Part shown: positions 1 to 64,000 of the stretch, in pieces | Layout of the letters: the number at the start of each line of letters is the position of its first letter | How positions within the stretch are numbered: position 1 is the stretch's first letter | Source of the DNA: an uncultured Armatimonadia bacterium | GTDB lineage: Bacteria > Armatimonadota > Zipacnadia > CAVVLO01 | Length of the DNA stretch: 64,000 nt | NCBI GenBank assembly: GCA_963749155.1 | Contig: CAVVLO010000002.1 | Location: 992,001 to 1,056,000 of the forward strand | Reading direction: 5' to 3' | Position numbers and translations under genes: made by a program | The notes under the pieces: generated by a model | Databases searched by the model: none | Seen by the model: only the letters and a program-made list of their open reading frames with translations | What the model was told of the DNA's origin: nothing

Positions 1-94
1 CCTGCAACCTGGTCTCTGGAGTTCTCATCACCACGGGATTATAGCACAAAGCGACCGGCTTCCCGGCCGCTCTGGCTGGTCTTTCCCTTGGTAG

Positions 95-1468
95 CTAAAG
101 GCTACGCGCCACCAGTCGGCCTGCGACGCGCACCATCCTGAATTCTGCTCCGCATACCGGGCAGGTTAACACCTGGCCCTCTTCCGGTGGCCGCTCGAGG
201 GTCATCTGATATTTGCAGACCGGACATACAACTCCGGCGTTCTCGGTTAGCAGATAGCTGCCATCGAAGAGCTGACGCAGGAAGCTGCTGGAAAGCTCCT
301 TTAGCCTTCGGCCTTCCCGGATTGCGGTCTCCAGTTTGCTCGCTTCGGTAATGTTGCCGATGAGGATAGCCCCAACGAGCACGCCCTTTTTTATGTTCAG
401 GCGTTTGTAAACCCCGGCTTCTTCGAAGAGCTCCGAGCGTTCTTCATAATCTGGTCCCGTACCGTTCGAGTCGCCGAGTATTGCCACATCGAGGTCGAAG
501 ACTCGCACCGAATAGCGCCTGCACTTGCCTCCATAGCTGATTTGCCCACCCAGCATGTTCTGGGCGGCGATTTTGCCTTCTTCGTAGGCGGGCAGCCAAC
601 CTCGGCCCATCGGCAACAATCCGCCACTGGCGTTGAGCTCGATTGTGTCGCCGGCTGCGAAAACGTCAGGATCGCTTGTCTGGAGATGCTCGTTCACTTT
701 GATTCCAGTCTCGACTTCAAGGCCTGCCTTGCGAGCAGGACCGGTGTCAGGCTGGAAGCCAACAGCGGGGAAGACAAGCTGGGTGTCAAGCTTCTCTCCC
801 TTTTTAGTGAGCACCCCTGAAAGGCCTTGATCACTGTCCATCAATCGCTGTACTTCATCGCAGGTGATCATAACGCCAGCTCGGCGAAGCGCCGCCTCGA
901 CCAGCGCAGCTGAACGCGCATCAAGCGCATGGGTGGCCAGGTGCGGGCCAGGCGTGAGTAGCCGCACATGCATTCCCGCCCTTATGAGCGCATTGATAGC
1001 CCATATGCAGGAAAGGCTTTCGCCAGCGACGACTGCCAATTCCTCAGCCTGCAGTTGCTCCTTGAGTTTCAGTGCGTCAGCAAACTCGGTCAGAGAGGCC
1101 AAATTGGACGCATAGGCGCCCGCTACCTCAAAAGGCCTAGGTTTCGCGCCAGTGCCAAGCAGCAACTTGTCATAAGGCAAAGCTTCGCCGTTTTCCAGCT
1201 TGACGAGTTTATTTTTAAGGTCTACATCGACGACATGCGAATTCATGCGATACTCAATGCCCTGATTCGCAAGCAAGTCAGAACGGCGGCTGAATAGCGC
1301 TTTCTCGGGGACGACACCCGCAACGAAATACGGGAGCATCGGACGATAATAGAAGGGATAGGCTTCCGCGGTCAGGATGATTATCGAGGCGCCAGGTGCT
1401 TCTTGCCGTAAGGTTTCGGCAGCGGTTACAGTGCTTACTCCGCCTCCAACCAGAACATAACTGGCCAT
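95..1468 (-). CDS. FAD-dependent pyridine nucleotide-disulfide-type oxidoreductase (NirB/rubredoxin-reductase-like) with C-terminal zinc-ribbon domain
   Basis: N-terminal VLVGGG, YYRPML, YDKLLLGTG, GIKVNEHLQTSDPDVFAAGD, GVLVGAILIGN; C-terminal CPVC...CPVC. Confidence 0.8.
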   Translation of the reverse strand: MASYVLVGGGVSTVTAAETLRQEAPGASIIILTAEAYPFYYRPMLPYFVAGVVPEKALFSRRSDLLANQGIEYRMNSHVVDVDLKNKLVKLENGEALPYDKLLLGTGAKPRPFEVAGAYASNLASLTEFADALKLKEQLQAEELAVVAGESLSCIWAINALIRAGMHVRLLTPGPHLATHALDARSAALVEAALRRAGVMITCDEVQRLMDSDQGLSGVLTKKGEKLDTQLVFPAVGFQPDTGPARKAGLEVETGIKVNEHLQTSDPDVFAAGDTIELNASGGLLPMGRGWLPAYEEGKIAAQNMLGGQISYGGKCRRYSVRVFDLDVAILGDSNGTGPDYEERSELFEEAGVYKRLNIKKGVLVGAILIGNITEASKLETAIREGRRLKELSSSFLRQLFDGSYLLTENAGVVCPVCKYQMTLERPPEEGQVLTCPVCGAEFRMVRVAGRLVARSL

Positions 1469-1504
1469 TGGCGCACCTCCTTGGGAGAAGTGAGATTAGA
1501 AATT

Positions 1505-1687
1505 TTAGTCCTCTATCAGAACAATCGCAGCGGCAGGACAGTTCTCCACACATTGGCCGCATTCGATACAATCCTCAGGTCGCTCTACCCAGCCTTTGTC
1601 GTCTTTGAGTTCAAAGACCTCAACTGGACACACCTCGACACAGGCGCCTGCCCCTGTGCATTTGTTGTGATCAATGACTGGATGCAT
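1505..1687 (-). CDS. 60-aa dicluster ferredoxin, probably 3Fe-4S/4Fe-4S
   Basis: CTGAGACVEVCP and CIECGQCVENCP motifs; AGGAGG RBS upstream. Confidence 0.9.
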   Translation of the reverse strand: MHPVIDHNKCTGAGACVEVCPVEVFELKDDKGWVERPEDCIECGQCVENCPAAAIVLIED

Positions 1688-1850
1688 TGCTTTTCCTCCT
1701 GGCTGGTGGCTAGTTTCTACCTGCTCTCTATAACCATTTTACTCGCGCCAGCGCTTCTCCTGCCTCTTCTAGCCCAGATACAGCCTGAAAAAAACGATCC
1801 GGCCCCCAAAAGGCCGGATCGAATCCTGTTGAAACTCGTTTGAAAGGGGC

Positions 1851-2885
1851 CTATAGCCACTCCACCACCAGGCCTGGCTGGGGCTCAAGAGGCACGAGTT
1901 CGCCTCCAGCTTCTTCCACAAGGCGAGTCGCGAGGGCTTCTGGCGTCTCATGCAGCAGGATGATGGTGCCCCCCTGGCCGGCGCCGGCAAGCTTGGCGCC
2001 CCAGGCGCCTTCAGCCAAAGCCAGATTGATATAGTGTTCGTTGATTTCGCCCGAACCGCCCAGCCCTCGCTGAAGGGCGTGATTCTCGTTCATCAACTTG
2101 CCCAATCCTGCCCAGTCGCCTAGCAACAGTGCTTTCTTGCCAAGTCTTGCCAGGCGCGTTATCTCCCGGTAACTCTCGACAACCTCGGCCTCACCAGTCT
2201 CCCAGCGCTCCCTGATTGGCTTGTGCACCGAGGTAGAATCGTGCCTGACCCCGGTGTGGACAACTGCGAATTTGGAGAGATCCACCTTGCCTTCGAGAGG
2301 CTCGACAGTGGCGAAAGGTTCAGTCTCATCCTGACGTTGCCACTCTTTGCCAGCGAAATCGATGAAATTCACCCCGCCGAAGCAAGCCATATACTGGTCC
2401 TGGTAGCCACAGGTCTGGCCCATTATCTGGTGTTCGATTATGCGCACCGCCTCGGCGCTCTCGTGCAGTCCAGGGGACGCCCCGAACCAGGCTGCCAGGG
2501 CGCCCAGGATTGCCGTCGTAATCGCAGTTGAGCCGGCAAGCCCAGCCTGCATCGGGATGTCGGTATCCGCGGTGAGGGTGAAGCCTTGAGCCGGCCATTG
2601 ATAACCGCGCGCAAGGAAATACCGAAACGCCGCGCGCGCGACATCGGCCGGCGTGCGTTCTGGAAGGCCTCGCTGGGGCCCGAGCGCCAATTCTTCCGGC
2701 CCTGCCAGTGCTACTTCTTCCTCCGCCAGCTTTAGCTGAATCAGGCCTTCGCCAGGTGTAATCTCGCAGAAGCTGCGATGCCCTATGGTGCAAGCCAGCA
2801 TTGCGCCGCCATAACCATCAGTTGGATTACCGACGATGCCAGCTCTGCCAGGAGCACTGGCTCTGATACGTCTGACCTGGGTCAT
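1851..2885 (-). CDS. GHMP-family sugar kinase (glucuronokinase/HddA-like)
   Basis: SAPGRAGIVGNPTDGYGG, PMQAGLAGS, GYQDQY, GAKLAGAGQGG; start set to ATG 2885, which overlaps the upstream stop (ATGA). Confidence 0.8.
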   Translation of the reverse strand: MTQVRRIRASAPGRAGIVGNPTDGYGGAMLACTIGHRSFCEITPGEGLIQLKLAEEEVALAGPEELALGPQRGLPERTPADVARAAFRYFLARGYQWPAQGFTLTADTDIPMQAGLAGSTAITTAILGALAAWFGASPGLHESAEAVRIIEHQIMGQTCGYQDQYMACFGGVNFIDFAGKEWQRQDETEPFATVEPLEGKVDLSKFAVVHTGVRHDSTSVHKPIRERWETGEAEVVESYREITRLARLGKKALLLGDWAGLGKLMNENHALQRGLGGSGEINEHYINLALAEGAWGAKLAGAGQGGTIILLHETPEALATRLVEEAGGELVPLEPQPGLVVEWL

Positions 2886-3796
2886 CCCTGACCCTCCAGC
2901 CGCTCGAGCAGCCCCTTGGTGAAACTGCACAGGCCGGCGCCGAGTTCTTCATCTGACAGCGCAAGCTCTATGAAAGCTTTGAAATAACTGTCGTGCGAGC
3001 CGATGTCAAAACGCTTCTCACCAGGCTCGAGTAATACGCCGTAGACAGGCAAGCCTTCCTGCAGCAGCAGCTTGAGCGCATCGGTAAGCTGCAATTCGCC
3101 GCCGACGCCGGGCTTGATTTCCTGGATAGCTTCGAAGATACGCGGGCTCAGCACATAGCGCGATGCGATGGCCAGGTTGGAGGGCGCCTCTTCGGCTCGC
3201 GGCTTCTCCACCAGGTCGACGAGTTCAACGACTGGCCCCTCGGTGTCGCGCGCCCGTACGATGCCATAACGCTGGACCAGCTCACGCGGGACAGGCTGCA
3301 GGGCGATAGTGGCGGCGGCCTCGCGTTCAAGATGCGTCTTCAAAAGCCGGTTTACCAGAGAGTCTTCTCCGCTGCCCGTCCTGTAAATGACATCTCCAAG
3401 CGCCACGATGAAGTTATCGTCATCTACGAAAGGTTGCGCCAGGGCGATTGCGCCCGCCAGACCTGTCTGCACAGGCTGCCGCACGTAGAAAAGACGCATC
3501 TCGCGCTCTTCATAACCTGACACGTCAAAAGGCGCGTTGCGTAAATCCATCCCCTTGCGGTGGTTTATATCTGTCAGCGGGATGCTGCGATCGAAGTGAT
3601 CCTCGATGGCACGCTTGTGCTGGCCTGTGATGATGAGCGTATTATCAATGCCGGCATTCTTCAGCTCTTCGATTACATACTGGATGACCGGCTTGCGACC
3701 GACGGGGAGCATCTCCTTGGGCTGGGCGCGAGTCGCAGGCAGCAGTCGAGTACCGAGTCCAGCGGCCGGTATGACCGCCTTAACCTTTATGTCCAT
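2882..3796 (-). CDS. galU: UTP--glucose-1-phosphate uridylyltransferase-like nucleotidyltransferase
   Basis: KAVIPAAGLGTRLLPATRAQPKEMLPV, LVEKP, GGELQLTDAL, RFDIG. Confidence 0.8.
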   Translation of the reverse strand: MDIKVKAVIPAAGLGTRLLPATRAQPKEMLPVGRKPVIQYVIEELKNAGIDNTLIITGQHKRAIEDHFDRSIPLTDINHRKGMDLRNAPFDVSGYEEREMRLFYVRQPVQTGLAGAIALAQPFVDDDNFIVALGDVIYRTGSGEDSLVNRLLKTHLEREAAATIALQPVPRELVQRYGIVRARDTEGPVVELVDLVEKPRAEEAPSNLAIASRYVLSPRIFEAIQEIKPGVGGELQLTDALKLLLQEGLPVYGVLLEPGEKRFDIGSHDSYFKAFIELALSDEELGAGLCSFTKGLLERLEGQG

Positions 3797-3868
3797 TAGA
3801 TTACCGCCCTTATCGGGTTGGTTTTGACGCCAATATGAGATGTTGGGAGAAGATTACCACAACAGAGA

Positions 3869-4972
3869 CTAGAGAGAACCTTCTCCTTTGAAGCTGACGA
3901 GATCAAGTCGACGATCAATCGAGGCGACATAAAACTGACCTGAACCAAGGAAACCTGCGGCAAAAGGCCTGGAACCAGTCAGGCCTTGCTTTAGCTCTCG
4001 ACCAGTCGCAGTATCAAGCAAGGTGAGCCTGCCCAAAGGACAAGCCAGTAAGGCTCTCTTTCCCTCGGGTGAAACCGCCACATTGCAGGAACGTCCGAGC
4101 GGCGATTCCCAGAGCACCTGGCCACCGGCCGCGATTGCGAGCATGCGAGTACCACAGACCGCCAGCACCGAGCCTGCCGCCGGTACGAGTTGGCCAGTAA
4201 CTCCCGGCACTCCCGCCAGTGGGGCAAGCGGCTCGCCTGGCACCTGCCAGAGTGAAAGCGCTCCATCCGAATCTGTCACGAAAGCGGTATCGCCAAGGAC
4301 TGCAAGTTGCCCAACCGAGCCAGCCGCCACCGGAGCGCTGAGAACAGGCTGCAAGGTCTCTGGGTCATACGCGACGAGGCCAATCCTTTCACAGCCAACC
4401 AGCACCCGCCCCTGCCAGAGCACAGGGCCACAGGTAGCCGCGGCGGGTAGACGAGTCTCAGCCAGCGACTCGCCAGAGCCTGGAGAGAGCGCCAGAAGGC
4501 GCGTTTCGGAGAGCACGAACAGGGCCTTCTCGGTGATGGCAATGTCGCCGGTTATATTTTCTGCGAGCTGACTTACCCACAAGACTTTCCCTTCATTGTA
4601 ACCAAGGCGATATACCGAGCCCTCCTGAGTGGCAAGCAAAAAACTGTCAGGTAGCGCGATGGGCGCCCCGGGAGCAAGCCCTCTAAGCACTCGCAGCACC
4701 TCGGGTTGTTGACTGCCGCCTCTTAGCAGAAGCACTTCGCCCGCTGTTGTAGCCAGCACGGCGTCCTGCCCAATATGGGCAGCGGGTTCAGTTACCAATC
4801 CCAGCAGACCAAAAGTGGCGTCAATTTCGAGGTGTCTTTCGGCCCGCCAATGCCGCCAGGAGAGGCTCCCAACCACTAAAAAGAGCCCAGCAAAAAGCAA
4901 CACCGCTCTGGCAAGTGACAGCGGTCGCCTGGCTGATTCTTTCACTGTCTTTCTACGTCTTGTTTCAAACAT
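3869..4972 (-). CDS. membrane-anchored PQQ-like beta-propeller protein (BamB-like repeats)
   Basis: N-terminal TM helix; repeats such as GSVYRLGYNEGKVLW, LLALSPGSGE, LTLLDTATGREL. Confidence 0.6.
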   Translation of the reverse strand: MFETRRRKTVKESARRPLSLARAVLLFAGLFLVVGSLSWRHWRAERHLEIDATFGLLGLVTEPAAHIGQDAVLATTAGEVLLLRGGSQQPEVLRVLRGLAPGAPIALPDSFLLATQEGSVYRLGYNEGKVLWVSQLAENITGDIAITEKALFVLSETRLLALSPGSGESLAETRLPAAATCGPVLWQGRVLVGCERIGLVAYDPETLQPVLSAPVAAGSVGQLAVLGDTAFVTDSDGALSLWQVPGEPLAPLAGVPGVTGQLVPAAGSVLAVCGTRMLAIAAGGQVLWESPLGRSCNVAVSPEGKRALLACPLGRLTLLDTATGRELKQGLTGSRPFAAGFLGSGQFYVASIDRRLDLVSFKGEGSL

Positions 4973-4973
4973 A

Positions 4974-4998
4974 AGGATTTAGTAGAGCATCCTCGAAT
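4974..4998 (+). promoter_or_regulatory. SigH-like promoter AGGA-N17-GAAT
   Basis: AGGA 4974-4977 and GAAT 4995-4998, 40 nt upstream of the 5039 start. Confidence 0.4.
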
Positions 4999-5038
4999 AT
5001 ATCAATGCTATACTTCCCATAAAGGGGGGAATTACTGG

Positions 5039-5335
5039 ATGATTCTACCAATGTTTCAGATGTTCCTTGAAGGCCCGGCAAACGCTGCGACTTATATGTT
5101 GCTTGCTATGGCGCTGCTGGCCTTGGCGCTAGTGCTCTGGGCTTCAATAGACTGCGCTCAACGCAGTTTCAAGAATTCGCTTGAGAAGCCTGTCTGGCTG
5201 CTTGTAATCCTGGCTGGATTGCCTCCACTCGGCTCTATCGTCTATCTGGCCGTCAAGCACAGCGAATTTGCCCAGGAGCCTGTCTCAGAGTTTACTCCCG
5301 AACCGCCCAGCGGGGTAGACCCCGGTGAGAAGTGA
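5039..5335 (+). CDS. small membrane protein, PLDc N-terminal domain-like
   Basis: LWASIDC...KPVWLLVIL...PLGSIVYL pattern with two TM helices. Confidence 0.65.
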   Translation: MILPMFQMFLEGPANAATYMLLAMALLALALVLWASIDCAQRSFKNSLEKPVWLLVILAGLPPLGSIVYLAVKHSEFAQEPVSEFTPEPPSGVDPGEK

Positions 5336-6173
5336 ACTAGTAACCAGGGGAGCCAGTGGCCTTGTGGTCATCGCCCTGTTACTTGGTTGCGTGCTGGCAG
5401 GCCCTTTTGGCCTGTTGGTGCTTGCTCTGCTGGTTAGCCTGGGCGGTGCCTTCGAGTTTATGCGAACTGGCGCTGCCCTTGGCGCAAAACCAGTAGTCGA
5501 ATTGCTTCTGCTGGCCGGTATCGGGCTGCCTGTGGCTGCCTGGTATTTTGGCAACGACCCACTGATTTTTTTTGCGCTGGCTGGGGCGCTCATCTGGCTT
5601 GCCACTATGCTGACTGGCGCCATCTTGCTGGCTCAGGAGCCAAATCGACAAACTGCCACCCGACTGGCCTTCGGACCCCTCTTCATTGTCTGGGTGCCTT
5701 TTGGGATAGCCCATCTACAGCTCTTGTATACAGCGGCATCCCAAACCTCGCCTCTGGCCTCAGGTGCCGATCCGGCCCTTAAAACTATCGTCCTTTTACT
5801 GTTGGCCTTATGGGTGAGTGATTCCTTTGCCTACCTTTTCGGCTCCAAGTTCGGCAAACGCAAGCTTATCCCGCATATAAGTCCGCACAAAAGCTGGTTC
5901 GGCCTGTTTGCCGGGATGCTGGGTGCGATGGCTGTTGCTGCCGCGGGAACTTACGGGCTGGGTGGCAATCTGAACACCGGGTTGATATTCGGCGCGCTTG
6001 TGGCAGTGCTGGCACCCCTTGGCGACCTCTTCAAGTCACTGCTCAAACGCAGCTTCGGGGTAAAAGATTTCGGTAGCCTTATCCCTGGCCATGGCGGTCT
6101 GCTGGACCGGTTTGATGTGGTCCTCTTCGTTGCGCCAGCCATCTACTGGCTGCTCTTCAATCCGCTTGGCTAG
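5325..6173 (+). CDS. cdsA: phosphatidate cytidylyltransferase
   Basis: SDSFAYLFG, ISPHKSW, GDLFKSLLKRSFGVKDFGSLIPGHGGLLDRFD signature. Confidence 0.95.
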   Translation: MRSELVTRGASGLVVIALLLGCVLAGPFGLLVLALLVSLGGAFEFMRTGAALGAKPVVELLLLAGIGLPVAAWYFGNDPLIFFALAGALIWLATMLTGAILLAQEPNRQTATRLAFGPLFIVWVPFGIAHLQLLYTAASQTSPLASGADPALKTIVLLLLALWVSDSFAYLFGSKFGKRKLIPHISPHKSWFGLFAGMLGAMAVAAAGTYGLGGNLNTGLIFGALVAVLAPLGDLFKSLLKRSFGVKDFGSLIPGHGGLLDRFDVVLFVAPAIYWLLFNPLG

Positions 6174-6829
6174 AGCCTCATCTGGTCCATAAGCTGCTGG
6201 CGGTATTGCTCCGAGCCCATACCTAGTATCTCGTCACATTCAGTCTGGCTAATGAAGCGCGGCTTGCCAATGCTTAGAGCGGCAATCTGGATACGCGCAC
6301 CTTCCTCCAGCACCTCGGTGCGGAGTAGCGCCTCCCTGAAATTGCGCCCCACTGTCAGTGCGCCGTGGTTGGTCATCGTGACACCAGGATGGTCTCCAAG
6401 CAGCTCTACCGTGCGATCCGCCAGGGCTTTGGTAGTCGGAGGCTGGTACTCCAGATTGGGCACGCTGGCACCCAGATAGACCACGAAGTCTGGGAACATG
6501 GCCGAGACAGCCGTCCCGCAGCTTACAAGCGCTATCGTCAGAGGCGGATGGGTATGCACAATAGCGTTTACGTCTGGCCGCTGGCGCAGGATGTAAAGGT
6601 GCATCAACACCTCCGAGGTCGGCCTGCGCGAGCCTTGCACTACTTCTCCAGAGGCCAAATCAACGCCAACCAGGTCTTCTTCGGTCAGGTCTTCAAAGGC
6701 CAGTCCACTGGGCGTGACCCACATTAGCTCCCCGTCGCGGGCGCTCAGATTACCGCCAGGCCCCACAACGAGTTTCTTGTTTACTACCTCGAGTCCGCAA
6801 CGCAGTAGCTCTTCTTTTATGCCAGCCAT
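6170..6829 (-). CDS. class II aldolase/adducin family protein (FucA-like)
   Basis: GGNLSAR, TPSG, PTSEVLMH, VHTHP, NHG; start set at ATG 6829. Confidence 0.9.
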   Translation of the reverse strand: MAGIKEELLRCGLEVVNKKLVVGPGGNLSARDGELMWVTPSGLAFEDLTEEDLVGVDLASGEVVQGSRRPTSEVLMHLYILRQRPDVNAIVHTHPPLTIALVSCGTAVSAMFPDFVVYLGASVPNLEYQPPTTKALADRTVELLGDHPGVTMTNHGALTVGRNFREALLRTEVLEEGARIQIAALSIGKPRFISQTECDEILGMGSEQYRQQLMDQMRL

Positions 6830-6845
6830 CAGAAGGTCTCCTCTA

Positions 6846-8234
6846 TCACTCTTCGAAAGCGCGTACTTTCTCAAGGGCTTTCTCGCCAAGCGCTCCGAGT
6901 CCACCAAGGAAGCTCGAAGCGAACTCGTCTAGTGAGGCCCAGTCAGTTGCTTCAAATCTGAGGGTCAGCGCAGGCTCGGTGACAGAGGCCCTTATCAGCG
7001 CCCAACCCTTGGCGAAATAGGCTTTCACGCCGTCCAGCAGTTCTACTCGCGCCCCAAGAGATTCTGCCTGCGACCTGGCCAGCGCCATAAGCGCCGCTTT
7101 GTCGCCAGAGTATTTCAAGCGGAACTCAGGTGTAGTGCAATATTCGGGTACTTCGGCCAGCAACTGATCGAAAGGAAGACCCACCTCGGCTACCAGAGAG
7201 GCTACCAGCAGCGCCGAGAACAGGCCATCATCGCCGCCATCCAGCTCCCGGTAGAAAAGATGCCCGCTGTATTCTCCACCGAACACTGCGCCCTTCTGCA
7301 GCATCGTTGTCTTTATAAAAGTGTGACCACTGCGCTCAGGGACCGGCTGGCCGCCATACTTTAGGATGGATTCCTCGACCGCGCGCGACAGCTTCAGGTC
7401 GAACACCACGGGAGAGGGGCCTTCGCGTTTAAGCAACTCTCCGGCAAGCCAGGCAATCAACCTGTCCGAAGTCACGCGCCGGCCTTTGGCATCCACAAAT
7501 CCAACCCTGTCGCCATCACCATCGAAGGCCGCGCCCAGGTCAGCCTTGCGCGCGGGCACCTCACGTTCGAGTTCGGCCAGGTCGCCCGGTTTCGAGATAT
7601 CAGGTGAACGGCTCGAGAAAGTGCCATCGGGTTTTTCGCCCAGGACGTCAGCAGTCAGCCCTAGACGTTTCAACACCAGGGGAAGCGCCCAGCCTGTAGC
7701 GCCTCCTCCGCAATCGAAAATCAACCTGGGGGCTTTCTCCGCAAGGCCTTTGAACCGGTCAGCGAGCCAGTCAACGTATTCTTCCTTGATGTCTACGCGT
7801 CTCAGCACCCCCTCGCCAGGGGCAAAGCCCCCCTCAACCAGACGTTCTTTCAGCCGGTCCAGTTCGTCAGGGCTGATGGGAAGGTCGCCAAAGATGGGCT
7901 TGAAGCCGTTGTGATTGGGCGGATTGTGGGAAGCGGTCACCATTACGCCCGCTCGGATGTCGAGGTGACGCCTGGCAAAGTAATAACCGGGCGTGGATAA
8001 CTGCCCCACGTCCACTACCTCGCAGCCTGAGGCCATCAGGCCGTCTACCAGCGCTCCTTTAAGCTCTGGGGTCGAAAGGCGGAAATCTCCCCCGACCAGT
8101 ACCTGGCCATCAGGGGCTTCCTCCGCCATTGCCAACCCGAGCCTGTAAGCTAGCTCGGGGGTGATGCTCTCTCCAATAACGCCGCGGACATCGCAGTCCT
8201 TGAACCCATCTAAAGGTATCCGCGCCGGTGACAC
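6846..8234 (-). CDS. phosphomannomutase/phosphoglucomutase-family phosphohexomutase
   Basis: DVRG, TASHNP, FDGDGDR, GGEYSGH, RASVTEP. Confidence 0.92.
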   Translation of the reverse strand: MSPARIPLDGFKDCDVRGVIGESITPELAYRLGLAMAEEAPDGQVLVGGDFRLSTPELKGALVDGLMASGCEVVDVGQLSTPGYYFARRHLDIRAGVMVTASHNPPNHNGFKPIFGDLPISPDELDRLKERLVEGGFAPGEGVLRRVDIKEEYVDWLADRFKGLAEKAPRLIFDCGGGATGWALPLVLKRLGLTADVLGEKPDGTFSSRSPDISKPGDLAELEREVPARKADLGAAFDGDGDRVGFVDAKGRRVTSDRLIAWLAGELLKREGPSPVVFDLKLSRAVEESILKYGGQPVPERSGHTFIKTTMLQKGAVFGGEYSGHLFYRELDGGDDGLFSALLVASLVAEVGLPFDQLLAEVPEYCTTPEFRLKYSGDKAALMALARSQAESLGARVELLDGVKAYFAKGWALIRASVTEPALTLRFEATDWASLDEFASSFLGGLGALGEKALEKVRAFEE

Positions 8235-9652
8235 TCGGCTTTCAACTCCTCAAGTCTATGAGTAAAAAAATCTTGCAGTTTATTATACGGCTCAAAAGAG
8301 CCTTCCAGCCTAACCATTGCGCGCTGAGCTGCGCTGACTGATCCGGAGTGCCAGGCCCAACCCGCCGCAAGCAGGGCAACGCCCATCGCGGCTTCTGCTT
8401 CTTCGGTGCGCAACAAGGTCCTGCCCAGGGCTGTCGCCATCGCGCGCCCGAGGGTCAGGCCTTTGCCTCCGCCGCCGGACAGATAGAAATCTCCGTCCAC
8501 ATCGGCGCCCGCTACGTTGGCTTCTTCAACTGACCAGGCTGTAACTAGCGCCAGGCCAAGCAGATAACCTGCATACAGGTCAGCCTCATCTGCTGGCTTT
8601 CCGAGTACGAATCCCTCCGCGGTGCCGCTCACAAAGGGCATCCTTTCTCCCTGCCGGACAAGGGGATAAACAAGTGGCGCGCTTTCCAGTCGAGTCTGGG
8701 CGGCGGTGTCAAGCTCTGCCAGCCGGGCGACATCAAAGGTCTTCGTCAGCGCCTCTCCCCCACAGTTGCTGGCCCCGCCCGGCAGCCACCAGCCTTCTGG
8801 ATGCCTGTGACAATAGAGCCTGCCCTGCGGGTCGCGGACCAGTTCACGCGACACGCCCCGGATGGCGATAGTACTGCCCAGGGTGAGATTCCAGTCGCCG
8901 ACCGCGCTTGCCCTCGAAGCCAGGAAGGAGGCCGTCCCATCACTTGCTCCCGCGATAACAGGGGTGCCCTGTTTTAGTCCTGTGCGAGCCGCAGCAGCCT
9001 TTGATACTTCTCCGACCTGCTCACCTGGCCGTACGATGCGCGGAAGTTTTTCATGAGAGATACCCAGTTTGCTTTCTATAAAATCAGGCCACTGGCCAGT
9101 AATCAAATCCACGCCTGATTTGAGCGCATTGGAGGTATCTGTCACATTGAAATCACCAGTGAGCTGGCCAACGAGCCAGTCTGCCGGGTGGAGGAACTTC
9201 GCAGTCCTGGCAAGCAGCTCTGGCTGCTCCTTTGCAATCCAGGCAAGTTTTACCAGCGCGAAAGCGGGCGGGAAGGCATAACCAAGTCGATCACAGAAGT
9301 CGCCAGCAGCCTCGTTCACCGCCGCTTCCAGCCCCTTGGCGCGGTTATCGTTATACATCAGCGCCGGATGAAGTGGGGCGCCAACGACATCAACAGGGAC
9401 GAAAGTGCCCGAGGTAGAATCCACCGATATGGCCGCAACAGGCTGGCCCGCAAGGTCGCTGGAAAGCTTCGTCAGGCACTCGGCACCCGCAAGCCACCAT
9501 TCGGCCGCGTCCTGTTCGGCAAGGCCCGGTGCCGGCACATAGGGCGGGTGGGCAAAAGCCACCTGATGGCGTGCGACCAGATGCCCGTCAGCATCGAAAG
9601 CCATCGCCCGAGCTCCGCTTGTGCCCACGTCCAGTCCGATGACTACGCTCAC
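8210..9652 (-). CDS. FGGY-family carbohydrate kinase (D-ribulokinase/XK1-like subgroup)
   Basis: IGLDVGTSG, DSTSGT, MYNDNRA, TDTSNALKSG, PGGASNCGG. Confidence 0.88.
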   Translation of the reverse strand: MSVVIGLDVGTSGARAMAFDADGHLVARHQVAFAHPPYVPAPGLAEQDAAEWWLAGAECLTKLSSDLAGQPVAAISVDSTSGTFVPVDVVGAPLHPALMYNDNRAKGLEAAVNEAAGDFCDRLGYAFPPAFALVKLAWIAKEQPELLARTAKFLHPADWLVGQLTGDFNVTDTSNALKSGVDLITGQWPDFIESKLGISHEKLPRIVRPGEQVGEVSKAAAARTGLKQGTPVIAGASDGTASFLASRASAVGDWNLTLGSTIAIRGVSRELVRDPQGRLYCHRHPEGWWLPGGASNCGGEALTKTFDVARLAELDTAAQTRLESAPLVYPLVRQGERMPFVSGTAEGFVLGKPADEADLYAGYLLGLALVTAWSVEEANVAGADVDGDFYLSGGGGKGLTLGRAMATALGRTLLRTEEAEAAMGVALLAAGWAWHSGSVSAAQRAMVRLEGSFEPYNKLQDFFTHRLEELKAECHRRGYL

Positions 9653-9719
9653 AAGAGTGCTTCCTCCGCGCCTCTCTCCAAGGCAACCGAGACTCCAGGT
9701 GCAAACTAGTTATGACGGC

Positions 9720-9822
9720 AGGAAACTCTCCTTTTAAGGAGAATCGCAATCAGGACTTGGGCTCGCGCCTTTGTCTCACCTGCTTCAAGAGAATCAGATT
9801 CGTCTGGCAAAGAAGTTTTCCT
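9720..9822. promoter_or_regulatory. pair of opposed SigH-like promoters (AGGA-N17-GAAT), one on each strand
   Basis: + strand AGGA 9720-9723 / GAAT 9741-9744; - strand AGGA 9822-9819 / GAAT 9801-9798; both preceded by GGC. Confidence 0.5.
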
Positions 9823-9847
9823 GCCAGAGTTACCGTGGAGGAGAAGC

Positions 9848-10954
9848 ATGAAACCGCATCGATTGATACTGGTAGCCCTTGGGCTCTGTCTGATATCGGC
9901 ACTCGGCTGGGCCGGGTCTGTCACAGGGATTGTCTTTCTGGATGAAAATGCTAGTGGCGCTCGTGAAGCAGGTGAGGCAGGCATCGCAGGAGTGCAGGTC
10001 TCGGATGGCTTCACTCTTGCCCAGACAAATGCCGAGGGAACTTATGCCTTGACTGTGCCTGAGGGATATGCGGTGGTGCGGGTCACTAATCCAACCGGTT
10101 ATTGGTTCTCAGGACCTTTCTGGAAAGGCTTCGAATCAACCAGTGAGCCAATACAGGCCGATTTTGCGCTCATAAAGCAGGAGCAATCGCTGCCGGTGAC
10201 GTTTGCTGATATGACTGACGTCCACGTAAACGATACGGGTTTCCCGCGTTTCCAGGAGTTTATTGGACGCCTTAACGCGCAAGAACCTGCTCCGGCTTTC
10301 GTCATTGCGACAGGCGACCTGGTGATGGATGTACTGGGAGCGAAGACACCAGAACAAGTTGATCATCTTTATGGACTATACGAAACCGCCACGGCTGACC
10401 TCAAGCTGCGTCTTTTCAACTTGCCAGGCAACCACGAGCATGTCGGGTGGAATAGCGATTTTGATCGCGCCCATCCCTGGTTTGCCAAAGGCGCTTATCA
10501 GCGCAAGCTTGGGCCCCTTTATTACTCTCTTAATTATGGGCCTTATCATTTGCTGCTGCTGGACGCGACTACCCAGAATCCTGACGGTGGCTATTTCGAA
10601 GAGATCACCCCTGATTGCCTGGCCTGGCTCGAACAAGAGCTTGCCGCTACGCCGAAAGACTCGTTTCTCGTAGTGTTTGCCCATGAGCCCTTTTACGGCC
10701 TGCGTAATCGCTTCGCCCTGGGCAAATTGCTGACACGCGACCATAAGGTGGTTGCCTGCTTCAGTGGTCATACTCACAACCGGGACCATTATTACTTCTT
10801 TGGGGCGAAGGCCGAAGGCGCAGGAGCGGTCAGCGGTAGTTGGTGGAATGGCCCTAGTCCCGATGGCACTCCTGAAGGCTGCCTGCTTGTGACACTCGGG
10901 CCGCAGGGCATCGTGGACTGGACTTTCCTTGAAGGCTTCCCCAAAGTCGAATAA
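9848..10954 (+). CDS. secreted calcineurin-like metallophosphoesterase with N-terminal SdrD-B/MetallophosN-type domain
   Basis: signal peptide; GIVFLDENASG, GVQVSDG; DVH, TGDL, GNHE, AHEP, GHTH. Confidence 0.85.
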   Translation: MKPHRLILVALGLCLISALGWAGSVTGIVFLDENASGAREAGEAGIAGVQVSDGFTLAQTNAEGTYALTVPEGYAVVRVTNPTGYWFSGPFWKGFESTSEPIQADFALIKQEQSLPVTFADMTDVHVNDTGFPRFQEFIGRLNAQEPAPAFVIATGDLVMDVLGAKTPEQVDHLYGLYETATADLKLRLFNLPGNHEHVGWNSDFDRAHPWFAKGAYQRKLGPLYYSLNYGPYHLLLLDATTQNPDGGYFEEITPDCLAWLEQELAATPKDSFLVVFAHEPFYGLRNRFALGKLLTRDHKVVACFSGHTHNRDHYYFFGAKAEGAGAVSGSWWNGPSPDGTPEGCLLVTLGPQGIVDWTFLEGFPKVE

Positions 10955-11013
10955 CACTTTGTAAATTATCTGAAAATAGTCCTCTTGCGGTCGCCTTCGG
11001 GCGGCCGCAACTC

Positions 11014-11043
11014 TTGGCAACTCGTTTTGTCTCAAGTTATAAT
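11014..11043 (+). promoter_or_regulatory. sigma70-type promoter of OmpM unit 1
   Basis: TTGGCA-N18-TATAAT; the same -35 hexamer precedes all three units. Confidence 0.65.
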
Positions 11044-11067
11044 GCGGCAGTTGGGCTAGCCGAAGGA

Positions 11068-11177
11068 CGCTGGCAATCCGGTCGAGAAGGAGGTGCCCCC
11101 CGAGGCCACGCAAAAGCGTCACTCAAGTCAACCACTCAAGCTCAAAAAAGCCAAAGAGAGGCAACATGGTAACTCTC
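11068..11177 (+). ncRNA. conserved 5'-leader motif, copy 1 (candidate cis-regulatory RNA)
   Basis: blocks GGYAATC-GGYC-GGAGGTG-AGGCCACGC-AAGTC-GAGGCAAC-NNGGNNACTC shared with 15003-15105 and 18860-18969. Confidence 0.55.
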
Positions 11178-11255
11178 AAAGGCCGTCGGGCTTTGCAGGT
11201 TGATGCTGGAGTTTTCCCAACTCGCAGTAAACAACCATATGGGGGTTACACCAAA

Positions 11256-12991
11256 GTGAAAAAACTCGCAATCGCAGTAGTAGCGCTAGCGCTACTCGCG
11301 CTCGTGCTTGCCCCCGCGATGGCCAAGGATATGCCCGATGTTCCGTTCACCCACTGGGCCTATGACGCAGTGGACGAACTCACCGACATCGGCATTCTGC
11401 AGGGCTATCCGGACGGCACCTACAAAGGCCAGAGGACTCTTACCCGCTATGAGTTCGCCGAGGCCACAGTCAAGCTCGTGCATTACCTCGAGAACTACGT
11501 AGACGAAAAGACCGCCGCCCTGGAGGCTGGCGTTGACGCCGCCGAGGCGCGCGCTATCGCCAAGGACGAGGCCGCCAAAGCCGTTGCGGCCATCAAGCTG
11601 CCGACCTTCGACATGACGATGGATCAGGTTCGGGCCGCCGCTGCCGCCGCTGGCGCGCAGGCTGCCAAAGACGCCCTGGCCGGTATGAGCCCTGGCGTTA
11701 CCAAAGCCGAGGTTCAGGCCATGATCGATGGCGCAGTGCGCAACCTCGTGACCAAAGACTACGTTGACAACCTGGCCGCGGAGTTCCGCGCCGATATCCA
11801 GGAGCTTGGCGTAGATGTCGACGATCTGATGTATCGCGTCGACCAGCTCGAAGCCAAGCTTGTTGCCCTCGATGGCCGCGTATACGCCCTCGAGAACAAG
11901 CCTGACAAGGTCACTGGCAACCTCAAGTGGCGCGTCGGCACCGCCGAAGCCGTCAATGGCATGTATGTCGGCAACTGGGAGCGTTTCAGCAACCTGGAAG
12001 TGCGCGTCAACATCGACGGCAAGATCTCCGACAAGGCCCAGGGCCATATCGGTATCTGGCGTCCGGATGCCACCTATGACTGGGACAACCGCGGCACCCA
12101 CATCGACACCGCTTACGTAGATGTCCAGGACGGCCTGTTCAAGGGCGTAGACTGGCGCTTCGGCAAGCAGTACTACAAGACCGGCTGCGGCCTGACCTTC
12201 GACAACAATACCATCCCCGCAGAGGCCATCAAAGCCAACTTCACGCTGGCTGGCATCGACTTCACCGCTCTGCTGGGCTTCATCGACTCCTCGGCCCCAA
12301 GTTGGTTCAACTCGGGCGACGAGGAAGAGATCCAGGTCTACTCGGCTGCTTACGACTTTGGCCGACTTGGCCTGGTGGGCACGCTACTGCAGCGGGCCGA
12401 CTTCTATGGCGACTATGAAGCCGAGCGCTGGGGCATCGCCGCGATGTACGATGGGCTGGATATCCCGTTCTTCGGGCTCCAGGCTGATGTCGCTGGCGAG
12501 TATACGCAGCTCAAGGACTGGGTCGCGGACAACGCCTGGTACCTCGAAGCCAAGATCGCCGGGGCTGGCTATGAGCCTGGCGACCTGATGCTGAAGGCGA
12601 CCTTCTCCGACAACGAGGACATCTGGTACTGGCTGCGCAGTCGGCGTCAACTACAACGGCATGGTTATGTACAACGGCCTTGCCTGGGACTGGCTCCTGG
12701 ACGACAACAGCGTAATCGGCACCTACGGCGGCAAGACCTGGAGCGCCGCTCTCTCCAAGGACCTCGGTGGCATGGATGCGTTGCTGCGCTGGGTACGTTT
12801 CGACGATGGTCAGCCTTTGGATGATAACGGCTATTTCCGGGCCTGGTGATAGTGCCGACCTGTGGCAACTCAGCCTGACCAAGGAGATCGCCAAGGGCGT
12901 AGACGCCAAGCTGACTTATGCTCTGCTCGATGACGATTACCTGGATGACAGGTTCGACTACTTCGCTGGCTCCATCGACGTGAGCTTCTAA
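11256..12991 (+). CDS. OmpM/SlpA-like SLH-stalk-beta-barrel protein, type A copy 1 (two +1 frameshifts at ~12642 and ~12848)
   Basis: GTG start; signal peptide; SLH motif DVPFTHWAYDAV...GYPDGTYKG...TRYEFA; coiled coil; C-terminal IDVSF; otherwise nearly identical to intact 19052-20785. Confidence 0.85.
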
Positions 12992-13005
12992 CTGGCAAAA
13001 GCAAC

Positions 13006-13031
13006 TGGGGGCGGGGTTCGCCTCGCCCCCA
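13006..13031 (+). other. GC-rich UUCG hairpin between A and B genes (copies at 16951-16976 and 20800-20825)
   Basis: TGGGGGCGRGG-TTCG-CCTCGCCCCCA; copy 2 turns a G.U pair into A-U; no U-tract. Confidence 0.75.
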
Positions 13032-13052
13032 CTCCCTAAGGGGGATATACTA

Positions 13053-14879
13053 ATGAAGACACTAGCACTGGCAGTGACCATGTTGTTGATGGTTGCTTTG
13101 CTCGTGCCAGCCGTCGCCAAGGATATGCCGGACGTGCCCTTCGGTCACTGGGCCTACGACGCGGTGGACGAACTCACCGATCTGGGCGTAGTCGAAGGTT
13201 ATCCGGATGGCACTTTCAAAGGCGACCGGACCTGGACGCGCTATGAATTCGCGGTAATGCTCACGCGGATGATCGACTTCCTGGAGGACTACCTTGATTC
13301 GAAGGTAGCCGGGATGGATATGGGCATCACCGAGTCGGCGGCTCGCGCCATCGCTCGGGAAGAGGCCCAGAAAGCTGCCGCGGGCGTGCAACTGCCTGAC
13401 GTCGCGGCTTTCATGAACCAGGTTAACAGCACCGCCACCTCGGCTGGAGCAGCAGCGGCTCGCGAAGCGCTTGCGGGCTACAAGCCAGGCATCTCGAAGG
13501 CCGAGGCGCAGGCAATGATCGACGCCGCGGTCAAGAACTTCGTGGACAAGGGCGCCCTCGATGCGATGGCGCAGGAGTTCCGCGGCGAGCTTGCGATGCT
13601 GGGCGCCGACGTGGACGACCTGATGTACAGGGTCGACGCGCTGGAGACCAAGTTCGCGGCCCTCGAAGCGCGGGTAACCGCCCTCGAGAACAAGCCCGAC
13701 AAAGTCACTGGCGTAATCGAGTGGAAAGCTGGCACCAACGAGTTCCCCGAGACTGGCGAGATCAATCCCAATGAGAACCTTGTTGGACTCGGTGCGCCTG
13801 CCCGCGACTATCTACCCGCTGGCCCAGGCTGGAACCGCTTCAGCAATCTCTCGGTCAAGGTAAACATCGACGGTAAAATCAGCGACAAGGCTCAGGGCCA
13901 TATCACTCTGTGGCGTCCCGATGCCACCTACGATTATATGGGCCGGGGCACCCACATCGACACTGCTTACGTGGATGTCCAGGATGGCCTTTTCAAGGGC
14001 GTAGACTGGCGTCTTGGCAAGCAGTATTTCAAGACAGGCTGTGGCCTGGTATTCGACAATGACCTGTTCCCTTCAGAAGCTGCCAAGCTGAGCTTTAATC
14101 TTGGCGGACTAGATCTGACTGGCTTCTTCGGCTGGACCGACTTCAGTCCAATGGAGGAAGCGTCCGAAGAACCGACCTATGTTGGCGAGGCCAAGTATAG
14201 CTTCGGACGACTCGACCTGGACGGTACCTATATGTTCAGGGGCGAAGGCGGCGCCAGGCGCTGGGGCATCGCGGCTGGGTACGAAGGGCTGGACGTGCCC
14301 TTCTTTGGGCTCAAAGCCAATGTCAAGGGCGAATGGGCTTCGATCGTAGATGCAATAGGGGGCGGAGTGCTGCCTCCTGGTATCTCGGACGAGGCTTATT
14401 ATGCCCGCGCAGATATCATGGGCAAGGGTTGGGAACCAGGCGACTGGATGTTTACAACCACCTGGGCCGAGCAGCAGCTTGGTTATCTGGCCCTCCTCAA
14501 CAGCACCCATCCATATAGCCTGGGCGTTCTCTACAATGGCTTGCCCTGGGACTATATGCTCAGCGACAACGTGACAATGGGCCAGCCTGGCATGTTCGCT
14601 TATAGCGCTGGGCTGTCTGGAGAACTGGCTAATATGCCTGTCAGTCTCCGTTGGGCGCGTTGGTCACCAACTGGAGCTTTGCTGGCTGCACTCGGCGCTC
14701 CAGCCGGCGTAGACTTCGACATCGACGTCTACCAGGTGACCCTCGACAAGGAACTGGCAGAAGGAGTTATGGCTCGCCTTACCTGGGCCAACTTCAAGCC
14801 AAGCATCGACTCTCCAGTTCCTATACCCTACGACCTGGAAGCGCAGTACGTTGGTGGTTCCATCAACGTGCTGTTCTAA
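13053..14879 (+). CDS. OmpM/SlpA-like SLH-stalk-beta-barrel protein, type B copy 1
   Basis: signal peptide; DVPFGHWAYDAV...GYPDGTFKG...TRYEFA; coiled coil; C-terminal INVLF. Confidence 0.88.
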   Translation: MKTLALAVTMLLMVALLVPAVAKDMPDVPFGHWAYDAVDELTDLGVVEGYPDGTFKGDRTWTRYEFAVMLTRMIDFLEDYLDSKVAGMDMGITESAARAIAREEAQKAAAGVQLPDVAAFMNQVNSTATSAGAAAAREALAGYKPGISKAEAQAMIDAAVKNFVDKGALDAMAQEFRGELAMLGADVDDLMYRVDALETKFAALEARVTALENKPDKVTGVIEWKAGTNEFPETGEINPNENLVGLGAPARDYLPAGPGWNRFSNLSVKVNIDGKISDKAQGHITLWRPDATYDYMGRGTHIDTAYVDVQDGLFKGVDWRLGKQYFKTGCGLVFDNDLFPSEAAKLSFNLGGLDLTGFFGWTDFSPMEEASEEPTYVGEAKYSFGRLDLDGTYMFRGEGGARRWGIAAGYEGLDVPFFGLKANVKGEWASIVDAIGGGVLPPGISDEAYYARADIMGKGWEPGDWMFTTTWAEQQLGYLALLNSTHPYSLGVLYNGLPWDYMLSDNVTMGQPGMFAYSAGLSGELANMPVSLRWARWSPTGALLAALGAPAGVDFDIDVYQVTLDKELAEGVMARLTWANFKPSIDSPVPIPYDLEAQYVGGSINVLF

Positions 14880-14901
14880 GCAACATTCAAACCCGCAACA
14901 G

Positions 14902-14935
14902 AGAGTCCGGGGCTTCGGCTTCGGACTCTTTTTTT
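14902..14935 (+). terminator. intrinsic terminator of unit 1
   Basis: AGAGTCCGGGGC-TTCG-GCTTCGGACTCT followed by a T-run. Confidence 0.85.
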
Positions 14936-14945
14936 GTGATATGGG

Positions 14946-14974
14946 TTGGCAGAAAAGCAATCTCGTATTACAAT
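14946..14974 (+). promoter_or_regulatory. sigma70-type promoter of OmpM unit 2
   Basis: TTGGCA-N17-TACAAT. Confidence 0.65.
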
Positions 14975-15002
14975 ATTTTACAGAAGTTTTACAGAGAGCT
15001 GC

Positions 15003-15105
15003 GGTAATCGGGCCACCAGGGAGGTGAGCTTCGAGGCCACGCCAAGTTCTCAAATAAGTCACTTCGTGGGCAGTCCGAGAGTAGGACGAGGCAACACGGT
15101 GACTC
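15003..15105 (+). ncRNA. conserved 5'-leader motif, copy 2 (most divergent)
   Basis: GGTAATC-GGGCC-GGAGGTG-AGGCCACGC-AAGTC-GAGGCAACACGGTGACTC. Confidence 0.55.
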
Positions 15106-15175
15106 CTCTACCCTCGTGACTTCCCTATAACGATTAAGTTCGTCAGGTAATATCCCAAATTAGGGGGGGTCATAA

Positions 15176-16936
15176 GTGAAACCACTTGCAGCTACGGTAG
15201 TAGCGCTAGCGCTACTCGCGCTCGTGCTTGCCCCCGCGATGGCCAAGGATATGCCCGATGTTCCGTTCACCCACTGGGCCTATGACGCAGTGGACGAACT
15301 CACCGACATCGGCATTCTGCAGGGCTATCCGGACGGCACCTACAAAGGCCAGAGGACTCTTACCCGCTATGAGTTCGCCGAGGCCACAGTCAAGCTCGTG
15401 CATTACCTCGAGAACTACGTAGACGAAAAGACCGCCGCCCTGGAGGCTGGCGTTGACGCCGCCGAGGCGCGCGCTATCGCCAAGGACGAGGCCGCCAAAG
15501 CAGTCGCGGCCATCAAGCTGCCGACCTTCGACATGACGATGGATCAGGTTCGGGCCGCCGCTGCCGCCGCTGGCGCGCAGGCTGCCAAAGACGCCCTGGC
15601 CGGTATGAGCCCTGGCGTTACCAAAGCCGAGGTTCAGGCCATGATTGATGGCGCAGTGCGCAACCTCGTGACCAAAGACTACGTTGACAACCTGGCCGCG
15701 GAGTTCCGCGCCGATATCCAGGAGCTTGGCGTTGACGTAGACGATCTGATGTACCGCGTTGACCAGCTCGAAGCCAAACTTGTTGCCCTCGATGGCCGCG
15801 TATACGCCCTCGAGAACAAGCCTGACAAGGTCACTGGCAACCTCAAGTGGCGCGTCGGCACCGCCGAGGCTGCTAATGAGTATTACGATGCCATGTATGG
15901 GTGGATCAACTATCCAGGTAACTGGGAGCGCTTCAGCAACCTGGAAGTGCGCGTCAACATCGATGGCAAGATCTCGGACAAGGCCCAGGGCCATATCGGT
16001 ATCTGGCGTCCAGATGCCACCTATGACTGGGACAACCGTGGCACCCATATCGACACCGCTTACGTGGATGTCCAGGACGGCCTGTTCAAGGGCGTAGACT
16101 GGCGCTTCGGCAAGCAGTATCTGAAGACCGGCTGCGGCCTGACCTTCGACAACAATACCATCCCCGCCGAAGCCATCAAGGCCAACTTCACACTGGCTGG
16201 TATCGACTTCACCGCTCTGCTGGGCTTCATCGATGCCTCCGACCCGAGCTACTTTATGAGTGGCGACGAGGAAGAGATCCAGGTCTACTCGGCTGCTTAC
16301 AGCTTCGGCCGGCTTGGCCTGGTGGGTACGCTGCTCGAGCGCGCTGATTTCTATGGCGACTACGAAGCCGAGCGCTGGGGCATCGCCGCGATGTACGATG
16401 GGCTGGATATCCCGTTCTTCGGACTCCAGGCTGACGTCGCTGGCGAGTATACCCAGCTTGAGGACTGGGTTGCAGACAACGCCTGGTACCTCGAAGCCAA
16501 GATCGCCAAGAAGGGTTACGAGCCTGGCGACCTGATGCTGAAGGCGACCTTCTCCGACAACGAGGACATCTGGTACTGGCTTCGTTCGGCTGTCAACTAC
16601 AATGGCATGGTGCTGTATAACGGCCTTGCCTGGGACTGGATCCTGGACGACAACAGCCTGGTAGGCACCTTCGGCGGCAAGACCTGGAGCGCCGCTCTCT
16701 CCAAGGACCTCGGTGGCGTAGACGCACTGCTGCGCTGGGTGCGTTACACTGACAGCCAACCGCTCGATGACAATGGCAACTTCTGGACCTACGATGACGC
16801 CGACCTGTGGCAACTCAGCCTGACCAAGGAGATCGCCAAAGGTGTAGACGCCAAGCTGACCTATGCCCAACTCAATGACAAAGCCTTCGATGAGAAGTTC
16901 GACTACTTCGCTGGCTCGATCGACGTGAGTTTCTAA
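15176..16936 (+). CDS. OmpM/SlpA-like protein, type A copy 2
   Basis: same SLH/stalk as other A copies; differs in discrete loop-like segments; C-terminal IDVSF. Confidence 0.88.
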   Translation: MKPLAATVVALALLALVLAPAMAKDMPDVPFTHWAYDAVDELTDIGILQGYPDGTYKGQRTLTRYEFAEATVKLVHYLENYVDEKTAALEAGVDAAEARAIAKDEAAKAVAAIKLPTFDMTMDQVRAAAAAAGAQAAKDALAGMSPGVTKAEVQAMIDGAVRNLVTKDYVDNLAAEFRADIQELGVDVDDLMYRVDQLEAKLVALDGRVYALENKPDKVTGNLKWRVGTAEAANEYYDAMYGWINYPGNWERFSNLEVRVNIDGKISDKAQGHIGIWRPDATYDWDNRGTHIDTAYVDVQDGLFKGVDWRFGKQYLKTGCGLTFDNNTIPAEAIKANFTLAGIDFTALLGFIDASDPSYFMSGDEEEIQVYSAAYSFGRLGLVGTLLERADFYGDYEAERWGIAAMYDGLDIPFFGLQADVAGEYTQLEDWVADNAWYLEAKIAKKGYEPGDLMLKATFSDNEDIWYWLRSAVNYNGMVLYNGLAWDWILDDNSLVGTFGGKTWSAALSKDLGGVDALLRWVRYTDSQPLDDNGNFWTYDDADLWQLSLTKEIAKGVDAKLTYAQLNDKAFDEKFDYFAGSIDVSF

Positions 16937-16999
16937 CTGGCAAAAGCAACTGGGGGCGAGGTTCGCCTCGCCCCCACTCCCTATAAGGGGGATATACTA

Positions 17000-18734
17000 A
17001 TGAAGACACTAGCCTTGGCAGTGACCCTTCTGTTGATGGTCGCTTTGCTCGTGCCAGCCGTCGCCAAGGATATGCCGGACGTGCCCTTCGGTCACTGGGC
17101 CTACGACGCGGTGGACGAACTCACCGATCTGGGCGTAGTCGAAGGTTATCCGGATGGCACTTTCAAAGGCGACCGGACCTGGACGCGCTATGAATTCGCG
17201 GTAATGCTCACGCGGATGATCGACTTCCTGGAGGACTACCTCGATTCGAAGGTAGCCGGGATGGATATGGGCATCACCGAGTCGGCGGCTCGCGCCATCG
17301 CTCGGGAAGAGGCCCAGAAAGCTGCCGCGGGCGTGCAACTGCCTGACGTCGCGGCTTTCATGAACCAGGTTAACAGCACAGCCACCTCGGCAGGTGCAGC
17401 AGCGGCTCGCGAAGCGCTTGCGGGCTACAAGCCGGGCATCTCGAAGGCCGAGGCGCAGGCAATGATCGACGCCGCGGTCAAGAACTTCGTGGACAAGGGC
17501 GCCCTCGATGCGATGGCGCAGGAGTTCCGCGGCGAGCTTGCGATGCTGGGCGCCGACGTGGACGACCTGATGTACAGGGTCGATGCGCTGGAGACCAAGT
17601 TCGCGGCCCTGGAAGCGCGGGTAACCGCCCTCGAGAACAAGCCCGACAAAGTCACTGGCGTAATCGAGTGGAAAGCTGGCTCTGTCGAGCCACTTGGCTT
17701 TGGGATGTATGGGCCATATGCTCGTAGCTGGGAACGTTTCAGCAACCTCTCGGTTAAGATCAACATCGATGGCAAGATCTCCGACAAGGCCCAGGGCCAT
17801 ATCGGTATCTGGCGTCCGGATGCCACCTATGACTGGGACAACCGCGGCACCCATATCGATACCGCTTACGTAGATGTCCAGGACGGCCTGTTCAAGGGCG
17901 TAGACTGGCGTTTTGGCAAGCAGTATTTCAAGACAGGCTATGGCCTGGTTTTTGATAATGACATACAGCCTTCCGAAGCTGTCAAACTCAACTTCCAACT
18001 GGGCGCACTTGATCTGACCGGTTTCTTCGGTTGGACCGATTGCCCCTATGGCTTTGGCGATGAAGATCCAACTTATGTTGGTGAAGCCAAATACAACATC
18101 GGCAGGCTTACACTGGATGGCACGTATGTCTTCCGGTCTGAAGTTGGCGCCAAGCGTTGGGGCATTGCAGCTGGGTACAAGGGGCTCGATGTGCCGTTCT
18201 TCGGCGCTAAAGCTGACCTCAAAGGCGAGTTCGGCGAGGTAATCAACGGCAACGGCGGAGGAGGAGTACCGTCCTCCATCGACAACGCCTATTTTGCGCG
18301 CGCTGACTTTATGGGCAACGGTTATGAGCCAGGCGACTTCAAACTCGGAGTAAGCTGGTCCGAGCAGCAGCGGGCATACCGTCCGTGGCTATGGAGCGGT
18401 TCGACTTATGACCATTATGTCCATTATGGCAGCTCGGCGATCGGCTCAGCCTGGGACTTCCTGCCTAGGCGAGAATTTCCAGGTTGGCGGACTGCTCTCG
18501 GGTACCCGCTGGACTGGCGAGATCGAGAAGGATCTTGGCAACCTAGGCCTGTTCCTTCGTTACGCGCAAATGAAAACTTGGGGTGCTCCTGAATATAGCA
18601 AGCTTTATCAGCTTGCTCTGGACAAGGAACTAGCCGATGGGGTCAACGCCAAGCTGACCTACGCGCGGATTGACTATGGTATGTTGGACACCGAGACCGA
18701 CTACTTCGGCGGCTCCATCAACGTAGACTTCTAA
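17000..18734 (+). CDS. OmpM/SlpA-like protein, type B copy 2 (+1 frameshift at ~18464)
   Basis: ORF 17000 joined to the 18408-18734 frame gives ...WDFLLGENFQ...INVDF. Confidence 0.85.
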
Positions 18735-18759
18735 CCGGTTAGTTCAAGCGACACAAAAG

Positions 18760-18790
18760 AGCCCGGGGCTTCGGCCCCGGGCTTCTGTTT
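18760..18790 (+). terminator. intrinsic terminator of unit 2
   Basis: GCCCGGGGC-TTCG-GCCCCGGGC then TTCTGTTT. Confidence 0.8.
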
Positions 18791-18805
18791 GGGAGGATAC
18801 TACTG

Positions 18806-18834
18806 TTGGCAGAACGTGATTTTCCAGATACAAT
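18806..18834 (+). promoter_or_regulatory. sigma70-type promoter of OmpM unit 3
   Basis: TTGGCA-N17-TACAAT. Confidence 0.65.
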
Positions 18835-18859
18835 AACAACAGGTTGGAAAGCAGAGGGG

Positions 18860-18969
18860 CGCTGGTAATCTGGCCAAAAAGGAGGTGTCCCCCAAGGCCA
18901 CGCCGAGGCGTCACTCAAGTCAGCTCAAAGAGAATCTGAAGGAGAACTCGAGAGGCAACTAGGATACTC
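18860..18969 (+). ncRNA. conserved 5'-leader motif, copy 3
   Basis: GGTAATC-TGGCC-GGAGGTG-AGGCCACGC-AAGTC-GAGGCAACTAGGATACTC. Confidence 0.55.
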
Positions 18970-19051
18970 CCGATCTTCCTCCTTCTTTTCTCCTTGTGAT
19001 GATGCTTGGGTATGCCAACCCGAATGTATACACCAACAAGGGGAAATCAAA

Positions 19052-20785
19052 GTGAAAAAACTCGCAATCGCAGTAGTAGCGCTAGCGCTGCTCGCGCTCG
19101 TACTTGCCCCCGCGATGGCCAAGGATATGCCCGATGTTCCGTTCACCCACTGGGCCTATGACGCAGTGGACGAACTCACCGACATCGGCATTCTGCAGGG
19201 CTATCCGGACGGCACCTACAAAGGCCAGAGGACTCTTACCCGCTATGAGTTCGCCGAGGCCACAGTCAAGCTCGTGCATTACCTCGAGAACTACGTAGAC
19301 GAAAAGACCGCCGCCCTGGAGGCTGGCGTTGACGCCGCCGAGGCGCGCGCTATCGCCAAGGACGAGGCCGCCAAAGCCGTCGCAGCCATCAAGCTGCCGA
19401 CCTTCGACATGACGATGGATCAGGTTCGGGCCGCCGCTGCCGCCGCTGGCGCGCAGGCTGCCAAAGACGCCCTGGCCGGCATGAGCCCTGGCGTTACCAA
19501 AGCCGAGGTTCAGGCCATGATCGATGGCGCAGTGCGCAACCTCGTGACCAAAGACTACGTTGACAACCTGGCCGCGGAGTTCCGCGCCGATATCCAGGAG
19601 CTTGGCGTAGATGTCGACGATCTGATGTATCGCGTCGACCAGCTCGAAGCCAAGCTTGTTGCCCTCGATGGCCGCGTATACGCCCTCGAGAACAAGCCTG
19701 ACAAGGTCACTGGCAACCTCAAGTGGCGCGTCGGCACCGCCGAAGCCGTCAATGGCATGTATGTCGGCAACTGGGAGCGTTTCAGCAACCTGGAAGTGCG
19801 CGTCAACATCGACGGCAAGATCTCCGACAAGGCCCAGGGCCATATCGGTATCTGGCGTCCGGATGCCACCTATGACTGGGACAACCGCGGCACCCACATC
19901 GACACCGCTTACGTAGATGTCCAGGACGGCCTGTTCAAGGGCGTAGACTGGCGCTTCGGCAAGCAGTACTACAAGACCGGCTGCGGCCTGACCTTCGACA
20001 ACAATACCATCCCCGCAGAGGCCATCAAAGCCAACTTCACGCTGGCTGGTATCGACTTCACCGCTCTGCTGGGCTTCATCGACTCCTCGGCCCCAAGTTG
20101 GTTCAACTCGGGCGACGAGGAAGAGATCCAGGTCTACTCGGCTGCTTACGACTTTGGCCGACTTGGCCTGGTGGGCACGCTACTGCAGCGGGCCGACTTC
20201 TATGGCGACTATGAAGCCGAGCGCTGGGGCATCGCCGCGATGTACGATGGGCTGGATATCCCGTTCTTCGGGCTCCAGGCTGATGTCGCTGGCGAGTATA
20301 CGCAGCTCAAGGACTGGGTCGCGGACAACGCCTGGTACCTCGAAGCCAAGATCGCCGGGGCTGGCTATGAGCCTGGCGACCTGATGCTGAAGGCGACCTT
20401 CTCCGACAACGAGGACATCTGGTACTGGCTGCGCAGTGGCGTCAACTACAACGGCATGGTTATGTACAACGGCCTTGCCTGGGACTGGCTCCTGGACGAC
20501 AACAGCGTAATCGGCACCTACGGCGGCAAGACCTGGAGCGCCGCTCTCTCCAAGGACCTCGGTGGCATGGATGCGTTGCTGCGCTGGGTACGTTTCGACG
20601 ATGGTCAGCCTTTGGATGATAACGGCTATTTCCGGGCCTGGTATAGTGCCGACCTGTGGCAACTCAGCCTGACCAAGGAGATCGCCAAGGGCGTAGACGC
20701 CAAGCTGACTTATGCTCTGCTCGATGACGATTACCTGGATGACAGGTTCGACTACTTCGCTGGCTCCATCGACGTGAGCTTCTAA
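19052..20785 (+). CDS. OmpM/SlpA-like protein, type A copy 3 (intact)
   Basis: 577 aa: signal peptide, SLH, stalk, barrel-like region, terminal Phe. Confidence 0.9.
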   Translation: MKKLAIAVVALALLALVLAPAMAKDMPDVPFTHWAYDAVDELTDIGILQGYPDGTYKGQRTLTRYEFAEATVKLVHYLENYVDEKTAALEAGVDAAEARAIAKDEAAKAVAAIKLPTFDMTMDQVRAAAAAAGAQAAKDALAGMSPGVTKAEVQAMIDGAVRNLVTKDYVDNLAAEFRADIQELGVDVDDLMYRVDQLEAKLVALDGRVYALENKPDKVTGNLKWRVGTAEAVNGMYVGNWERFSNLEVRVNIDGKISDKAQGHIGIWRPDATYDWDNRGTHIDTAYVDVQDGLFKGVDWRFGKQYYKTGCGLTFDNNTIPAEAIKANFTLAGIDFTALLGFIDSSAPSWFNSGDEEEIQVYSAAYDFGRLGLVGTLLQRADFYGDYEAERWGIAAMYDGLDIPFFGLQADVAGEYTQLKDWVADNAWYLEAKIAGAGYEPGDLMLKATFSDNEDIWYWLRSGVNYNGMVMYNGLAWDWLLDDNSVIGTYGGKTWSAALSKDLGGMDALLRWVRFDDGQPLDDNGYFRAWYSADLWQLSLTKEIAKGVDAKLTYALLDDDYLDDRFDYFAGSIDVSF

Positions 20786-20846
20786 CTGGCAAAAGCAACT
20801 GGGGGCGGGGTTCGCCTCGCCCCCACTCCCTAAGGGGGATATACTA

Positions 20847-22578
20847 ATGAAGACACTAGCACTGGCAGTGACCATGTTGTTGATGGTTGCTTTGCTCGTG
20901 CCAGCCGTCGCCAAGGATATGCCAGACGTGCCCTTCGGTCACTGGGCCTACGACGCGGTGGACGAACTCACCGATCTGGGCGTAGTCGAAGGTTATCCGG
21001 ATGGCACTTTCAAAGGCGACCGGACCTGGACGCGCTATGAATTCGCGGTAATGCTCACGCGGATGATCGACTTCCTGGAGGACTACCTCGATTCGAAGGT
21101 AGCCGGGATGGATATGGGCATCACCGAGTCGGCGGCTCGCGCCATCGCTCGGGAAGAGGCCCAGAAAGCTGCCGCGGGCGTGCAACTGCCTGACGTCGCG
21201 GCTTTCATGAACCAGGTTAACAGCACCGCCACCTCGGCTGGAGCAGCAGCGGCTCGCGAAGCGCTTGCGGGCTACAAGCCAGGCATCTCGAAGGCCGAGG
21301 CGCAGGCAATGATCGACGCCGCGGTCAAGAACTTCGTGGACAAGGGCGCCCTCGATGCGATGGCGCAGGAGTTCCGCGGCGAGCTTGCGATGCTGGGCGC
21401 CGACGTGGACGACCTGATGTACAGGGTCGACGCGCTGGAGACCAAGTTCGCGGCCCTCGAAGCGCGGGTAACCGCCCTCGAGAACAAGCCCGACAAAGTC
21501 ACTGGCGTAATCGAGTGGAAAGCTGGTACCGCCAATGATGGCAGCAGCTGGAATCGCTTCAGCAACCTTGACTTGAAGGTAAACATCGATGGCAAAATAA
21601 GTGACAAGGCCCAGGGCCATGTCACCCTGTGGCGTCCGGATGCCACCTACGACTGGGACGAGCGCGGCACTCACATCGACACCGCTTACGTAGACGTCCA
21701 GGATGGCCTGTTCAAGGGCTTCGACTGGCGTTTGGGCAAGCAGTATTACAAGACCGGCTGCGGTCTGACCTTCGATAACGATGTCATGCCCGCCGAAGCT
21801 GTCAAGCTCAACTTCGACCTGCTTGGCGCCGATGCGACCGTGTTCTGGGGTACCAGCGATTACGCCGATAGCTGGTTTGGCTATGACGATGAGATGGTCA
21901 CCCTGCTTTACAACCTCAAGAAGCAGTTCGGCCATCTGACCCTGGATGGCACTTTCGTCGATCGCAACCTGTGGGAAGATGAGCAGCGTTGGGGCATCGC
22001 CGCAATGTATGAGGGGCTGGACGTGCCGTTCTTCGGCCTGAAGGCTGACCTCGAGGGCGAGTATACCCAATATGACAAGCCCTGGACTTCCTACAACTCC
22101 TACTACACTGGAGCCACGTTGAAGGGCAAGAACTATGAGCCGGGCGACTTGAAGCTCAAGCTGACCTTCGCAGACAATCCCTACTATGACGAGTACTGGC
22201 CTTACCAGAACGGCTTCATCACCTATGATGGATTTGTCTGGTACAGCAACCTGGCCTGGGACTTCCTTCTTGTCGGATGCCCCGAACCTGGGCGTGCCCT
22301 ACGGGAAGACCTGGAGCGCTACTCTGACCAAGGATCTGGGCTGCGTGGACGCGCTGCTGCGCTGGCGCAAATATGTACCCGACAATGCGGCCGGGTACAT
22401 CTACCTGGATTCCTGGGGCTACTCTTACCTTTACAACCAGGGCGACCTGTGGCAGCTCAGCCTCACCAAGGAGCTTGCAGAGGGCGTAGACGCCAAGCTG
22501 ACTTATGCTCAGCTCAATGACAACTATTACGATGAGACCTACAAGTACTTTGGTGGCAGCATCAACGTAGGCTTCTAA
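20847..22578 (+). CDS. OmpM/SlpA-like protein, type B copy 3 with A-like barrel (+1 frameshift at ~22270)
   Basis: ORF 20847 joined to the 22186-22578 frame gives ...WDFLLSDAP...INVGF. Confidence 0.85.
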
Positions 22579-22601
22579 TCAACCAACTGAACCAAACGAC
22601 C

Positions 22602-22632
22602 AAACCCGGGGCTACGGCCCCGGGTTTTTTTT
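22602..22632 (+). terminator. intrinsic terminator of unit 3, possibly bidirectional
   Basis: AAACCCGGGGC-TACG-GCCCCGGGTTT with T8 run; lies between convergent genes. Confidence 0.88.
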
Positions 22633-22649
22633 GCGTTAAGAAGAAGAGT

Positions 22650-23228
22650 TCAGTCTAAGTGAGTCAGCCCGTGGAAATATGTTGTCAGAGTATGTTTCAA
22701 CTCTTCATCATAATCACGTGGGGTATCGGCATCTACTAGCGCCTGGGTATATATGCCACTGATGATGCCAAGCACAGCCAGAGTATCCAGATAAGGCCGC
22801 CTGGAAGCAGTCAGATGCTGCTTCATAAGTGCGACCAAGGAAGCCAGAAGCTCTACCACAACAGGGGGCACAGGTTCGGCGACTGGCGCAAGCTCGCGGA
22901 AGAGCAAGGTAAAGAAAGTGGGACGTTTGCCTATCTGCCGACCCAGTTCCAGGGCGAAAGCCAGCCCGCCATCATCACTGGAAGCTTCCTCAGAAAAGGC
23001 CTCCAGCTCCGCCTGAACCTTGCCAAACTTGCGCCTCAGGCACAGTTCGTAAAGCTGTTCCTTGTTGCCAACATAGTAGTAGAGCATCGCCTTGTTGACG
23101 CCAGCGGTTTCGGCGATCTCCTCCAGGGTGGCCGCGTGGAAGCCTTCGCGAGCGAATACCTGTAGCGCCGCCTTGATTACGGTGTCAACGCGGGCTTCTC
23201 TCTGTTCAATTCGACACTGCTTCATCAA
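22650..23228 (-). CDS. TetR/AcrR family transcriptional regulator
   Basis: AALQVFAREGFHAATLEEIAETAGVNKAMLYYY HTH. Confidence 0.93.
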   Translation of the reverse strand: MMKQCRIEQREARVDTVIKAALQVFAREGFHAATLEEIAETAGVNKAMLYYYVGNKEQLYELCLRRKFGKVQAELEAFSEEASSDDGGLAFALELGRQIGKRPTFFTLLFRELAPVAEPVPPVVVELLASLVALMKQHLTASRRPYLDTLAVLGIISGIYTQALVDADTPRDYDEELKHTLTTYFHGLTHLD

Positions 23229-25099
23229 AGGCCAGCTCCTGCAGTCGTAGAAGCTTCGTCCTTGAGAGCGCGCGAGGCAAGCTCTTCAACGTCGATATTG
23301 AGGCTCTGGAGTTTCCACATCCGCGCGAAGACACCCCCCAGGGCAACTAGCTCTCCGGGAGTGCCGGCCTCGACTACCTTCCCTTTGTCCAGCACTACTA
23401 TCTGATCGGCATCGGCGATTGTAGAAAGCCGATGGGCGATTATGACGCTGGTGCGGCCCGTCATAAGGCGCTTCAAGGCATCGTGGACTTCCTTCTCGGC
23501 CTCAGTGTGCAGACTGGCAGTTGCTTCGTCCATCACAAGCAGCTCGGGATTACGCAAGATAGCCCGGGCAATAGCGATTCGCTGGCGCTGGCCACCTGAC
23601 AAACGCACGCCGCGCTCTCCGACGATGGTGTCCATCCCCTCGGGCAGTTCGGTGATAAAGCCAAGCGCCGCTGCGTCTTTACAGGCCTGAACAAGCTCTT
23701 CCTCCGTCGCCTCAGGTTGGGCCAGTAACAGATTTTCGCGGATGCTCATCCCAAAAAGGAAGCTCTCCTGCGGGATGTAAGTCACCCGGTCGCGGACCGA
23801 TTCGAGATCGAGTTCCGTAAACTTGCGGCCGGAGATGGCCAAATCACCCTTCTGCGGATCATAGAATCGGCACAGCAGCTTGGCGATAGTGCTCTTGCCC
23901 GCCCCTGAGGCGCCTACCAGCGCCGTTGTCTTGCCTGTCGGCAGGGCGAAGGAGGCATCCTCCAACACCCACTGCTCGTCTTCGTAGGCGAACCAGACAT
24001 GCCGCAGCTCGACATCGGCAGCCACCGTGGACAGCGAATGTTCGCCGGTGGGCTCGCGCATCTCGGGGGTAGCATCAATTATCTCGAATATCCGGTCTAC
24101 GCCCGCCAGTGTCTGCCGGTATTGGGTATAAAGGCGCGTCATCCAGCCGATTGGGCCGACTATCATCTGGACGTACATCGTGAAGGCAATTACCGAGCCT
24201 GCGGAGATATAGCCCTTGATGGCGCGGTAACCGCCAATACCGAGTACCAGCAGGTTGGGCAGCCCCATAACGAACTGCATAAGGCCGCCGAACAGCGCGC
24301 CCACCTTCACAGTCTCCATCGTGCGGTCGACAACCTCGCGGTTGTCCTTGTCGAAGCGGTCCTGCGCATACGCGGCAAGGTTGTAGCTCTTCACGACAGC
24401 CATACCCGAGAGCGTTTCCTGGACGAAGCTGGTGAGCACGGAGAGCTGCTCCTGCACCATCCGGCTGACCTCCTGCAGTCTGGGACCGAAGATGCGACCC
24501 AACCCAAGCACGGGCGGTATGACGAAGAGCAGCACGACGGTCATCGTGGGATCTTTATAAAGGATGTATCCCAGCGCGTAGAGCAGTCGTATGGGTTGCT
24601 GAATCAGTCCCATCAGCTGCCCACCAAGCAGGCCCTGCACCAGGCCTGTGTCGTTAGCCAGTCGCGAGAGCATATCGCCCGACATCGTCTTCTCATAATA
24701 ACGCATCGACAGGCCCAGACCGTGGTCATAAAGCTCCTTACGCAGATCGGCGGTTGCATGCTGGCCGAGGTAGCCGAGGAGTATGCCCTGGAAATAGCCG
24801 TTGATGGCACCTGCTATCGCAAGCACGAAAAGGCCAGCGACGACGCTCATCAGATGATGGACGTCTCCTTGCTTGCCCATCCCATCGAGGATACGGCCGA
24901 CGACGTCAGGCATGGCCAACTCGGCGGCAAGGCCCATCAACATAAAGGCGGCACCGGTGGCCGCATAAGCCCAGTAGGGTTTGACGTAACGCATCAACCG
25001 CTTGATGGGCTGCTTGGTGACGAACTTGTGCTCTTCGACGGGTCCACCGAGTCCGCGTCGGGCGTAGAAGCGAGCACCATGCGAGTGCATCATGTGCAT
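23225..25099 (-). CDS. ABC exporter, fused permease/ATP-binding subunit
   Basis: N-terminal TM domain; GASGAGKS, LSGGQRQRIAIAR, VMDEAT, IIAHRLST. Confidence 0.95.
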   Translation of the reverse strand: MHMMHSHGARFYARRGLGGPVEEHKFVTKQPIKRLMRYVKPYWAYAATGAAFMLMGLAAELAMPDVVGRILDGMGKQGDVHHLMSVVAGLFVLAIAGAINGYFQGILLGYLGQHATADLRKELYDHGLGLSMRYYEKTMSGDMLSRLANDTGLVQGLLGGQLMGLIQQPIRLLYALGYILYKDPTMTVVLLFVIPPVLGLGRIFGPRLQEVSRMVQEQLSVLTSFVQETLSGMAVVKSYNLAAYAQDRFDKDNREVVDRTMETVKVGALFGGLMQFVMGLPNLLVLGIGGYRAIKGYISAGSVIAFTMYVQMIVGPIGWMTRLYTQYRQTLAGVDRIFEIIDATPEMREPTGEHSLSTVAADVELRHVWFAYEDEQWVLEDASFALPTGKTTALVGASGAGKSTIAKLLCRFYDPQKGDLAISGRKFTELDLESVRDRVTYIPQESFLFGMSIRENLLLAQPEATEEELVQACKDAAALGFITELPEGMDTIVGERGVRLSGGQRQRIAIARAILRNPELLVMDEATASLHTEAEKEVHDALKRLMTGRTSVIIAHRLSTIADADQIVVLDKGKVVEAGTPGELVALGGVFARMWKLQSLNIDVEELASRALKDEASTTAGAGL

Positions 25100-25128
25100 A
25101 CTTGGGTTCTCCCGAAACTAGTACTGCA

Positions 25129-25181
25129 TAAAGTTAACTAACCAGTCGGTTAACTTTACGCCGGGGTCCGGAAGCTGTCAA
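25129..25181 (-). promoter_or_regulatory. promoter TTGACA-N17-TAAAGT overlapped by a palindromic operator (probable TetR site)
   Basis: -35 at 25181-25176, -10 at 25158-25153; inverted repeat TAAAGTTAAC-N10-GTTAACTTTA at 25129-25158. Confidence 0.75.
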
Positions 25182-25190
25182 GTCAGGAGT

Positions 25191-27278
25191 TCAATCGCCA
25201 AGCAGGTCGCGCCGTAAAGCCTTAACTCGGCCAGCAAAATAGGCTGGGGCGTCGGCTTCCAAAGGGAAACAGAACAGCCAGGGGCCGGGAGTTGAATAAC
25301 TCTGCCCTGGTTCGAGGAGTGCATTGGGAGGATGGCGCAGTTCAAGCAAAACCGGCTGCCCTGCACCGCCAGAGGACCAGTATTCAAAGTCGCGCGGGTC
25401 GAGGAAACTGACCCCGAGGCCGACGCCCGCCTGGCGGTCAAAAGCCCATATACCAGGGCGGTAGAAGGGGATCCACATATGGCGGAAGGGACCAGGCTCA
25501 TCGCCTGCTGAATCTCCCCCCACTTTGCTTTCAAGCCGCCACTGGGTTTCTGCCAGGCGCCAGGGGCGAGAGGAAACCGAAGTCACCTCTAGGCAGTCTT
25601 ACAGCACACCAGCCTTCCGGGCCGGTCGGAACCACGACCTCGGCGCGCGCGGAGAAAGCAAGGTCACCCTCGGCGATAAGCTCGAGTTCCAGTCGGGTAA
25701 TCCGGTCAGTGTGGGTAGCCGTCAGGATTTTGGTAGAAGAAGCGGTCGTCCAGCGATATCCCCCCGCGTGCTGGAGCAGTCGCAGCTCTAGTGCGCCAAG
25801 CGAGCTATTGCCGAGGGCAAAACCTGGCCTGCCCAGCTCATCCAGTCTGGTAGTAAGGAGGCCAGTCGTCAATTGCTCTGGCAGGGGACAGGCAACTCCG
25901 ACCTCGGTCATCCAGTCTGGCAGTTTTTTGGGGCTTGCGGTCGCCGGTGGAGTAGCCGCCAGATGGAGCCGGTCTACTTCCTGATTTGCCTTGGCAAGGG
26001 CCTCTGTTAAGTCAGGATACGGTTCGTCACGCTCATTCACCAGGCCGTAGTTGGTGTTTTCAGGATGGTGAGCCGCAAGCCCCAGGGCGGGCTCGTCTAC
26101 CCACATAAAGTAGCTGCTGCCAACAACATAAGGCAGACTTGCCAGCGCCTTGAGATAAGTAGCAGAAGCCGCAGCCCGCTGGGCCTGGGTCTCCACGCGC
26201 AGGCCGGCGCCTGTTGTGCAGGGCAGGCCGCTGTCCAGCGCGGGGAAGCTCCACTCGCTAATCAACAGAGGTTTACCTGAGAGCCTGTGCCACTGTTCCA
26301 GTTGGGTAATCTGCCAGTCAGGTAGCTCACCTTCAGGCTCAAAACGGGGATAGAGATTTACACTTATCACATCACAATATTTGCCGGCGATCTCCCAGAC
26401 AGGCTCTGGGGCATCTCCAGCAAAACGCACCCCGAGCAGCAGGTGATTTGGGTCATACCGCTTAACTGCCGCGGTGACCACACTGAAATAGCGCTCCGCA
26501 ACCAGGCGCAGCCAGTCATCGCACAAAGCAACCGCCGCATCAGTCATCGGCGGAGAGGGCTGGGCGCTTTGGGCAATCTGCTCCCAGGAGAAGCCAGGCG
26601 CTCCAAAATCTGCACAAAAGGCTTCACTAGAGGGGTAGCGCGATTTTAGAAAATCCAGCCAGGCCTGTTTGGCAGGGTCGTCAACCGGTTTGCGCCAGGC
26701 CTCTTCAAACAACCCCCAGGGCCGTCCAATGCGTCCCCACCAGGCCAGTTCGTTGTCCAGATAATAACCAATCAGGCCAGGCTCACTCGCGCGCTGGGCG
26801 CAGTAGGCAGCGGCTCGCTCCACGCAGCTGGCTTCCCAGTCGGGATGAAAGACATTAGGGAAAGCCGCGTAGACAGTAGGTGAGACAGTTGGGAGGCCCT
26901 CTTTGGAGGCGAACCAGTAACCAAGAGGGAGCAGCTCAATACTCGGCAGGCCAGCCTCGCCTTTGAGTTCGGCATTAGAGAGTTCGCCGACCGCATCGAA
27001 GCCCCAGGCCGCCAGACGTTCTCTGGTCACCCTGGCCCAGGCTTCTGGGGACCGCCATACTTCGCCTCGACCCATCGTTCATAGGGTGAATAACCTAGCC
27101 GTTCGCAGAAATGACCTGAATAGCGAACCTGACTCACGGCCGAGAGGAAGCTTGCTTCTCCCGAGGGAGCTACCAACCACCAGATGCCAGCGCGCTGCTC
27201 CAGGCCATAAAAGCCTGGGGCTGCCCAGGCTAGCGACGACAGAAGCGTAATTAGCAATATCAGGCCAGTTCGTATCAC
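25191..27278 (-). CDS. secreted GH50/beta-agarase-like glycoside hydrolase (+1 frameshifts at ~27048 and ~25592)
   Basis: signal peptide; GIWWLVAPSG; RLAAWGF; IGYYLDNEL; DPNHLLLGVRF; GKPLLISEWSF; ENTNYGLV; three ORF pieces join by single-base removal. Confidence 0.7.
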
Positions 27279-27298
27279 GTATCCAGGTTCGCCCCGCC

Positions 27299-27334
27299 AA
27301 AAGAAAGCCCTGCCCTCAAAGAGAGGACAGGGCT
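27299..27334 (-). terminator. probable intrinsic terminator
   Basis: hairpin AGCCCTG.CCTC/GAGG.CAGGGCT followed on the minus strand by TTCTTTT. Confidence 0.6.
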
Positions 27335-27358
27335 AGCAAGCCAAGGTTGGTGTTCAAG

Positions 27359-28183
27359 CTATTCGGTAAGACCAGCGGCCTTGAGCAGCTTGGTGACGGC
27401 GAAAGTGCGTTCTTCGGTGAAGAAGCCACGACTGAAGCTGCCGTCGCGCTTCTGAGCCCTCTCGAGGAAGGTATTGTCCGTGTTAACCAACCTGCGCGCA
27501 GGGGCGCCAGGCCACTCGGACAGGCAGTAATACATATACCAGGGTTTCATGGTGCCTTTCCAGGCGCCGGGTTTGCGCTGGGTAGCAAGCAACTTGGAAA
27601 GCCCCTCCGCGATGAAGGGTCCCTGGGAAAGCTTCTGATTGGCCGCTATGGCGAAATAGGCGGTAGAAAGCGTCAGGCTGCACATCCAGGAAGGTGGCCT
27701 GGTCAGCAGCTCGAACAGCCTGTCGTCCACAGTTGCGAACTGCTCCCCATCGCCACTAAGCAGCCAAAGGGCGCGCATACCGAGTATACCAAGCTGGAAC
27801 TCGATGCTGCCTGTCGCGCCTGGAGGCTGCCCTGTATACAGTTTGGGATCGTTTTTCAGTTCTCTGTCACTAGGCACTGGCAAGCCAGGCACAACAGCGG
27901 CATCAGAGCACTGGGAAAGCAACCAGGCAAAGGCTCTGCCGAGGCGCTCGTGGTCACGCTCAACGCCAAGCCAGAGCAATTGATCTATGGCATGAGCAGT
28001 CTGCACGAGAGATTCGTTCCAGTGGCCGTGGTGACTTTGTTTCGCAAAGAGCACTTGCTTGTGTTCTTCCACTGCTCTTTGGTCTTTGGGACTGGTAAGG
28101 TCAAGGAGAACAACGCGCGCGATAACAGCGTTCACCGTGCGGCGACCTTGCCAGTACTGCCGAAGCAGATCGAGGTCGACCAT
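27359..28183 (-). CDS. hypothetical protein with prenyltransferase/squalene-cyclase-like Q-x-x-x-G-x-W/F repeats
   Basis: QSHHGHW, QRKPGAW, QKRDGSF. Confidence 0.45.
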   Translation of the reverse strand: MVDLDLLRQYWQGRRTVNAVIARVVLLDLTSPKDQRAVEEHKQVLFAKQSHHGHWNESLVQTAHAIDQLLWLGVERDHERLGRAFAWLLSQCSDAAVVPGLPVPSDRELKNDPKLYTGQPPGATGSIEFQLGILGMRALWLLSGDGEQFATVDDRLFELLTRPPSWMCSLTLSTAYFAIAANQKLSQGPFIAEGLSKLLATQRKPGAWKGTMKPWYMYYCLSEWPGAPARRLVNTDNTFLERAQKRDGSFSRGFFTEERTFAVTKLLKAAGLTE

Positions 28184-28375
28184 TTTTTAACCACCACGTT
28201 TCCGGATCTAGTCCGAAGTGATGTACCCAGTCAAGTAATCCGGCCCAAAAGACTGGCGTAAGTCCTATTGTTGACCATTCTAACCTGTAAATCCCCAAGT
28301 GGCAAGTGATACCGACAACTTCAGCTAGATTTTAGCTTGTACTTGTGAAATTTAAGCTTTTCGAGGGATGACCTT

Positions 28376-29071
28376 CTAGAGCAGGTCACGAGATGTAACG
28401 CGATATGCACAAAGTGTCCACAGAGCTACAACACCATCCCACCAACGTATCTTTTTGCCCTCCTTGGTGGTCCTTGCCTTGTAACGAATTGGTAACTCCA
28501 GTATCCGGTGCCCTAAACGACGTGATTTTGCTGTTACTTCGGGGCAGAACTCGAACCGCTCACAGCGGAGCCTCATCGACGCCAGCACATCCCGGTGGAA
28601 GACTTTATAAGCGGTGGCTTCATCTGTCAGGCGTTGGCCATAAAGGAGGCTGGCGGTCCAGGAGAGCAACTGGTTGGCCAGCCAGTGATGAGGTTGCATG
28701 CGCTCGATCCGGCCCAGGAAGCGCGACCCGTAAACCACCGTGGCCTTGCCCTGCTCGATGGGTTCTACCAGGCGTGGCAGGTCTTCAGGCTCATATTCGA
28801 GGTCAGCGTCCTGCACTGCAATTATCTCGCCGGTTGCAATCGCTAGAGCTTTCCGGATTGCTCGACCTTTTCCGCCTGGCGCCGAGTTGTGCAGCACCTT
28901 GAGCTGGGGCAGAATCTGCTGATATTCGGCAAGTATCTGGGCTGTAGCGTCAGTAGAGCCATCATTTACAACGATAATCTCCATATCCAGTGGCAAAGCT
29001 CCAACCCGATCAAGCACCTCGGGCAAGGTAGCCTCCTCGTTCATCGCCGGGATGAGGACGGAGATTTTCAC
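28376..29071 (-). CDS. GT2 glycosyltransferase (DPM1-like)
   Basis: SVLIPAMNE, VNDGSTD, QDADLEY, VYGSRF, FEFCPEVTAK. Confidence 0.9.
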   Translation of the reverse strand: MKISVLIPAMNEEATLPEVLDRVGALPLDMEIIVVNDGSTDATAQILAEYQQILPQLKVLHNSAPGGKGRAIRKALAIATGEIIAVQDADLEYEPEDLPRLVEPIEQGKATVVYGSRFLGRIERMQPHHWLANQLLSWTASLLYGQRLTDEATAYKVFHRDVLASMRLRCERFEFCPEVTAKSRRLGHRILELPIRYKARTTKEGKKIRWWDGVVALWTLCAYRVTSRDLL

Positions 29072-29076
29072 TTGAC

Positions 29077-29643
29077 TCAGTCAGCCTTTGGGCCGAATTC
29101 CTTGACGAATAGCACATACAGTACATGCCCGAGAATCAAGTGCAGGTCTTCTATCCGCTGCATATTATCGCTTGGCGCGACATAAGCCAGATCGGCCTCC
29201 TGGGAGAGCTTGCCGCCGCCCATCCCTGTCAGGCCAACTGTGGTCGCGCCCTGAGCTTTGGCATAGCGGAGGGCCTCGAGTACGTTCTCGGAATTGCCCG
29301 AGCCGCTGATGCCGATGACGACATCGCCCGCATCAACGAAGTTGCGAAGCTGACCGACGAAGATACTTTCGTAGCCGATATCGTTGGCCCAGGCCATTAT
29401 CAAAGGGGTGTTATCAGTAAGAGAAGTGATTCTGAAACGTAAATGGCAATCGAATTGGGCACCTTTGGCGAGGTCTTCGGCGATGTGAGAAGCGGTCGCC
29501 CCGCTGCCCCCGTTGCCGAGGATAAATACCTGTTTGTCTTTGCGGCAAGCCTCGAAGAGCAGCTCGGCAATTGCATCAAACTCGGCGGGGTTGGTCGCAT
29601 CGATTGCGTCTTTAAGCAACTGGAGATAGGTAACGGTATCCAA
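29077..29643 (-). CDS. SIS-domain phosphoheptose isomerase-like protein (GmhA-like)
   Basis: GNGGSGATASH, AWAND, ISGSGNSENV, MQRIEDLHLILGH. Confidence 0.85.
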   Translation of the reverse strand: MDTVTYLQLLKDAIDATNPAEFDAIAELLFEACRKDKQVFILGNGGSGATASHIAEDLAKGAQFDCHLRFRITSLTDNTPLIMAWANDIGYESIFVGQLRNFVDAGDVVIGISGSGNSENVLEALRYAKAQGATTVGLTGMGGGKLSQEADLAYVAPSDNMQRIEDLHLILGHVLYVLFVKEFGPKAD

Positions 29644-29655
29644 AAGTGAGTCCTC

Positions 29656-30531
29656 CTAACGCCAATAAATGACAGCCACTGCGACCAGGAGGAAGAGAAA
29701 CAGGTTCATCAGGATAGGCCTGTCCGTGATAAGGACTTCCTCAGGCGCACCGGCCTTTTCCTGAGTGTACAGTATCCACAGATAGCGGAAAACCCCGAAT
29801 ACTACGAAGGGGATGGTAAGCTCGAGATGGGCGCCAGGGAACTTCGCCAGCGTCTGGGGCGCGAAGGTATAGAGGCAGTAAGTAAGGATGGCGCCTGTTG
29901 CGGCGATGAGGATGTACTGATCGAGCAACTGACTGGTGTAATGAGCAAGAGCCGCCCTGTGAGAAGCCGAATCAGGCAGGCTGACCAGTTCTACTCGCCG
30001 CTTGCCGAGTACGAGCAGCAAGGCCAGGAAGAAAGTGCAGACCAGAAACCACGAACTTATCTCAACCGAGATGACCAAGGCGCCCGCAATGGCTCTGAGC
30101 AAGAAGCCCAGCGCGACCACCAGTGACTCGGCGATAGGCCAGTGCTTTACCCCCAGGTTGTAAGCCAGCACCAGCCCGACATAAGCCGCATAACTGGCCA
30201 GGAAGCCTTCGCCCAAAGGTATCGCCAGAAGCAGTGAACCACAAATCAGCACCGCGCTTGCATAGAGAGCACTAGCCTGGTTGAGTTTGCCTGAAGGCAG
30301 GGGACGAAGCCGCTTGCGTGGATGAGTCTGGTCGGCTGCCAGATCCAGCAAGTCGTTAAGAAGATAGAGGCCCCCTGTGCCCGCGCAGAATAGGAGAAAG
30401 GCTTCGATGGCGCGGAGGAGCGCCTCAGCCGAGTCAAGCTTGAGCGCGAAAATGAGCGCGGCAAAGACGAGGAGGTTCTTCGTCCATTGACGAGGCCTGA
30501 GGCTTGTGAAGAGGTACCCGAGCTGTCCCAT
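29656..30531 (-). CDS. UbiA-family decaprenyl-phosphate phosphoribosyltransferase
   Basis: LRPRQWTKNLLVF, YLLNDLLD..AD..HPRKRLRPLPSG, LGKRRVEL. Confidence 0.88.
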   Translation of the reverse strand: MGQLGYLFTSLRPRQWTKNLLVFAALIFALKLDSAEALLRAIEAFLLFCAGTGGLYLLNDLLDLAADQTHPRKRLRPLPSGKLNQASALYASAVLICGSLLLAIPLGEGFLASYAAYVGLVLAYNLGVKHWPIAESLVVALGFLLRAIAGALVISVEISSWFLVCTFFLALLLVLGKRRVELVSLPDSASHRAALAHYTSQLLDQYILIAATGAILTYCLYTFAPQTLAKFPGAHLELTIPFVVFGVFRYLWILYTQEKAGAPEEVLITDRPILMNLFLFLLVAVAVIYWR

Positions 30532-30534
30532 AAG

Positions 30535-31479
30535 CTACAGGCCCAGTTGGCGCAGCCACTCCACCTCCCGGGCAAGGCCTTCCTCCAGTGAGACGGCAGC
30601 AGAATACCCAAGCAACTCGCGCGCCTTGGAGCCATCGGCGCGGGTATGGCGCACATCGCCTTTTTCGACGGCTTTGTGAACGGCTTTCACGGGCCTCTGG
30701 CACAGTTGCCCAATCAACTCCAGGACCTGGTTTACAGAGACTTGCGAGCCGCCTCCAACATTGAAGGTCTCTCCGGCCACGTCACTGGTAGCCGCCAGGA
30801 TATTGGCGCGAACGGCATCAGCCACAAAAGTGAAATCGCGTGTTTGTTCGCCATCGCCGTAGACTTCCAGTTGCTGCCCCGCAAGTACGGCCTTGCTGAA
30901 CTTGTGGAAAGCCATATCTGGCCGCTGGCGAGGACCATAGACGGTGAAATAGCGCAGGCTGACAGTAGGGACGTTCCAGTTGCGGAAATAGAGCCTGGCC
31001 AGATGCTCGCCGGCGAGCTTGGTTACGCCATAAGGCGACAGGGGTGCTGGAGTTGCCATCTCGGGTGTTGGGAAGCACTCTGCGTCGCCATAAATTGACG
31101 AGGAGCTGGAGTAGACAAACTTGGCGATTGGGACTCCCTTGCAGGCCTCAAGCAAGCGCTGAGTCGCCAGCACATTGTCGCTGGTGTAGTTCTCAAAGGA
31201 CTTGCCCCAGCTTGCGCGCACGCCCGCCTGGGCAGCCAGGTGGAAGACATAGGTGACACCCTCGAGGAGAGAATCAAGGGGCGCGTCGAGCAGGTTGGCC
31301 TCTGACAGGGTGAAGGCCGGTTGGGTTCTCAGAGCGCTCAGGTTGGCTTCTTTGTAGGGCCTGGGATAATAATCGCGGAAACAATCGATGCCTCGGACCT
31401 GATGGCCTTCGGCTAGAAGAGCTTCTGACAGGGTTGAACCGATAAAACCGGCTGCTCCGGTGACTAGACAGAGGCTCAA
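30535..31479 (-). CDS. NAD-dependent nucleotide-sugar epimerase/dehydratase
   Basis: TGAAGFIGS, HLAAQAGVR, YGVTK, YFTVYGPRQRPDM; TTG start after GGGAGG. Confidence 0.92.
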   Translation of the reverse strand: MSLCLVTGAAGFIGSTLSEALLAEGHQVRGIDCFRDYYPRPYKEANLSALRTQPAFTLSEANLLDAPLDSLLEGVTYVFHLAAQAGVRASWGKSFENYTSDNVLATQRLLEACKGVPIAKFVYSSSSSIYGDAECFPTPEMATPAPLSPYGVTKLAGEHLARLYFRNWNVPTVSLRYFTVYGPRQRPDMAFHKFSKAVLAGQQLEVYGDGEQTRDFTFVADAVRANILAATSDVAGETFNVGGGSQVSVNQVLELIGQLCQRPVKAVHKAVEKGDVRHTRADGSKARELLGYSAAVSLEEGLAREVEWLRQLGL

Positions 31480-31498
31480 GAGAAGGCCCTCCCAGCAG

Positions 31499-31558
31499 TT
31501 ATCTCGTGCCACGCCAGATTATCTGGCGCCACGCCAGACTATCTGGCGCCACGCCCCA
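31499..31558. repeat. three tandem 20-bp repeats with an internal palindrome
   Basis: TTATCTCGTGCCACGCCAGA / TTATCTGGCGCCACGCCAGA / CTATCTGGCGCCACGCCCCA. Confidence 0.9.
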
Positions 31559-32276
31559 GTACGATTACAGGCACGGTCATAATAATAATCCACAAGTCGA
31601 AAAGCAAACTGCGGCGGAGAAGGTAGTGAAGGTCCAGGTTAATCATAGTCTGGAAATCGGCATCTTTACGTCCTGACACCTGCCAAAGGCCAGTCAGGCC
31701 AGGTGTAATCAGGAGCCTGGCGCTTTCTCTGGGCGTATAACGCAAAAATTCCGCATACCAGGGGGGGCGAGGCCCGACAAAGACCATATCTCCCCGGACG
31801 ATATTGAGCAGTTGAGGCAACTCGTCGAGACTTGTCTTGCGAAGGAACTGACCAACCCGGGTGATCCTGTGGTCTTTTGGGATACGCAGCAGCTTGCCAC
31901 TTGCTTCTTCGTTCTGGTCCAGCACTTCATGCAAGCGAGCTTCGGCGTCTTCGACCATAGTGCGGAATTTGAACATCACAAAGGGCCTGCCGTAACGCGC
32001 AGCTCTTAGCTGTCCAAAGAAGACTGGCCCACGTGAGTCCAGCTTGATAAGAAGGGCAAGCACAAGGAAGACCGGCGCAAGAAGCACCAGCAAGAGAATC
32101 GCCAGGACCACGCTAAGCACGCCGGCTACAAAATCGTAGACCGGCCGATGCGAAGGCCCAATAAACTGCTCTGGTGGGCGGATTACCGGCGAGACGAGCG
32201 AGAAATTCGATGAGCGAGTATCTCGCAAGCCAGAGTCGGCAATACTCTCGTATTCTCCAGCAGGTACCTTTTCCAT
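31539..32276 (-). CDS. priming sugar transferase (Bac_transf, WcaJ/CpsE-like); start uncertain
   Basis: IKLDSRGPVFF, FKFRTMV, RITRVGQFLRKTSLDELPQL, VGPRP, PGLTGLWQVSGR. Confidence 0.88.
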   Translation of the reverse strand: MEKVPAGEYESIADSGLRDTRSSNFSLVSPVIRPPEQFIGPSHRPVYDFVAGVLSVVLAILLLVLLAPVFLVLALLIKLDSRGPVFFGQLRAARYGRPFVMFKFRTMVEDAEARLHEVLDQNEEASGKLLRIPKDHRITRVGQFLRKTSLDELPQLLNIVRGDMVFVGPRPPWYAEFLRYTPRESARLLITPGLTGLWQVSGRKDADFQTMINLDLHYLLRRSLLFDLWIIIMTVPVIVLGRGAR

Positions 32277-32965
32277 AGTCTTTTTGGTTCCAGGGCGAAT
32301 CGGTAATACCATTCCAGTCCGTTGCGGGTTGCCCAGTCGGGGGCAGCCTGACCTCGGCTGGCAAGGCTGTCGAAAGTGGAGCCAATACCTACACTCACTG
32401 GCACCGCAAGCTCTTTAAGGTGAGTGGCCAGCCATTTCTCCTGTTTGGGAGCGCCAAAAGCCACGAATAACGCATCGGGAGTAGCAGCCTTGACGCGCGC
32501 GATGGTCTCGGAGTTCAGTTCTGCATCGCGCTCAAAACCAAGAGGCGGCGAATAACACCCAACTACCTTGAGTCCTGGATTGCGGCCTTCAAGCAACTGG
32601 GCTGCTTCTTCGGCAACGCCAGGGGCGGCTCCCAGAAAGAAGAGACGATATCCCCTGGCGGCAGCGCGCTCCGCAAAGGCGGGCAGCAGACGCGAGCCTG
32701 GCACATGGGCGGGCAGGGGCTCTCCCATCGCTTTTGCGGCCCACAGGAGCGGCCTGCCATCGGCGACCAGTAAGCGCGCCCGCCAATAGGCAGCGCGAAA
32801 AGCCGCATCTCGTCTGAAAGCATAGAGCTGGTTGACATTTACCGTGCACACAAGGCTTGGGACTCTCTCGGTAATATAGCTTTCCATCAGGTCGAGAGTC
32901 TCTTCAAAGCTCACTCGGTGCAACGGTACACCAGCCAGCACAGTTGTAAGGGGAGCTGGCAGCAA
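32183..32965 (-). CDS. WecB/TagA/CpsF family glycosyltransferase
   Basis: VADGRPL, FFLGA, FVAFGAPKQEKW, GLEWYYRFALEPKRLWKRY. Confidence 0.92.
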   Translation of the reverse strand: MLPAPLTTVLAGVPLHRVSFEETLDLMESYITERVPSLVCTVNVNQLYAFRRDAAFRAAYWRARLLVADGRPLLWAAKAMGEPLPAHVPGSRLLPAFAERAAARGYRLFFLGAAPGVAEEAAQLLEGRNPGLKVVGCYSPPLGFERDAELNSETIARVKAATPDALFVAFGAPKQEKWLATHLKELAVPVSVGIGSTFDSLASRGQAAPDWATRNGLEWYYRFALEPKRLWKRYLLENTRVLPTLACEILAHRISRSSRR

Positions 32966-33029
32966 GGCCCCTCCTAATTGCAGTTGGTTTGACAGGTATA
33001 TTGTAACCTACCACATATTAAGCCAAACG

Positions 33030-33968
33030 CTAGATACGTTTTCGTAACAACTCTAGTCGCAATCTGCGCAGGAAAGCCCCTCGAGTTGCCTTTTCGAGCT
33101 TGCAAAATCTGCGCCAGGTTAGAGCCGACACAGGCCGTCGGTCAGAGTATAACGAAGCAAGCTCATAGGAGAGTTTTCCTACAGCGCGCAGATACTGGCC
33201 ACAGATCCGGTTGCGCGCCGCTTGCAATCCATGACCAAGCAGGTGCATCGCCAGCCGCTCAGGCAGCGCCCAGCCTGGCACATGCCGTATATAGGTGGCA
33301 AGCCGATTGTGGAGATAATGGTAGAAACGCTCCTTGCCCCAGGAAAAGCGCCTGTCGGGCGAGACCTTGTGCAAAAGTCTGGAGTCAGGCCAGTACCAGA
33401 GACTATACCCCAGGTCCATCAAGCGCAAGGCAAGGGCTTCTTCTTCTCCGGAAAAGAAGTAGTCTTCATCGTAGCCACCAGCCCACCAAAAAACCTCTCG
33501 CTTTATCCCGCAGGCTCCCCCGGCGAAGACCACCGACTCAAAAGGTTCTCCCGCTTTGGCGAGCATATTGGCCGGATATACCCAGGAAGGGCCATCAAGT
33601 TCGCCTGAGTAGAAGTTATCAACTCGCATCGTAAGCACGGCGGCTTCAGGATGAGCCACAAAACCCGCCAGCAGCTCGCAAAGGGCATCAGGGGGCAACT
33701 CGGCATCATTGTCGAGGAACCAGAGCAAATCGCCTTTCGCCATCGAAGCCAGCAGATTACGGCCAGCAGCGACGCCGACATTTTGTTCGAGCCGCAGCAC
33801 ACGCACCTCGGGGAAGGCCGCCTCTATCGCTTCCACCGAACCGTCTTCAGAACCCTGATCTACGACCAGCACTTCATCCGGGGCAGTTTTAAGGCCTCGC
33901 AGGCTGGCCAGACAAGCCAGCGTATCGTCACGACGATTCCAGTTGAGCAGCAGGGCTGAGACCTGCAT
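33030..33968 (-). CDS. GT2 glycosyltransferase
   Basis: LLNWN, VVDQGSEDGS, NVGVAAGRN, FLDND, GGYDEDYF. Confidence 0.88.
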   Translation of the reverse strand: MQVSALLLNWNRRDDTLACLASLRGLKTAPDEVLVVDQGSEDGSVEAIEAAFPEVRVLRLEQNVGVAAGRNLLASMAKGDLLWFLDNDAELPPDALCELLAGFVAHPEAAVLTMRVDNFYSGELDGPSWVYPANMLAKAGEPFESVVFAGGACGIKREVFWWAGGYDEDYFFSGEEEALALRLMDLGYSLWYWPDSRLLHKVSPDRRFSWGKERFYHYLHNRLATYIRHVPGWALPERLAMHLLGHGLQAARNRICGQYLRAVGKLSYELASLYSDRRPVSALTWRRFCKLEKATRGAFLRRLRLELLRKRI

Positions 33969-34053
33969 AGGGCAATCTCCCAGTCAGACCAAGGGAGCGC
34001 GTCAAGGTGACCGCGCTCCCCTTTAGTTTACCTCAGAAAAGTGAATCTGTTTA

Positions 34054-35064
34054 TTAACGTCCAGGATAGAGCAATACTTTACCGCACTGGCCAGTCAGTT
34101 GGAGTTCCCAGGCGGCTTGTACCTCGCTCAGCGAGAAGGAGTGGGTAATCAGCTTGTCGAGTGAAGCGCTGGTGCTTGCCAGCACTTGCATCAGGCGCGG
34201 GGCATCCTGCCTATTAAAGTGCCAGCAACCATGCAACGTAAGCCCTTGTGGGACGGGCAAGTCGCGCTCTATGCGGCCACCCCAACCGACGAAGGCCACT
34301 TCTCCCCGACGCCTGGTGGCATCCATACAGAATGACTGGGCGGTTGGCACGGCGGTACAATCGATAGCCTTGTCTACCCCTCGCCCTCGGTCGGTTAACG
34401 CTTTCACCTGAGCAAGCGCCTCTGGTTCTTCAGGATTGATAATTGCCTCGGCGCCAAGTTCGAGGGCCAGGCTGGCACGGTAAGGATTGCTCTCAAGGCC
34501 GATTACACGTGCCCCTCGAAAGCGAGCATTGATAACTCCGCCCAGACCCACCGGGCCGAGTCCTGCGATCAGCACTGTGTCGAAAGCGTCAACCTTCATC
34601 CGCTGCATCGCGCCAAAAGTCGGTCCCAGGCCGCAACAAGCCATACTGGCGTGCTCGTAGCTCATCCCCTCGGGGACAGGGAGGCAAAGCCAGTCCTGCT
34701 TTATGCAGTATTCGGCATAGGTGCCCAAGCCTGTCTCGGAGCCACACAGGGCTAATGGGTCAACACAATCCTCGCAGTGGATGTAGTCGCCCGCAAGGCA
34801 TAGTTTACACAGGCCACAAGGGAACTGTGGCATCACAACCACGCGGTCACCAACTTTCACCTGGCCAGGCTGAGCGACCTCAACTACCTCGCCTGCGGCC
34901 TCGTGGCCAAGGACGTTGCTGGCCCATCCATCTTTATAACCTTTATATTCGGTACACATCGGAGCGACTTCGATGCGCACCAGCACGAAATTCTCGCGCA
35001 CTTTTGGATTAGGCACTTCCTGCAACTCTGACTGGCGCGGTCCCGTGATTGCGGCAACCTTCAT
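34054..35064 (-). CDS. zinc-binding alcohol/sugar dehydrogenase (MDR family)
   Basis: GHEAAGEV, CGLCKLCLAG...C, GLGPVGLG; start set at ATG 35064. Confidence 0.9.
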   Translation of the reverse strand: MKVAAITGPRQSELQEVPNPKVRENFVLVRIEVAPMCTEYKGYKDGWASNVLGHEAAGEVVEVAQPGQVKVGDRVVVMPQFPCGLCKLCLAGDYIHCEDCVDPLALCGSETGLGTYAEYCIKQDWLCLPVPEGMSYEHASMACCGLGPTFGAMQRMKVDAFDTVLIAGLGPVGLGGVINARFRGARVIGLESNPYRASLALELGAEAIINPEEPEALAQVKALTDRGRGVDKAIDCTAVPTAQSFCMDATRRRGEVAFVGWGGRIERDLPVPQGLTLHGCWHFNRQDAPRLMQVLASTSASLDKLITHSFSLSEVQAAWELQLTGQCGKVLLYPGR

Positions 35065-35078
35065 CCAGGCGCCCTCCT

Positions 35079-37238
35079 CTAGTCGAAGATGACCATCTCG
35101 TGCAAGGCTACCTTGGGGACGGTAACCCTGGTCCAGCCATCTTCCCACTCGGGCTGCAGGTTAAGCCCGGACGGCTCGAGGCGGACGTTCTTGTAACGGC
35201 CTTTGAGGGAGACCACGATGTCATGCACTGGCACGACTTCGTCCACCAGAGGCATCCGGCCCCGCATAACCGTCGGGCGCAGTGAAGTCAGAGGCGAGTT
35301 GGTCAGATGGATAATGCGCTTGCCCTCACGCTCGAAGGCCGTCACTTCGATGACCTTGGGCGCCTGTACCTCAAGCCAGGGCTTTGCGCGATTGGCCAGG
35401 CTCGCGATGAATTGCCTGACGCGGGGATAGGGGAAGCCAGCATACCCCATACCCAGGTCGGCTCCGACGTAAATAACTTCGCCGGCGCCGATCTCGCGCA
35501 GGACCGCAAGAGGCTGGTCGGTCGCAGGCACGTTCTCTCCTGCCCCGCCGGTTGCGGCGTCATTGCCCGCCGTAAAACGTAGCACAGGTCTGGCGCCGCT
35601 TGCCGGGTCAACAGTGAATTCGCAGTAAGGCGAGACAAACCAGTACAAGCGCGAAGGACTGGCCTCGCTGCGGAAGTCCTCCTCCAGCACACCCACTGGA
35701 CTGGTCGCAGGATAAGCGCCCTGGGGCTTGCTTGCCTGGTAGTGAACCCCAAGCAGGTCAGCGAGGACGAAATCTGGCCGTTTCACGCCCAGGTCGTCAT
35801 AAAGACCAGTCTCACCACACACAATCAGGTGACCGCCCTTACTGACATAAGTCTGCAACTGGGCTGCTTCTTCATCGGACAGGCAACCAGAAGAGGGCAA
35901 TATGACAACTGGATACTGGGCCAGATACTCCGCTGTCAGTTGGCCGTCCAGCACGAAGTCGAAGATGATATGCGACTCGGCCAAGGCCTGGTAGATACCC
36001 GAGGCCATCTTGTCATACTCCCACATACCGCCTGGATAACTGAAATCCCGGGCGCGCTGGGAGTAATGCATCGCGGCGTAGGTCAGTGGTTCTCCCCCAT
36101 GCCAGGCGGCGCGTTTTTTCAGTTCGGCAAAGGCAGGACCCAGGCACTTTGCCATATCTTCAGTTGCGCTTGACCAGCCACAGAAGCTGTGGCCACCCTG
36201 GGCAAACTCAAGCAGCAGGCTGACCGTCGTCTGGACCGGGTCCGGCTGGGGGGGGAAGCCAATCTGGAAGTCCCAAACTGGTCGCCACAGTTCGAAAGAA
36301 TAGGGATTGATGGCCTTGATCATCCGGGCGTTGAAGCCGGTATTGGTGGTATTCCAGGCCATATCGCCCACAATGTTGTTCTCACCGCTGACACAGACAG
36401 GCAGATTCCAGGGCGAAAGCGGGGTGCCGCAATCCCACCCGTGGCCCGGACGGTAATAGTTGCCGAAGGCGACGTGAGCGTCTGGCCTGGCCGCAAGGGC
36501 AGCCTCATACAGGTCCTGCATATGCTCGCGCATCACGTCATAACGCCAGCGCACAAAGCGGCGGAAGTTGAGGTCGCCGAGGTCGATCCTCTCCGGCACC
36601 TCGAAACCCGTCTCGGCCTTGTAACGAGCGCGGCAGAAGGGACACTTGCAACCTGCGTAGAAGGGCACGCTAAGCATACTGCCAAAGACGGTGCCATCAA
36701 ACCACAGCCCATCGAAATCGAGGTCAGTGAGTATCTCGGTGATCTCGGTTTTCAGGAAGGCCTTGGCTTCAGGATTGTTGGGACAGAGCCAGCCAACGTT
36801 TATGCCTTCGGGCACCTCGCGGCTCGGGTCATCCAGGAGGACCATATTCCAGTCGGGATGAGCCTGGCCTGCGCCTTTGCTCCAGGTGGGGCCAAGCCAG
36901 CTTATTACCGCGATATCTTTTTCGTGGGCAAGCCGGACAGCTTCCTTGATATAGGTCGGATCGAAGTCGCCGGAAGGGTAGCCGACCTGGCTTGGATAAT
37001 TCACATCACAGTTGGCGTCTACGGCAGAGAAGACCCACAGGTCGATGCCTGCAGCGGCGATGTCAGCTACCCAGTCTGCCGGATTGCCGGTGATGGGGCC
37101 ACCTGGACGACTCTCAACGCGGCAGAAGCGATCATCGAGAGGTCCAGCCTTGGAATAAGCAGAGGGCCTGCCCTGGGCCAAAGCCAGAGTCGCAATCAAA
37201 ATAAGCATTAGAGCCATAAGTATTCGAGCATCAAGCAT
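35079..37238 (-). CDS. secreted glycoside hydrolase-like protein (TIM barrel plus GH42-type trimerisation domain)
   Basis: signal peptide; LCPNNP, FDGLWFDG, CKCPFC, YPVVILP...YVSKGGHLIV.GETGLYD. Confidence 0.6.
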   Translation of the reverse strand: MLDARILMALMLILIATLALAQGRPSAYSKAGPLDDRFCRVESRPGGPITGNPADWVADIAAAGIDLWVFSAVDANCDVNYPSQVGYPSGDFDPTYIKEAVRLAHEKDIAVISWLGPTWSKGAGQAHPDWNMVLLDDPSREVPEGINVGWLCPNNPEAKAFLKTEITEILTDLDFDGLWFDGTVFGSMLSVPFYAGCKCPFCRARYKAETGFEVPERIDLGDLNFRRFVRWRYDVMREHMQDLYEAALAARPDAHVAFGNYYRPGHGWDCGTPLSPWNLPVCVSGENNIVGDMAWNTTNTGFNARMIKAINPYSFELWRPVWDFQIGFPPQPDPVQTTVSLLLEFAQGGHSFCGWSSATEDMAKCLGPAFAELKKRAAWHGGEPLTYAAMHYSQRARDFSYPGGMWEYDKMASGIYQALAESHIIFDFVLDGQLTAEYLAQYPVVILPSSGCLSDEEAAQLQTYVSKGGHLIVCGETGLYDDLGVKRPDFVLADLLGVHYQASKPQGAYPATSPVGVLEEDFRSEASPSRLYWFVSPYCEFTVDPASGARPVLRFTAGNDAATGGAGENVPATDQPLAVLREIGAGEVIYVGADLGMGYAGFPYPRVRQFIASLANRAKPWLEVQAPKVIEVTAFEREGKRIIHLTNSPLTSLRPTVMRGRMPLVDEVVPVHDIVVSLKGRYKNVRLEPSGLNLQPEWEDGWTRVTVPKVALHEMVIFD

Positions 37239-37405
37239 CAGGAGTACCTCCAGGCACTTTCTATATGGAAAGGCGCCCGGCAGTATTGAACGAAGAAGGC
37301 GGCTCTCCTGCCAAAGGGCCCGAAGCGCGCGCGATTATGCGATAATAGAAGGGCCGCGCAAGCACGCCGCGCGATAACTTTGCCTCATCGGAGGAAGAGC
37401 CCATC

Positions 37406-38302
37406 GTGGCTGAGCCCAGGTTCTACATAATCACAGGGCTTTCAGGAGCCGGCAAGTCTCAGGCAATGCACCATTTCGAGGACTTCGGCTTCTATTGCGT
37501 GGATAACTTGCCCCCCAAGCTGCTGCTTACCTTTGCCGAGCTTTGCCAGCAGTCGAAGGATAGTTTCGAGAACGTCGCCTTGTTGCTCGATGTGCGCTCG
37601 GACGATTTTCTCGAGATCTTCCTGACCACTCTGGACGAGCTGGATGCTCGGGGCTTCCAGTGGCAGATGCTCTTCTTCGACGCAAGTGATGAAGAGCTGC
37701 TCAACCGGTTCAAGGAGACGCGTCGCAAGCACCCGCTTATAGATAAATACGGCAGTGTCAGCGCCTCCATCGTAGCGGAGAGAGGCCTGATGCAGGCGGT
37801 CAAGCTGCGCGCCAACCGGGTTATCGATACGACAGGCCTTTCAGCCAAGGAACTAAAAACCTTGCTTGCCCAGGCTTATGAGCAGGAAGGTAAAGTCCAG
37901 CTTCAGGTCACGGTCATCTCCTTTGGTTTCAAACATGGATTGCCCAGTGCTGCTGAACTTGTTTTCGATGTGCGGCCCTTGCCCAATCCTTATTACGAGA
38001 CTGAACTGCGCGACTTGACGGGGCTGGATGAAGAAGTAAAACAATTTGTCTTCGCAGAGCCTCAGACCGAAGGCCTGATGGAACGGCTGATGGCCCTGGT
38101 CTCTTATATGATGCCCCTTTACGAAGCCGAGGGCCGGATGGCTGTCACGCTGGGAGTCGGCTGCACAGGAGGCCGACACCGGTCGGTTGTGCTTTCAGGC
38201 GAAATCGCAGAAAGGCTGAGAACGCTTGGGTATCAGGTCTTTGTAGAGCATCGCGACCTGCGTATGGCGAAAACTGAAGCTGGGCAGGTGGAACCGAACT
38301 AG
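37406..38302 (+). CDS. rapZ: RNase adapter RapZ (YvcJ)
   Basis: ITGLSGAGKS, YCVDNLP, SFGFKHG, FDVR.LPNPY, GCTGGRHRSV. Confidence 0.96.
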   Translation: MAEPRFYIITGLSGAGKSQAMHHFEDFGFYCVDNLPPKLLLTFAELCQQSKDSFENVALLLDVRSDDFLEIFLTTLDELDARGFQWQMLFFDASDEELLNRFKETRRKHPLIDKYGSVSASIVAERGLMQAVKLRANRVIDTTGLSAKELKTLLAQAYEQEGKVQLQVTVISFGFKHGLPSAAELVFDVRPLPNPYYETELRDLTGLDEEVKQFVFAEPQTEGLMERLMALVSYMMPLYEAEGRMAVTLGVGCTGGRHRSVVLSGEIAERLRTLGYQVFVEHRDLRMAKTEAGQVEPN

Positions 38303-38305
38303 CCG

Positions 38306-39623
38306 ATGCCAAGGATAAGAGACCTGCTTAAGTGGTTGTATCCCGGGCTAGGAGTGAAGCGCTGGCTGCTAGCGCTCCTTGTCGGCACAGCCCTGGTTGC
38401 TTTTGGCCTGGCGCTGCTCGCCAAGGATGAGTTGCTGTTTGGTAACAACCGCCTGGTCGAGTGGGTGTATTTCAACACGGGTATATTGATTGCGCACAGT
38501 TGGTTTGGCGCGGTAATTATGCTGCTCGGATTACTCCTGCTTGGCTTTGCGCTTTCCCGATTGCTGCATACAATCGTTGATGTACTAAGACCTGCGGAAC
38601 ACGGGCAACTCGCGGACTTGCTGGTGCGCAAACGGTTCCTCGCCCATGGAGAAGAAATTGTTGCCCTGGGTGGCGGGACGGGCCTTTCTACCTTGCTACG
38701 CGGCATCAAGGAATACACCCGCAACATCAGCGCTGTGGTTACCGTGGCGGACGATGGCGGCAGCACGGGCCGGCTGAGGCGCGACTTCGGCATCCTGGCC
38801 CCTGGAGATTTGCGAAGCTGCCTGGCCGCGCTGGCAGATGCCGAGCCGCAGATGATGTCGCTACTGCAATACAGGTTTGATGAGCAAAGCAAGGAGCTGG
38901 AAGGCCATTCGCTCGGCAATCTGCTAATCACCGCGCTTACCAAGGTACAAGGCAATTTCTCTGACGGCTATCCAGGAACTAAGCAAAGTTCTGGCCATCC
39001 GCGGCCGGGTCTTGCCGGCGACCCTGGCCAATGTCGCGCTGGTGGGAGAACTGCTTAACGGCGAGCGCGTGGAGGGTGAAAGCAACATCCCCAAATCGCA
39101 TTTCCCCATCAGGAGGGTGTGGCTGGAACCCGAGAGTCCCCCTGCGGCGCCCGAGGTAATTGAAGCCTTGCAGAACGCCGCGGTCATCGTGGTCGGCCCA
39201 GGCAGCCTGTTCACCAGTCTGCTACCCAACCTGCTGGTGGCGGGAGTCACTGATGCCATCCGGGCCTCTGAGGCAGTGCGGGTCTATGTGTGCAATGTGA
39301 TGACCCAGCCGGGGGAGACTGACGGCTTCACCGCCGCGGACCATATAAAGCTGATTTACGCCCATACAGGGCCAGGCCTGTTCGATTATGTGCTGCTCAA
39401 TAGCCAGGAGCCTCCTACCGAAGTGCTCTCGCGCTACGACAACGTGGCCGCGGAGCTGGTATACAACGACCTCGATGAGCTAAGAGAGCTTGAATTGGAG
39501 CCAATTGAGCGCCCTCTATTGCAGGTGAGCGAGGTAATCCGCCACGATCCGGCGGCTCTGGCCGAGGCCTTGTTTACCCTGGTAGACAGGGGCCGGCCAC
39601 GTCCCCGAAAAAGGCGAAGCTAA
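38306..39623 (+). CDS. yvcK: gluconeogenesis factor YvcK with N-terminal membrane extension (+1 frameshift at ~38960)
   Basis: GGGTGLS, VTVADDGGSTGRLR, GHSLGNL; then GPGSLFTS, NVMTQPGET, RHDP in the shifted frame. Confidence 0.9.
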
Positions 39624-39661
39624 CCCTGGACGATTTGTATACTCATATAGCCTTATGGCCC

Positions 39662-39689
39662 TTGAGTTAAGAGGCCGGATGTGTATAAT
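39662..39689 (+). promoter_or_regulatory. sigma70-type promoter of the gap operon
   Basis: TTGAGT-N16-TATAAT with TG upstream of the -10. Confidence 0.6.
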
Positions 39690-39789
39690 GAACGTTGTCG
39701 CGTAGTAACTGACTTGACCACAACAGGGCTTGGACCCCCTCCTTTGGGAGGAGTCGAAGCCTCTGTTATTTAGAAAGGGAGGCTTTATT

Positions 39790-40812
<1,023 letters not shown>

Positions 40813-40952
40813 GGTTCTGCCCCAAAACAGATAACAAACAGCAAGGGCGGCGCCGACCAGCGTCGCCCTTGTCACTTAGAAACCAAGCCTCAGGTCACTA
40901 ATATGAAGAGTTCTTGGCGCCTGGGCCAGGTTTGATAAAGGAGGCAAGTCCA

Positions 40953-42143
40953 ATGAAAAAAATGACCGTTCGGGACGTCGCGGTAACTGGCAAGAAGATT
41001 CTGATGCGGGTGGACTTCAACGTCTCGCTTTATGAAGACGGCACCATCCGGAGCGATTCGCGCATCAAAGCGGCGCTGCCGACCATCAATTATCTGCTCG
41101 AGCAAGGCGCGCTTATCACCCTTACCAGCCATCTCGGCAGGCCGAAAGGCAAGGTTGACGAGACCGCCAGGCTTGATAAAGTAGCGGCCCGGCTTGAGGA
41201 ACTACTGGGCAAGCCGATTACTTACCTCAAAGAAGCTATCGGCCCTGTTGTAGAGGAAGCTGTTGCCAGACAGAAGCCTGGCGAGGTTATCCTGCTCGAG
41301 AATATCCGCTTCTACCCCGGCGAGGAGGCTAACGATCCCGAGTTCGCCAAGCAGCTTGCCAAGCCCTTCGAGCTTTATGTGCAGGATGCCTTCGGCACCG
41401 CGCATCGCGCTCACGCCTCGACCGAGGGGGTTGCGCATGTGCTGCCAGCGTATGCCGGCTTCCTGATGGAGAAGGAGATTGACTTCCTCTCCAAGGCAAC
41501 GACCGACCCCGCGCGCCCCTATGTAGCCATCCTCGGTGGCGCCAAGGTAAAAGACAAGATTGGCGTCATCGACAACCTGCTGCAGGTCTGCGACAAGCTT
41601 ATCATCGGCGGGGGAATGGCCTTCACTTTCTTCAAAGCCAAGGGCTGGGAGATAGGGCATTCGATTCTGGACGCCGAGAACATTGACCAGGCCGGCGAGT
41701 TTATGAAGCTTGCCGAGGAGCGCGGTATCGAGCTCCTGCTGCCAGTAGACACTGTGATCGCCCAGGAGATGAAGCCTGGTGTCCCAACGAAGGTTGTCGA
41801 CTCGGACCAGATTCCCGCGGATTGGGAAGGCTTCGATATCGGCCCAACCAGCATCGAAGTCTTCAAAGAGGCAATGAGAGGCGCCAAAACCGTGTGCTGG
41901 AACGGCCCGGTTGGCGTGTTCGAGATCCCCGAGTTTGCCAAGGGCACCAAAGCCATCGCTGAAGCGCTGGCTGCACTGCCAGATGCCGTCACAATCGTAG
42001 GTGGCGGAGAGACCGCAACGGCTGTGAAAGAGATGGGCGTTGCCAGCAAGATAAGTCATGTCTCCACCGGCGGCGGCGCGAGCCTCGAGTTCCTCGAGGG
42101 TATCGAGTTGCCTGGTGTGGCGGCACTAAAAGACGCGGAATAA
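40953..42143 (+). CDS. pgk: phosphoglycerate kinase
   Basis: [39 protein letters not shown]. Confidence 0.98.
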
Positions 42144-42155
42144 GGAGAAGCCTTT

Positions 42156-42989
42156 ATGAAACGCAAGCCTATGATGGCTGGTAACTGGAAGATGAACAAG
42201 ACGATCTCCGAGGCGAAGGAGCTTGCCCTGGCGCTGAAGGCAAGCGCCGGCGCGGAGACCAAAGTAGACGTAGTGCTTTGTCCGCCTTTCCTGGCGATCC
42301 CCACGGTGGCCGAGGCAGTGGCCGGCTCGAACATAAAAGTCGCAGCCCAGGATTTCTTCTGGAAAGAGAAAGGTGCTTATACCGGCGAGATCTCTGCCCA
42401 GATGATCAAGGACGGTGGCTGCGCCTCGGTAGTTATCGGCCACTCCGAGCGCCGGGGGCGTTTTGGCAAGGTCGAAGATGATCTTGTCGGCGAGGGCCTT
42501 GGGCCTTTTGGTGACAACAATACGACCGTCAACACCAAGACGAAAGCCGCTCTAGATGCAGGTCTGCTTCCCATCGTGTGCTGCGGTGAGACCCTGGCCG
42601 AGCGCAAGACCGGCAAGACCGACCTTGTGGTCAAGAGCCAGGTGCTGGCCGCGCTGGCAGGACTTTCGGGCGAAGAGATCGCCAAGGTAGTCATCGCATA
42701 TGAACCCGTCTGGGCCATCGGCACAGGCGAAGTGTGTGATTCTGCCGAGGCCAACCGGGTGCTTGGGATGATCCGCGGCGCCCTGGCAGAGCTGGTCGGC
42801 GACACCGCCCAGGCGATGCAGATTCTCTATGGCGGTTCGGTTGCACCTGATAACATCGAAGAGCTTATGGCTCAGCCCGAGATAGATGGCGGGCTGGTCG
42901 GCGGCGCGAGTCTCGTAGCGGAGAAGTTCCAGGCGCTGATTGACGCTGCGGCGAAGGCAAGAGGCGGCTGCTGCGGTTGCGGTGGCTAG
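42156..42989 (+). CDS. tpiA: triosephosphate isomerase
   Basis: [31 protein letters not shown]. Confidence 0.98.
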
Positions 42990-43010
42990 TCTTCAGTTCT
43001 ACCAAATAGG

Positions 43011-43043
43011 AAGAGCCCGGGCCACAAGTTGGCCCGGGTTCTT
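43011..43043. terminator. hairpin terminator between convergent tpiA and ogt
   Basis: AAGAGCCCGGGCCA-N5-TGGCCCGGGTTCTT. Confidence 0.7.
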
Positions 43044-43045
43044 GC

Positions 43046-43576
43046 TTAGTGGTGGTGGCCGTCTGAGCAGCCCCAGCCGGGGCCTTCGATGGCAATATCC
43101 AGGCTTACAGTAACAGGCTTGCCGGTGCGTTCGAGCTCCAGCAACTGCGCCTTCACCTCGGGACCACCTGCGGAGAAGCCTCCAAGCTGGCCTTTGGCGC
43201 CGAGGACTCGGTGACAGGGCACCAGCAAGGGAAAAGGATTGCGCGCCATTGCCTGCCCCACAGCCCTGGCAGCGCCAGGACGTCCAGCTCGTTCTGCAAC
43301 CTCACCATAAGCAAGTGTGTGCCCAGCGGGGATTGCCTGCACTACCTCGGTCACTGCCTTGCGGAAGGGCGTGAAGCCTGCGAAATCCAGTGGGAAGCCC
43401 GAAAGGTTTACAGCCAACCCATCAAAGTAGTCGGAAAGCGCCGACTGCAGCTTGATGGCCAAATCCGGCGCCTCGCGCGGTGTTCCATACAAGGTCACCT
43501 GGCAGATTAGCGAGTTCTCTTCAGGCATCCTCAGCAGCTTCAGGCCCGTCACCATCGGGCCGGTCGGTTGGGGCAT
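43046..43576 (-). CDS. ogt: methylated-DNA--protein-cysteine methyltransferase; start uncertain
   Basis: AARAVGQAMARNP, VPCHRV. Confidence 0.9.
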   Translation of the reverse strand: MPQPTGPMVTGLKLLRMPEENSLICQVTLYGTPREAPDLAIKLQSALSDYFDGLAVNLSGFPLDFAGFTPFRKAVTEVVQAIPAGHTLAYGEVAERAGRPGAARAVGQAMARNPFPLLVPCHRVLGAKGQLGGFSAGGPEVKAQLLELERTGKPVTVSLDIAIEGPGWGCSDGHHH

Positions 43577-45410
43577 CGGGTTCCTCCTCGGGATGGAAAT
43601 GCAAAAACAGGCGTTCTGCCACAGGGCGGGTCATACCAGGGGCGCGCGCCAGGTCCATTACAGAGGCGCTTGCAACCGTCTCGATGGTGCCGAAATGGGC
43701 CAGCAGCTTCCTCAGCCTGATGCGGCCCATACCTTCGATGGACTCAAGCTCCGCCTGGAGAGAAGTGCGGGTGCGCACTGAGCGATGCTGAGTTATGGCG
43801 AACCGGTGAGCCTCATCGCGCATCCGTTGCACCAGAAAATGAGCTGGCTCTCCCTCTTCCAGTGCAACAGGTGTCTTGCGGCCGGGTATGAAAACCTGTT
43901 CTTCCTGCTTGGCAAGTGAGGCAATCGGTATTTCGTTCAATCCCAGGGCCCCAAGTACCTCGACCGCGACCTTCAGATGGCCTTTGCCCCCGTCAATCAA
44001 CACCAGATCAGGCCGCCTGCGGAAGGACTCATCGTCCTGCCCTGAGAGGCGGAAGCGCCGGCCAAGCAACTCTTCCATCATCGCATAGTCGTTAGGCTTT
44101 GGATAATCGCCGCGCAGATTGAACTTGCGATACTGGCTCTTGGCGGGGAGGCCTTCCTCAAAGACGATCATCGAGCCTGTGGCGTTGGTGCCGCTGGTAT
44201 TGGACACATCGTAGGTCTCAATGCGACTTGGACGAGCGGGCAGCCCGAGCAGATTTTGCAAGCGGCCCAGGGCCAGATCGGCCTGTTCTTTTTCAATACT
44301 TTTACGATATTGTTCGCGCGCGCGCAGTTCTTCGAGGTTGCGAGCGGCCAGGTCCATCAGCTTGCGGCGTTCTCCGCGCTTCGGAACCACCAGCTCCACC
44401 TTCGAGCCTCGCAGCCCAGACAGCCATTCGGCAAGCAACTCGGTCTCTTGGGGTTCTGTCTCGAGCAGCAGTAACTCGGGCACATAGGCAACTGAAGCAT
44501 ACCGTTGTTTGATGAATTCGGTCAGGATCTCTTCCACAGGGCGATCCTGCGAGCCAGCCAGATGGAAGTCATCCTGTCCGACCAGCTTGCCGAAACGGAA
44601 GAACAGCAGCAAAAGTAAAGCGGGCTCGCCCGGCAGCAAGGTTATCAGATCAGCCTCGTGCAAGCGGGTCGAGACCAGCTTCTGCTCGCCCAGCAGCACC
44701 GTCACATCGCGAAACTGGTCGCGCAGACTGGCAGCTTTCTCGAAATCCAGCTCTGCCGAGGCGGCCTTCATCTCTTTTTCGAGTCGCTTCGCCAGTTGCT
44801 CATGCCGCCCCTGGAGGAAATCTACCACCTTGTCCGAGATTGCCTTATTCTCAGCCTGAGATACCTCAGGTCGACAAGGCCCGAGACACTGGCCAATATG
44901 AAAGTAGAGGCAAGGCCGCCAGCTCGCATCTGCGCGCAGTTTGGACAGGTCCTTGCGGCAGGGGCGAAATTTGAAGAGCCTGTGGATGAGCCGGATGGTG
45001 CCCCTCATCGAGCCGACATCAGGATAAGGCCCAAAATAAAGCGCGCCATCTTTCTCGATCTTCCGCACGACTCGCAGCATGGGGAAGGGTGAGCCCACGT
45101 CGATGCGCAGATACGGATATTGCTTGTCATCTGTCAGCATCACGTTGTAGGGAGGCTTCTCTTGCTTGATCAGGCTGCACTCGAGCGCCAGCGCCTCTAT
45201 CTCATTGTCGGTAAGGAGATAGTCGAAAGTGACAACTTTCTCAAGCATCAGCTCGCCCCAGACGGTAGGCGGCTTCTGCACAAACCACTGGTGCAGGCGA
45301 TTGCTAAGGTTTTTGGCCTTGCCCACATACACGATGCGGCCTCGGGCGTCTTTCATCAGATAGACGCCTGGGCTTTTCGGTATCCCTTTGAGTAAAGCTT
45401 TATCGATCAT
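43521..45410 (-). CDS. uvrC: excinuclease ABC subunit C
   Basis: GIY-YIG PGVYLM...YVGKAKNL, RIETYDVSN, LIDGGKG, RDEAHRFA, HhH. Confidence 0.97.
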   Translation of the reverse strand: MIDKALLKGIPKSPGVYLMKDARGRIVYVGKAKNLSNRLHQWFVQKPPTVWGELMLEKVVTFDYLLTDNEIEALALECSLIKQEKPPYNVMLTDDKQYPYLRIDVGSPFPMLRVVRKIEKDGALYFGPYPDVGSMRGTIRLIHRLFKFRPCRKDLSKLRADASWRPCLYFHIGQCLGPCRPEVSQAENKAISDKVVDFLQGRHEQLAKRLEKEMKAASAELDFEKAASLRDQFRDVTVLLGEQKLVSTRLHEADLITLLPGEPALLLLLFFRFGKLVGQDDFHLAGSQDRPVEEILTEFIKQRYASVAYVPELLLLETEPQETELLAEWLSGLRGSKVELVVPKRGERRKLMDLAARNLEELRAREQYRKSIEKEQADLALGRLQNLLGLPARPSRIETYDVSNTSGTNATGSMIVFEEGLPAKSQYRKFNLRGDYPKPNDYAMMEELLGRRFRLSGQDDESFRRRPDLVLIDGGKGHLKVAVEVLGALGLNEIPIASLAKQEEQVFIPGRKTPVALEEGEPAHFLVQRMRDEAHRFAITQHRSVRTRTSLQAELESIEGMGRIRLRKLLAHFGTIETVASASVMDLARAPGMTRPVAERLFLHFHPEEEPDAPTDRPDGDGPEAAEDA

Positions 45411-45416
45411 CAGCAG

Positions 45417-47465
45417 CTACTTCTTGCGGCGACGCTTGCGATTCTGTTGCAATCGTTGCATCGTCGCTTTGCCGTAGGTTCCCTCCAGCTCGCGGAGTTG
45501 ATCACGATACAAGGCAGCTTTCTCGAAGTCCAGTCTCCCGGCTGCGTTCTTCATATTGGCTTCGAGATCCAGGACAAGCTCCAGCAGTTCCTCTTCAGGC
45601 AGCTTCTCCTCGGTCATTAAGACATCCGAAAGGGTTTCTGTCTTGGGCGCCTCTACCGGAGACAGGCTCTCTCTGACTGGCTTCTGGACACTGCGAGGAG
45701 TGATACCGTGCTCCTGGTTGAACTCGACCTGCACCTGCCGGCGACGTTCGGTCTCTTCGATGGCGCGCCTCAGAGATTCGGTCATATTGTCGGCGTACAT
45801 TATGACCCTGCCTTCAAGATGGCGAGAGGCCCGGCCAATCATCTGCACGAGTGAAGTAACCGAACGCAAGAAGCCCTCTTTGTCGGCATCCATTATCGCA
45901 ACCAGCGACACCTCGGGCAGGTCGAGGCCTTCGCGTAGCAGATTCACGCCGACAAGCACATCGAAGTCGCCCATCCTTAGGCCCCGGAGAATCTCAGGAC
46001 GCTCCAGCGTCTCTATCTGCGAATGGAGATAGGTCACCCTCACGCCCATCTCACCGAGATAATTGGCAAATTCTTCGGCCATCCGGATGGTCAGCGTTGT
46101 GACCAGCACCCTCTGCTTCTTGTCCACACGCAAGCGTATCTCGGAAAGCAGGTCCTCTATCTGCCCTTTGATGGGCCTGACTTCCAGCTCTGGGTCTAGA
46201 AGACCGGTTGGACGCACGAGTTGCTCTACAATCTGGTCACTGCGCGCAAGCTCATAAGGGCCAGGCGTTGCGGAGACAAATACGGTTTGGCCTATACGCC
46301 GCTCGAACTCGCTAAAGGTGAGAGGCCGGTTATCGAAGGCCGAAGGCAGGCGGAAACCAAATTTCACCAGCTCTTCCTTGCGCGACCGGTCGCCGTTATA
46401 CATCGCTGAGATCTGCGGCACCGTCTGGTGAGACTCATCAATAATGGTGAGGAAGTCGTCGGGCAGATAATCGAAAAGGGTATACGGAGGTTCGCCGATC
46501 TTGCGACCATCGAAATACCTGGAGTAATTCTCCACACCTCGGCACATACCGGTTGCGCGAAGCATCTCCATATCATATCTGACGCGTTCGCGCAGGCGCT
46601 GAGCCTCAATCAGCTTGTTCTCGCTGTGGAAATAGTCCAGCCGTTGCTCTAACTCGACCTTGACCTCGTCCAGGATCTCTTCCATACGGTCGGTTGGAGT
46701 CACATAATGAGTCGCCGGGAAGAGCCAGTCGCTTCGGCGGTCTTCGAGCAACTCCCCTGTGACAGGATGAACGAGGGTTATGGTCTCGATCTCATCGCCC
46801 CAGAGAGACACTCTGGTGATGACATCCGCATAGGCGGGCATTATGTCCACTACATCGCCCTTCAGCCGGAAGGTGCCAGGCGCGAGGTCATAGCTGGTGG
46901 CGACATATTCCATCTGGACCAGGCGTTCGGCAATAAAATCGCGGCTGATTTGCTGGCCTGTATGCACCTGGAGGCTGCTGCGAGAATACTCATCGGGCGA
47001 CCCGAGGCCGTAGATGCAGGAGACGCTGGCCACGATGACGCAATCTCGCCTGGTAGAGGCTGCCATCGTCGCCAGGTGTCTCAGCCGCTCTATGTCTTCG
47101 TTGCGATCGGCTTCTTTTTCAATATAGGTATCCGATCTCGCAATGTAGGCCTCAGGCTGGTAGTAATCGTAATAAGAGACAAAATAGCCGACAAGGCTAG
47201 CGGGCAAGAAAGACTTGAACTCCGAGTAAAGCTGGGCTGCCAGCGTCTTGTTGTGGGCGATGACCAGGGCAGGGCGCTGCACTGCTTCGAGCAGTTTGGC
47301 GATGGTATAGGTCTTGCCGGAGCCGGTAACCCCAAGCAAGGTCTGCATATGCTGGCCGGAGTGCAGACCGTCTGCAAGGCGAGCTATTGCCTGTGGCTGG
47401 TCGCCGGCAGGCTCGAAATCGGCTACTACTCTAAGTCTCTGGGTGGCTTCCACGTCAGTTCTCAT
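45417..47465 (-). CDS. uvrB: excinuclease ABC subunit B
   Basis: GDQPQAI, LGVTGSGKT, YYDYYQPEAY, DESH, NLLREGLDLPEV. Confidence 0.98.
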   Translation of the reverse strand: MRTDVEATQRLRVVADFEPAGDQPQAIARLADGLHSGQHMQTLLGVTGSGKTYTIAKLLEAVQRPALVIAHNKTLAAQLYSEFKSFLPASLVGYFVSYYDYYQPEAYIARSDTYIEKEADRNEDIERLRHLATMAASTRRDCVIVASVSCIYGLGSPDEYSRSSLQVHTGQQISRDFIAERLVQMEYVATSYDLAPGTFRLKGDVVDIMPAYADVITRVSLWGDEIETITLVHPVTGELLEDRRSDWLFPATHYVTPTDRMEEILDEVKVELEQRLDYFHSENKLIEAQRLRERVRYDMEMLRATGMCRGVENYSRYFDGRKIGEPPYTLFDYLPDDFLTIIDESHQTVPQISAMYNGDRSRKEELVKFGFRLPSAFDNRPLTFSEFERRIGQTVFVSATPGPYELARSDQIVEQLVRPTGLLDPELEVRPIKGQIEDLLSEIRLRVDKKQRVLVTTLTIRMAEEFANYLGEMGVRVTYLHSQIETLERPEILRGLRMGDFDVLVGVNLLREGLDLPEVSLVAIMDADKEGFLRSVTSLVQMIGRASRHLEGRVIMYADNMTESLRRAIEETERRRQVQVEFNQEHGITPRSVQKPVRESLSPVEAPKTETLSDVLMTEEKLPEEELLELVLDLEANMKNAAGRLDFEKAALYRDQLRELEGTYGKATMQRLQQNRKRRRKK

Positions 47466-47505
47466 TTCCCGAAATATAAATCAGAGAAAAATCCCTTTTG
47501 AACGC

Positions 47506-47537
47506 AAAACAAAGGCAGGGCCCAAAGGACCCTGCCT
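47506..47537 (-). terminator. intrinsic terminator ending the surface-protein cluster
   Basis: AGGCAGGG.CC/GG.CCCTGCCT hairpin followed on the minus strand by TTGTTTT. Confidence 0.7.
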
Positions 47538-47569
47538 CAATGATACCTGTTTCTGCCTGTTAGCTGAAC

Positions 47570-48409
47570 CTAGAAAGTCATACCAACGGTAATCATATGG
47601 AAGGGATCATCAAGATCAATCAGGCCATAATCGACTGTTGCCCTGCCAAAAGACAGGCCAGCGCCAACGCTCCAGACATCGGCTGGGTCGTTGTACCCGC
47701 CGCGAAGCAGCACCGGTACGCCCAGGAACTCGCCGAAGTCATACTCGCCACCGACTGCAAATCCGCGATCGACTTCATCGGCGACATCGAACAAGTCGGC
47801 CTCGAGCAGCAAGCCTGGCATCCAGTTGACCGCAACGCCCACATCGATGGTGGCAGCCAGCTTCTCACCAATCAGCGTATTGCTTGGGACGTTGCGCAAG
47901 ACAGCGGCGACTTTGCCCTCTTTGCCCAGGAAACCGAAGTCGTTCATTATGACGCCAAAATCGAGGGAAGTAGCCTCGGCATCATCAGCGCCATTATCAG
48001 CGGTGATCCATTTGGCAGAGATCCCGGCAACCAGGTCATCGTCCAGTTGATCCGCATAACCAATGACGAAGGTCTTGTAGTCAGTGCCAGGGTCATCGGC
48101 ATTGATGAAGTGATAACCGAGGGTGATTGCAGGATCGGTGTTGTTCTCTAGCGGCGCCCAGCAGAAGCCAAAAGCGCTCATATCTCCACCATCGGCGTCG
48201 AGACTGAAGCTCGCTCCGGCTTCTTTCTTTGGAAGCTCGAACACTCCGGCTGGGTTAACCAGTTGGGCATCGAAGCCTGTTGCGGTCGCGAGGACGGCGC
48301 CAGCCATTGCGGCTTCGCGCGCGCTGGGCACGGCAATCGGATTAGCCAAAGCCATAAGACTTACTGCAAGTAGTGCTGCGACTAGAGTGTAAATACTAAG
48401 ACGTTTCAT
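47570..48409 (-). CDS. PorV/PorQ-like (FadL-type) outer-membrane beta-barrel
   Basis: signal peptide; SAREAAMAGA.LA......A..VNPAG plug motif; GISAKWI, SLDFG, LRN, LRGGY, C-terminal HMITVGMTF. Confidence 0.7.
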   Translation of the reverse strand: MKRLSIYTLVAALLAVSLMALANPIAVPSAREAAMAGAVLATATGFDAQLVNPAGVFELPKKEAGASFSLDADGGDMSAFGFCWAPLENNTDPAITLGYHFINADDPGTDYKTFVIGYADQLDDDLVAGISAKWITADNGADDAEATSLDFGVIMNDFGFLGKEGKVAAVLRNVPSNTLIGEKLAATIDVGVAVNWMPGLLLEADLFDVADEVDRGFAVGGEYDFGEFLGVPVLLRGGYNDPADVWSVGAGLSFGRATVDYGLIDLDDPFHMITVGMTF

Positions 48410-48468
48410 TGTTCCACCTCGTTGGAGGAGTATAGGGTCGTGGGAGTATACCACAGGAAAGGAGGCAC

Positions 48469-50451
48469 TCAGAACAAGGTCTGACTGGTGGCAAGTTCGA
48501 GCCAGACACGATCTCGCGCCTCGGACCAGCGCAGCATCGCTGTTATGCCCTGGGTGAGTTTGCGTTGCAGGTTTACTTCGTAATCCTGATACGAATACCC
48601 GTTGCCTTTCTGGGTGAGCTGGTAGAAGTAGACAGACCACTTGTCATCAAGGCGGTAACTCTGGTTGGCATCCAGCGCGTAATCGCCTGACAGCAGGTCG
48701 TACCGGGAAGTCAGATAGGCCGAGAAATTGTATGAAGGTCGCCAGCGCAAGTTGAAAAGCAGGTCTTCGGAATGCGGGTAAGAAGTGTCGTAGCGTGCGG
48801 TATCCGAATAGGAATAGCGCACCGAGAAATACGAATTTCTACCGAGTTTCTTGTCCATTTCCAGGTTGAAAAGGAAACTGTGTTCGTTGGCTCCATCCAG
48901 CGCAATTCCCTGACCGAGTCGAAGTCGCGGAGTTAACTCGAAGCCCCCTCCCAAATCCCAGCCCTCATGCAGCAAATCGAAACCAGCGGAAAAAGAAGTG
49001 CGGTCGGGAAGGGTCATCCGGTTATCGTAGAGCACATCGAAGTTGCCACGCCAACGCAAGTCAGAAAAACCTGGCAGCGGTTCTACCCGGGTTTGATACC
49101 GCCATCTGCCGCTGAGGTCGCCGTTGGCATCTCCCCCCTGTTTGCTGTAGTAGGTGGTAAAACTGGTAGAACCGTTATCGGAATATTTGTAAGTAGTGCC
49201 GGACAGATAGAGATAATCATGCCGGGGATAACCGACTGTAAAGTAAGTCGAGTTGTCCATATCGGATTGCAGGGTCGCGTTGAGGCGTAAACCCCAGTCG
49301 CTGCGCGTTATGTTGTCGACATCGAAGATAAACTTGTCATCGGGACGTGGAGAGTATTGCTCCTCAAGGCCAAGCGACCAGCCGGTGCCGGCCTCCCACT
49401 CGCCAAGAGAGCCTCGCATAAGCCGGACTGCCCCTACGCGCTTTTCACTGACTGCATAGAAGAAGGGCAAGTCTACTTCGAGCCCGTCGCTGCTGCTGAC
49501 TCCAAGCTTGGGATTTAGTACATCGGCTCCATAACTGAGGGGCACAAAATAGTAGGGCAGACTGAGTACGCGTTGATCGTCCACATAGACTTTCGCGCGC
49601 TCGCACAAGACTTTCTCGCCAGGGTAGATGACAGCCCTGCGGCAGACAATAGCCAGTCGGTCATCGATGGAATCGATAGGAAGGAAAGCCTCCGAGGGGA
49701 TACCGGCTTCTGCAAACTCATCCAGCCGAGAACCACAGAAACCCCTGGTGCGCAGGCGTTCTTCGCGGCAAATAATCGCCCCAACTTTGGCAGAGACATC
49801 CATCCAGAGGGCCTCGCCCTCCCAGGTAGAGCCGCCCTCTACATCGCTGACCGCTTTTACGTTGCCGCGCGCCTTGAGCACCGAGCGGTCGACATCGTAG
49901 GCCAGCGATTTGGCCTCTACATGCAAGGAGCGATAGCTAAAGACCGCGTTGCCCTGCGCCTCGCACACCTGAGAGTCCACGCCATAACGCACCCAGTCGC
50001 CCTTTACATGCATCAACTGCCAGCCACCGGTATCGCGTCCTACTTCGGCGGAGAACTCGATGCTAAGGCGCCCTTCGCCGTTGTTGGTGCGTTCGGTGGC
50101 TATGATGGTAGCCACGCCTTCTTTGACATCACTGGTAAGTGTGGTGCGAGCGATGCCGCCTTCGGTGGTTGCTATACTGGGGTCAAGCTGGCCTAGATCG
50201 GTGGAGAAAGAGATCTCAGTGCCATCAGCAACAGGATGCCCAGAGGAGGTGCTGACAGAAGCGGTGATTTCAGTAGTGCTTGCGCCATCCGCTTCGAGGA
50301 TATCGCGCGAAGCTGTAAGTTTTATGTAGGTGTCGCGAACGTCGGCCAGGGCAATTGACCCCACCGTGGCCACCAGCACCAGACCCAAGGCCAGCGCGAC
50401 CCAGACTCTCAACTTCACCCTCGTTTCCAGCTTGTTTAGAAAGAGGGCCAC
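48469..50451 (-). CDS. Big_1 Ig-like domain + OstA/LptD-like jellyroll + beta-barrel protein (alternative start 50418)
   Basis: signal peptide; LEADGASTTEITA...PVADGTEISFSTDLG; AQGNAVF...AKSLAYD...LKARGNV; LSLPYYFVPL; aromatic-rich strands, terminal Phe. Confidence 0.6.
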   Translation of the reverse strand: MALFLNKLETRVKLRVWVALALGLVLVATVGSIALADVRDTYIKLTASRDILEADGASTTEITASVSTSSGHPVADGTEISFSTDLGQLDPSIATTEGGIARTTLTSDVKEGVATIIATERTNNGEGRLSIEFSAEVGRDTGGWQLMHVKGDWVRYGVDSQVCEAQGNAVFSYRSLHVEAKSLAYDVDRSVLKARGNVKAVSDVEGGSTWEGEALWMDVSAKVGAIICREERLRTRGFCGSRLDEFAEAGIPSEAFLPIDSIDDRLAIVCRRAVIYPGEKVLCERAKVYVDDQRVLSLPYYFVPLSYGADVLNPKLGVSSSDGLEVDLPFFYAVSEKRVGAVRLMRGSLGEWEAGTGWSLGLEEQYSPRPDDKFIFDVDNITRSDWGLRLNATLQSDMDNSTYFTVGYPRHDYLYLSGTTYKYSDNGSTSFTTYYSKQGGDANGDLSGRWRYQTRVEPLPGFSDLRWRGNFDVLYDNRMTLPDRTSFSAGFDLLHEGWDLGGGFELTPRLRLGQGIALDGANEHSFLFNLEMDKKLGRNSYFSVRYSYSDTARYDTSYPHSEDLLFNLRWRPSYNFSAYLTSRYDLLSGDYALDANQSYRLDDKWSVYFYQLTQKGNGYSYQDYEVNLQRKLTQGITAMLRWSEARDRVWLELATSQTLF

Positions 50452-50494
50452 CTCCCGAAGGTGGTGGCCCTAATAATCTCAGACTTGGCTCTTC

Positions 50495-51154
50495 TTACTC
50501 CTCGGGAGTAGCGGTGGCAACTGGTTCCGCCAGCACAATAACCTGTGAGAGCAACTTGGTAGCCGCATTGCGCACTGCGGCTCTCGCTGCTGCCTCCTCG
50601 GTGAGGGCTGCCTCCAGGCCACTATCAGCAATTGCGATCCCAGTAAAGGCCAAAGTGATATCTGACAAAGGCACTTGAGTGTAAGGATCGGTATTGGAGG
50701 CGACTTCTACCAGAGTTAGCCCAAGGCCAGCAGCCCCTTTACAGGTGCCACTTTCCTCGGTCAAGGCCGAGCAGCTTATTACACGTGGGACCAATACATA
50801 ATCAGCCCCGACAGCTATACCAAGCTTCACCGCGCGGCGTGGCTCAGTGATACGATCCCAGTCAGACTGCGTGACATTACCCGTAACTAGCGCCCGCTGG
50901 AAAATCGGCGACCTGGTATGGAGGAAGAAAGGCTTGAACTGCACAGCCTCTCCGTTGAACATTACAGGCTGAGAAAGCTGCCTTTGAAGCAGGTTGCCAT
51001 ATTCGCCGCTGCTAATTGCCAGCGAACCATTTTCCGCCTGCAAGGCGACCACTGCAAGTGACACCGTGCGTATTGGCGCTGCCTCATCCTGGGCCAACCC
51101 AAGACCGCAGGTAAGTATCACCATTATAAGCAAGCATCCGATAAGCCGAAGCAT
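50495..51154 (-). CDS. secreted protein with possible CsgG/TolB-N-like alpha/beta fold
   Basis: signal peptide; SLAVVAL; AVKLGIAVGADYVL. Confidence 0.45.
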   Translation of the reverse strand: MLRLIGCLLIMVILTCGLGLAQDEAAPIRTVSLAVVALQAENGSLAISSGEYGNLLQRQLSQPVMFNGEAVQFKPFFLHTRSPIFQRALVTGNVTQSDWDRITEPRRAVKLGIAVGADYVLVPRVISCSALTEESGTCKGAAGLGLTLVEVASNTDPYTQVPLSDITLAFTGIAIADSGLEAALTEEAAARAAVRNAATKLLSQVIVLAEPVATATPEE

Positions 51155-51178
51155 CCGATGATCCTCCTCCGCAAGCGG

Positions 51179-53761
51179 CTAGTTCACAGTAATAATACGG
51201 CTGGCGTTGAAACGCTGACCATCAGCCGTCTCGGCGACGAGTTCGAGTTGATACGGACCGGTAGGTACCTGGCGACCAGACTGATCAAGGCCGTCCCAGA
51301 TCAGGGTGTTGCCACCCTGGTCGGCGCCAGCGGAGCTTGTTACGGTCCGGACAACGCTACCTGCCAGGTTGCGCACAGTTAAGGTTACCTGGGCAGGTTC
51401 GCCCAGTGTGAAGTCTATGCTGTATCCGCCCGCCTTGGAGGGCGCGCATACCAGCGCAGTAACGAGCGCAGCGGACTGAGCCCTGGGCTCGGCGATAATC
51501 GTGAAGCTGCGAGCCACACCGCGCGCTGGAGCTGTATAGCTATAGTTGCTGCTGGTGCGCATAAAGGTACGCTGGCCAGTCGCTTCATCCACCATTACAA
51601 GCTGCATGTCGCGCGGGATACTCGAAAGGTCGGACCAGCTCAATGTGACGTCGCCAGTCTCTTCGCCAGCTTCTACAACGAAGTTCCAGATGATACGAGG
51701 CGCTGAATCCTGCCTGATGTCAGAGGCAAGAGCCAGTCCGCCATCATCGAAATAGGCGCGCAGCATATCGCTGCCAGGCCCGCGTGGCGCCTCGTCTACA
51801 TCACAGAGGCTGTAACCCTGGAAGTCCTGCTCGGAAACACCCAGGAAGTTTTCCACATCGGCCCTGCCAGCCGTACGGACGGCAATCTGGGCCTGCCAGG
51901 TTGGCTTTACAGGTTCTTCCTCGGCCCGGCGAATGAGTGCGGCCTCGGTGAACCTCAACCTGACGTCCGACTTGAGCGCGCGGACCCAATAACCAGCCCA
52001 TGGGGCCAGTTTCGCGCCATCTTCCTGAGACCAGCCAAACTCATACTGGCCAGTCAGGGGGTTGATCTCATCCTGAGCCCACCTGTAGAAGACATTCTTT
52101 ATCCAACCGCGCTGAGCGGCTTCCTGAAGGCTGACTTCCAGATCCTCGTCTCCAACAAGGCGAACCGCGGTTATCCCATCAAGCGATGTGCCCCGTGGGA
52201 AAGGCGACCCAACAATATTCCAGCCGTTCCCGAGCGCAAGCTCGTAATCAAAGGGCGAGAACACGGTGGAAGTGCCAGCCAGTGCCACGTTGGTCGGGCC
52301 AAAGAGCTTGAGCCAATAACCGCGCCCAGGCTCCAGGTTGAAAGCCGTGGTTGGGTAGTTGGTATAGGCGCCAGCTTCAGGATCGTATCGGTAGAGCAAG
52401 GGCTCGAAACCCATCGCTGTGGCCGCATCTGCCGGAGTGCAGCGGAAGGGGAAGGAGACCATAAGGACGCCGCCAGGCAGCTCTTCGCGAGGAGTGGCTG
52501 GCAACTGGATCATTCGGCTGAGGCTCTTGGCGCCAGGAGGCGCGCAACTCGAGATAACTCGTATCTCTTGCTCTCCGCTGTATCCGGCCTTTGGCTTTAC
52601 GCGCCAGTTAACTGTCTGTTCTCTACGAGCGATTATGTTGTCAACAGGTTTGGTTGGTAGCTCACCAGCAACCAGCTCGAGGCTGTCGGGCAGTACGATA
52701 GTCATTGAGGCCGAAGTCAGTGTAGCTGTAGCCTGATTGGCGATAGCAGCATACACGCGGAAAGGATCGGGGCTCAGGTAACCATCTTCAGTTGCTGGAG
52801 TCGCAGGATTATCGCCACTGAAATAGCGCAGTCCGAGAGGACTGGAAACCGACAGGCAATAGTCGCCTTCGAAGTCGTTGTCGGAGAAACCTACTCCGTA
52901 ACGATAAGCGAACTCGATGCTTTTGCCAGCAGGCAGAAGCACGTTATCCCACCACAGCGCTACCGCGCTGTCGAAAACGATTGGCATTCCAGTGGTGGTA
53001 TAGTCGAAATCCGTTGCCGAGATGAGCGGCCAGGCGGCCACAACAAACTTGCTGGGGCGTTGGTATCCGTCCATACGGACAGTGCCAGCGGCCATCACAG
53101 CAGGATAATCCGCATTGTCATAAGCTAGATAGGAATCAGGTACTCTGCTTCCTGTCCAGGTATATTCCTCGGTAAAGATGCCTTCGCCCAGGACTTTGAT
53201 AGGCGCGCCATCGTTTACCCCGAGTTGGGTGTCCAGCATCTGCCTGAGCCCGATTGTCTGCGAGGTATCGCCCTCGTTAGTGACCGTGAACTTGCAGAAC
53301 ACGGCATCGTGGATCAGGTAGAGATCCTGCTGCACTGTTATCGGGATCGCTTCATCGCCGGTACCGTAGACGCAGCTAAATTGATTGCTGGCTACCTGCG
53401 CGGGCGTCGTGACGAACTCGGTATCTTCACCCAGCACGAAATCGCTGGGATCATCATCGCTACCGAGCCCAGGATACACGCGCAGGGTTGCGAAAGAGGT
53501 GCCTTCGCCCGGATAGGTCAGCGCGAGGCTGGAATCCGAAGCGATAGCTGGATCGCCGCCAGTCGTGTAGAGAACCCACTGACCGGTCTCATCGTCCAGG
53601 GCAACCTCGATGTAGGGGTTGGTCACCGTCAGTGTAGCCCTGGTTAAAGCCGCACCCTTCTCTCTGGCGAAGGCGAAGCCCGCCAGTCCAAGCAGCAAGC
53701 AGTATGCAAGCGAAAAAGCCGTCAACACAAGCAGCCTTCTCGACGAGCGCAAAGCCGTCAT
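51179..53761 (-). CDS. secreted protein with shared C-terminal module ending in a FlgD-Ig domain
   Basis: signal peptide from ATG 53761; IGLRQMLDTQLGVNDGAP; C-terminal VRNLAGSVVR...WDGLDQSGRQVPTGPY. Confidence 0.75.
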   Translation of the reverse strand: MTALRSSRRLLVLTAFSLAYCLLLGLAGFAFAREKGAALTRATLTVTNPYIEVALDDETGQWVLYTTGGDPAIASDSSLALTYPGEGTSFATLRVYPGLGSDDDPSDFVLGEDTEFVTTPAQVASNQFSCVYGTGDEAIPITVQQDLYLIHDAVFCKFTVTNEGDTSQTIGLRQMLDTQLGVNDGAPIKVLGEGIFTEEYTWTGSRVPDSYLAYDNADYPAVMAAGTVRMDGYQRPSKFVVAAWPLISATDFDYTTTGMPIVFDSAVALWWDNVLLPAGKSIEFAYRYGVGFSDNDFEGDYCLSVSSPLGLRYFSGDNPATPATEDGYLSPDPFRVYAAIANQATATLTSASMTIVLPDSLELVAGELPTKPVDNIIARREQTVNWRVKPKAGYSGEQEIRVISSCAPPGAKSLSRMIQLPATPREELPGGVLMVSFPFRCTPADAATAMGFEPLLYRYDPEAGAYTNYPTTAFNLEPGRGYWLKLFGPTNVALAGTSTVFSPFDYELALGNGWNIVGSPFPRGTSLDGITAVRLVGDEDLEVSLQEAAQRGWIKNVFYRWAQDEINPLTGQYEFGWSQEDGAKLAPWAGYWVRALKSDVRLRFTEAALIRRAEEEPVKPTWQAQIAVRTAGRADVENFLGVSEQDFQGYSLCDVDEAPRGPGSDMLRAYFDDGGLALASDIRQDSAPRIIWNFVVEAGEETGDVTLSWSDLSSIPRDMQLVMVDEATGQRTFMRTSSNYSYTAPARGVARSFTIIAEPRAQSAALVTALVCAPSKAGGYSIDFTLGEPAQVTLTVRNLAGSVVRTVTSSAGADQGGNTLIWDGLDQSGRQVPTGPYQLELVAETADGQRFNASRIITVN

Positions 53762-53824
53762 CGGATGTTCCCCCTTGGCATCTCCAACTGGCGCATAACC
53801 GCAGGTCAAAGCGACCAATAGCCG

Positions 53825-56786
53825 CTATTTTAGAACGACGAAGGTCCGTGAAGCTCTTACCACACGACCTTCAGCGTCGACCGCCTGCACCTCTACAGCG
53901 TAGGTGCCATTGCTGACAGGTCGGCCGGCTTCATCGAGGCCGGTCCAGACCAGTTCGTTGTGGCCCTGCGCCATAAGCTGGCCGGTAGCCACTTGCTTGA
54001 TGAGCGAGCCGGCCAGGTTGTAGACCTTTACTGTTACATAAGCGTCGGACGACAGATCGAACACAAGAGACGCGCTACCCTTGGTATCCGCAGTATCGGC
54101 AGCCAGGCCTGTAACGGCCAGGGCGCCTTCCTGCCTGGGTTGCATTACGAGACTGAAGTTACTCTCAGCAGCAGCCGCTGTGAAGGTGTAAGCGCCACTG
54201 GTGCGCATTGCCCGGCGCGCCCCAGTCTGTTGATCGATAAGTACCAGATCAACCTCACGCGGCACACTGGCCAGATCGGGCCAGCTAACAGTTACCTGCT
54301 CGCCCTGTCCAGCAGAAGCGACTGTAAACAGCCACTCCTTGGTAAGGCCGGCTGCGCTCTTGATATCCTGCGCGAAGCTGCCCGAGCGTGTCAGGTCGGT
54401 GAAAGCAAGTCCCAGACCGAGTGGACTCATTGGCGGCTCGTAGACATCGAGGTCATCGGAACCATCCAGTGCTCCTGCAGCTACACCAAAGTAGTTGCTG
54501 CGGTCGATAGCCTGCTCGGTACTAACCATCAGCTGAGCCTTCCAGCCCTCGAATTCCTCGAGACCTGGCAAAGAGCGACCCGACGGAGCGGGCAGCACCA
54601 TCAGCTTGCATGGCTTCAATACGCGCACCCAGTAACCGAGCCATGGCCTCAGCACGCCATCTGGAGCGGTATCCCAGTCATAGCCTGAACCTGGCTCATA
54701 CCAGTAGATAGTAGGCTTGATCCAGCCGGCCGCTGAAGCTTCTACAACACTCTTGATCTCCGTATTCCGTTGTACCAGCACAGTACCCCAGTCAACCGCG
54801 AAGTTGAAAGGACAAGCGATCATATGCCAGCCAACGACCAGATCGCCGCCGCTTCCATCATCAATCGTGAAGGAAGCAGGTGCAACCTGTGCGCCTTCGA
54901 TATTTGCGAGGGCAGGTCCTGCCCGGCGTACCCACAGGCCCATACCCGGCAGCACGTGGTCGACGCTGAAGTCGTATTCAACTCCGCCCGAATCCCACCT
55001 TACCGTCCAGTCTGGTCCGGCAAACACATAAGCCGGCGCATCGAAGGACGGCTCGATGTCATAAGGCACTCCAAGCAGTTGCAAGCCATCATCGATGGTC
55101 TTGAACTCAAGCTCGAAGGTTGTATCGTCACTGTCGGTCGTATCGTTCTCGTCCTTGGCCGTAACCTCGATCGTATGCAAGCCAGGGACCAGGGTGCTGA
55201 TATCCATAACATGATCAAGCAAACCATTAACAAGGCTGGCAGTGATGTCCACTTCTGGATCATCATCGAGCTTAAGCAACACTTCAGTAATGGTCGAAGT
55301 ACCCTCAGGGATCAAAGCGATGGAACCGTAGACTCTCAGCCTGCGACCTGACAGCACTTCGTCTTCCGAGGGCGAAAGCAAGGTGACGCGAACGAGTGGA
55401 TCTACGCCAACCTGGGCATCGAAAGTCATCTCACTGCCTGAAGCCGAGATGTTACTGACAGCGACGTTGCTATCTACGTCGCCTTGCAGATCAGTATTTG
55501 GGGTAGTGGTGCCATCGATTTCAGTGGCTCCAGCGGGATACAAGTCCGTCCCATCGCCCCAGTTACCGGCTGCATAATCATAGAGATCGCCAGCTCCATC
55601 AGCCTGAAGCAGATCAACGCCATACCAGGTGGGATCGGCGTTCACGTTGTTAAGGCCATTAGAGTAGTTATACTGCACAAGGCCCTGATCTACCCGGTAG
55701 ATGGCAAGTCCATCACCCGGCAGATAGGTGTCGAAGCCAACCCGCTGGCGGTTCTCCAGCAAGAAGAAGACATCGGACAACTCGTCGCCATTCGGGAAGA
55801 GGGTGACGATTTCTTTGCTGGTCTCGGCTCGATTGATTTCTACATCCGTGGCGTTGGCCAGGATCTGAGTCTCACGAACCCAGCCCAGCAGGCGTCTGTT
55901 GTAGCCATCAATCATACTGGGCACTGTGCCATCCAAAGTGGGGCCGTTCCAGGAGCCTGCACCCATAAGCGACCAGAGACCCAAACCGAAACCCTGGTAG
56001 GAGACATCATACATATCCAGCAGGCCCAGGTTGTGACCCAGCTCGTGAGCGAAGGCGCCTGTCTTCTCATTTTCGCCACCGAACATAAACCAGTCAATCT
56101 TTACGCCGTCGACCTCGATAGGCTCCAGGCCGAATACATCACTAAGGGTAGCGTAAAAGGTGGCGAAATCCGCAGAACTGCCGGTTTCCTGCCAGGTGTC
56201 TCCGGCGGCAACAACCCAAACGGCATCTACATAGCCATCGCCATTGGCGTCAAAGTCGGAGAAGTCCAGTTCATCATCGGCAATCAGTACAGCTTCCTTC
56301 AGGACTGTGGCACAGTTAGGCTCGCTGGCGGCGACCCCTCCCACTCCCTGAGTGTAATAGGACCTGTTGCGATCCAGCTCATACCAGCCGCCTACTTCGC
56401 CGGTGATGGTAAGAGGCGACACGCCAGGCACATCACTGGAAGCGGCTATATAGAAGCTATGAACGCTGTTTGGATTAGCCGGATTGAAAACAATATTGTC
56501 AAAAGTTGCTAACGTATGCGCCGCATCGTGCTTCACATCATTGAAATCAACAAGCAACACAACTCCCCTGTAAGGTCCTTCTACAGGCGGAGTCGGCTTG
56601 ATGACCGGATGCCCAGGCTCTTCGCCGGCACGCGAGCGCTCGACCAGACCCTTATAAAGCTGCACCATCTGCGGATCTGGATCGACTCCCGGCTTGAACT
56701 GGTAGCGCGATGGCCAGGGTAGCCATCGCCATCACAGCCATCAGTATAAGGAAAATTGCCAGGCTTCTGTAAGCGCGCGATTCCAT
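53825..56786 (-). CDS. M6 family (immune inhibitor A-like) metalloprotease with Ig domain and shared FlgD-Ig C-terminal module (+1 frameshift at ~56699)
   Basis: signal peptide MESRAYRSLAIFLILMAVMAMATLAIA at 56786; VLLVDFND, DFDANGDGYVD, AHELGHNLGLLDMYD, WSLMGAGSW, LENRQ. Confidence 0.88.
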
Positions 56787-56903
56787 CTGAACCCCCTAGT
56801 CCCAACTACTCCGGACAGGTGTGCGCCGGACAGGTTCGATACTAGCTAACAGCACTCCGGGGAGAAGGCCGGAAGACCCTCTCCCCGGCATTAGTCAAGT
56901 CGT

Positions 56904-58751
56904 TTACGGAGGATCTGGCGGGCCCTCAGCGGGCTCGAACTGCCAGACTTCGCTCCATACATAACCTTCGTCTTCAAGCCTGCCAGTCGAGCTGATAGGC
57001 CTTACTTCATCGTTGGAATTGCGCGCTCCGACCCTCCAGAAGAGGTTAGTGTCGGACGGCAGGCTGTCGAATACAGCCTCGATGTTGTAGATACCAGTCA
57101 TCGGAGTACCACCGGACAGATACTCGGTACGCTCAGAACTGGTCCAGGTCTCGTCGCTATCGAACTCGCCACTTGTGGATACTTGAACAATGTAGCGATT
57201 CGCTCCATCCACTGCGTCCCATTCAGGCTCGAAGGCTGCAAGATCGACACCTTGCGACTGATTATCGGGAGCGACCAGCGGTATCGGTTCAAGTGGCGTA
57301 GCGGGGCCACACTGGGTGGGCTCGCCGCGCTGGACAGTCGAGGTCTGAGTGATCTCTTCGCCCGACGTCTGCTGCTGTACCCGGATGATTACACGCAGCA
57401 CCTTGTAGTAGTAGCTGGTGCCCACCGAAGGAGGCGTATGGAAGAAGCTTGCCTCATAGGTGTTGTTGCTGCCGGAACCGACAGAGATGGTAGCAGTGTC
57501 GCCTGGATCGCCCACAGACCAGTCATAGCTGCCATCGTCGGCGGCGGTAAAGGTCACGGTGTTCCCATAGAAATTAGGCCTGTCAACCCAGGTCAGCGCG
57601 CCGCCATCATAGATGACGTCGACCAAGGTTTCGGCGCTAACATTGAAGTCGCGATACTGGCTCCTGTGTATCTCGTAACCTGCCACGTAACTGCCCGCAG
57701 TGGTAGGATGGGTATAGGGATTGCTGCTGCGATCCCATACCAGGCGGGTAGCATAACCGTCACTTGTGGCTGCAGCTTCGAGGTCTGAAACCTCGGCCGT
57801 ATCTGCACCACCACTACTCGAGATGGACAGCAGTCCAGCTACGATTGCAAGACCAAGCAGCCAGTTAACGTGCTTCTTCTTCTTCTTTTTACTTTCGGCA
57901 GCCTTCACGGTCTTGGTAGGCGTGTAGATTGCGATTGCCCTGTCCCGGGCCTTGATGCCTTCAGGGGCCTTTATGGCCTGACCGGTGGCGCTTATGGGAT
58001 CAGTGGCAATGATCTTGATACGCCCAACGTTCTCCCGCACGAGTTCCTGACGATCTGGATACCAGACGTCACGCAGGAGGACCATCAGCATACCTTCCTC
58101 GATGCCCTGGCGTGCGCCAGCGCTGAGGGAGATCTTGCCAGAGGCATCCTGCATCAGAACCTGAGCCTGAGCAGGTTTGTAAGTGGCCATCTGCGTGGCA
58201 ATGTGAGTGGCGGCTTCCGTCATCACATCGTCCATTAGCAGATCGGAAGCGCCCGTGAATCCGGGCTTGTCGACCGTAGCCGCTCCCGCGCCACCATTCA
58301 TATATTCGCCGATGGTAGTATCAAACAGTTGGCACTCCATTAACACGGCGGCGCTGGACTCGGTGAGTGCGGACGTTGAGATATCACCTATCACAACTCC
58401 CGCCAGGTCCAGTTCCTTCGCGAGTTCTACCCAGTTGAACTGGTTCAATGGGTAGGAGAGGCCTAACCGCTCCATCGCGCGCTGCATCTCTTCGCGTGAG
58501 ACTACCTCGAAAGTACCGGTAGCCTCCAACTGAACCGCGAGAGCGTCAGCAGCTTTACGGCCTAGCATTGCATCCTTGACTTCGCTATTGTTGTTGAAGT
58601 CAAGGACAGCGACCTGGGTGGCGACGCCAGCGGCCGTGGCAGGGCTGGTGGTAACCATTGCCAGGTTTGATAACACCACACCTGCAATGAAGCAGAGGAT
58701 CGTTAAGTGCGATAGCGCCTTGGCCGCCAGGCTTTTCCGGAAGCGCAGCAT
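56904..58751 (-). CDS. CsgG/HfaB-like + FlgT-C-like + internal TM + FN3-like protein
   Basis: signal peptide; VAVLDFNNNS...LEATGTFEVVSRE; SAGARQGIEEGM; KKKKKKH followed by hydrophobic helix; GYEIHRS, YYYKV, FWRV. Confidence 0.6.
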   Translation of the reverse strand: MLRFRKSLAAKALSHLTILCFIAGVVLSNLAMVTTSPATAAGVATQVAVLDFNNNSEVKDAMLGRKAADALAVQLEATGTFEVVSREEMQRAMERLGLSYPLNQFNWVELAKELDLAGVVIGDISTSALTESSAAVLMECQLFDTTIGEYMNGGAGAATVDKPGFTGASDLLMDDVMTEAATHIATQMATYKPAQAQVLMQDASGKISLSAGARQGIEEGMLMVLLRDVWYPDRQELVRENVGRIKIIATDPISATGQAIKAPEGIKARDRAIAIYTPTKTVKAAESKKKKKKHVNWLLGLAIVAGLLSISSSGGADTAEVSDLEAAATSDGYATRLVWDRSSNPYTHPTTAGSYVAGYEIHRSQYRDFNVSAETLVDVIYDGGALTWVDRPNFYGNTVTFTAADDGSYDWSVGDPGDTATISVGSGSNNTYEASFFHTPPSVGTSYYYKVLRVIIRVQQQTSGEEITQTSTVQRGEPTQCGPATPLEPIPLVAPDNQSQGVDLAAFEPEWDAVDGANRYIVQVSTSGEFDSDETWTSSERTEYLSGGTPMTGIYNIEAVFDSLPSDTNLFWRVGARNSNDEVRPISSTGRLEDEGYVWSEVWQFEPAEGPPDPP

Positions 58752-58864
58752 TCGTTGTCCCTCCTGACACGTTGGGCTCGTGCTTGGCTGTTATTCAGGT
58801 TGTTTCCGCAATCGTTCAGCCGGACGGCCCAGTACTAGCCCGAGCCGTCCGGGTTCATCCCATT

Positions 58865-61800
58865 CTACCGCAACACTACCATCGTGCGGAACACAGTCAA
58901 AGTCTCCCCAGACTCACTGCTGGCTGTGACCTTTACGAGGTAGCTACCGTTGGGCAGCTCTCGCCCGCCGTTATCGGTACCGTCCCACGGTACCTCTACA
59001 GTTCCAGTCGCGTGCAGCATATCCTGCTCGAGGCTCTTAACCAGGGTTCCACCAAGATTATATATGGCGGTCGTAACATAAGCTTCCTGGCTCAGAGTAT
59101 ACCGAACGGTACCGGTTCCCTTTGTTGTGGCATCGGCCGCAAGGCCAGTTACCGCAAGCGCGCCGATAGCTTCCTTGGTCACGATAACCTGCAGCTGCTT
59201 CGTCTGGTCGCCGGCGCGACTTGCCACCGGGAAGGTGTAACTGCTGGCTGTCCTCATGAACACTGTCTTGCCTGTGTCGGGATCAACCAGGACTACCTTG
59301 TATTCGCGCGGTAGCGCGGACAAGTCGTTCCACGTGAGGGCGACTTGGCCGCCAGGCACGTTGGTTTGAACGGTCAGGTCATACACTTCGCGCACGGTGT
59401 CGGCAGCGCGGATATCCACGCCGAGGCCTTCTCCAGCGCGCACTGCTGCGCCCAGGCTGATGTCCACATACTGGACACTGGTCAGCGGAGCGGGCTTCAC
59501 GATGTCATAGAGATTATCAAGTGAGGCCGTAGCGTCCGTGGCGGCGCCTACTACAGCGCTTCCACCGGGCATACCGTTCACACTTGTCTCCAGCTCGAAG
59601 TTCCAGGCTGTCTCGAAAGGCAGACCGCCAGGCAGCTCCGCCGTGAGGCTTCTGACGGAACGCTTCGGCACCGAGATGCCAACCACGTTGGTGTTCTTCA
59701 CAAGCAGCCAGTAGCCCTTCCAGGCGGCCATCCCGCTTGCGAGCTCGTAAGTCGCGGTGGTGCCCTTCTGCATCCACAGGGCGCTGCCGATGTCGCCATC
59801 CGCCGCAGCCTGCATGATGGGCTTGGTGCCGCCGCCGCCGTAGCTAATGACCAGGTCGTACCAGCTAACTGGATTCGCGAAAGGCATACCGATCATATTC
59901 CAGCCCTCGCCCAGTGGCACGACATACGGGTCAGTCAGTATCTCCGTAGGTACTGCCTGCACGGAGACCCCTGCCTCGGACAGCATCCAATAACCTCTGC
60001 CTGGCAGGACACTTGTGATCTCCCCGGTTGGGAAGACATAGTCGTAGTCGAGAGAGGCCCTGTTCCAGTAGGCCAGGTTGCCAATTGTAATGTTGGTAAG
60101 CCCAAGTACCGACGCCGGTGTGTTCGGGGCGAAGGTGCCAGGCACCGACATCAGGAACAGACCAGAGGTCCAGGCGTAAGGCGGCTTCATTACGAAGTTG
60201 ATGCCGCTTGTAGTCAGGCCCGGAGCCACTGTGGCTGCGCGGTAGGTCGGGTCAGGCGTAAGTGCCCCACCCGGTACCGGGACAACCCAGTAGTCGCCAG
60301 ACTCAACATTAAGGAACTGGTAGTTGTATCCAGCATTGGTGTTGGTCGCGGTGCTGTAGAGGGCCGCGCCACCGCCGACAGGTTGCAATTCGACCGTCAC
60401 GCCACCGAGCGGAGCGCTTGTGGCCTCATCGGTCACAAGGCCGCGCAGGTTGCCAGGTGGCAGCTTCTCGAGTTCGAAGTCCTGCAGTGTGCCACCTGCC
60501 GGCGTGATTACTACGATAGCCGACTCGCTCGAGTAGCCAATCGCGCTTGCGATTGCGGTATAAGTCCCCGAAGGCACCTCGTCGAGGTAGGTCGGGATGG
60601 TGTCGTCATCGAACCAGAACGCATAACGGCCATCCGCCAGCGTCGTGGTATCGAGGTCATCGCTATCGATGTCCTTTATGATGTTGCCGGAGCCATCTTC
60701 GAGCCGGACACGCGCTCCAGCGATACCAACACCAGGGGCGTCATCGCCGGTAACCTCGCCATACATATGGCCAGGCTCGCCAGCCAGGACGAAGTCAATT
60801 CCCGTAGTGGTCTGCCCGGGATTGACTGTGACCGGGTTGTCCTCGTAATCCTGCGGACTGTAGCCAGTCGCCTCACAGCGACAGTTGTAATCCGCAGTTG
60901 GCAGGTCGGGTATGACATAGTTGCCGTTTACATCGGTGTAGGCATCACCCGTAACAGGCGTGCCGACCACCGTATCCTCAGTGGCTATGACATGCGCGCC
61001 GAAGACCGGGTTGCCCTGGTCGTCCTCGACGTGGCCGGAAATAGCTCCATTGGGCGCCTCGGTAAGCTGGGTGAAGGCCGCGCGCGTAATGCTGCCATCT
61101 TCCACCGTCGCGCCGTTGCTATGGTCAATTGTATAGCCAGCTTTGGTCGCATTGATGCCATAGTTGCCAGGTGGCAAGCCCTCAAACAGGTACTCGCCAT
61201 CGGCGCCTGTAATTGCATTGAAGGTACCGCCACCGCCGCCGATAGTCACGACTGCGCCCTCGAGCGGCGCCAGGCCGTTCTTCAGCACTACTCTACCTGA
61301 CAGCGAGCCAGTGCGCAGGAAGCCCGAGATGTTCTTGAGCAAGCGGCTACGCCTGTTATGGCTGATGATATGGCGGAAAGTCGTGTCGCCTACTGTGATG
61401 TCGATAGCCTGGTAATCGCGCCGGATGCCCTCCATGCCGAAGGAGGCAAAGACGGCGCGCCGGTTGGCCGAGTTCTGATAGGCCACCATACCCTGACCGC
61501 CACCGTTGAAGGTGAAGGCGGTCGTGGCATTGGCAGCCAGGTTGACCGCGTCTACCCAGCCCTGGTTCAAAGGCGCGTCGCCGCGCCCACCATTGGCGTC
61601 ATAGCCACCGCGCATTTGAAGCGTACTGTTGTGGTAGAGAGTATCGCCCGGACCGTCTGGGATGTTCATCCAGAAGCCGTTCGAGCCGCTCTCACCCAGG
61701 CTGTAGTTGGAAAGGGTGCCCCCTGCGCCGGTCAGTTGGTGCCTGGCCACCCAGTTGTCACCGGCCGTGTCACTGGCATAAGTGACGCCGAAGTAGTTGG

Positions 61801-64000
61801 TTAAGGAAGGCGCTCGGCGCGGCCCCATTGAGGGTCAGCGCCCAGGCGACGTCCTGGCCCGAGAGCACCATCCGGCCGCCCTGGTCCATAAAAGTCTGCA
61901 GCCTGCCCTGAACCGCCAGGTCGCGGATGGTACCCGCGCCTGTCCAGAGGTCGCCTGTATAAGGCGAGAGCCAGACGACGAACTTCTCGTTGACCTGACG
62001 AGCTAGCCCGGTGACCGGGTCAGTTGTCATACGGGGCAGGAAGTTAGCCAGCACATCCGTAGTTATCGGGCCACGGCATAGCACGCGCCAGACATCCACA
62101 TTGTCATACAATCCGGCACTCAGGTTGTAATAGAAGACCTTAAGCGGGAAGTCAGTACTGTAATCTACGGTCTCGCTACCCAGGTTTTGGGTGCCTCGTG
62201 CCAGATACACTCGGCTATGCCAGGTGCGTATGTCATTGTTCTGACCCGCGCCGAAGATCGCCGAGTCCTCATACCACATCGCATAGACCGGATTATCGTA
62301 GTCCGGATCTTTCGTATAGAAAGGTAGTGGCGAGGTCAGCAGATAATGGTCTACCGGTATGCCTACGACCCCGTATCGGTTGGAGCCTGCGCCTATATAC
62401 CCCTCGTTAATGCTGCCGATGAACTTCTGGCCGCAAGCATAATCGGAGATATACAGGATGCGACTGCCACCAACGAAGGGCTTGGTAGTGAAGCCGGTAA
62501 TGTTGTCGTAGCCGTAAGCAAGGTTGATTCCGCCAGTGAAGTTGTAGGAGGTAATGTAATTGCCCACAACATCGAAGGGCACGATGTCTACGTAGTAGTC
62601 GATCTCGCGGTTTGGCGTAGTCCAGGTGTTGGAATACACTCCATCATTGGCAGCGCCATCACCGTGAGCGCCGTCGTCATAAAGGCGGCGGCCCCAAGCG
62701 GCAACATTACCCACATTAAAGTCCAGGATTCCGGCTGTCGTGCCGGTATTCGCGTTGATGACATAGTAGTTGCGCTCTTTGTAAGTCATCAAAGTGGCGC
62801 CTTTGTCATCGCCTGGAATTATCCAGTCATCATCGGTGTTGTCATAGGTCTCAGTACCCCATTGGGCGTCATCGGCGTCATGGAATACAGCCCAGACCTG
62901 CCCTACACCTGATTCACCATCAGAAACTCTTGCCGTGATCCGGATGGTGGAGCCAGGATTGAAAGCTTTACGTTCGAGCCCTGTGCCCGGGTCTGTGATA
63001 ACAGGCAGAGCATTCAATATTGGCGGGTTGATGTCATCAATGCTGACAACCCAGATATTGACGCCATTATCCTCGGCCAGGTCTGGAGTAAAGTTGGGAT
63101 CCATCCAGCCGGTATAGTCGCGCTCGGTGGTGAAGGCGGTCTTGGGGTTGGCCCAGGTGTCGAAACCAGGCGTCGGCGTGGCCGCAATCGGCGCTGAGGA
63201 GGGGTCAACATCATCGAAGTTGTTCTTGCGGCCAATCGGGATCTGTGCGCTGGTGTTCGGCAGCAGGGCATCTGGGCCCTGGATGACGTTCCAGGTACCT
63301 GTATTCCTTATAACAGCCCGGAAGATGTCGAAATCGCCGTTCTCGTCGGAGGCAAAGACAATCAAGGCATAGGCGCCAGAAGTATCAAAAGCGACTATTT
63401 CAGGCTCCTGGTTGTTGCTGGCTGCCACGAGAGAGAGCTGCTGGGTGTCCGTTGCGGCGTAACCGAGCCAACGGGCAATCCAGCACTGCTTGCTGGCCTG
63501 AGTCGAGTCTGCGCTGTCAAGCAAACCCGCTGTGCCGCCGGAATCTACGCTGTCGCTGGTGAAGATGAGTGAGCCGTTGTAAAGCTTGGGATCGGTCTCT
63601 TCGCCAGGGCCCCCCTCGATTTGCACAACACCCGAACCATCGAGGTTGACCATCCAAAGGTCAGTGCCGGTGCCCAAGCCCGTGTCAGCCTGCAAGATGA
63701 TACCGGCGCCGTCAGGACGCCAGGCGGGATGGCGGGCGCCATTGGGGAAGTCGGCGGCATAGGTGATCTGGATAAGGGCAGAGGTAATAGTGTCATAATA
63801 GTAGATCTGATAAGCCGAATCAGGCATAGCCTTGGCTTTGCGGGCAAAGGCAATACGGGTGCCTGAAGGCGACCAGATAGGTTCGATTTCATCCGTTGTG
63901 TCGCTGGCGTAAAGCTTGACCTTGCCAGAGCCATCCGGATTCATCGTCCAGAGATCGTAGTTGTCCTCGACCCCGGCCGCATCCGCCGCAGAATCGCGGT
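58865..64000 (-). CDS. very large secreted protein, 5' end beyond window: PD40/TolB propeller, choice-of-anchor-X-like motif, carboxypeptidase-regulatory-like repeats, shared FlgD-Ig module (+1 frameshift at ~61801)
   Basis: PIWSPSGTRIAF, PAWRPDG; LYDDGAHGDGAANDGVY; four GxLSGxV...GxY...GxY repeats; WDGTDNGGRELPNGSY; reading frame open to 64000. Confidence 0.8.

Follow-up and report, generated by a model that had tools for sequence, protein, structure and literature searches.

Paired OmpM-type tether-porin genes with constant stalks and diverged barrels in an Armatimonadota genome

Why diderm Terrabacteria retain many copies of ompM is a question that has been posed in print. Expansion of the family has been reported only for Negativicutes, and a 2021 preprint states that no large ompM expansions were seen beyond that group (bioRxiv 10.1101/2021.05.31.446380). 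The window analysed here, 64,000 nucleotides from an uncultured Armatimonadia bacterium, carries six such genes in tandem and the genome as a whole carries ten, which brings the question to another phylum. We asked what holds the anchors of these proteins constant while their barrels differ, and whether the array is a device for surface switching, as had been proposed in a preliminary description of the locus.

Layout of the array and identity of the proteins

Six same-strand genes, each encoding an SLH domain, a stalk and a barrel, lie in the order A, B, A, B, A, B between a metallophosphoesterase gene and a tetR gene (Table 1). They form three units, each with the succession promoter, leader, A, UUCG hairpin, B and terminator that the preliminary description had given; it was seen in all three, with a weak U-tract in unit 2. 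The sites matching TTGGCA-17/18-TAYAAT occupy equivalent positions in the units and are the best three among 7 promoter-like matches, a total that is not above shuffled sequence (mean 4.0, sd 2.0). Each leader is approximately 200 nt long. The 11-bp UUCG hairpin separates A from B in 3/3 units, and the spacer layout of unit 1, in which it is accompanied by a small hairpin over the B ribosome-binding site, is repeated in units 2 and 3. A hairpin is also present 3' of every B gene, with a strong U-tract in units 1 and 3 and a weak one in unit 2.

Table 1. Features of the ompM array, with positions in the window. SD, Shine-Dalgarno.
Feature	Position	Strand	Description
Promoter-like site, unit 1	11014..11043	+	TTGGCA-18-TATAAT; 11/12 consensus matches
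Orphan SD-like AGGAGGT, leader 1	11088..11094	+	161 nt 5' of start codon; within 5' element common to four A leaders
Leader-1 hairpin tip	11159..11174	+	ompM-leader RNA motif; conserved loop and closing pairs AG-GNNAC-NN-GGNNA-CT
ompM A1	11256..12991	+	Stalk of A type, barrel almost the same as in A3; compared with A3, one extra base near 12642 and another near 12848
A-B spacer, unit 1	13005..13030	+	11-bp G+C-rich UUCG hairpin without U-tract, then 5-bp hairpin over B ribosome-binding site
ompM B1	13053..14879	+	Intact, 608 aa; stalk of B type; loop 1 of the predicted 18-stranded barrel has a 32-aa insert
Intrinsic terminator, unit 1	14900..14935	+	
Promoter-like site, unit 2	14946..14974	+	TTGGCA-17-TACAAT
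Leader-2 hairpin loop motif	15089..15104	+	Orphan SD-like GGGAGGT at 15019
ompM A2	15176..16936	+	586 aa, intact; differs from A3 mainly in predicted loops 1, 4, 7, 8, 9
A-B UUCG hairpin, unit 2	16951..16976	+	
ompM B2	17000..18734	+	One extra base near 18455-18470; 83-nt tract identical to A3 in strand 2-4 region
Terminator-like hairpin, unit 2	18760..18790	+	U-tract weak on + strand
Promoter-like site, unit 3	18806..18834	+	TTGGCA-17-TACAAT
Leader-3 hairpin loop motif	18953..18968	+	Orphan SD-like AGGAGGT at 18880
ompM A3	19052..20785	+	577 aa, intact; SLH 31-68, predicted helical stalk to ~213, predicted 18-stranded barrel 218-576, terminal Phe
A-B UUCG hairpin, unit 3	20799..20824	+	
ompM B3	20847..22578	+	B-type stalk, barrel of A-stalk lineage (chimera); one extra base near 22263-22278
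Intrinsic terminator, unit 3	22602..22633	+	Faces tetR on opposite strand

Elsewhere in the genome there is a fourth A+B unit (A4, B4; contig C3, outside the window) and there are two single genes, C and D, which have A-like stalks and no B partner; in total SLH was found at 10 places. Genes for BamA, LpxC and a CsaB-like pyruvyltransferase are present. At 11-30 kb upstream of the array there is a complete lpx/kds/lpt cluster, and BamA, LpxC and this cluster point to an LPS- and BamA-bearing host among the diderm Terrabacteria; a crude assignment from named best matches gave Armatimonadota as the phylum. The CsaB-like gene is only a hint as to the wall ligand. Scans of named genomes and metagenomes yielded no close relative with the full array (best matches 28-65% over parts), and a search with the B1 barrel alone, which returned 13 matches, yielded no new B alleles.

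The proteins had been assigned to the OmpM/SlpA group, and the OmpM half of that assignment is well borne out. A single N-terminal SLH domain follows a signal peptide (judged by eye), PF00395 scored above the Pfam cut-off in A2, A3 and B1, and VpOmpM1 of Veillonella parvula was the best sequence match (E 4.5e-15) and the first Foldseek match. AlphaFold predicted 18 strands and a terminal Phe in both proteins modelled (A3 and B1), and VIA gave Z 23.8 to AlgE over 320 aligned residues (rmsd 3.7) and Z 18.4 to OmpM1 over 284 (rmsd 4.5). An SlpA-like barrel was rejected, since 18 strands are predicted against 28-30 in SlpA. A heptad-like segment precedes the barrel in the sequence, and helices are predicted over residues 64-213, at pLDDT <50 throughout the stalk in both models.

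Stalks, barrels and where they differ

Within each type (A1-A3, B1-B3) the SLH domain and stalk are 100% identical in protein sequence; between the types, which align gap-free over 209 residues, identity is 60%. Stalks of the A type differ by a dS of 0.022-0.076 and those of the B type by 0.007-0.060, and none of these differences changes an amino acid; the near-identity within each type noted earlier holds also at the DNA level (dS at most 0.08). The B barrels, by comparison, are old, with a dS of 1.10-1.74 among them. The preliminary description had counted six variable barrels; A1 and A3, however, share 99.4% identity over the entire gene, barrel included (6 substitutions and 2 single-base insertions in A1), and there are thus five distinct barrels. 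It had also placed an abrupt loss of identity after WRVG/WKAG. The insert lengths that it gave for this point (12, 32, 21, 16, 12 and 7 aa) are exact, but identity among the six genes climbs again past the insert, to 73-100% over barrel residues 241-345, before it drops.

We compared the two sides of the predicted barrel. The expectation that differences cluster in loop-like segments held for the A type, with 40/215 differing sites on the outer side of the model versus 4/144 on the inner side (p 2e-6), and failed for the B barrels, which differ throughout (149/215 outer and 68/144 inner sites). Among public A-like proteins the counts were 105/215 and 35/144. Periplasmic turn lengths are constant in 8/8 A/B genes and loops 1, 8 and 9 span 1-26, 6-24 and 4-13 residues, so length variation is confined to the predicted outer loops; in structure prediction, the variable segments carried on the constant anchor do map to extracellular loops, as had been suggested. 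Outer-side enrichment was absent in 4/4 pairs of a paralogue and its public orthologue (B1/P0013, B3/P0008, C/P0015 and D/P0012). Within loops, pN was lower than pS in 7/7 pairs examined (class-level counts), for instance 0.15 versus 0.44 for A2/A3.

Several barrels bear marks of exchange. The barrel of B3 groups with the A-stalk proteins P0007 and P0008 at 100/100 in the tree, and monophyly of the B barrels was rejected at p-AU 1.6e-5, for a group picked in the light of a first tree. The stalk and barrel of B3 have discordant histories, and on sequence grounds the gene is a chimera of a B stalk and an A-lineage barrel. Runs of 83 nt (A3/B2) and 94 nt (A4/B2) are identical within barrels that are 55% identical overall, although statistics on such tracts presume uniform divergence and the region concerned is conserved in all paralogues. 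In the public relative P0013 a B1 barrel carries a loop 1 like that of B4; this protein comes, like the other public relatives, from a short contig in which an assembly chimera is possible. Together, the homogenised stalks, the B3 chimera and the 83-nt A3/B2 tract point to gene conversion as the process that likely maintains the pattern of constant stalk and variable barrel. Two further public proteins, P0009 and P0010, suggest that the A/B stalk split predates the species. An ancient, class-wide A/B orthology was considered and rejected, as the pairs of other families group by family in a quick tree.

Expression signals and competing readings

Each leader contains a conserved RNA hairpin that is common to Negativicutes ompM leaders. 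The hairpin pattern precedes ompM in 14/20 matches in four Negativicutes genomes, and 61 Negativicutes genomes gave 191 matches to it versus 67 to a reversed control pattern; it is also present in named Armatimonadota and Atribacterota loci. Likened by gene context, the hairpin is probably the published SLH motif, and its sharing suggests that this motif is a general ompM leader. The two GGNNAC units in one loop would fit recognition by a protein better than an aptamer. No Rfam 15 family matched the leaders, a genome-wide search with Cyano-1 (RF01701) came back empty even at E up to 10, and the RNA model R2 matched, below E 0.05, only the five leaders on which it had been trained, a circular result. 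The 16S 3' end of the same genome contains ACCTCCT. Simple repeats suited to phase variation amount only to runs of 6-7 bases, and the promoter spacers are free of them. Contigs from RNA libraries, which cannot rank expression, include pieces of B2 (X6) and of B1 (X10); the adjacent tetR/ABC genes have no close counterpart among them.

Before function is considered, the soundness of the array must be weighed, as the assembly breaks the frame twice in A1 and once each in B2 and B3. Were these frameshifts genuine, A1, B2, B3 and B4 would be pseudogenes left by repeated duplication, and it is true that the eight A/B genes hold five single-base insertions in 13.9 kb, against 4 in 69 kb of background (Poisson p 0.0015, about 6 times the density of the background sample), and that these fall outside long homopolymers. 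Yet the same assembly also contains two breaks in msbA and one each in lpxD and yvcK, the broken ompM genes have no in-frame stops on read-through and their stalks no amino-acid change, and an outside contig (X6) across the B2 break, at 18363-18514, is one base shorter (151 letters, 0 mismatches, 1 gap). The B2 break is the only frameshift that outside data contradict, and the B3 break had no cover in four runs; we consider the frameshifts of A1, B2 and B3 to be probably assembly errors, and decay of the array highly improbable. The most improbable alternative of all is that the contig was stitched together from strain alleles, with A1 as a ghost copy of A3. A contamination estimate of 5.87% and a 96.9% match over 2.7 kb between the sequence running from leader 1 into B1 and that running from leader 3 into B3 would fit such an artefact, as would the lack of an outside contig, in four runs, over the junctions of units 1 and 2 and of units 2 and 3, where missing cover proves nothing. 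Every unit, however, has its own leader and flanks, the B barrels are too diverged for alleles (39-58% identity in the C-terminal part), and tandem ompM arrays are frequent in Negativicutes. In addition, pieces of B1 and B3 recur exactly or nearly so in run X2, which also spans one A-to-B junction and, over 22473-22796 with 0 mismatches and 1 gap, the junction of B3 with tetR.

Phage evasion by alternative display, put forward in the preliminary description, would require that units are expressed in turn or that silent copies donate loops by conversion, so that phages or predators are escaped. The outer-side bias of the A-type and public A-like differences, the existence of mosaic genes and the differences among the three leaders, which make separate regulation possible, are all compatible with this. 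Loop-biased change is, however, also expected in any porin under relaxed constraint. In the loops pN is below pS in every pair examined (class-level counts), the paralogue/orthologue pairs lack the enrichment, and A1 and A3 carry the same barrel. Self-BLAST found only direct repeats and no inverted copies, and the genome's 2 tyrosine recombinases (PF00589, the recombinase class searched) lie far from the array. A promoter-like site stands before every unit, where a single expression site with promoterless or inverted donors might have been found. Given the loop pN and pS, the lack of inversion, the lack of a nearby tyrosine recombinase and the promoter for each unit, phage-driven switching is not supported, and we regard it as unlikely, if the least unlikely of the alternatives. 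A very unlikely one is that the two subunits of an operon must co-assemble, as obligate A/B heterotrimers in which the stalk types are complementary halves of one tether. In its favour, A and B are paired in 4/4 units, their stalks stay gap-free at 60% identity, the split between them may be older than the species, and the best conserved part of the barrel, the strand 1-5 region, carries the cross-type conversion tracts; class relatives also contain two-gene ompM pairs, 2/3 with the leader motif 5' of the first gene only. The singles C and D nonetheless do without a B partner, the pairs of other families are independent duplications and not A/B orthologues (quick tree), SlpA is described as a homotrimer (PMC9388160), and the word 'heterotrimer' is absent from the VpOmpM1 paper (PMC10628300). 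With A and B paired in each unit, the question of heterotrimers lends itself to simple co-expression.

The reading that we favour, and hold to be probable, is an expanded OmpM tether-porin family arranged in A+B pairs. Gene conversion likely keeps the two stalk types constant, the predicted 18-stranded barrels would drift and be swapped among genes, and expression of the units is probably concurrent, with no switching between them. By analogy with VpOmpM1, the proteins may trimerise, grip the wall via SLH and form diffusion pores, and constant stalks would allow paralogous subunits to share periplasmic spacing and co-assemble. Each unit likely yields one transcript, from which more A than B would be made owing to two hairpins, the U-less one 3' of A and the small one that covers the B ribosome-binding site; A may be the bulk tether, and the B genes may supply lesser pores whose channels and surfaces have other properties. 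The leader hairpin and orphan Shine-Dalgarno sequence would set the stability or translation of very abundant ompM mRNAs. A bolder form, which we think decidedly unlikely, is a combinatorial tether of in-register mixed A/B trimers, with barrels and loops shuffled between operons and output set by a protein-read, phylum-spanning hairpin. If true, it would represent heteromeric OmpM, not found described in the literature examined, and the orphan SLH motif would gain a role in controlling the ancestral envelope tether.

Comparison with known systems

The SLH motif, a riboswitch candidate, is described from Negativicutes as a structured RNA 5' of genes with SLH domains, and an interval in Thermovirga lienii is listed for it (Stav et al. 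2019, PMC6429828). The leader hairpin resembles this motif in lying before such genes in Negativicutes; unlike the range reported there, the hairpin extends to Armatimonadota and Atribacterota. A GGAAACA repeat in the hairpin loop of the Yfr2-5 sRNAs (Rfam Cyano-1, RF01701) is also reminiscent of it (PMC1242208), but those are free-standing sRNAs. Among the papers listed by a literature search outside subscription journals, none dealt with an ompM leader. Translational autoregulation of Thermus slpA was reportedly the subject of work in the 1990s, of which the same literature, again outside subscription journals, gave no report.

In the S-layer array sap of Campylobacter fetus, a constant N-terminal anchor carries a variable exposed part and one promoter is moved by inversion. 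The ompM array genes, by contrast, are all co-oriented, with a promoter for each unit. SlpA of Deinococcus radiodurans has, as is predicted here, an SLH domain, a long coiled stalk and a barrel, and its match covers SLH and stalk (E 8.8e-15). Its barrels have 28-30 strands (PDB 7ZGX; PMC9388160) and it occurs in one or two copies, versus 18 predicted strands and ten copies for the array family. Within the literature searched, which excluded subscription journals, we found no paper linking OmpM with gene conversion and nothing on outer membrane SLH porins in Armatimonadota.

The closest counterparts are OmpM1-4 of V. parvula, which share with the array genes a signal peptide, one SLH, a stalk (helical by prediction in the array) and a C-terminal barrel. 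Three stand in tandem near envelope genes and one lies elsewhere, and the array family likewise combines tandem copies near envelope genes with copies at other sites. The VpOmpM1 barrel (PDB 8BYS/8BYM; PMC10628300) has 16 strands versus the 18 predicted here. The three tandem Veillonella OmpMs are described as all abundant, and the idea that OmpM copies yield different surfaces has already been published for that organism (PMC5491611). In Mitsuokella, locus L230 holds six ompM genes whose first 80 residues are 90-100% identical and whose barrel blocks are mostly 30-80% identical. SLH and stalk take up ~85 aa in those proteins, compared with ~196 aa in the array, and the six Mitsuokella copies each have their own leader motif, whereas the array pairs two stalk classes in apparent bicistronic units. 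Since the pattern of constant stalk and variable barrel is found in Negativicutes also, the array is a variation on a known arrangement and not a demonstrated switching device or, as yet, a demonstrated new mechanism. It offers direct sequence evidence on how such a family may be kept up, with anchors homogenised by conversion while barrels are exchanged; new here are the Armatimonadota host, the pairing of two stalk classes within every operon and the swapping of barrels.

Organisation of the array and its genomic setting

The six genes (576-608 codons each) all encode a signal-peptide-like N-terminus, one SLH domain (called with Pfam on the three intact genes and by a genome-wide scan in every gene), a predicted helical stalk and a C-terminal part whose last residue is Phe. 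The preliminary description had proposed a thrice-repeated unit, and each of its elements was found three times: a promoter-like site, a ~200-nt leader, gene A, an 11-bp UUCG hairpin, gene B and a terminator-like hairpin. The insert lengths reported at the start of the barrels (12, 32, 21, 16, 12 and 7 residues) were exact. The promoter scan returned 7 sites in all, which is not above chance (shuffle mean 4.0, sd 2.0), and the case for promoters comes instead from the three best sites occupying equivalent places in the units. Although six genes are present as described, they hold only five distinct barrels, since A1 matches A3 at 99.4% along its full length, an identity that could owe to assembly. 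Compared with A3, A1 carries two additional bases, and a single additional base is found in each of B2 and B3.

The genome, a 4.17-Mb assembly of 7 contigs with completeness put at 100% and contamination at 5.87%, carries ten SLH-barrel genes: these six, a fourth unit (A4/B4) and two singles, C and D (Table). The A4 barrel equals A3 in protein over residues 241-453, with differences in loops 1, 7, 8 and 9, while in B4 loop 2 is longer by an 11-residue insert and the stalk contains a single surplus base. Gene C joins an A-like stalk to the most divergent barrel; in its leader the hairpin loop is a variant form, with GG/CC in place of AG/CT as closing pairs.

AlphaFold predicts an 18-stranded barrel for both A3 and B1, with confidence mostly 70-95 in strands and <50 in the stalk. 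Foldseek ranked Veillonella OmpM1 top, whereas a wider structure comparison placed 18-stranded channels such as AlgE (Z 23.8) above OmpM1 (Z 18.4); in sequence comparison the best-scoring proteins of solved structure are OmpM1 and SlpA. BamA, LpxC and a CsaB-like gene are present in the host genome, and the SLH domain may bind a pyruvylated wall polymer. The host probably belongs to Armatimonadota, the phylum that supplied the longest matches among named genomes; genes flanking named Armatimonadota loci matched at a 45% median, against 32-37% for three other groups and 48% for two Thermotogae genes, in a crude comparison made on differing gene sets. We conclude that the locus is real and that its earlier identification as OmpM is correct.

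Table. Positions of the ompM genes and of neighbouring features (G000, this genome; C2 and C3, its contigs; L-numbers, DNA loci).
Feature	Location	Strand	Remarks
Promoter-like TTGGCA-17/18-TAYAAT	window 11014, 14946, 18806		One per unit; consensus scan
ompM array	window 11256-22578		Co-oriented; order A1, B1, A2, B2, A3, B3
Fourth A+B unit	L043:5901-9568 = G000:C3:61900-65567	minus	Own leader; flanked by glycoside-hydrolase-like genes
Single ompM C	L044 = G000:C2:762850-764535		Just upstream of rRNA operon
Single ompM D	L045 and L233 = G000:C2:1377103-1391300		With leader motif; 4-10 kb from tamB, ECF sigma factor, bamA, lpxD; followed by an exosortase-like gene
lpx/kds/lpt cluster	L232 = G000:C2:972100-992099, just upstream of window		lpxC-fabZ-lpxA-lpxB-msbA-waaA-lpxK-lpxL-kdsB-kdsA-kdsD-kdsC-lptC-lptA-lptB-lptG; 11-30 kb upstream of array
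CsaB-like polysaccharide pyruvyltransferase	G000:C2:1076247-1077089		Single; 20 kb past window end
Overlapping ORFs	window 25191-27075	minus	No Pfam match; resemble one frameshift-split glycoside-hydrolase-like gene
yvcK/cofD-like gene	window 38306-39623		After rapZ; interrupted by one frameshift that was probably introduced in assembly
Run of large proteins	window 47570-63944	minus	Three with C-terminal FlgD-type Ig domain (one M6 peptidase, one with carboxypeptidase-regulatory repeats); CsgG-like and Big_1 proteins; looks like a secreted/surface protein cluster with a common C-terminal tag

Variable barrels on constant, paired stalks

Sites were classed on the A3 model as loops plus outer strand halves (215) or inner halves plus turns (144). 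Variable sites among A1-A4 numbered 40/215 outer against 4/144 inner (p 2e-6), compared with 149/215 against 68/144 among B1-B4 and 105/215 against 35/144 among public A-like proteins. Across all eight A/B genes periplasmic turn lengths are constant, while loops 1, 8 and 9 have lengths of 1-26, 6-24 and 4-13 residues, respectively. The fixed turns, the outer-side A differences and the variable loop lengths together uphold the proposal that the variable segments map to outer loops, and on the models outer-loop variation is confirmed. Loop 3 has a fixed length, and loop 7 spans 38-44 residues with 44% identity. In VpOmpM1 the pore constriction is described as being formed by loops 3 and 7 (PMC10628300); if these roles hold here too, differences among the B barrels would affect the properties of the pore and not the surface alone.

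Within each type the SLH domain and stalk show no amino-acid-changing differences (dS 0.007-0.076), whereas dS among B barrels is 1.10-1.74. Such old barrels on fresh stalks would require continuing homogenisation. Identical runs of 83 nt (A3/B2) and 94 nt (A4/B2) lie in barrels whose overall identity is 55%, although naive probabilities overstate these runs because the region is conserved in all copies. Stalk and barrel trees are discordant: B3 has a B stalk, and its barrel groups with those of the A-stalk public proteins P0007 and P0008 (100/100). Monophyly of the B barrels was rejected (p-AU 1.6e-5, for a group picked after a tree was seen), and in the public protein P0013 a loop 1 like that of B4 sits on a B1 barrel, encoded on a short contig that may be chimeric. 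Gene conversion is the simplest reading of the constant stalks, common tracts and discordant trees. The best overall reading, which we consider reasonably probable, is a family of tether-porins whose stalks would be kept alike by conversion and whose units would be expressed together.

A is found with B in 4/4 units, their stalks align without gaps at 60% identity, and in the tree the public proteins P0009 and P0010 date the A/B stalk split to before this species; mixed A/B trimers are therefore plausible. The same observations would fit obligate heterotrimers, but the single genes C and D encode A-like stalks without a B partner, and we regard an obligate arrangement as quite unlikely. The A-B spacer has a U-less hairpin after A and then a 5-bp hairpin over the B ribosome-binding site, suggesting that more A than B may be made. 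Two-gene ompM pairs of diverged paralogues also occur at L037, L038, L039, L160 and L172 (relatives and metagenome loci), with the leader motif before the first gene only at L038 and L039; since these pairs group by family, the arrangement arose more than once.

The leader element and its hairpin

A 5' element is common to the four A leaders; it includes an orphan SD-like (A/G)GGAGGT, which in the three units of the window lies 150-165 nt ahead of the start codon. The leaders also have in common a long hairpin with the tip AG-GNNAC-N(2-3)-GGNNA-CT. The 5' element, with orphan GGAGG, is recognisable upstream at four loci of class relatives (L009, L010, L013 and L016), and of the 7 pairs in its consensus fold, 2 show compensatory changes. 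Of 114 full-length SLH-barrel genes, 51 have the strict hairpin pattern upstream on the sense strand and none has it on the antisense strand, the loci being related and partly redundant. In 60 aligned hairpins, whose two closing pairs were fixed by selection of examples, the pair below was G-C 32 times and C-G 14 times; covariation exceeded 500/500 shuffles and every slid control.

Named loci with the motif belong to Armatimonadota and Atribacterota. In Negativicutes, 14/20 pattern matches in four genomes precede ompM, and 61 genomes gave 191 matches against 67 for a control pattern (summed by hand). An Rfam 15 search of the leaders returned no match. The SLH motif is reported to precede SLH genes of Synergistaceae, Clostridia and Negativicutes (Stav et al. 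2019, PMC6429828), and the leader hairpin, likened to it by position, is probably this motif. The GGAAACA repeat of the cyanobacterial RNA Yfr2 resembles the hairpin loop (PMC1242208), but a search with the Yfr2 family RF01701 gave no match.

Alternative readings and comparison with known systems

The array had also been read as a switching or arms-race locus serving evasion. The A class, public A-like proteins included, does behave as a loop-varying family, but it is the only class to do so. In loops pN was below pS in 7/7 pairs examined, although selection on a few loop codons may be compatible with this over pooled loops. None of four paralogue/public-orthologue pairs had an outer-side excess (outer of 215 against inner of 144: 11 vs 7, 33 vs 23, 8 vs 6 and 17 vs 17). 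Repeats in the array are all direct, with no inverted ones, no tyrosine recombinase lies near it (the genome's two are far away), and a promoter-like site precedes every unit. Surface switching thus seems unlikely.

The frameshifts in the array genes are probably not real. True decay of broken copies into pseudogenes would be favoured by the density of insertions in the A/B genes, five over 13.9 kb (p 0.0015 against a background of 4/63 genes with a frame switch, 0.058 per kb, using proteins of class relatives as queries), but poorly polished repeats might explain this excess. The same assembly breaks msbA of the upstream lpx/kds/lpt cluster twice and lpxD and yvcK once each, and a contig from outside run X6 matches the interval 18363-18514, which spans the estimated B2 break, over 151 letters with 0 mismatches and one gap at some point within it, while the outside contigs compared gave no cover of the B3 break; decay is accordingly very improbable. 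That assembly stitched the array together is, if anything, less probable still: inter-unit junctions have no bridging contig in the outside runs compared, but contigs of run X2 carry exact B1 pieces, a near-exact B3 piece, one A-to-B junction and the B3-tetR junction, and C-terminal identity among the B barrels, at 39-58%, is far too low for alleles.

In a Mitsuokella genome (locus L230), six ompM genes are 90-100% identical over their first 80 residues with much more divergent barrels, and each copy has its own leader motif. Veillonella has three tandem OmpM proteins, all abundant, plus one elsewhere, and the authors of that study proposed that having several copies diversifies the surface, for adhesion or immune evasion (PMC5491611). 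The combination of constant stalk and variable barrel is therefore of a known kind. A 2021 preprint records OmpM in Armatimonadetes and up to twenty copies in Negativicutes, states that other diderm Terrabacteria have no similar expansion, and calls the reason for the expansion unknown; its supplements may list copy numbers for Armatimonadetes. Our literature search did not find the following points in print. What is new is a probable Armatimonadota host of the expansion, two paired stalk classes, a long stalk with a predicted 18-stranded barrel, and sequence-level evidence pointing to conversion and barrel exchange.

Follow-up and report, generated by a model that had tools for sequence, protein, structure and literature searches.

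A conserved structured leader RNA upstream of SLH/OmpM-type outer-membrane protein operons in an Armatimonadia bacterium

The window, that is, the whole 64,000-nucleotide stretch of DNA analysed here, carries three consecutive two-gene operons whose products combine SLH and coiled-coil regions (OmpM/SlpA-type). In diderm lineages without Lpp, proteins of this type anchor the outer membrane to the wall and are among the most abundant proteins in the cell. All six operon proteins have an SLH domain, and their N-terminal SLH and stalk match PDB 8bys/8bym and the 7zgx SlpA. A C-terminal barrel is not recognised by Pfam, but look-alike Atlas clusters contain OMP_b-brl or Porin_4 in 11-19% of their members. 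The genes, their promoter-like sites and their true ribosome-binding sites (RBS) are as follows.

11256..22520, plus strand: three two-gene operons, SLH plus coiled-coil (OmpM/SlpA-type), preceded by the leaders
11256-12824 and 13053-14879, plus strand: ORFs of operon 1
15176-16936 and 17000-18592, plus strand: ORFs of operon 2
19052-20785 and 20847-22520, plus strand: ORFs of operon 3
11014..11043, plus strand: promoter-like site of operon 1, TTGGCA-18-TATAAT, 11/12 consensus matches, the best in 10900-19100
about 11050, plus strand: TSS of operon 1 predicted from that site
14946..14974, plus strand: promoter-like site of operon 2, TTGGCA-17-TACAAT, 10/12; predicted TSS about 14981
18806..18834, plus strand: promoter-like site of operon 3, TTGGCA-17-TACAAT, 10/12; predicted TSS about 18841
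11241..11258, plus strand: true RBS of SLH gene 1, GGGGG at 11241-11245, GTG start at 11256
15163..15178, plus strand: true RBS of SLH gene 3, GGGGGGG at 15163-15169, GTG start at 15176
19040..19054, plus strand: true RBS of SLH gene 5, GGGG at 19040-19043, GTG start at 19052

A first-pass annotation had described three related stretches upstream of these operons (11068-11177, 15003-15105 and 18860-18969) and proposed an uncatalogued structured cis element. The three copies do match as described, and an alignment over the full length of the intergenic region gives 72% mean column identity. Across the 4.17-Mb genome, GGYAATC.GGYC..GGAGGTG as a composite pattern matches four times: at the three window copies and, on contig C3, 5' of a fourth near-identical SLH gene. 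Each of the four leaders has a strong predicted sigma-70-like promoter on its 5' side and an SLH/OmpM-type gene on its 3' side. Transcription starting downstream of the motifs had been named as adverse to the proposal; the region's three best promoter-like sites, all predicted, lie just 5' of them, ~15-25 nt 5' of the first structured module (D1) in each operon. One RNA-library contig spans 18850-19008 with 0 differences, and 18954-19278 is bridged into the coding sequence by RNA-library contigs as well, in libraries that may contain DNA. Rfam 15 gave no match at or above the gathering score in the whole window. At E<=10, region 10900-19100 returned nine matches, all far under gathering and none on the plus strand within a leader, and at E<=1 the loci of 20 relatives returned five, none at the leaders. 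Together with the covariation of both its stems, this upholds the view of an uncatalogued conserved structured element before each OmpM-type operon.

The leader is built from two modules, of which D1 is a rod hairpin (P1-P2-P3) whose tip displays a 9-10-nt Shine-Dalgarno-like tract without a start codon, hereafter the decoy.

11066..11120, plus strand: D1 of leader 1, covariance-model match of 44.3 bits; 16S-tail duplex -16.3 kcal/mol
11066-11071 pairing with 11115-11120, plus strand: helix P1 of leader 1
11080-11083 pairing with 11104-11107, plus strand: helix P2 of leader 1
11087-11095, plus strand: apical decoy Shine-Dalgarno AAGGAGGUG of leader 1
14994..15051, plus strand: D1 of leader 2, 39.0 bits; 16S-tail duplex -16.8 kcal/mol
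15018-15026, plus strand: decoy Shine-Dalgarno AGGGAGGUG of leader 2
18854..18916, plus strand: D1 of leader 3, 47.6 bits; 16S-tail duplex -17.0 kcal/mol
18878-18887, plus strand: decoy Shine-Dalgarno AAAGGAGGUG of leader 3

The fold of D1 is supported by covariation, visible already on a plain MAFFT alignment. Both sides change in 13 of 16 pairs, and the covariation score is 0.275 against 0.164 for shuffles (reached by 0/500) and 0.07-0.20 for slid controls. Frequent G-U pairing makes the fold specific to the mRNA strand. The GGYC/GRCC helix of the earlier description corresponds to P2 and is kept, with U-G replaced by U-A in copy 4 and 95.9% of pairs formed over 41 distinct class sequences. 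Other pairings and blocks read from the three copies did not survive the wider comparison: the bases of the supposed local ACGC/GCGT stem belong, class-wide, to the 3' strand of the long-range helix P1; the AAGTCA block is confined to the copies of the source genome; and pairing of GGAGGTG with TCACTTC in copy 2 was not borne out as a conserved feature. D1 is most conserved in its purine tract, which is unpaired or pairs weakly and reads AGAAGGGAGG in relatives and AAGGAGGUG in the source genome; it has 1.5-2.0 bits per column, as compared to 0.15-1.1 bits for P1 and 0.76-1.47 bits for the 3' strand of P3. Some pairing of the tract does occur within P3, with 87% of cells paired.

As had been noted, GGAGGTG lies 167, 156 and 171 nt 5' of the GTG starts, with no ATG, GTG or TTG within the next 12 nt. 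Over 9-10 nt the tract can pair with the 3' tail of the 16S rRNA, GGCUGGAUCACCUCCUUUC, which is identical in all class genomes where it was found (n=27). The predicted duplex with this tail is stronger for D1 than for the true Shine-Dalgarno in 37/37 cases (-15.4 versus -10.8 kcal/mol). Judging from predicted promoters, the decoy is ~40 nt from the 5' end in the source genome and ~100 nt from it in relatives, behind an additional hairpin, D0. In 37 of the 41 distinct D1 matches, a signal-peptide ORF begins 189-292 nt past the model start. The source genome also encodes RNase J (TIGR00649, 480.9 bits, cut-off 400). Two of the features that mark a STAB-SD, a 16S-complementary tract in a 5' UTR without a start codon and the presence of RNase J, are found here.

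The pairing potential of the region could instead suggest a translational switch or RNA thermometer, in which the 3' strand of P3 (CCUCC/CCCCC), or a CU-rich tract after the second module (D2), alternates between the decoy and the true Shine-Dalgarno. CCCCC forms the P3 3' strand in the source genome, with GGGG(G) as true Shine-Dalgarno in copies 1, 3 and 4, relatives show CCUCC and GGAGG at these positions, the minimum-energy fold of copy 1 pairs GGUGCCCCC with GGGGGUUACACC, and in family f10 UCCUUCUCA, 3' of D2, is complementary to UGAGGAGGA. However, the CCCCC/GGGG match represents only one event in evolution, family f7 has no CU tract, and the RBS pairs with D1 in just 2/37 cases. Moreover, the ensemble unpaired probability of the RBS is 0.49 with native and 0.50 with shuffled upstream sequence, the native value being higher in 19/37, which leaves the switch decidedly improbable. 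The same lack of excess sequestration bears on a metabolite or ion riboswitch. A long, conserved, structured 5' UTR without an Rfam match would suit one; yet no terminator-like site was found on the plus strand within the leaders, and the D1-D2 linker and the D2-to-start distance both vary widely. With neither a Shine-Dalgarno sequestration signal nor a terminator, a riboswitch is unlikely. In addition, the conserved bases lie in the apical loops of hairpins that fold independently of each other rather than in a multi-helix junction, and this concentration argues against a ligand pocket. Overall, we consider a riboswitch very improbable. Among the three mechanisms offered in the first-pass annotation it is the least supported; the other two, a stabilising and a factor-binding leader, remain as candidates.

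D2 follows D1 by 22-53 nt in all 41 distinct D1 matches.

11150..11183, plus strand: D2 of leader 1, covariance-model match at C2:1003142-1003190
11156-11160 pairing with 11173-11177, plus strand: D2 stem GAGAG/CUCUC of leader 1
11161-11172, plus strand: D2 loop GCAACAUGGUAA of leader 1
15073..15120, plus strand: D2 of leader 2, with GAG/CUC-closed loop GCAACACGGUGA at 15091-15102
18939..18984, plus strand: D2 of leader 3, covariance-model match at C2:1010936-1010984
18955-18966, plus strand: GAG/CUC-closed D2 loop GCAACUAGGAUA of leader 3

In D2, a long hairpin, the stem covaries freely, whereas the 12-13-nt loop, G(A/C)AAC-N2-3-GGNNA, closed by GAG/CUC, hardly varies. D2 contains the terminal GAG-loop-CTC hairpin of the earlier description, which is retained as a conserved feature (covarying stem; 66/79 class genomes). 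The closing pairs switch from GAG/CUC to CAG/CUG in 4/41 class and 4/17 other-class sequences. The 41 native stems have a mean of -17.95 kcal/mol, against -10.22 kcal/mol for 1632 controls in which the 3' flanks were swapped, and the native partner ranks in the best 5% for 23/41 sequences. The loop has a bipartite layout, GGNNAC-N2-3-GGNNAC, with half-sites 8-9 nt apart. D2 is nearly always located 5' of an SLH gene; in the source genome, all six intergenic instances precede SLH paralogues. The true RBS lies ~75-135 nt 3' of the D2 loop.

The two modules differ in distribution. D1 was found in 53/79 genomes of the class and in 0/137 genomes of other classes. D2 was found in 66/79 genomes of the class, in 33/137 genomes of the phylum's other classes, where it stands without D1, and in 3 genomes of the phylum containing Cyanobium as well. 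The homologue search that had been suggested thus recovered leader modules class-wide, phylum-wide and in a second phylum. The leader signal exceeds both chance and paralogue descent, because D1 and D2 recur before orthologues. A functionless remnant of recent operon duplication could be imagined, since the four near-identical paralogues share ancestry and have nearly identical coding 5' ends. Nevertheless, modules with covarying stems are kept before orthologues at just ~30-35% protein identity, in other classes and in another phylum, and this reading is hardly credible. The leaders are best explained as copies of one conserved, structured RNA that belongs to the 5' UTR of SLH/OmpM-type outer-membrane protein genes and would act in cis, post-transcriptionally. 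The leader is a new RNA family, of a kind already known.

As to how it acts, we tentatively favour a cis-acting stability and translation leader, in which D1 would be a decoy Shine-Dalgarno operating under RNase J decay while the D2 loop docks a putative trans factor. The stacked hairpins, and a 30S subunit held at the decoy tract, would protect the 5' region of the mRNA against decay that depends on the 5' end, so that the message for a very abundant envelope protein would be long-lived. The factor docking at D2, more likely a protein than an RNA, would act jointly on all SLH-OMP paralogues. According to passages of PMC7509114, a strong Shine-Dalgarno suffices for the stability of ompA and ermC transcripts without start codons, and in B. 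subtilis a cryIII reporter is stabilised by an additional Shine-Dalgarno that is not translated. In the hbs mRNA, a passage of PMC5737220 describes RNase J1 as blocked by ribosomes at a strong Shine-Dalgarno. The partial pairing of the decoy in P3 and its distance from the predicted 5' end count against this reading, as does the failure of CsrA and Hfq as partners of D2 (below). Decoy stabilisation cannot explain the oldest and most conserved part of the leader, given that D1 is confined to one class and D2 is phylum-wide. A processing signal may also be considered, recognised in D1/D2 by an endoribonuclease of the RNase III, E/G or Y type and cleaved so as to leave D2 as a protective 5'-terminal hairpin. 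The long rod-like helices, the conserved loops and the occurrence of D2 alone, 35-155 nt before the start in other classes, would fit, as would the cleavage by RNase Y within a structured 5' UTR described in a passage of PMC5737220; we nonetheless hold this to be a slim possibility.

The identity of a partner for D2 was approached through known regulators. The OmpM leader resembles those bound by CsrA/RsmA in its GGA motifs, which occur at the Shine-Dalgarno as well as in hairpin loops; most relatives have AGGGA in D1 and AGGAA and NGGA in D2. Unlike those leaders, the D2 loops of the source genome carry GGC/GGU in place of GGA. CsrA, encoded in 30/79 class genomes, is rejected as universal partner: it is absent from 18/18 genomes of family f10, in which D1 and D2 are each found in 17/18. 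Hfq is rejected likewise, being encoded in 53/79 class genomes and 4/10 other-class carriers, but absent from the 100%-complete source genome and from 6/10 other-class carriers. Pairing of the D2 loop or the D1 purine tract with a small RNA seed common to OMP mRNAs, in a MicA/RybB-style envelope-stress circuit, would account for conserved single-stranded loops displayed on stable stems and for a site common to several OMP mRNAs per genome, and Hfq in many class genomes would be in keeping with it. It is nevertheless improbable: among the six copies of a single genome, 5-6 positions of the loop vary and GGMAAC is the only 6-mer in common, and the source genome contains neither antisense copies of the motif outside coding frames nor Hfq.

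Alternatively, the leader may be a feedback operator. A dedicated RNA-binding protein, or an unexported SLH-OMP precursor, would bind the D2 loop, perhaps D1 too, and repress or activate translation or decay of every SLH-OMP mRNA, thereby matching OMP synthesis to envelope assembly. Loop bases that stay invariant while stems covary, across the phylum and into a second one, the bipartite loop layout and the regulon-like placement before six of six SLH paralogues all point this way. SlpA of Thermus thermophilus reportedly binds its own 5' UTR; a literature search on Thermus slpA autoregulation found no open paper. On the other hand, neither CsrA nor Hfq can be a universal partner, and D2 lies at a variable 35-155 nt from the start codon, which makes direct RBS occlusion by a D2-bound factor unlikely. 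We therefore regard the feedback operator as rather doubtful. Somewhat less doubtful, yet still speculative, is the broader proposal that in at least two phyla of SLH-tethered diderms the OmpM/SLH outer-membrane tether is governed by an ancient RNA operator, D2, read by a putative dedicated RNA-binding regulator that couples tether synthesis to envelope assembly. If true, this would be a post-transcriptional circuit without counterpart in the Proteobacterial sigmaE/sRNA/Hfq scheme. Our literature search found no paper on post-transcriptional control of OmpM-type proteins.

Comparison with known leaders returns to the favoured stability and translation reading. In cry3A, the STAB-SD is near the 5' end. 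The OmpM leader resembles this element of Bacillus thuringiensis (Agaisse and Lereclus 1996, as described in a passage of PMC7509114) in having a Shine-Dalgarno-like, 16S-complementary tract without a start codon in a long 5' UTR of a host with RNase J. In contrast, the OmpM-leader tract lies 40-100 nt from the predicted 5' end, is partly paired where it caps a conserved rod hairpin, and is always accompanied by a second conserved hairpin. The E. coli ompA 5' UTR is also a structured leader of a major outer-membrane, peptidoglycan-tethering protein, whose hairpins and ribosome binding give translation-independent stability (from passages of PMC7509114). The OmpM leader is not homologous to it in sequence or structure (no Rfam match), is longer, at ~190-290 nt with three to four hairpins, and, unlike ompA, has invariant loops that imply specific recognition. 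The B. subtilis hbs leader (PMC5737220) likewise joins a structured 5' UTR to a strong Shine-Dalgarno that blocks RNase J1; in hbs the protective Shine-Dalgarno is the translated one, whereas that of the OmpM leader would be a separate upstream decoy. By description only, the S-layer leaders of L. acidophilus slpA and Thermus slpA are similar as well, being long untranslated leaders of very abundant SLH/S-layer envelope proteins. The former, the UTLS of the Lactobacillus acidophilus S-layer gene slpA, was reportedly described by Narita et al. in 2006. If D1 is indeed a decoy that holds 30S subunits, STAB-SD-type stabilisation would extend beyond Bacillus and its kin. The invariant D2 loop, kept across the phylum and into another, offers a concrete bait for the regulator, and the covariance model, a candidate Rfam entry, flags major OMP operons in uncultured genomes.

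The three leaders precede three operons of two genes each (11256-22520), and an SLH domain sits at the N-terminus of each of the six products. The first-pass annotation had called these OmpM operons. The SLH half of that assignment stands, as the N-terminal parts resemble SLH-tether proteins of solved structure: 7zgx (Deinococcus SlpA) and 8bys/8bym in the PDB, the latter titled "S-layer homology domain-containing protein". Pfam does not recognize the barrel part; in the Atlas look-alike clusters of these products, OMP_b-brl or Porin_4 is found on 11-19% of members. The label "OmpM-type" is thus reasonable for the six products, with an unproven C-terminal half. A search of 10900-19100 with a sigma-70-like consensus of 12 positions gave, as its three best sites, one promoter-like site per operon:

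11014-11043: promoter-like site of operon 1, 11/12 consensus matches
14946-14974: promoter-like site of operon 2, 10/12 consensus matches
18806-18834: promoter-like site of operon 3, 10/12 consensus matches

About 200 nt are left untranslated between each site and its operon. Alignment confirmed the ordered sequence blocks previously described in the three leaders, and a genome-wide regular expression located a fourth copy on contig C3, before a fourth near-identical SLH gene (577 aa). Two further divergent SLH paralogues, 57% and 52% identical, retain the 3' block GGCAAC-NN-GGNNAC-YC upstream. This block matches 13 times in the genome: six matches are intergenic, all six before SLH paralogues, and the remaining seven sit within open frames of at least 214 aa. 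In the leader of the fifth paralogue (G000, this genome, C2:1378849-1379100, minus strand, outside the window), the strands resembling a Shine-Dalgarno and an anti-Shine-Dalgarno sequence occur in reverse order (CCCUCC-UUUUC-GGAGGAG), and CCCUCC matches the gene's own Shine-Dalgarno GGGAGG across 6 nt.

The leader has two modules, a rod hairpin, D1, and after it a second hairpin, D2. In D1, the outer helix P1 (6-9 bp, often extended by helix P0) is followed by a 5'-side internal loop (consensus AAUCC), then by P2 (GGC/GCC) and by the apical region NNAGAAGGGAGGG-N-CCUCC, in which GGAG/CUCC can form a short P3. Covariation had been set as a check on this structure, and it was found. Across 41 distinct model-aligned sequences, both sides change in 13 of the 16 pairs, including 9/9 of P1, and the covariation score is 0.275, as compared to 0.164 for shuffled alignments (0/500 reach 0.275) and 0.07-0.20 with slid partners; this alignment was fitted to the model, and the effect is already visible in a plain MAFFT alignment. 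The register of P1 differs from family to family, so that only 63% of it is paired in fixed columns. When sequences are folded singly, P1-P2-P3 is recovered in most of them; when whole leaders are folded, D1, D2 and D3 form independent hairpins in a row, ahead of the ribosome-binding region. In relatives (e.g. loci L104, L109 and L097), an extra hairpin with covarying stems, D0, lies within the 40-60 nt before D1, directly after a TGnTATAGT-like extended -10 promoter; no D0 is present in this genome, whose leader begins almost directly at D1.

D2 is positioned 22-53 nt 3' of D1 in all 41 distinct leaders. Its stems have a native mean of -17.95 kcal/mol, against -10.22 kcal/mol when the 3' flank is swapped between sequences, and the native partner ranks among the best 5% in 23/41. 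A fixed 9-pair helix scores 0.224 for covariation versus 0.107 for shuffles (0/500), while the number of pairs changed on both sides does not exceed that of shuffles (173/500). The loop reads G(A/C)AAC, a 2- or 3-nt spacer, then GGNNA. The 2-nt spacer is found in 17/17 sequences from other classes, in this genome and in four class relatives, and the 3-nt spacer in 33/41 class sequences. The closing pair GAG/CUC becomes CAG/CUG in eight sequences. Loop matches to rRNA stay at chance level, with 2-6 perfect 7-mers per loop for about 4 expected. Three readings of this region were discarded. Kissing of the D1 internal loop with the GGA of the D2 loop is contradicted, by eye, by a tract that varies (UCC/ACC/UCU/UUC) while the near-constant D2 loop is unchanged. 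A sigma-54 or ECF promoter in the D2 block does not agree with the spacing and -10 element, which vary among copies (by eye). Finally, copy 1 has an ATG in its D2 loop that is in frame with the gene (ORF 11166-12824), but the five other copies have ACG, TAG, TAG, CTG and CAG there; hence it is not a start, either of a leader peptide or as an alternative.

In line with its initial description as unrecognised, the leader matched no Rfam family: cmscan at gathering thresholds gave no match over 64 kb, nothing relevant at E<=10 over the leader region, and no match at the leaders in the loci of 20 relatives. Homologues do exist elsewhere. This genome is the sole member of its family among those searched, and its nearest kin share only the class. 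The full-length model R1, built from the four own copies, had no match in 60 class relatives because the D1-D2 linker varies. Local R1 scoring with filters off, applied to the relatives' SLH loci, gave pairs of matches, one to the 5' and one to the 3' part, in the correct order, upstream of the genes. These loci, fetched by protein and present in 60/61 genomes, were the source of separate models for D1 (R2; 75 positions, 16 pairs) and D2 (R3; 50 positions, 7 pairs). D1 was detected in 53/79 class genomes (17/18, 14/17, 10/16 and 0/4 in families f10, f7, f11 and f5, respectively) and in 0/137 genomes sampled from other classes of the phylum. D2 was detected in 66/79 class genomes, including 36/41 of high quality, and in 33/137 from the other classes; among 20 of the latter matches inspected, 17 have the loop motif and three weak ones lack it, and the downstream ORFs encode SLH proteins in 13/16 cases. 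In the Cyanobium-containing phylum (121 genomes sampled), R3 matched five. GAG|GAAAC-NN-GGACA|CUC hairpins lie about 80 nt before SLH proteins in two of these five and in one relative; the other three matches look like chance. Five genomes of other phyla, examined via loci, gave one weak match, within a coding frame. Exact-pattern matches in two public collections (35 genome-contig and 37 metagenome-contig loci) were discarded: R1 rescoring left 13 weak matches (best 15.4 bits), confined to the search pattern and thus attributable to chance. Overall, the leader is almost certainly a cis RNA of SLH-OMP genes that is conserved, structured and specific to one strand.

Two D2 hairpins from other classes precede small signal-peptide proteins (264-265 aa) with no SLH or Pfam match and a common motif, LPLNPTAQIP, which may represent a further family of outer-membrane proteins under D2:

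L168:396-1190, minus strand: SLH-free protein preceded by D2
L173:489-1280, plus strand: SLH-free protein preceded by D2

The most conserved part of D1 is its purine tract (1.5-2.0 bits per column, versus 0.76-1.47 for its pairing partner and 0.15-1.1 for P1). The 16S gene of this genome ends in ...GGAUCACCUCCUUUC, a tail whose 19-mer is exact in the 27/27 class genomes in which it was found, and the tract is complementary to 9-10 nt of it. The predicted duplex with this tail averages -15.4 kcal/mol for D1 and -10.8 kcal/mol for the true Shine-Dalgarno and is stronger for D1 in 37/37, the cost of opening P3 being excluded. No start codon follows the tract in the three leaders, as had been stated. 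A switch in which the leader sequesters the true Shine-Dalgarno is among the less likely readings, as pairing of the ribosome-binding site equals that of controls: it is unpaired at 0.49 in native leaders and 0.50 with shuffled upstream sequence (native higher in 19/37), and it pairs with D1 in 2/37. In family f10 (L085, L090, L097, L103, L104), a conserved UCCUUCUC(A/G)CAG directly 3' of D2 is complementary to UGAGGAGGA, the region of the true Shine-Dalgarno, and pairs with it in four minimum-energy folds; family f7 has no such tract.

With somewhat less than even confidence, we favor a stability and translation-efficiency element, in which the purine tract would act as a decoy Shine-Dalgarno against RNase J-type decay. 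We infer a mode of action in which a 30S subunit retained at the decoy, together with the stacked hairpins on the 5' side, would shield the message, and the D2 loop would dock a factor. RNase J is present in this genome. Such protection has precedents in ompA, ermC and cryIII (PMC7509114) and in hbs (PMC5737220). The main weakness of this reading is that the decoy leaves D2, the oldest and most conserved part, unexplained; a dedicated feedback operator is therefore a serious, though less probable, rival. Two candidate readers of D2 were rejected. CsrA, considered for the GGA loops, is encoded here and in 30/79 class genomes, but in 0/18 of family f10. Hfq is absent from this genome and present in 53/79 class genomes and in 4/10 carriers from other classes; a link between Hfq and the 3-nt spacer also failed, because Hfq occurs in 4/10 carriers whose spacer is 2 nt long. 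An sRNA site and a processing signal are less likely, and a riboswitch is the least likely reading. No terminator-like site was found on the plus strand within the leaders, and a minus-strand call at 18881-18893 is an artefact, the D1 tip (GGAGGUGUCCCCC) read in reverse beside an A-run. No paper on OmpM leaders was found at title level, nor one on the Thermus slpA leader.

RNA-library contigs cover 18850-19008 with no difference and span 18954 into the coding sequence at 19278. Since such libraries can contain DNA, this coverage of leader 3 is a weak hint of expression. All 11 contig pieces leave 18400-18849 uncovered, a gap that is not evidence for a transcription start.

Towards the C-terminal end, the alignment of the query protein to three of the six SLH genes (11256-12988, 17000-18731, 20847-22575) is split over two or three frames. 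In gene 1 it covers residues 1-463, then 462-531 with an internal TGA, then 532-577, and in the second gene of operon 2 and that of operon 3 it changes frame near residue 480; either the genes are frameshifted pseudogenes, or the assembly has indel errors. Over about 250 nt at the start of the coding sequence, the DNA of the four main paralogues is near-identical, while their leaders have diverged, a pattern that points to gene conversion or to strong selection on the SLH part and the signal peptide:

11256-11500: near-identical coding 5' end
15190-15450: near-identical coding 5' end
19052-19300: near-identical coding 5' end
L001:2800-3068, minus strand: near-identical coding 5' end

Follow-up and report, generated by a model that had tools for sequence, protein, structure and literature searches.

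A conserved Armatimonadota gene cluster combining an LptD-shaped barrel with large exported proteins that share a C-terminal module

Layout of the locus

The window, that is, the whole 64,000-nucleotide stretch of DNA analysed here, ends in eight co-oriented ORFs on the minus strand, which run from 47570 to the window end with spacings of -59, 113, 235, 6, 24, 43, and 59 nt (Table 1). Relatives encode A and B as a single ORF of ~1790-1830 aa, and in Fimbriimonadaceae the homologues are single ORFs of 1787-1828 aa spanning both parts, so that, judged from these relatives, A and B are one giant gene (AB) and the real gene count of the block is seven, not eight. This agrees with the initial annotation, which had described at least seven co-oriented genes ending at one terminator. 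Of the terminator-like sites in the region, the hairpin closing the block ranks best, in a scan that returned 10 sites overall against 11.7 expected from shuffled sequences, i.e., no excess. An LpxC gene lies just upstream of the window, which, together with the assignment of the genome to Armatimonadota, fits the diderm Terrabacterium host that had been supposed.

Table 1. Features of the gene block, in window positions
Feature	Position	Strand	Content
A, N-terminal part of giant cargo gene AB	61770..64000	-	ORF start outside window, ~64379
B, C-terminal part of AB	58865..61828	-	CarboxypepD_reg, tail module, terminal FlgD_ig
C	56904..58751	-	signal peptide, LpoB/CsgG/TolB_N-like domain, second hydrophobic helix, Fn3-like domains
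D, M6 metalloprotease	53825..56786	-	M6 domain, tail module, FlgD_ig
E	51179..53818	-	signal peptide, ~450-residue N-terminal domain, tail module, FlgD_ig
F, small exported LpoB/CsgG/LptE-like protein	50495..51154	-	directly upstream of G
G, LptD-shaped barrel	48469..50451	-	signal peptide, Big_1, jellyroll-like region, C-terminal barrel
H, PorV/PorQ-family outer-membrane barrel, 279 aa	47570..48409	-	signal peptide, family profile
Terminator-like hairpin closing the block	47538..47512	-	12-bp stem, 8 GC pairs, T-rich tail

Two apparent frameshifts, in AB and in D, are probably assembly errors. The overlap of frames A and B places the first near 61801/61802, and a contig from run X4, at a depth of 2.3, fits one T fewer at this site, which is weak evidence. 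In D, the signal peptide (ATG at 56786) sits in a different frame from the rest of the ORF owing to an extra base at 56697, which is absent in four of four other assemblies (one covering contig each); once this base is removed, 989 codons can be read in one open frame. The signal peptides previously assigned to all complete genes are found in most of them, that of D being out of frame in the window, and the giant propeller/repeat protein keeps its description but spans two ORFs, A (61770..64379) and B.

Large exported proteins and their common tail

In ORF A, a signal peptide is accompanied by PD40/TolB-like propeller repeats and a choice-of-anchor X domain (38.6 bits; cut-off 25), and B contains four to five CarboxypepD_reg domains (131.7 bits in Pfam). 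D matches the M6 domain model TIGR03296 with 151.5 bits (cut-off 110.8), and an HExxH motif can be seen in its translation as HELGH. All 14 proteins examined at the position of D are proteases, comprising nine S8, three C11, one C39-like, and one M6 enzyme. The N-terminal domain of E found no match among PDB sequences or NCBIfam; it is conserved and occurs in 11 of 24 G-centred neighbourhoods.

These proteins are alike at their C-termini. FlgD_ig (PF13860; cut-off 27) lies at the extreme C-terminus of B, D, and E with 45.7, 42.6, and 44.2 bits, respectively, as expected from the initial description of three cargo-type proteins ending in this domain. The three are the only strong FlgD_ig matches in the whole genome, and one weak match lies ~30 kb away in a fourth protein bearing the same module. 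The tails of B, D, and E align with one another over ~400 residues and define a shared module of ~395 residues, which is predicted to fold into four beta-sandwich domains (AF2 model, pLDDT 85.2). In model comparisons, which mainly concern the last of the four domains, this domain resembles the PorU C-terminal domain (CTD; Z 10.9, rmsd 2.9, 94 aligned) and also fits the PorZ CTD (Z 10.3) and FlgD (Z 9.5). The tail profile likewise matched FlgD (9.4e-12) and the PorU CTD (E 1.4e-5) among PDB sequences, so the proposed likeness to type IX secretion (T9SS) CTDs holds by both sequence and fold. The sequences of the module proteins contain no lipobox, indicating that they are not lipoproteins, and the route by which LptD is known to export surface lipoproteins is therefore not directly transferable to them. 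The TolB-like propeller and the proteases could equally be periplasmic.

PorU and PorZ dock on PorV and PorQ, and the pairing here of a protease with a propeller protein, both with CTD-like tails, may recall PorU and PorZ. Type B CTDs are at times labelled as FlgD_ig superfamily (PMC11611037). The earlier proposal was a T9SS-like pathway with H as the adaptor that binds to the FlgD-Ig tails and carries the cargo to a CsgG- or LptD-type channel, and we regard this pathway as improbable. The assignment of H to the PorV/PorQ-like barrels instead of ordinary FadL transporters is supported at the profile level: all 22 aligned relatives match PorV_fam (NF033709; best 4.2e-62), and the family profile appears closer to PorV (PDB 6h3i_F, 5.1e-24) than to TodX (1.3e-8) or FadL (1e-3), although H alone reaches 44.5 bits, under the cut-off of 90. 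The distribution of these barrels, however, does not follow that of the tail. In a phylum sample of 401 Armatimonadota genomes, of which related genomes are not independent samples, PorV-family barrels occur in 231 and the module in 377; the difference is sharpest in families f18 (5/32 vs 32/32) and f24 (7/23 vs 23/23). Within 3 kb downstream of G, one of the 24 neighbourhoods has an H-like gene, and an H-type gene adjoins G in 14 genomes of only five families (f1, f8, f13, f26, and f27). Family f27 has H after G with no cargo gene nearby, and f33 has strong PorV-like barrel matches with zero module matches. H is not the conserved partner of the cluster, and the notion of a PorV-type general adaptor is not supported.

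The LptD-shaped barrel, its partners, and their conservation

G, originally described as an Ig-fused LptD-like barrel, retains that description. It contains a Big_1 Ig domain (37.5 bits in Pfam) and a beta-jellyroll-like region at about residues 147-300, after which comes a large C-terminal barrel whose last residue is Phe. With the AF2 model (pLDDT 79.9), Foldseek ranked full-length LptD first (2.4e-14 to 1.5e-11; TM about 0.3) and gave 7.6e-6 to 1e-4 for barrel-only LptD entries; the better scores of the full-length entries suggest that the pre-barrel region of G matches the LptD jellyroll. About 26 strands were counted by eye from the DSSP line of the model, and the LptD barrel is 26-stranded. 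In VIA, LptD (Z 15.1, rmsd 5.3, 319 aligned) was tied with 22-strand TonB-dependent transporters (Z 16.6).

The partners of G were initially described as two CsgG-like proteins, and this stands in part. C matches CsgG (PF03783) at a borderline 21.3 bits (cut-off 20.8) over 47 of 210 profile positions (within 10-64), and its second hydrophobic helix, at about residues 298-316, precedes the Fn3-like domains. F has no Pfam match, and its likeness to LpoB/CsgG rests on language-model features and on its family, in which four of 18 members match LpoB and two of 18 match LptE at 0.014; the family profile found nothing among PDB sequences. Compared with its relatives, F is shortened and has neither the second helix nor the Fn3 domain. 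Neither protein shows CsgG channel features: no sign of a transmembrane hairpin was seen, nor a lipobox before the mature N-terminus. By sequence, C and F are best described as LpoB/CsgG/LptE-like periplasmic-type domains, and nothing in them points to the CsgG-type channel considered in the initial annotation. A member of the C/F family adjoins G in 22 of the 24 neighbourhoods.

The locus represents, in this genome, a cluster conserved throughout Armatimonadota. G is present in 389 of the 401 genomes, mostly as a single copy, and at least one module protein is encoded in 17 of the 24 neighbourhoods and at least two in 12. Most families add to the core of G and C/F three or four very large proteins exported by Sec. 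The gene order AB-C-protease-E-...-G-H is identical in Fimbriimonadaceae, which belongs to a different class, and is repeated across classes of the phylum. The conserved gene linkage expected at the outset is thus found for the cargo, C, and G. It is highly improbable that these are unrelated envelope genes, neighbours by chance with no functional link, given the identical order in different classes, the concentration of the genome's only strong FlgD_ig proteins in one block, the short intergenic gaps, and the single strong terminator; the loci where G has no module genes nearby (L066, L072, L074, and four loci of f33) are the observation that would fit it. No published description of the cluster was found in a literature search that did not span most subscription journals.

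Two groups of genomes bear on what G does. In f33, G is present in all 13 genomes with a C/F-type gene directly upstream, and no module protein was found in the 13 listed genomes, indicating that G and C/F have a role independent of the cargo. In genus g47, G could not be found in five of six genomes even at E<=1. One of these five is a single-contig assembly, and all five keep LpxC; four of the five also have no module match, and the one G-bearing genome has module proteins.

The persistence of G in f33 favours another reading, in which G with F/C is the LptD-LptE LPS translocon of the phylum and the large proteins are co-located envelope genes or accessory translocon subunits. On this reading, the cluster would not be a protein-display system in its own right. 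The Foldseek ranking of full-length LptD and the near-universal, mostly single-copy occurrence of G are consistent with it, as are the LpoB and LptE matches in the F family. The genome has LpxC and LptC/LptA-like genes, yet it contains no large protein with LptD_N and no match to Pfam LptD (PF04453), a model that matched in two proteobacterial controls only. Core LPS genes are carried by Armatimonadetes, and LptD/E was not found in diderm Firmicutes (PMC5007114). Against the translocon stand the five LpxC-positive g47 genomes without G, and neither G nor 12 aligned homologues match PF04453 or LptD_N (PF03968) at E<=1. Profile comparison to the LptA-like protein of the genome yielded a probability of 4.7%, the barrel of G is tied with TonB-dependent transporters in VIA, and the F-family profile has no PDB sequence match. 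Weighing both sides, we consider the translocon possible but on the unlikely side.

A candidate display complex and its comparison with known systems

The reading that we favour, tentatively and as close to evenly balanced, is that G forms the centre of a display complex at or on the outer membrane, to which proteins are directed by their tails. From gene content, domain folds, conservation, and co-location we infer that the proteins lie at the surface and dock by means of their module, and assign roles to G and H, as follows. The core would consist of G, with its Big_1 domain, jellyroll-like region, and LptD-shaped barrel, and one or two C/F-type partners. AB, D, and E would be exported by Sec, and their common C-terminal module would serve as both address and anchor, docking these large proteins to the outer-membrane complex of G and C/F and so keeping them at or on the outer membrane. 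H, encoded beside G here and in four other families, may be an added outer-membrane subunit. The choice-of-anchor X domain of A and the g47 genomes that lack both G and the module also speak for this reading; against it weigh the persistence of G in f33, the missing lipobox of the module proteins, and the equally conceivable periplasmic location of the propeller and the proteases. A more specific version, in which an LptD-derived barrel and an LpoB/LptE-like partner were recruited as an outer-membrane translocon and anchor for module-addressed, non-lipoprotein giants, seems doubtful to us; it would agree with the joint loss of G and module proteins in g47 genomes that keep LpxC. If true, the recruited barrel would be a new outer-membrane export and display system linking the LPS translocon to T9SS-style C-terminal sorting.

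How the outer membrane is built and decorated is poorly known in diderm Terrabacteria, and here one phylum-wide block joins an Ig-bearing LptD-shaped barrel, LpoB/LptE-like partners, and three or four giants with a common tail. The cluster is a concrete candidate for the Armatimonadota LPS translocon and could also be a T9SS-free route of non-lipoprotein proteins to the surface. The question is timely since LptD has been shown to export surface lipoproteins in Bacteroidota (bioRxiv 10.64898/2026.10.03.756453). Rather than a T9SS, the cluster looks like a means of bringing proteins to the cell surface that seems not to have been described.

The T9SS-like C-terminal export and anchoring first proposed survives in the CTD-like tails and the linkage of cargo, C, and G, and is not supported for the PorV-like adaptor and the CsgG channel. 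As in T9SS, large Sec-exported proteins end in an Ig-like CTD with the fold of the PorU/PorZ CTDs and sequence similarity to that of PorU, a protease and a propeller protein bear this tail, and a PorV/PorQ-family barrel is encoded alongside. In contrast to T9SS, the CTD-like domain belongs to a four-domain module, the protease class varies instead of being a C25 sortase, the PorV-like gene stands beside the cluster in five families only, and the conserved barrel is LptD-shaped. Genome searches gave at best 21.1 bits for SprA/Sov (TIGR04189; cut-off 200) and no matches for GldL/PorL, GldM/PorM, and GldN/PorN (TIGR03513, TIGR03517, and TIGR03523), models that were silent in control genomes too. 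The type-A CTD TIGR04183 (Por_Secre_tail) had no match at E<=0.01, and the PorU C25 sortase model NF033707 reached 65.9 bits (cut-off 420) with a C25 peptidase ORF on another contig. The cluster does not look like a canonical T9SS by sequence; the initial annotation noted no sprA or porKLMN/gldKLMN gene in the window, and the genome searches likewise detected neither SprA nor GldL/M/N nor Por_Secre_tail, with most models silent in the controls.

CsgG/LpoB/TolB_N-like periplasmic domain proteins are a further comparison: both the N-terminal domain of C and the family of F bear a likeness to LpoB, CsgG, and FlgT_M. Unlike in CsgG, a single hydrophobic helix is conserved in the C/F family and leads into Fn3 domains, and the partial CsgG match of C sets it further apart. 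G differs from LptD in its N-terminal Big_1 domain and in having no Pfam LptD/LptD_N signal, its putative clients are not lipoproteins whereas the Bacteroidota translocon exports lipoproteins, and LpxC-positive genomes exist without it. A Borrelia LptD homologue offers a comparison case (bioRxiv 10.1101/2022.12.21.521298). As in LptDE, G is predicted to be a large barrel after a jellyroll-like region, with full-length LptD as its best Foldseek match, and a small LpoB/LptE-like gene lies directly upstream. The likeness extends to the enlarged LPS translocons recently described in Bacteroidota, which are likewise accompanied by extra barrels and Ig-domain subunits (bioRxiv 10.64898/2026.10.03.756453).

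The gene block and its broken frames

The block at the end of the window is a conserved Armatimonadota envelope cluster. Eight co-oriented ORFs on the minus strand were listed in the region (A to H), with successive gaps from A to H of -59, 113, 235, 6, 24, 43 and 59 nt. The start of A lies in the genome at approximately window position 64379, with a signal peptide, and the start of H was set at an internal Met ahead of a signal peptide.

Features of the gene block, with their coordinates in the window and principal matches
Feature	Coordinates	Strand	Matches and remarks
A (first part of giant cargo gene AB)	61770..window end	-	PD40 (Pfam); choice-of-anchor X (NCBIfam)
B (second part of AB)	58865..61828	-	CarboxypepD_reg, 131.7 bits; terminal FlgD_ig, 45.7 (Pfam)
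C (LpoB/CsgG-like partner)	56904..58751	-	partial CsgG, 21.3 vs cut-off 20.8 (Pfam)
D (protease)	53825..56668	-	Peptidase_M6; FlgD_ig, 42.6 (Pfam); TIGR03296, 151.5 bits (NCBIfam)
E (cargo)	51179..53818	-	FlgD_ig, 44.2, sole Pfam match
F (LpoB/CsgG-like partner)	50495..51154	-	no Pfam match
G (LptD-shaped barrel)	48469..50451	-	Big_1 (Pfam)
H (PorV/PorQ-family barrel)	47570..48409	-	no Pfam match; PorV_fam, 44.5 bits, cut-off 90 (NCBIfam)
Terminator-like hairpin	47538..47512		strongest of the region; 12-bp stem, 8 GC pairs; directly before uvrB and uvrC

Two frames in the block are broken. A and B are overlapping ORFs in different frames, while each Fimbriimonadaceae homologue spanning both is one uninterrupted ORF (1787 and 1828 aa), and the signal peptide of D (ATG at 56786) sits in another frame. 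Contigs from four public runs were compared with 56500-62000. Base 56697 was absent from the single covering contig in all four runs, and without it the frame of D is open for 989 codons. At the A/B junction the evidence is weak: a single contig, of low depth, would fit the loss of one T at 61801/61802, and no indel was listed among the reads, which cover the junction thinly. A CofD/YvcK-like housekeeping gene (38306-39620, plus strand) is also split, into two overlapping ORFs matching profile positions 1-102 and 118-289; this third apparent frameshift of the window is consistent with assembly indels. The frameshifts of AB and D are therefore probably assembly indels, so that the block would comprise seven genes, all with signal peptides. 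The at least seven co-oriented genes and single terminator of the initial annotation stand, as eight ORFs that become seven genes once the probable indels are mended. DNA near-identical to 56502-59575 occurs in contigs of sediment, wastewater, digester and soil metagenome runs. A metatranscriptomic contig (run X13, 3256 nt, ~95% identical), which does not itself show transcription, covers the same interval, reaching from the 5' end of D through the whole of C into the 3' end of B.

LpxC is encoded directly upstream of the window, and LptC-like and LptA-like genes lie ~30 kb away. A run of glycan/polysaccharide biosynthesis genes (GT2, SIS-domain, UbiA, epimerase, sugar transferase and WecG) occupies 28379-33968 on the minus strand. 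At 11166-22517 on the plus strand there are six tandem paralogues of 530-608 aa that all carry an SLH domain at the N-terminus; they could be porins of the OmpM type, which tether the outer membrane, in a diderm Terrabacterium.

A common four-domain tail on the putative cargo proteins

The C-terminal ~400 residues of B, D and E align with each other, and the FlgD_ig domain that the initial annotation placed at the C-terminus of the three cargo proteins was recovered in each. These are the three strong FlgD_ig matches of the genome, every one inside the block; one weak match occurs in a fourth protein ~30 kb off. This fourth module protein (982 aa; G000:C2:1080593-1083541, L076:5593-8541) comes after two unknown ORFs (582 and 545 aa) and a pyruvyl transferase, ~2 kb upstream of the LptC-like and LptA-like genes.

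From an alignment of 34 tails of the fetched loci, the tail module was modeled as four beta-sandwich domains (pLDDT 85.2). Foldseek and VIA were informative for the last domain and barely tested the other three; by VIA, the last domain matches the Vpr fibril domain (Z 13.8), the PorU CTD (10.9), the PorZ CTD (10.3) and FlgD (9.5). By sequence, the tail profile matches FlgD (9.4e-12) and the PorU CTD (1.4e-5). Type B CTDs sometimes carry the FlgD_ig superfamily label, according to a review (PMC11611037). Across a phylum sample of 401 Armatimonadota genomes, own genome included, the tail module was found in 377 at E<=1e-10, with up to four candidates scored per genome. At position D, each of the 14 proteins examined is a protease, of class S8 (9), C11 (3), C39-like (1) and M6 (1, that of the window); the tail module aligns in all of them, and Pfam flagged a terminal FlgD_ig in 12. 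For the N-terminal domain of E, no match emerged from NCBIfam or from PDB sequences, where the best E was 0.11.

G and its C/F-type partners

G is widespread: its profile matched 389 of the 401 genomes at E<=1e-5, mostly at full length and mostly once per genome. Word-index homologue searches for G gave 2 and 5 matches, and a one-genome-per-species scan with a narrowed G alignment gave five loci, all in Armatimonadota. We inspected 24 G neighbourhoods (from ~15 kb upstream of G to 3 kb downstream), 20 from diverse families and four from one family, f33. Of these, 22 hold C/F-family genes, 17 one or more module proteins and 12 two or more, 11 the N-domain of E and one an H-like gene. In Fimbriimonadaceae, a different class, the order AB-C-protease-E-X-G-H is kept. 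The linkage of cargo, C and G seen in the initial annotation is conserved, and given the conserved gene order we reject a chance neighbourhood. The stable core of the cluster is G with its C/F-type partners, to which giant Sec-exported proteins with the common tail are joined in most families.

Language-model features describe C and F as LpoB-, CsgG- and FlgT-like. An iterative search from F turned up a relative that immediately precedes G in 16 of 26 loci. Among the 18 members of the F family, LpoB was matched by four (best 1.2e-7), FlgT_M by three, LptE by two (0.014), CsgG by two and fn3 by six, and the family profile had no match in PDB sequences at E<=10. Most members of both families (C homologues, 12 of 16; F family, 16 of 18) also have a further, conserved hydrophobic helix that leads from the LpoB-like domain to the Fn3 part; the F of the window is without it. 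In C (56904-58751), with homologues in L024-L073, such a helix behind a signal-peptide-exported LpoB-like domain makes a puzzling topology: either the Fn3 part of these families is cytoplasmic, or the second helix crosses the outer membrane. In three Fimbriimonadaceae loci (L024, L029, L033), a protein of ~1080-1090 aa with fn3 and two Big_1/Invasin_D3 domains stands between E and G instead of the small F.

In the main alternative to a cargo-bearing complex, G plus F/C would simply serve the phylum as its LptDE, with the other genes as neighbours or accessories. The AF2 model of G (12 sequences, pLDDT 79.9) consists of an Ig domain, a strand-rich part (147-300) and a large barrel. Foldseek placed full-length LptD on top (2.4e-14 to 1.5e-11), with low TM-scores of ~0.3; ushers scored ~1e-6 and barrel-only LptD entries 7.6e-6 to 1e-4. 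By VIA, TonB-dependent transporters (Z 16.6) tie with LptD (Z 15.1) as matches of the barrel. No member of the G alignment matched Pfam LptD or LptD_N, and G compared by hhalign with the LptA-like protein of the genome gave a weak match (probability 4.7%). In nine of the 13 sampled f33 genomes, a second protein of ~440-630 aa matches the jellyroll-like region of G alone (G positions ~131-320, E 4.0e-12 to 6.7e-8), for example G133:C1:3954861-3955379 and G058:C2:114204-114770.

Two distributions bear on this alternative. In f33, 13 of 13 genomes have G, the gene immediately ahead of it is of C/F type in three of four loci, and the phylum module search gave no match in the 13 listed genomes, which says that G plus C/F would work independently of cargo. 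In the genus g47, five of six genomes are without G even at E<=1, all five with LpxC; four of these five are also without a module match, and the sixth genome holds both G and module proteins. This pattern says that LPS synthesis could exist without G and that G and cargo would have been lost together. Each of the two patterns probably reflects a single evolutionary event. We regard an LptDE role for G plus F/C as a less likely reading than our own, which is itself tentative: through their tail, the giant proteins may dock to a complex in the outer membrane that has G at its centre. A search with LptD_N in g47 gave nothing clearly LptD, only long ORFs (631-788 aa) with several tandem LptD_N/OstA repeats, for example in L082 (G046:C1:3689181-3690233), which recall the very long LptA bridge of Bacteroidota.

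H and the comparison with type IX secretion

For H, HMMER run in full over 1.84 billion representatives yielded 30 proteins at E<=1e-3, where a word-index search had given two. We aligned 22 of them, leaving out long or multi-stretch matches. All 22 matched PorV_fam (best 4.2e-62), 18 PorVQ2, 14 PorQ and 14 PorV, and the H profile matched PorV (6h3i_F) at 5.1e-24, TodX at 1.3e-8 and FadL at 1e-3 in the PDB. Based on these family-profile and PDB scores, H is assigned by sequence as a divergent PorV/PorQ-family member, equivalog of neither PorV nor PorQ, rather than an ordinary FadL, in agreement with its earlier description.

The initial annotation went further and proposed an export system directed by the C-terminal domain, in which H, as a PorV-like adaptor, would shuttle cargo, perhaps to a CsgG- or LptD-type channel. 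The family assignment of H suits such a model, but the distribution of H weakens it. As a single-sequence query H found matches in 23 of the 401 genomes (E<=1e-3), and the PorV-family profile matched 231 (E<=1e-5), many of them partially, compared with 377 for the module; with one H-like gene near G among the 24 neighbourhoods, a general adaptor role for H is not supported. Strong PorV-like matches occur in 4 of the 13 listed f33 genomes. Comparison of the listed coordinates showed that H directly adjoins G in 14 genomes, which belong to five families (f1, f8, f13, f26 and f27), f27 having the G-H pair without cargo nearby; in at least 19 other genomes the two genes are far apart or on different contigs. 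A complex prediction of H with the FlgD-Ig tail (score 0.00, mark 0.32) counts neither way. Overall, we consider the shuttle model improbable.

A canonical T9SS elsewhere in the own genome was not found with profile families most of which matched no control genome either: the best SprA match was at noise level (21.1 bits vs cut-off 200), and GldM, GldL, GldN and Por_Secre_tail had no match. The single match of the PorU model is a C25 peptidase on another contig (65.9 bits vs 420). This 642-aa protein (G000:C3:660019-661947, L077:3019-4947; Propeptide_C25 and Peptidase_C25, 270.6 bits) is of the gingipain/PorU family, far under the PorU equivalog cut-off, with no CTD detected. According to two reviews, the T9SS does not extend beyond Bacteroidetes or the FCB group (PMC11611037, PMC12398890). 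No description of the cluster was found in the literature, subscription journals being mostly outside the reach of the search.

In the reading we favour, the giant cargo proteins would leave via Sec, their four-domain tail would dock them to the G-centred complex of the outer membrane, and that complex would have H as an additional barrel in some lineages; these functional statements, protein location included, are inferred from genes, models and distribution. As an added barrel, H would be loosely comparable to the extra barrels that the enlarged LPS translocon of Bacteroidota has (bioRxiv 10.64898/2026.10.03.756453).
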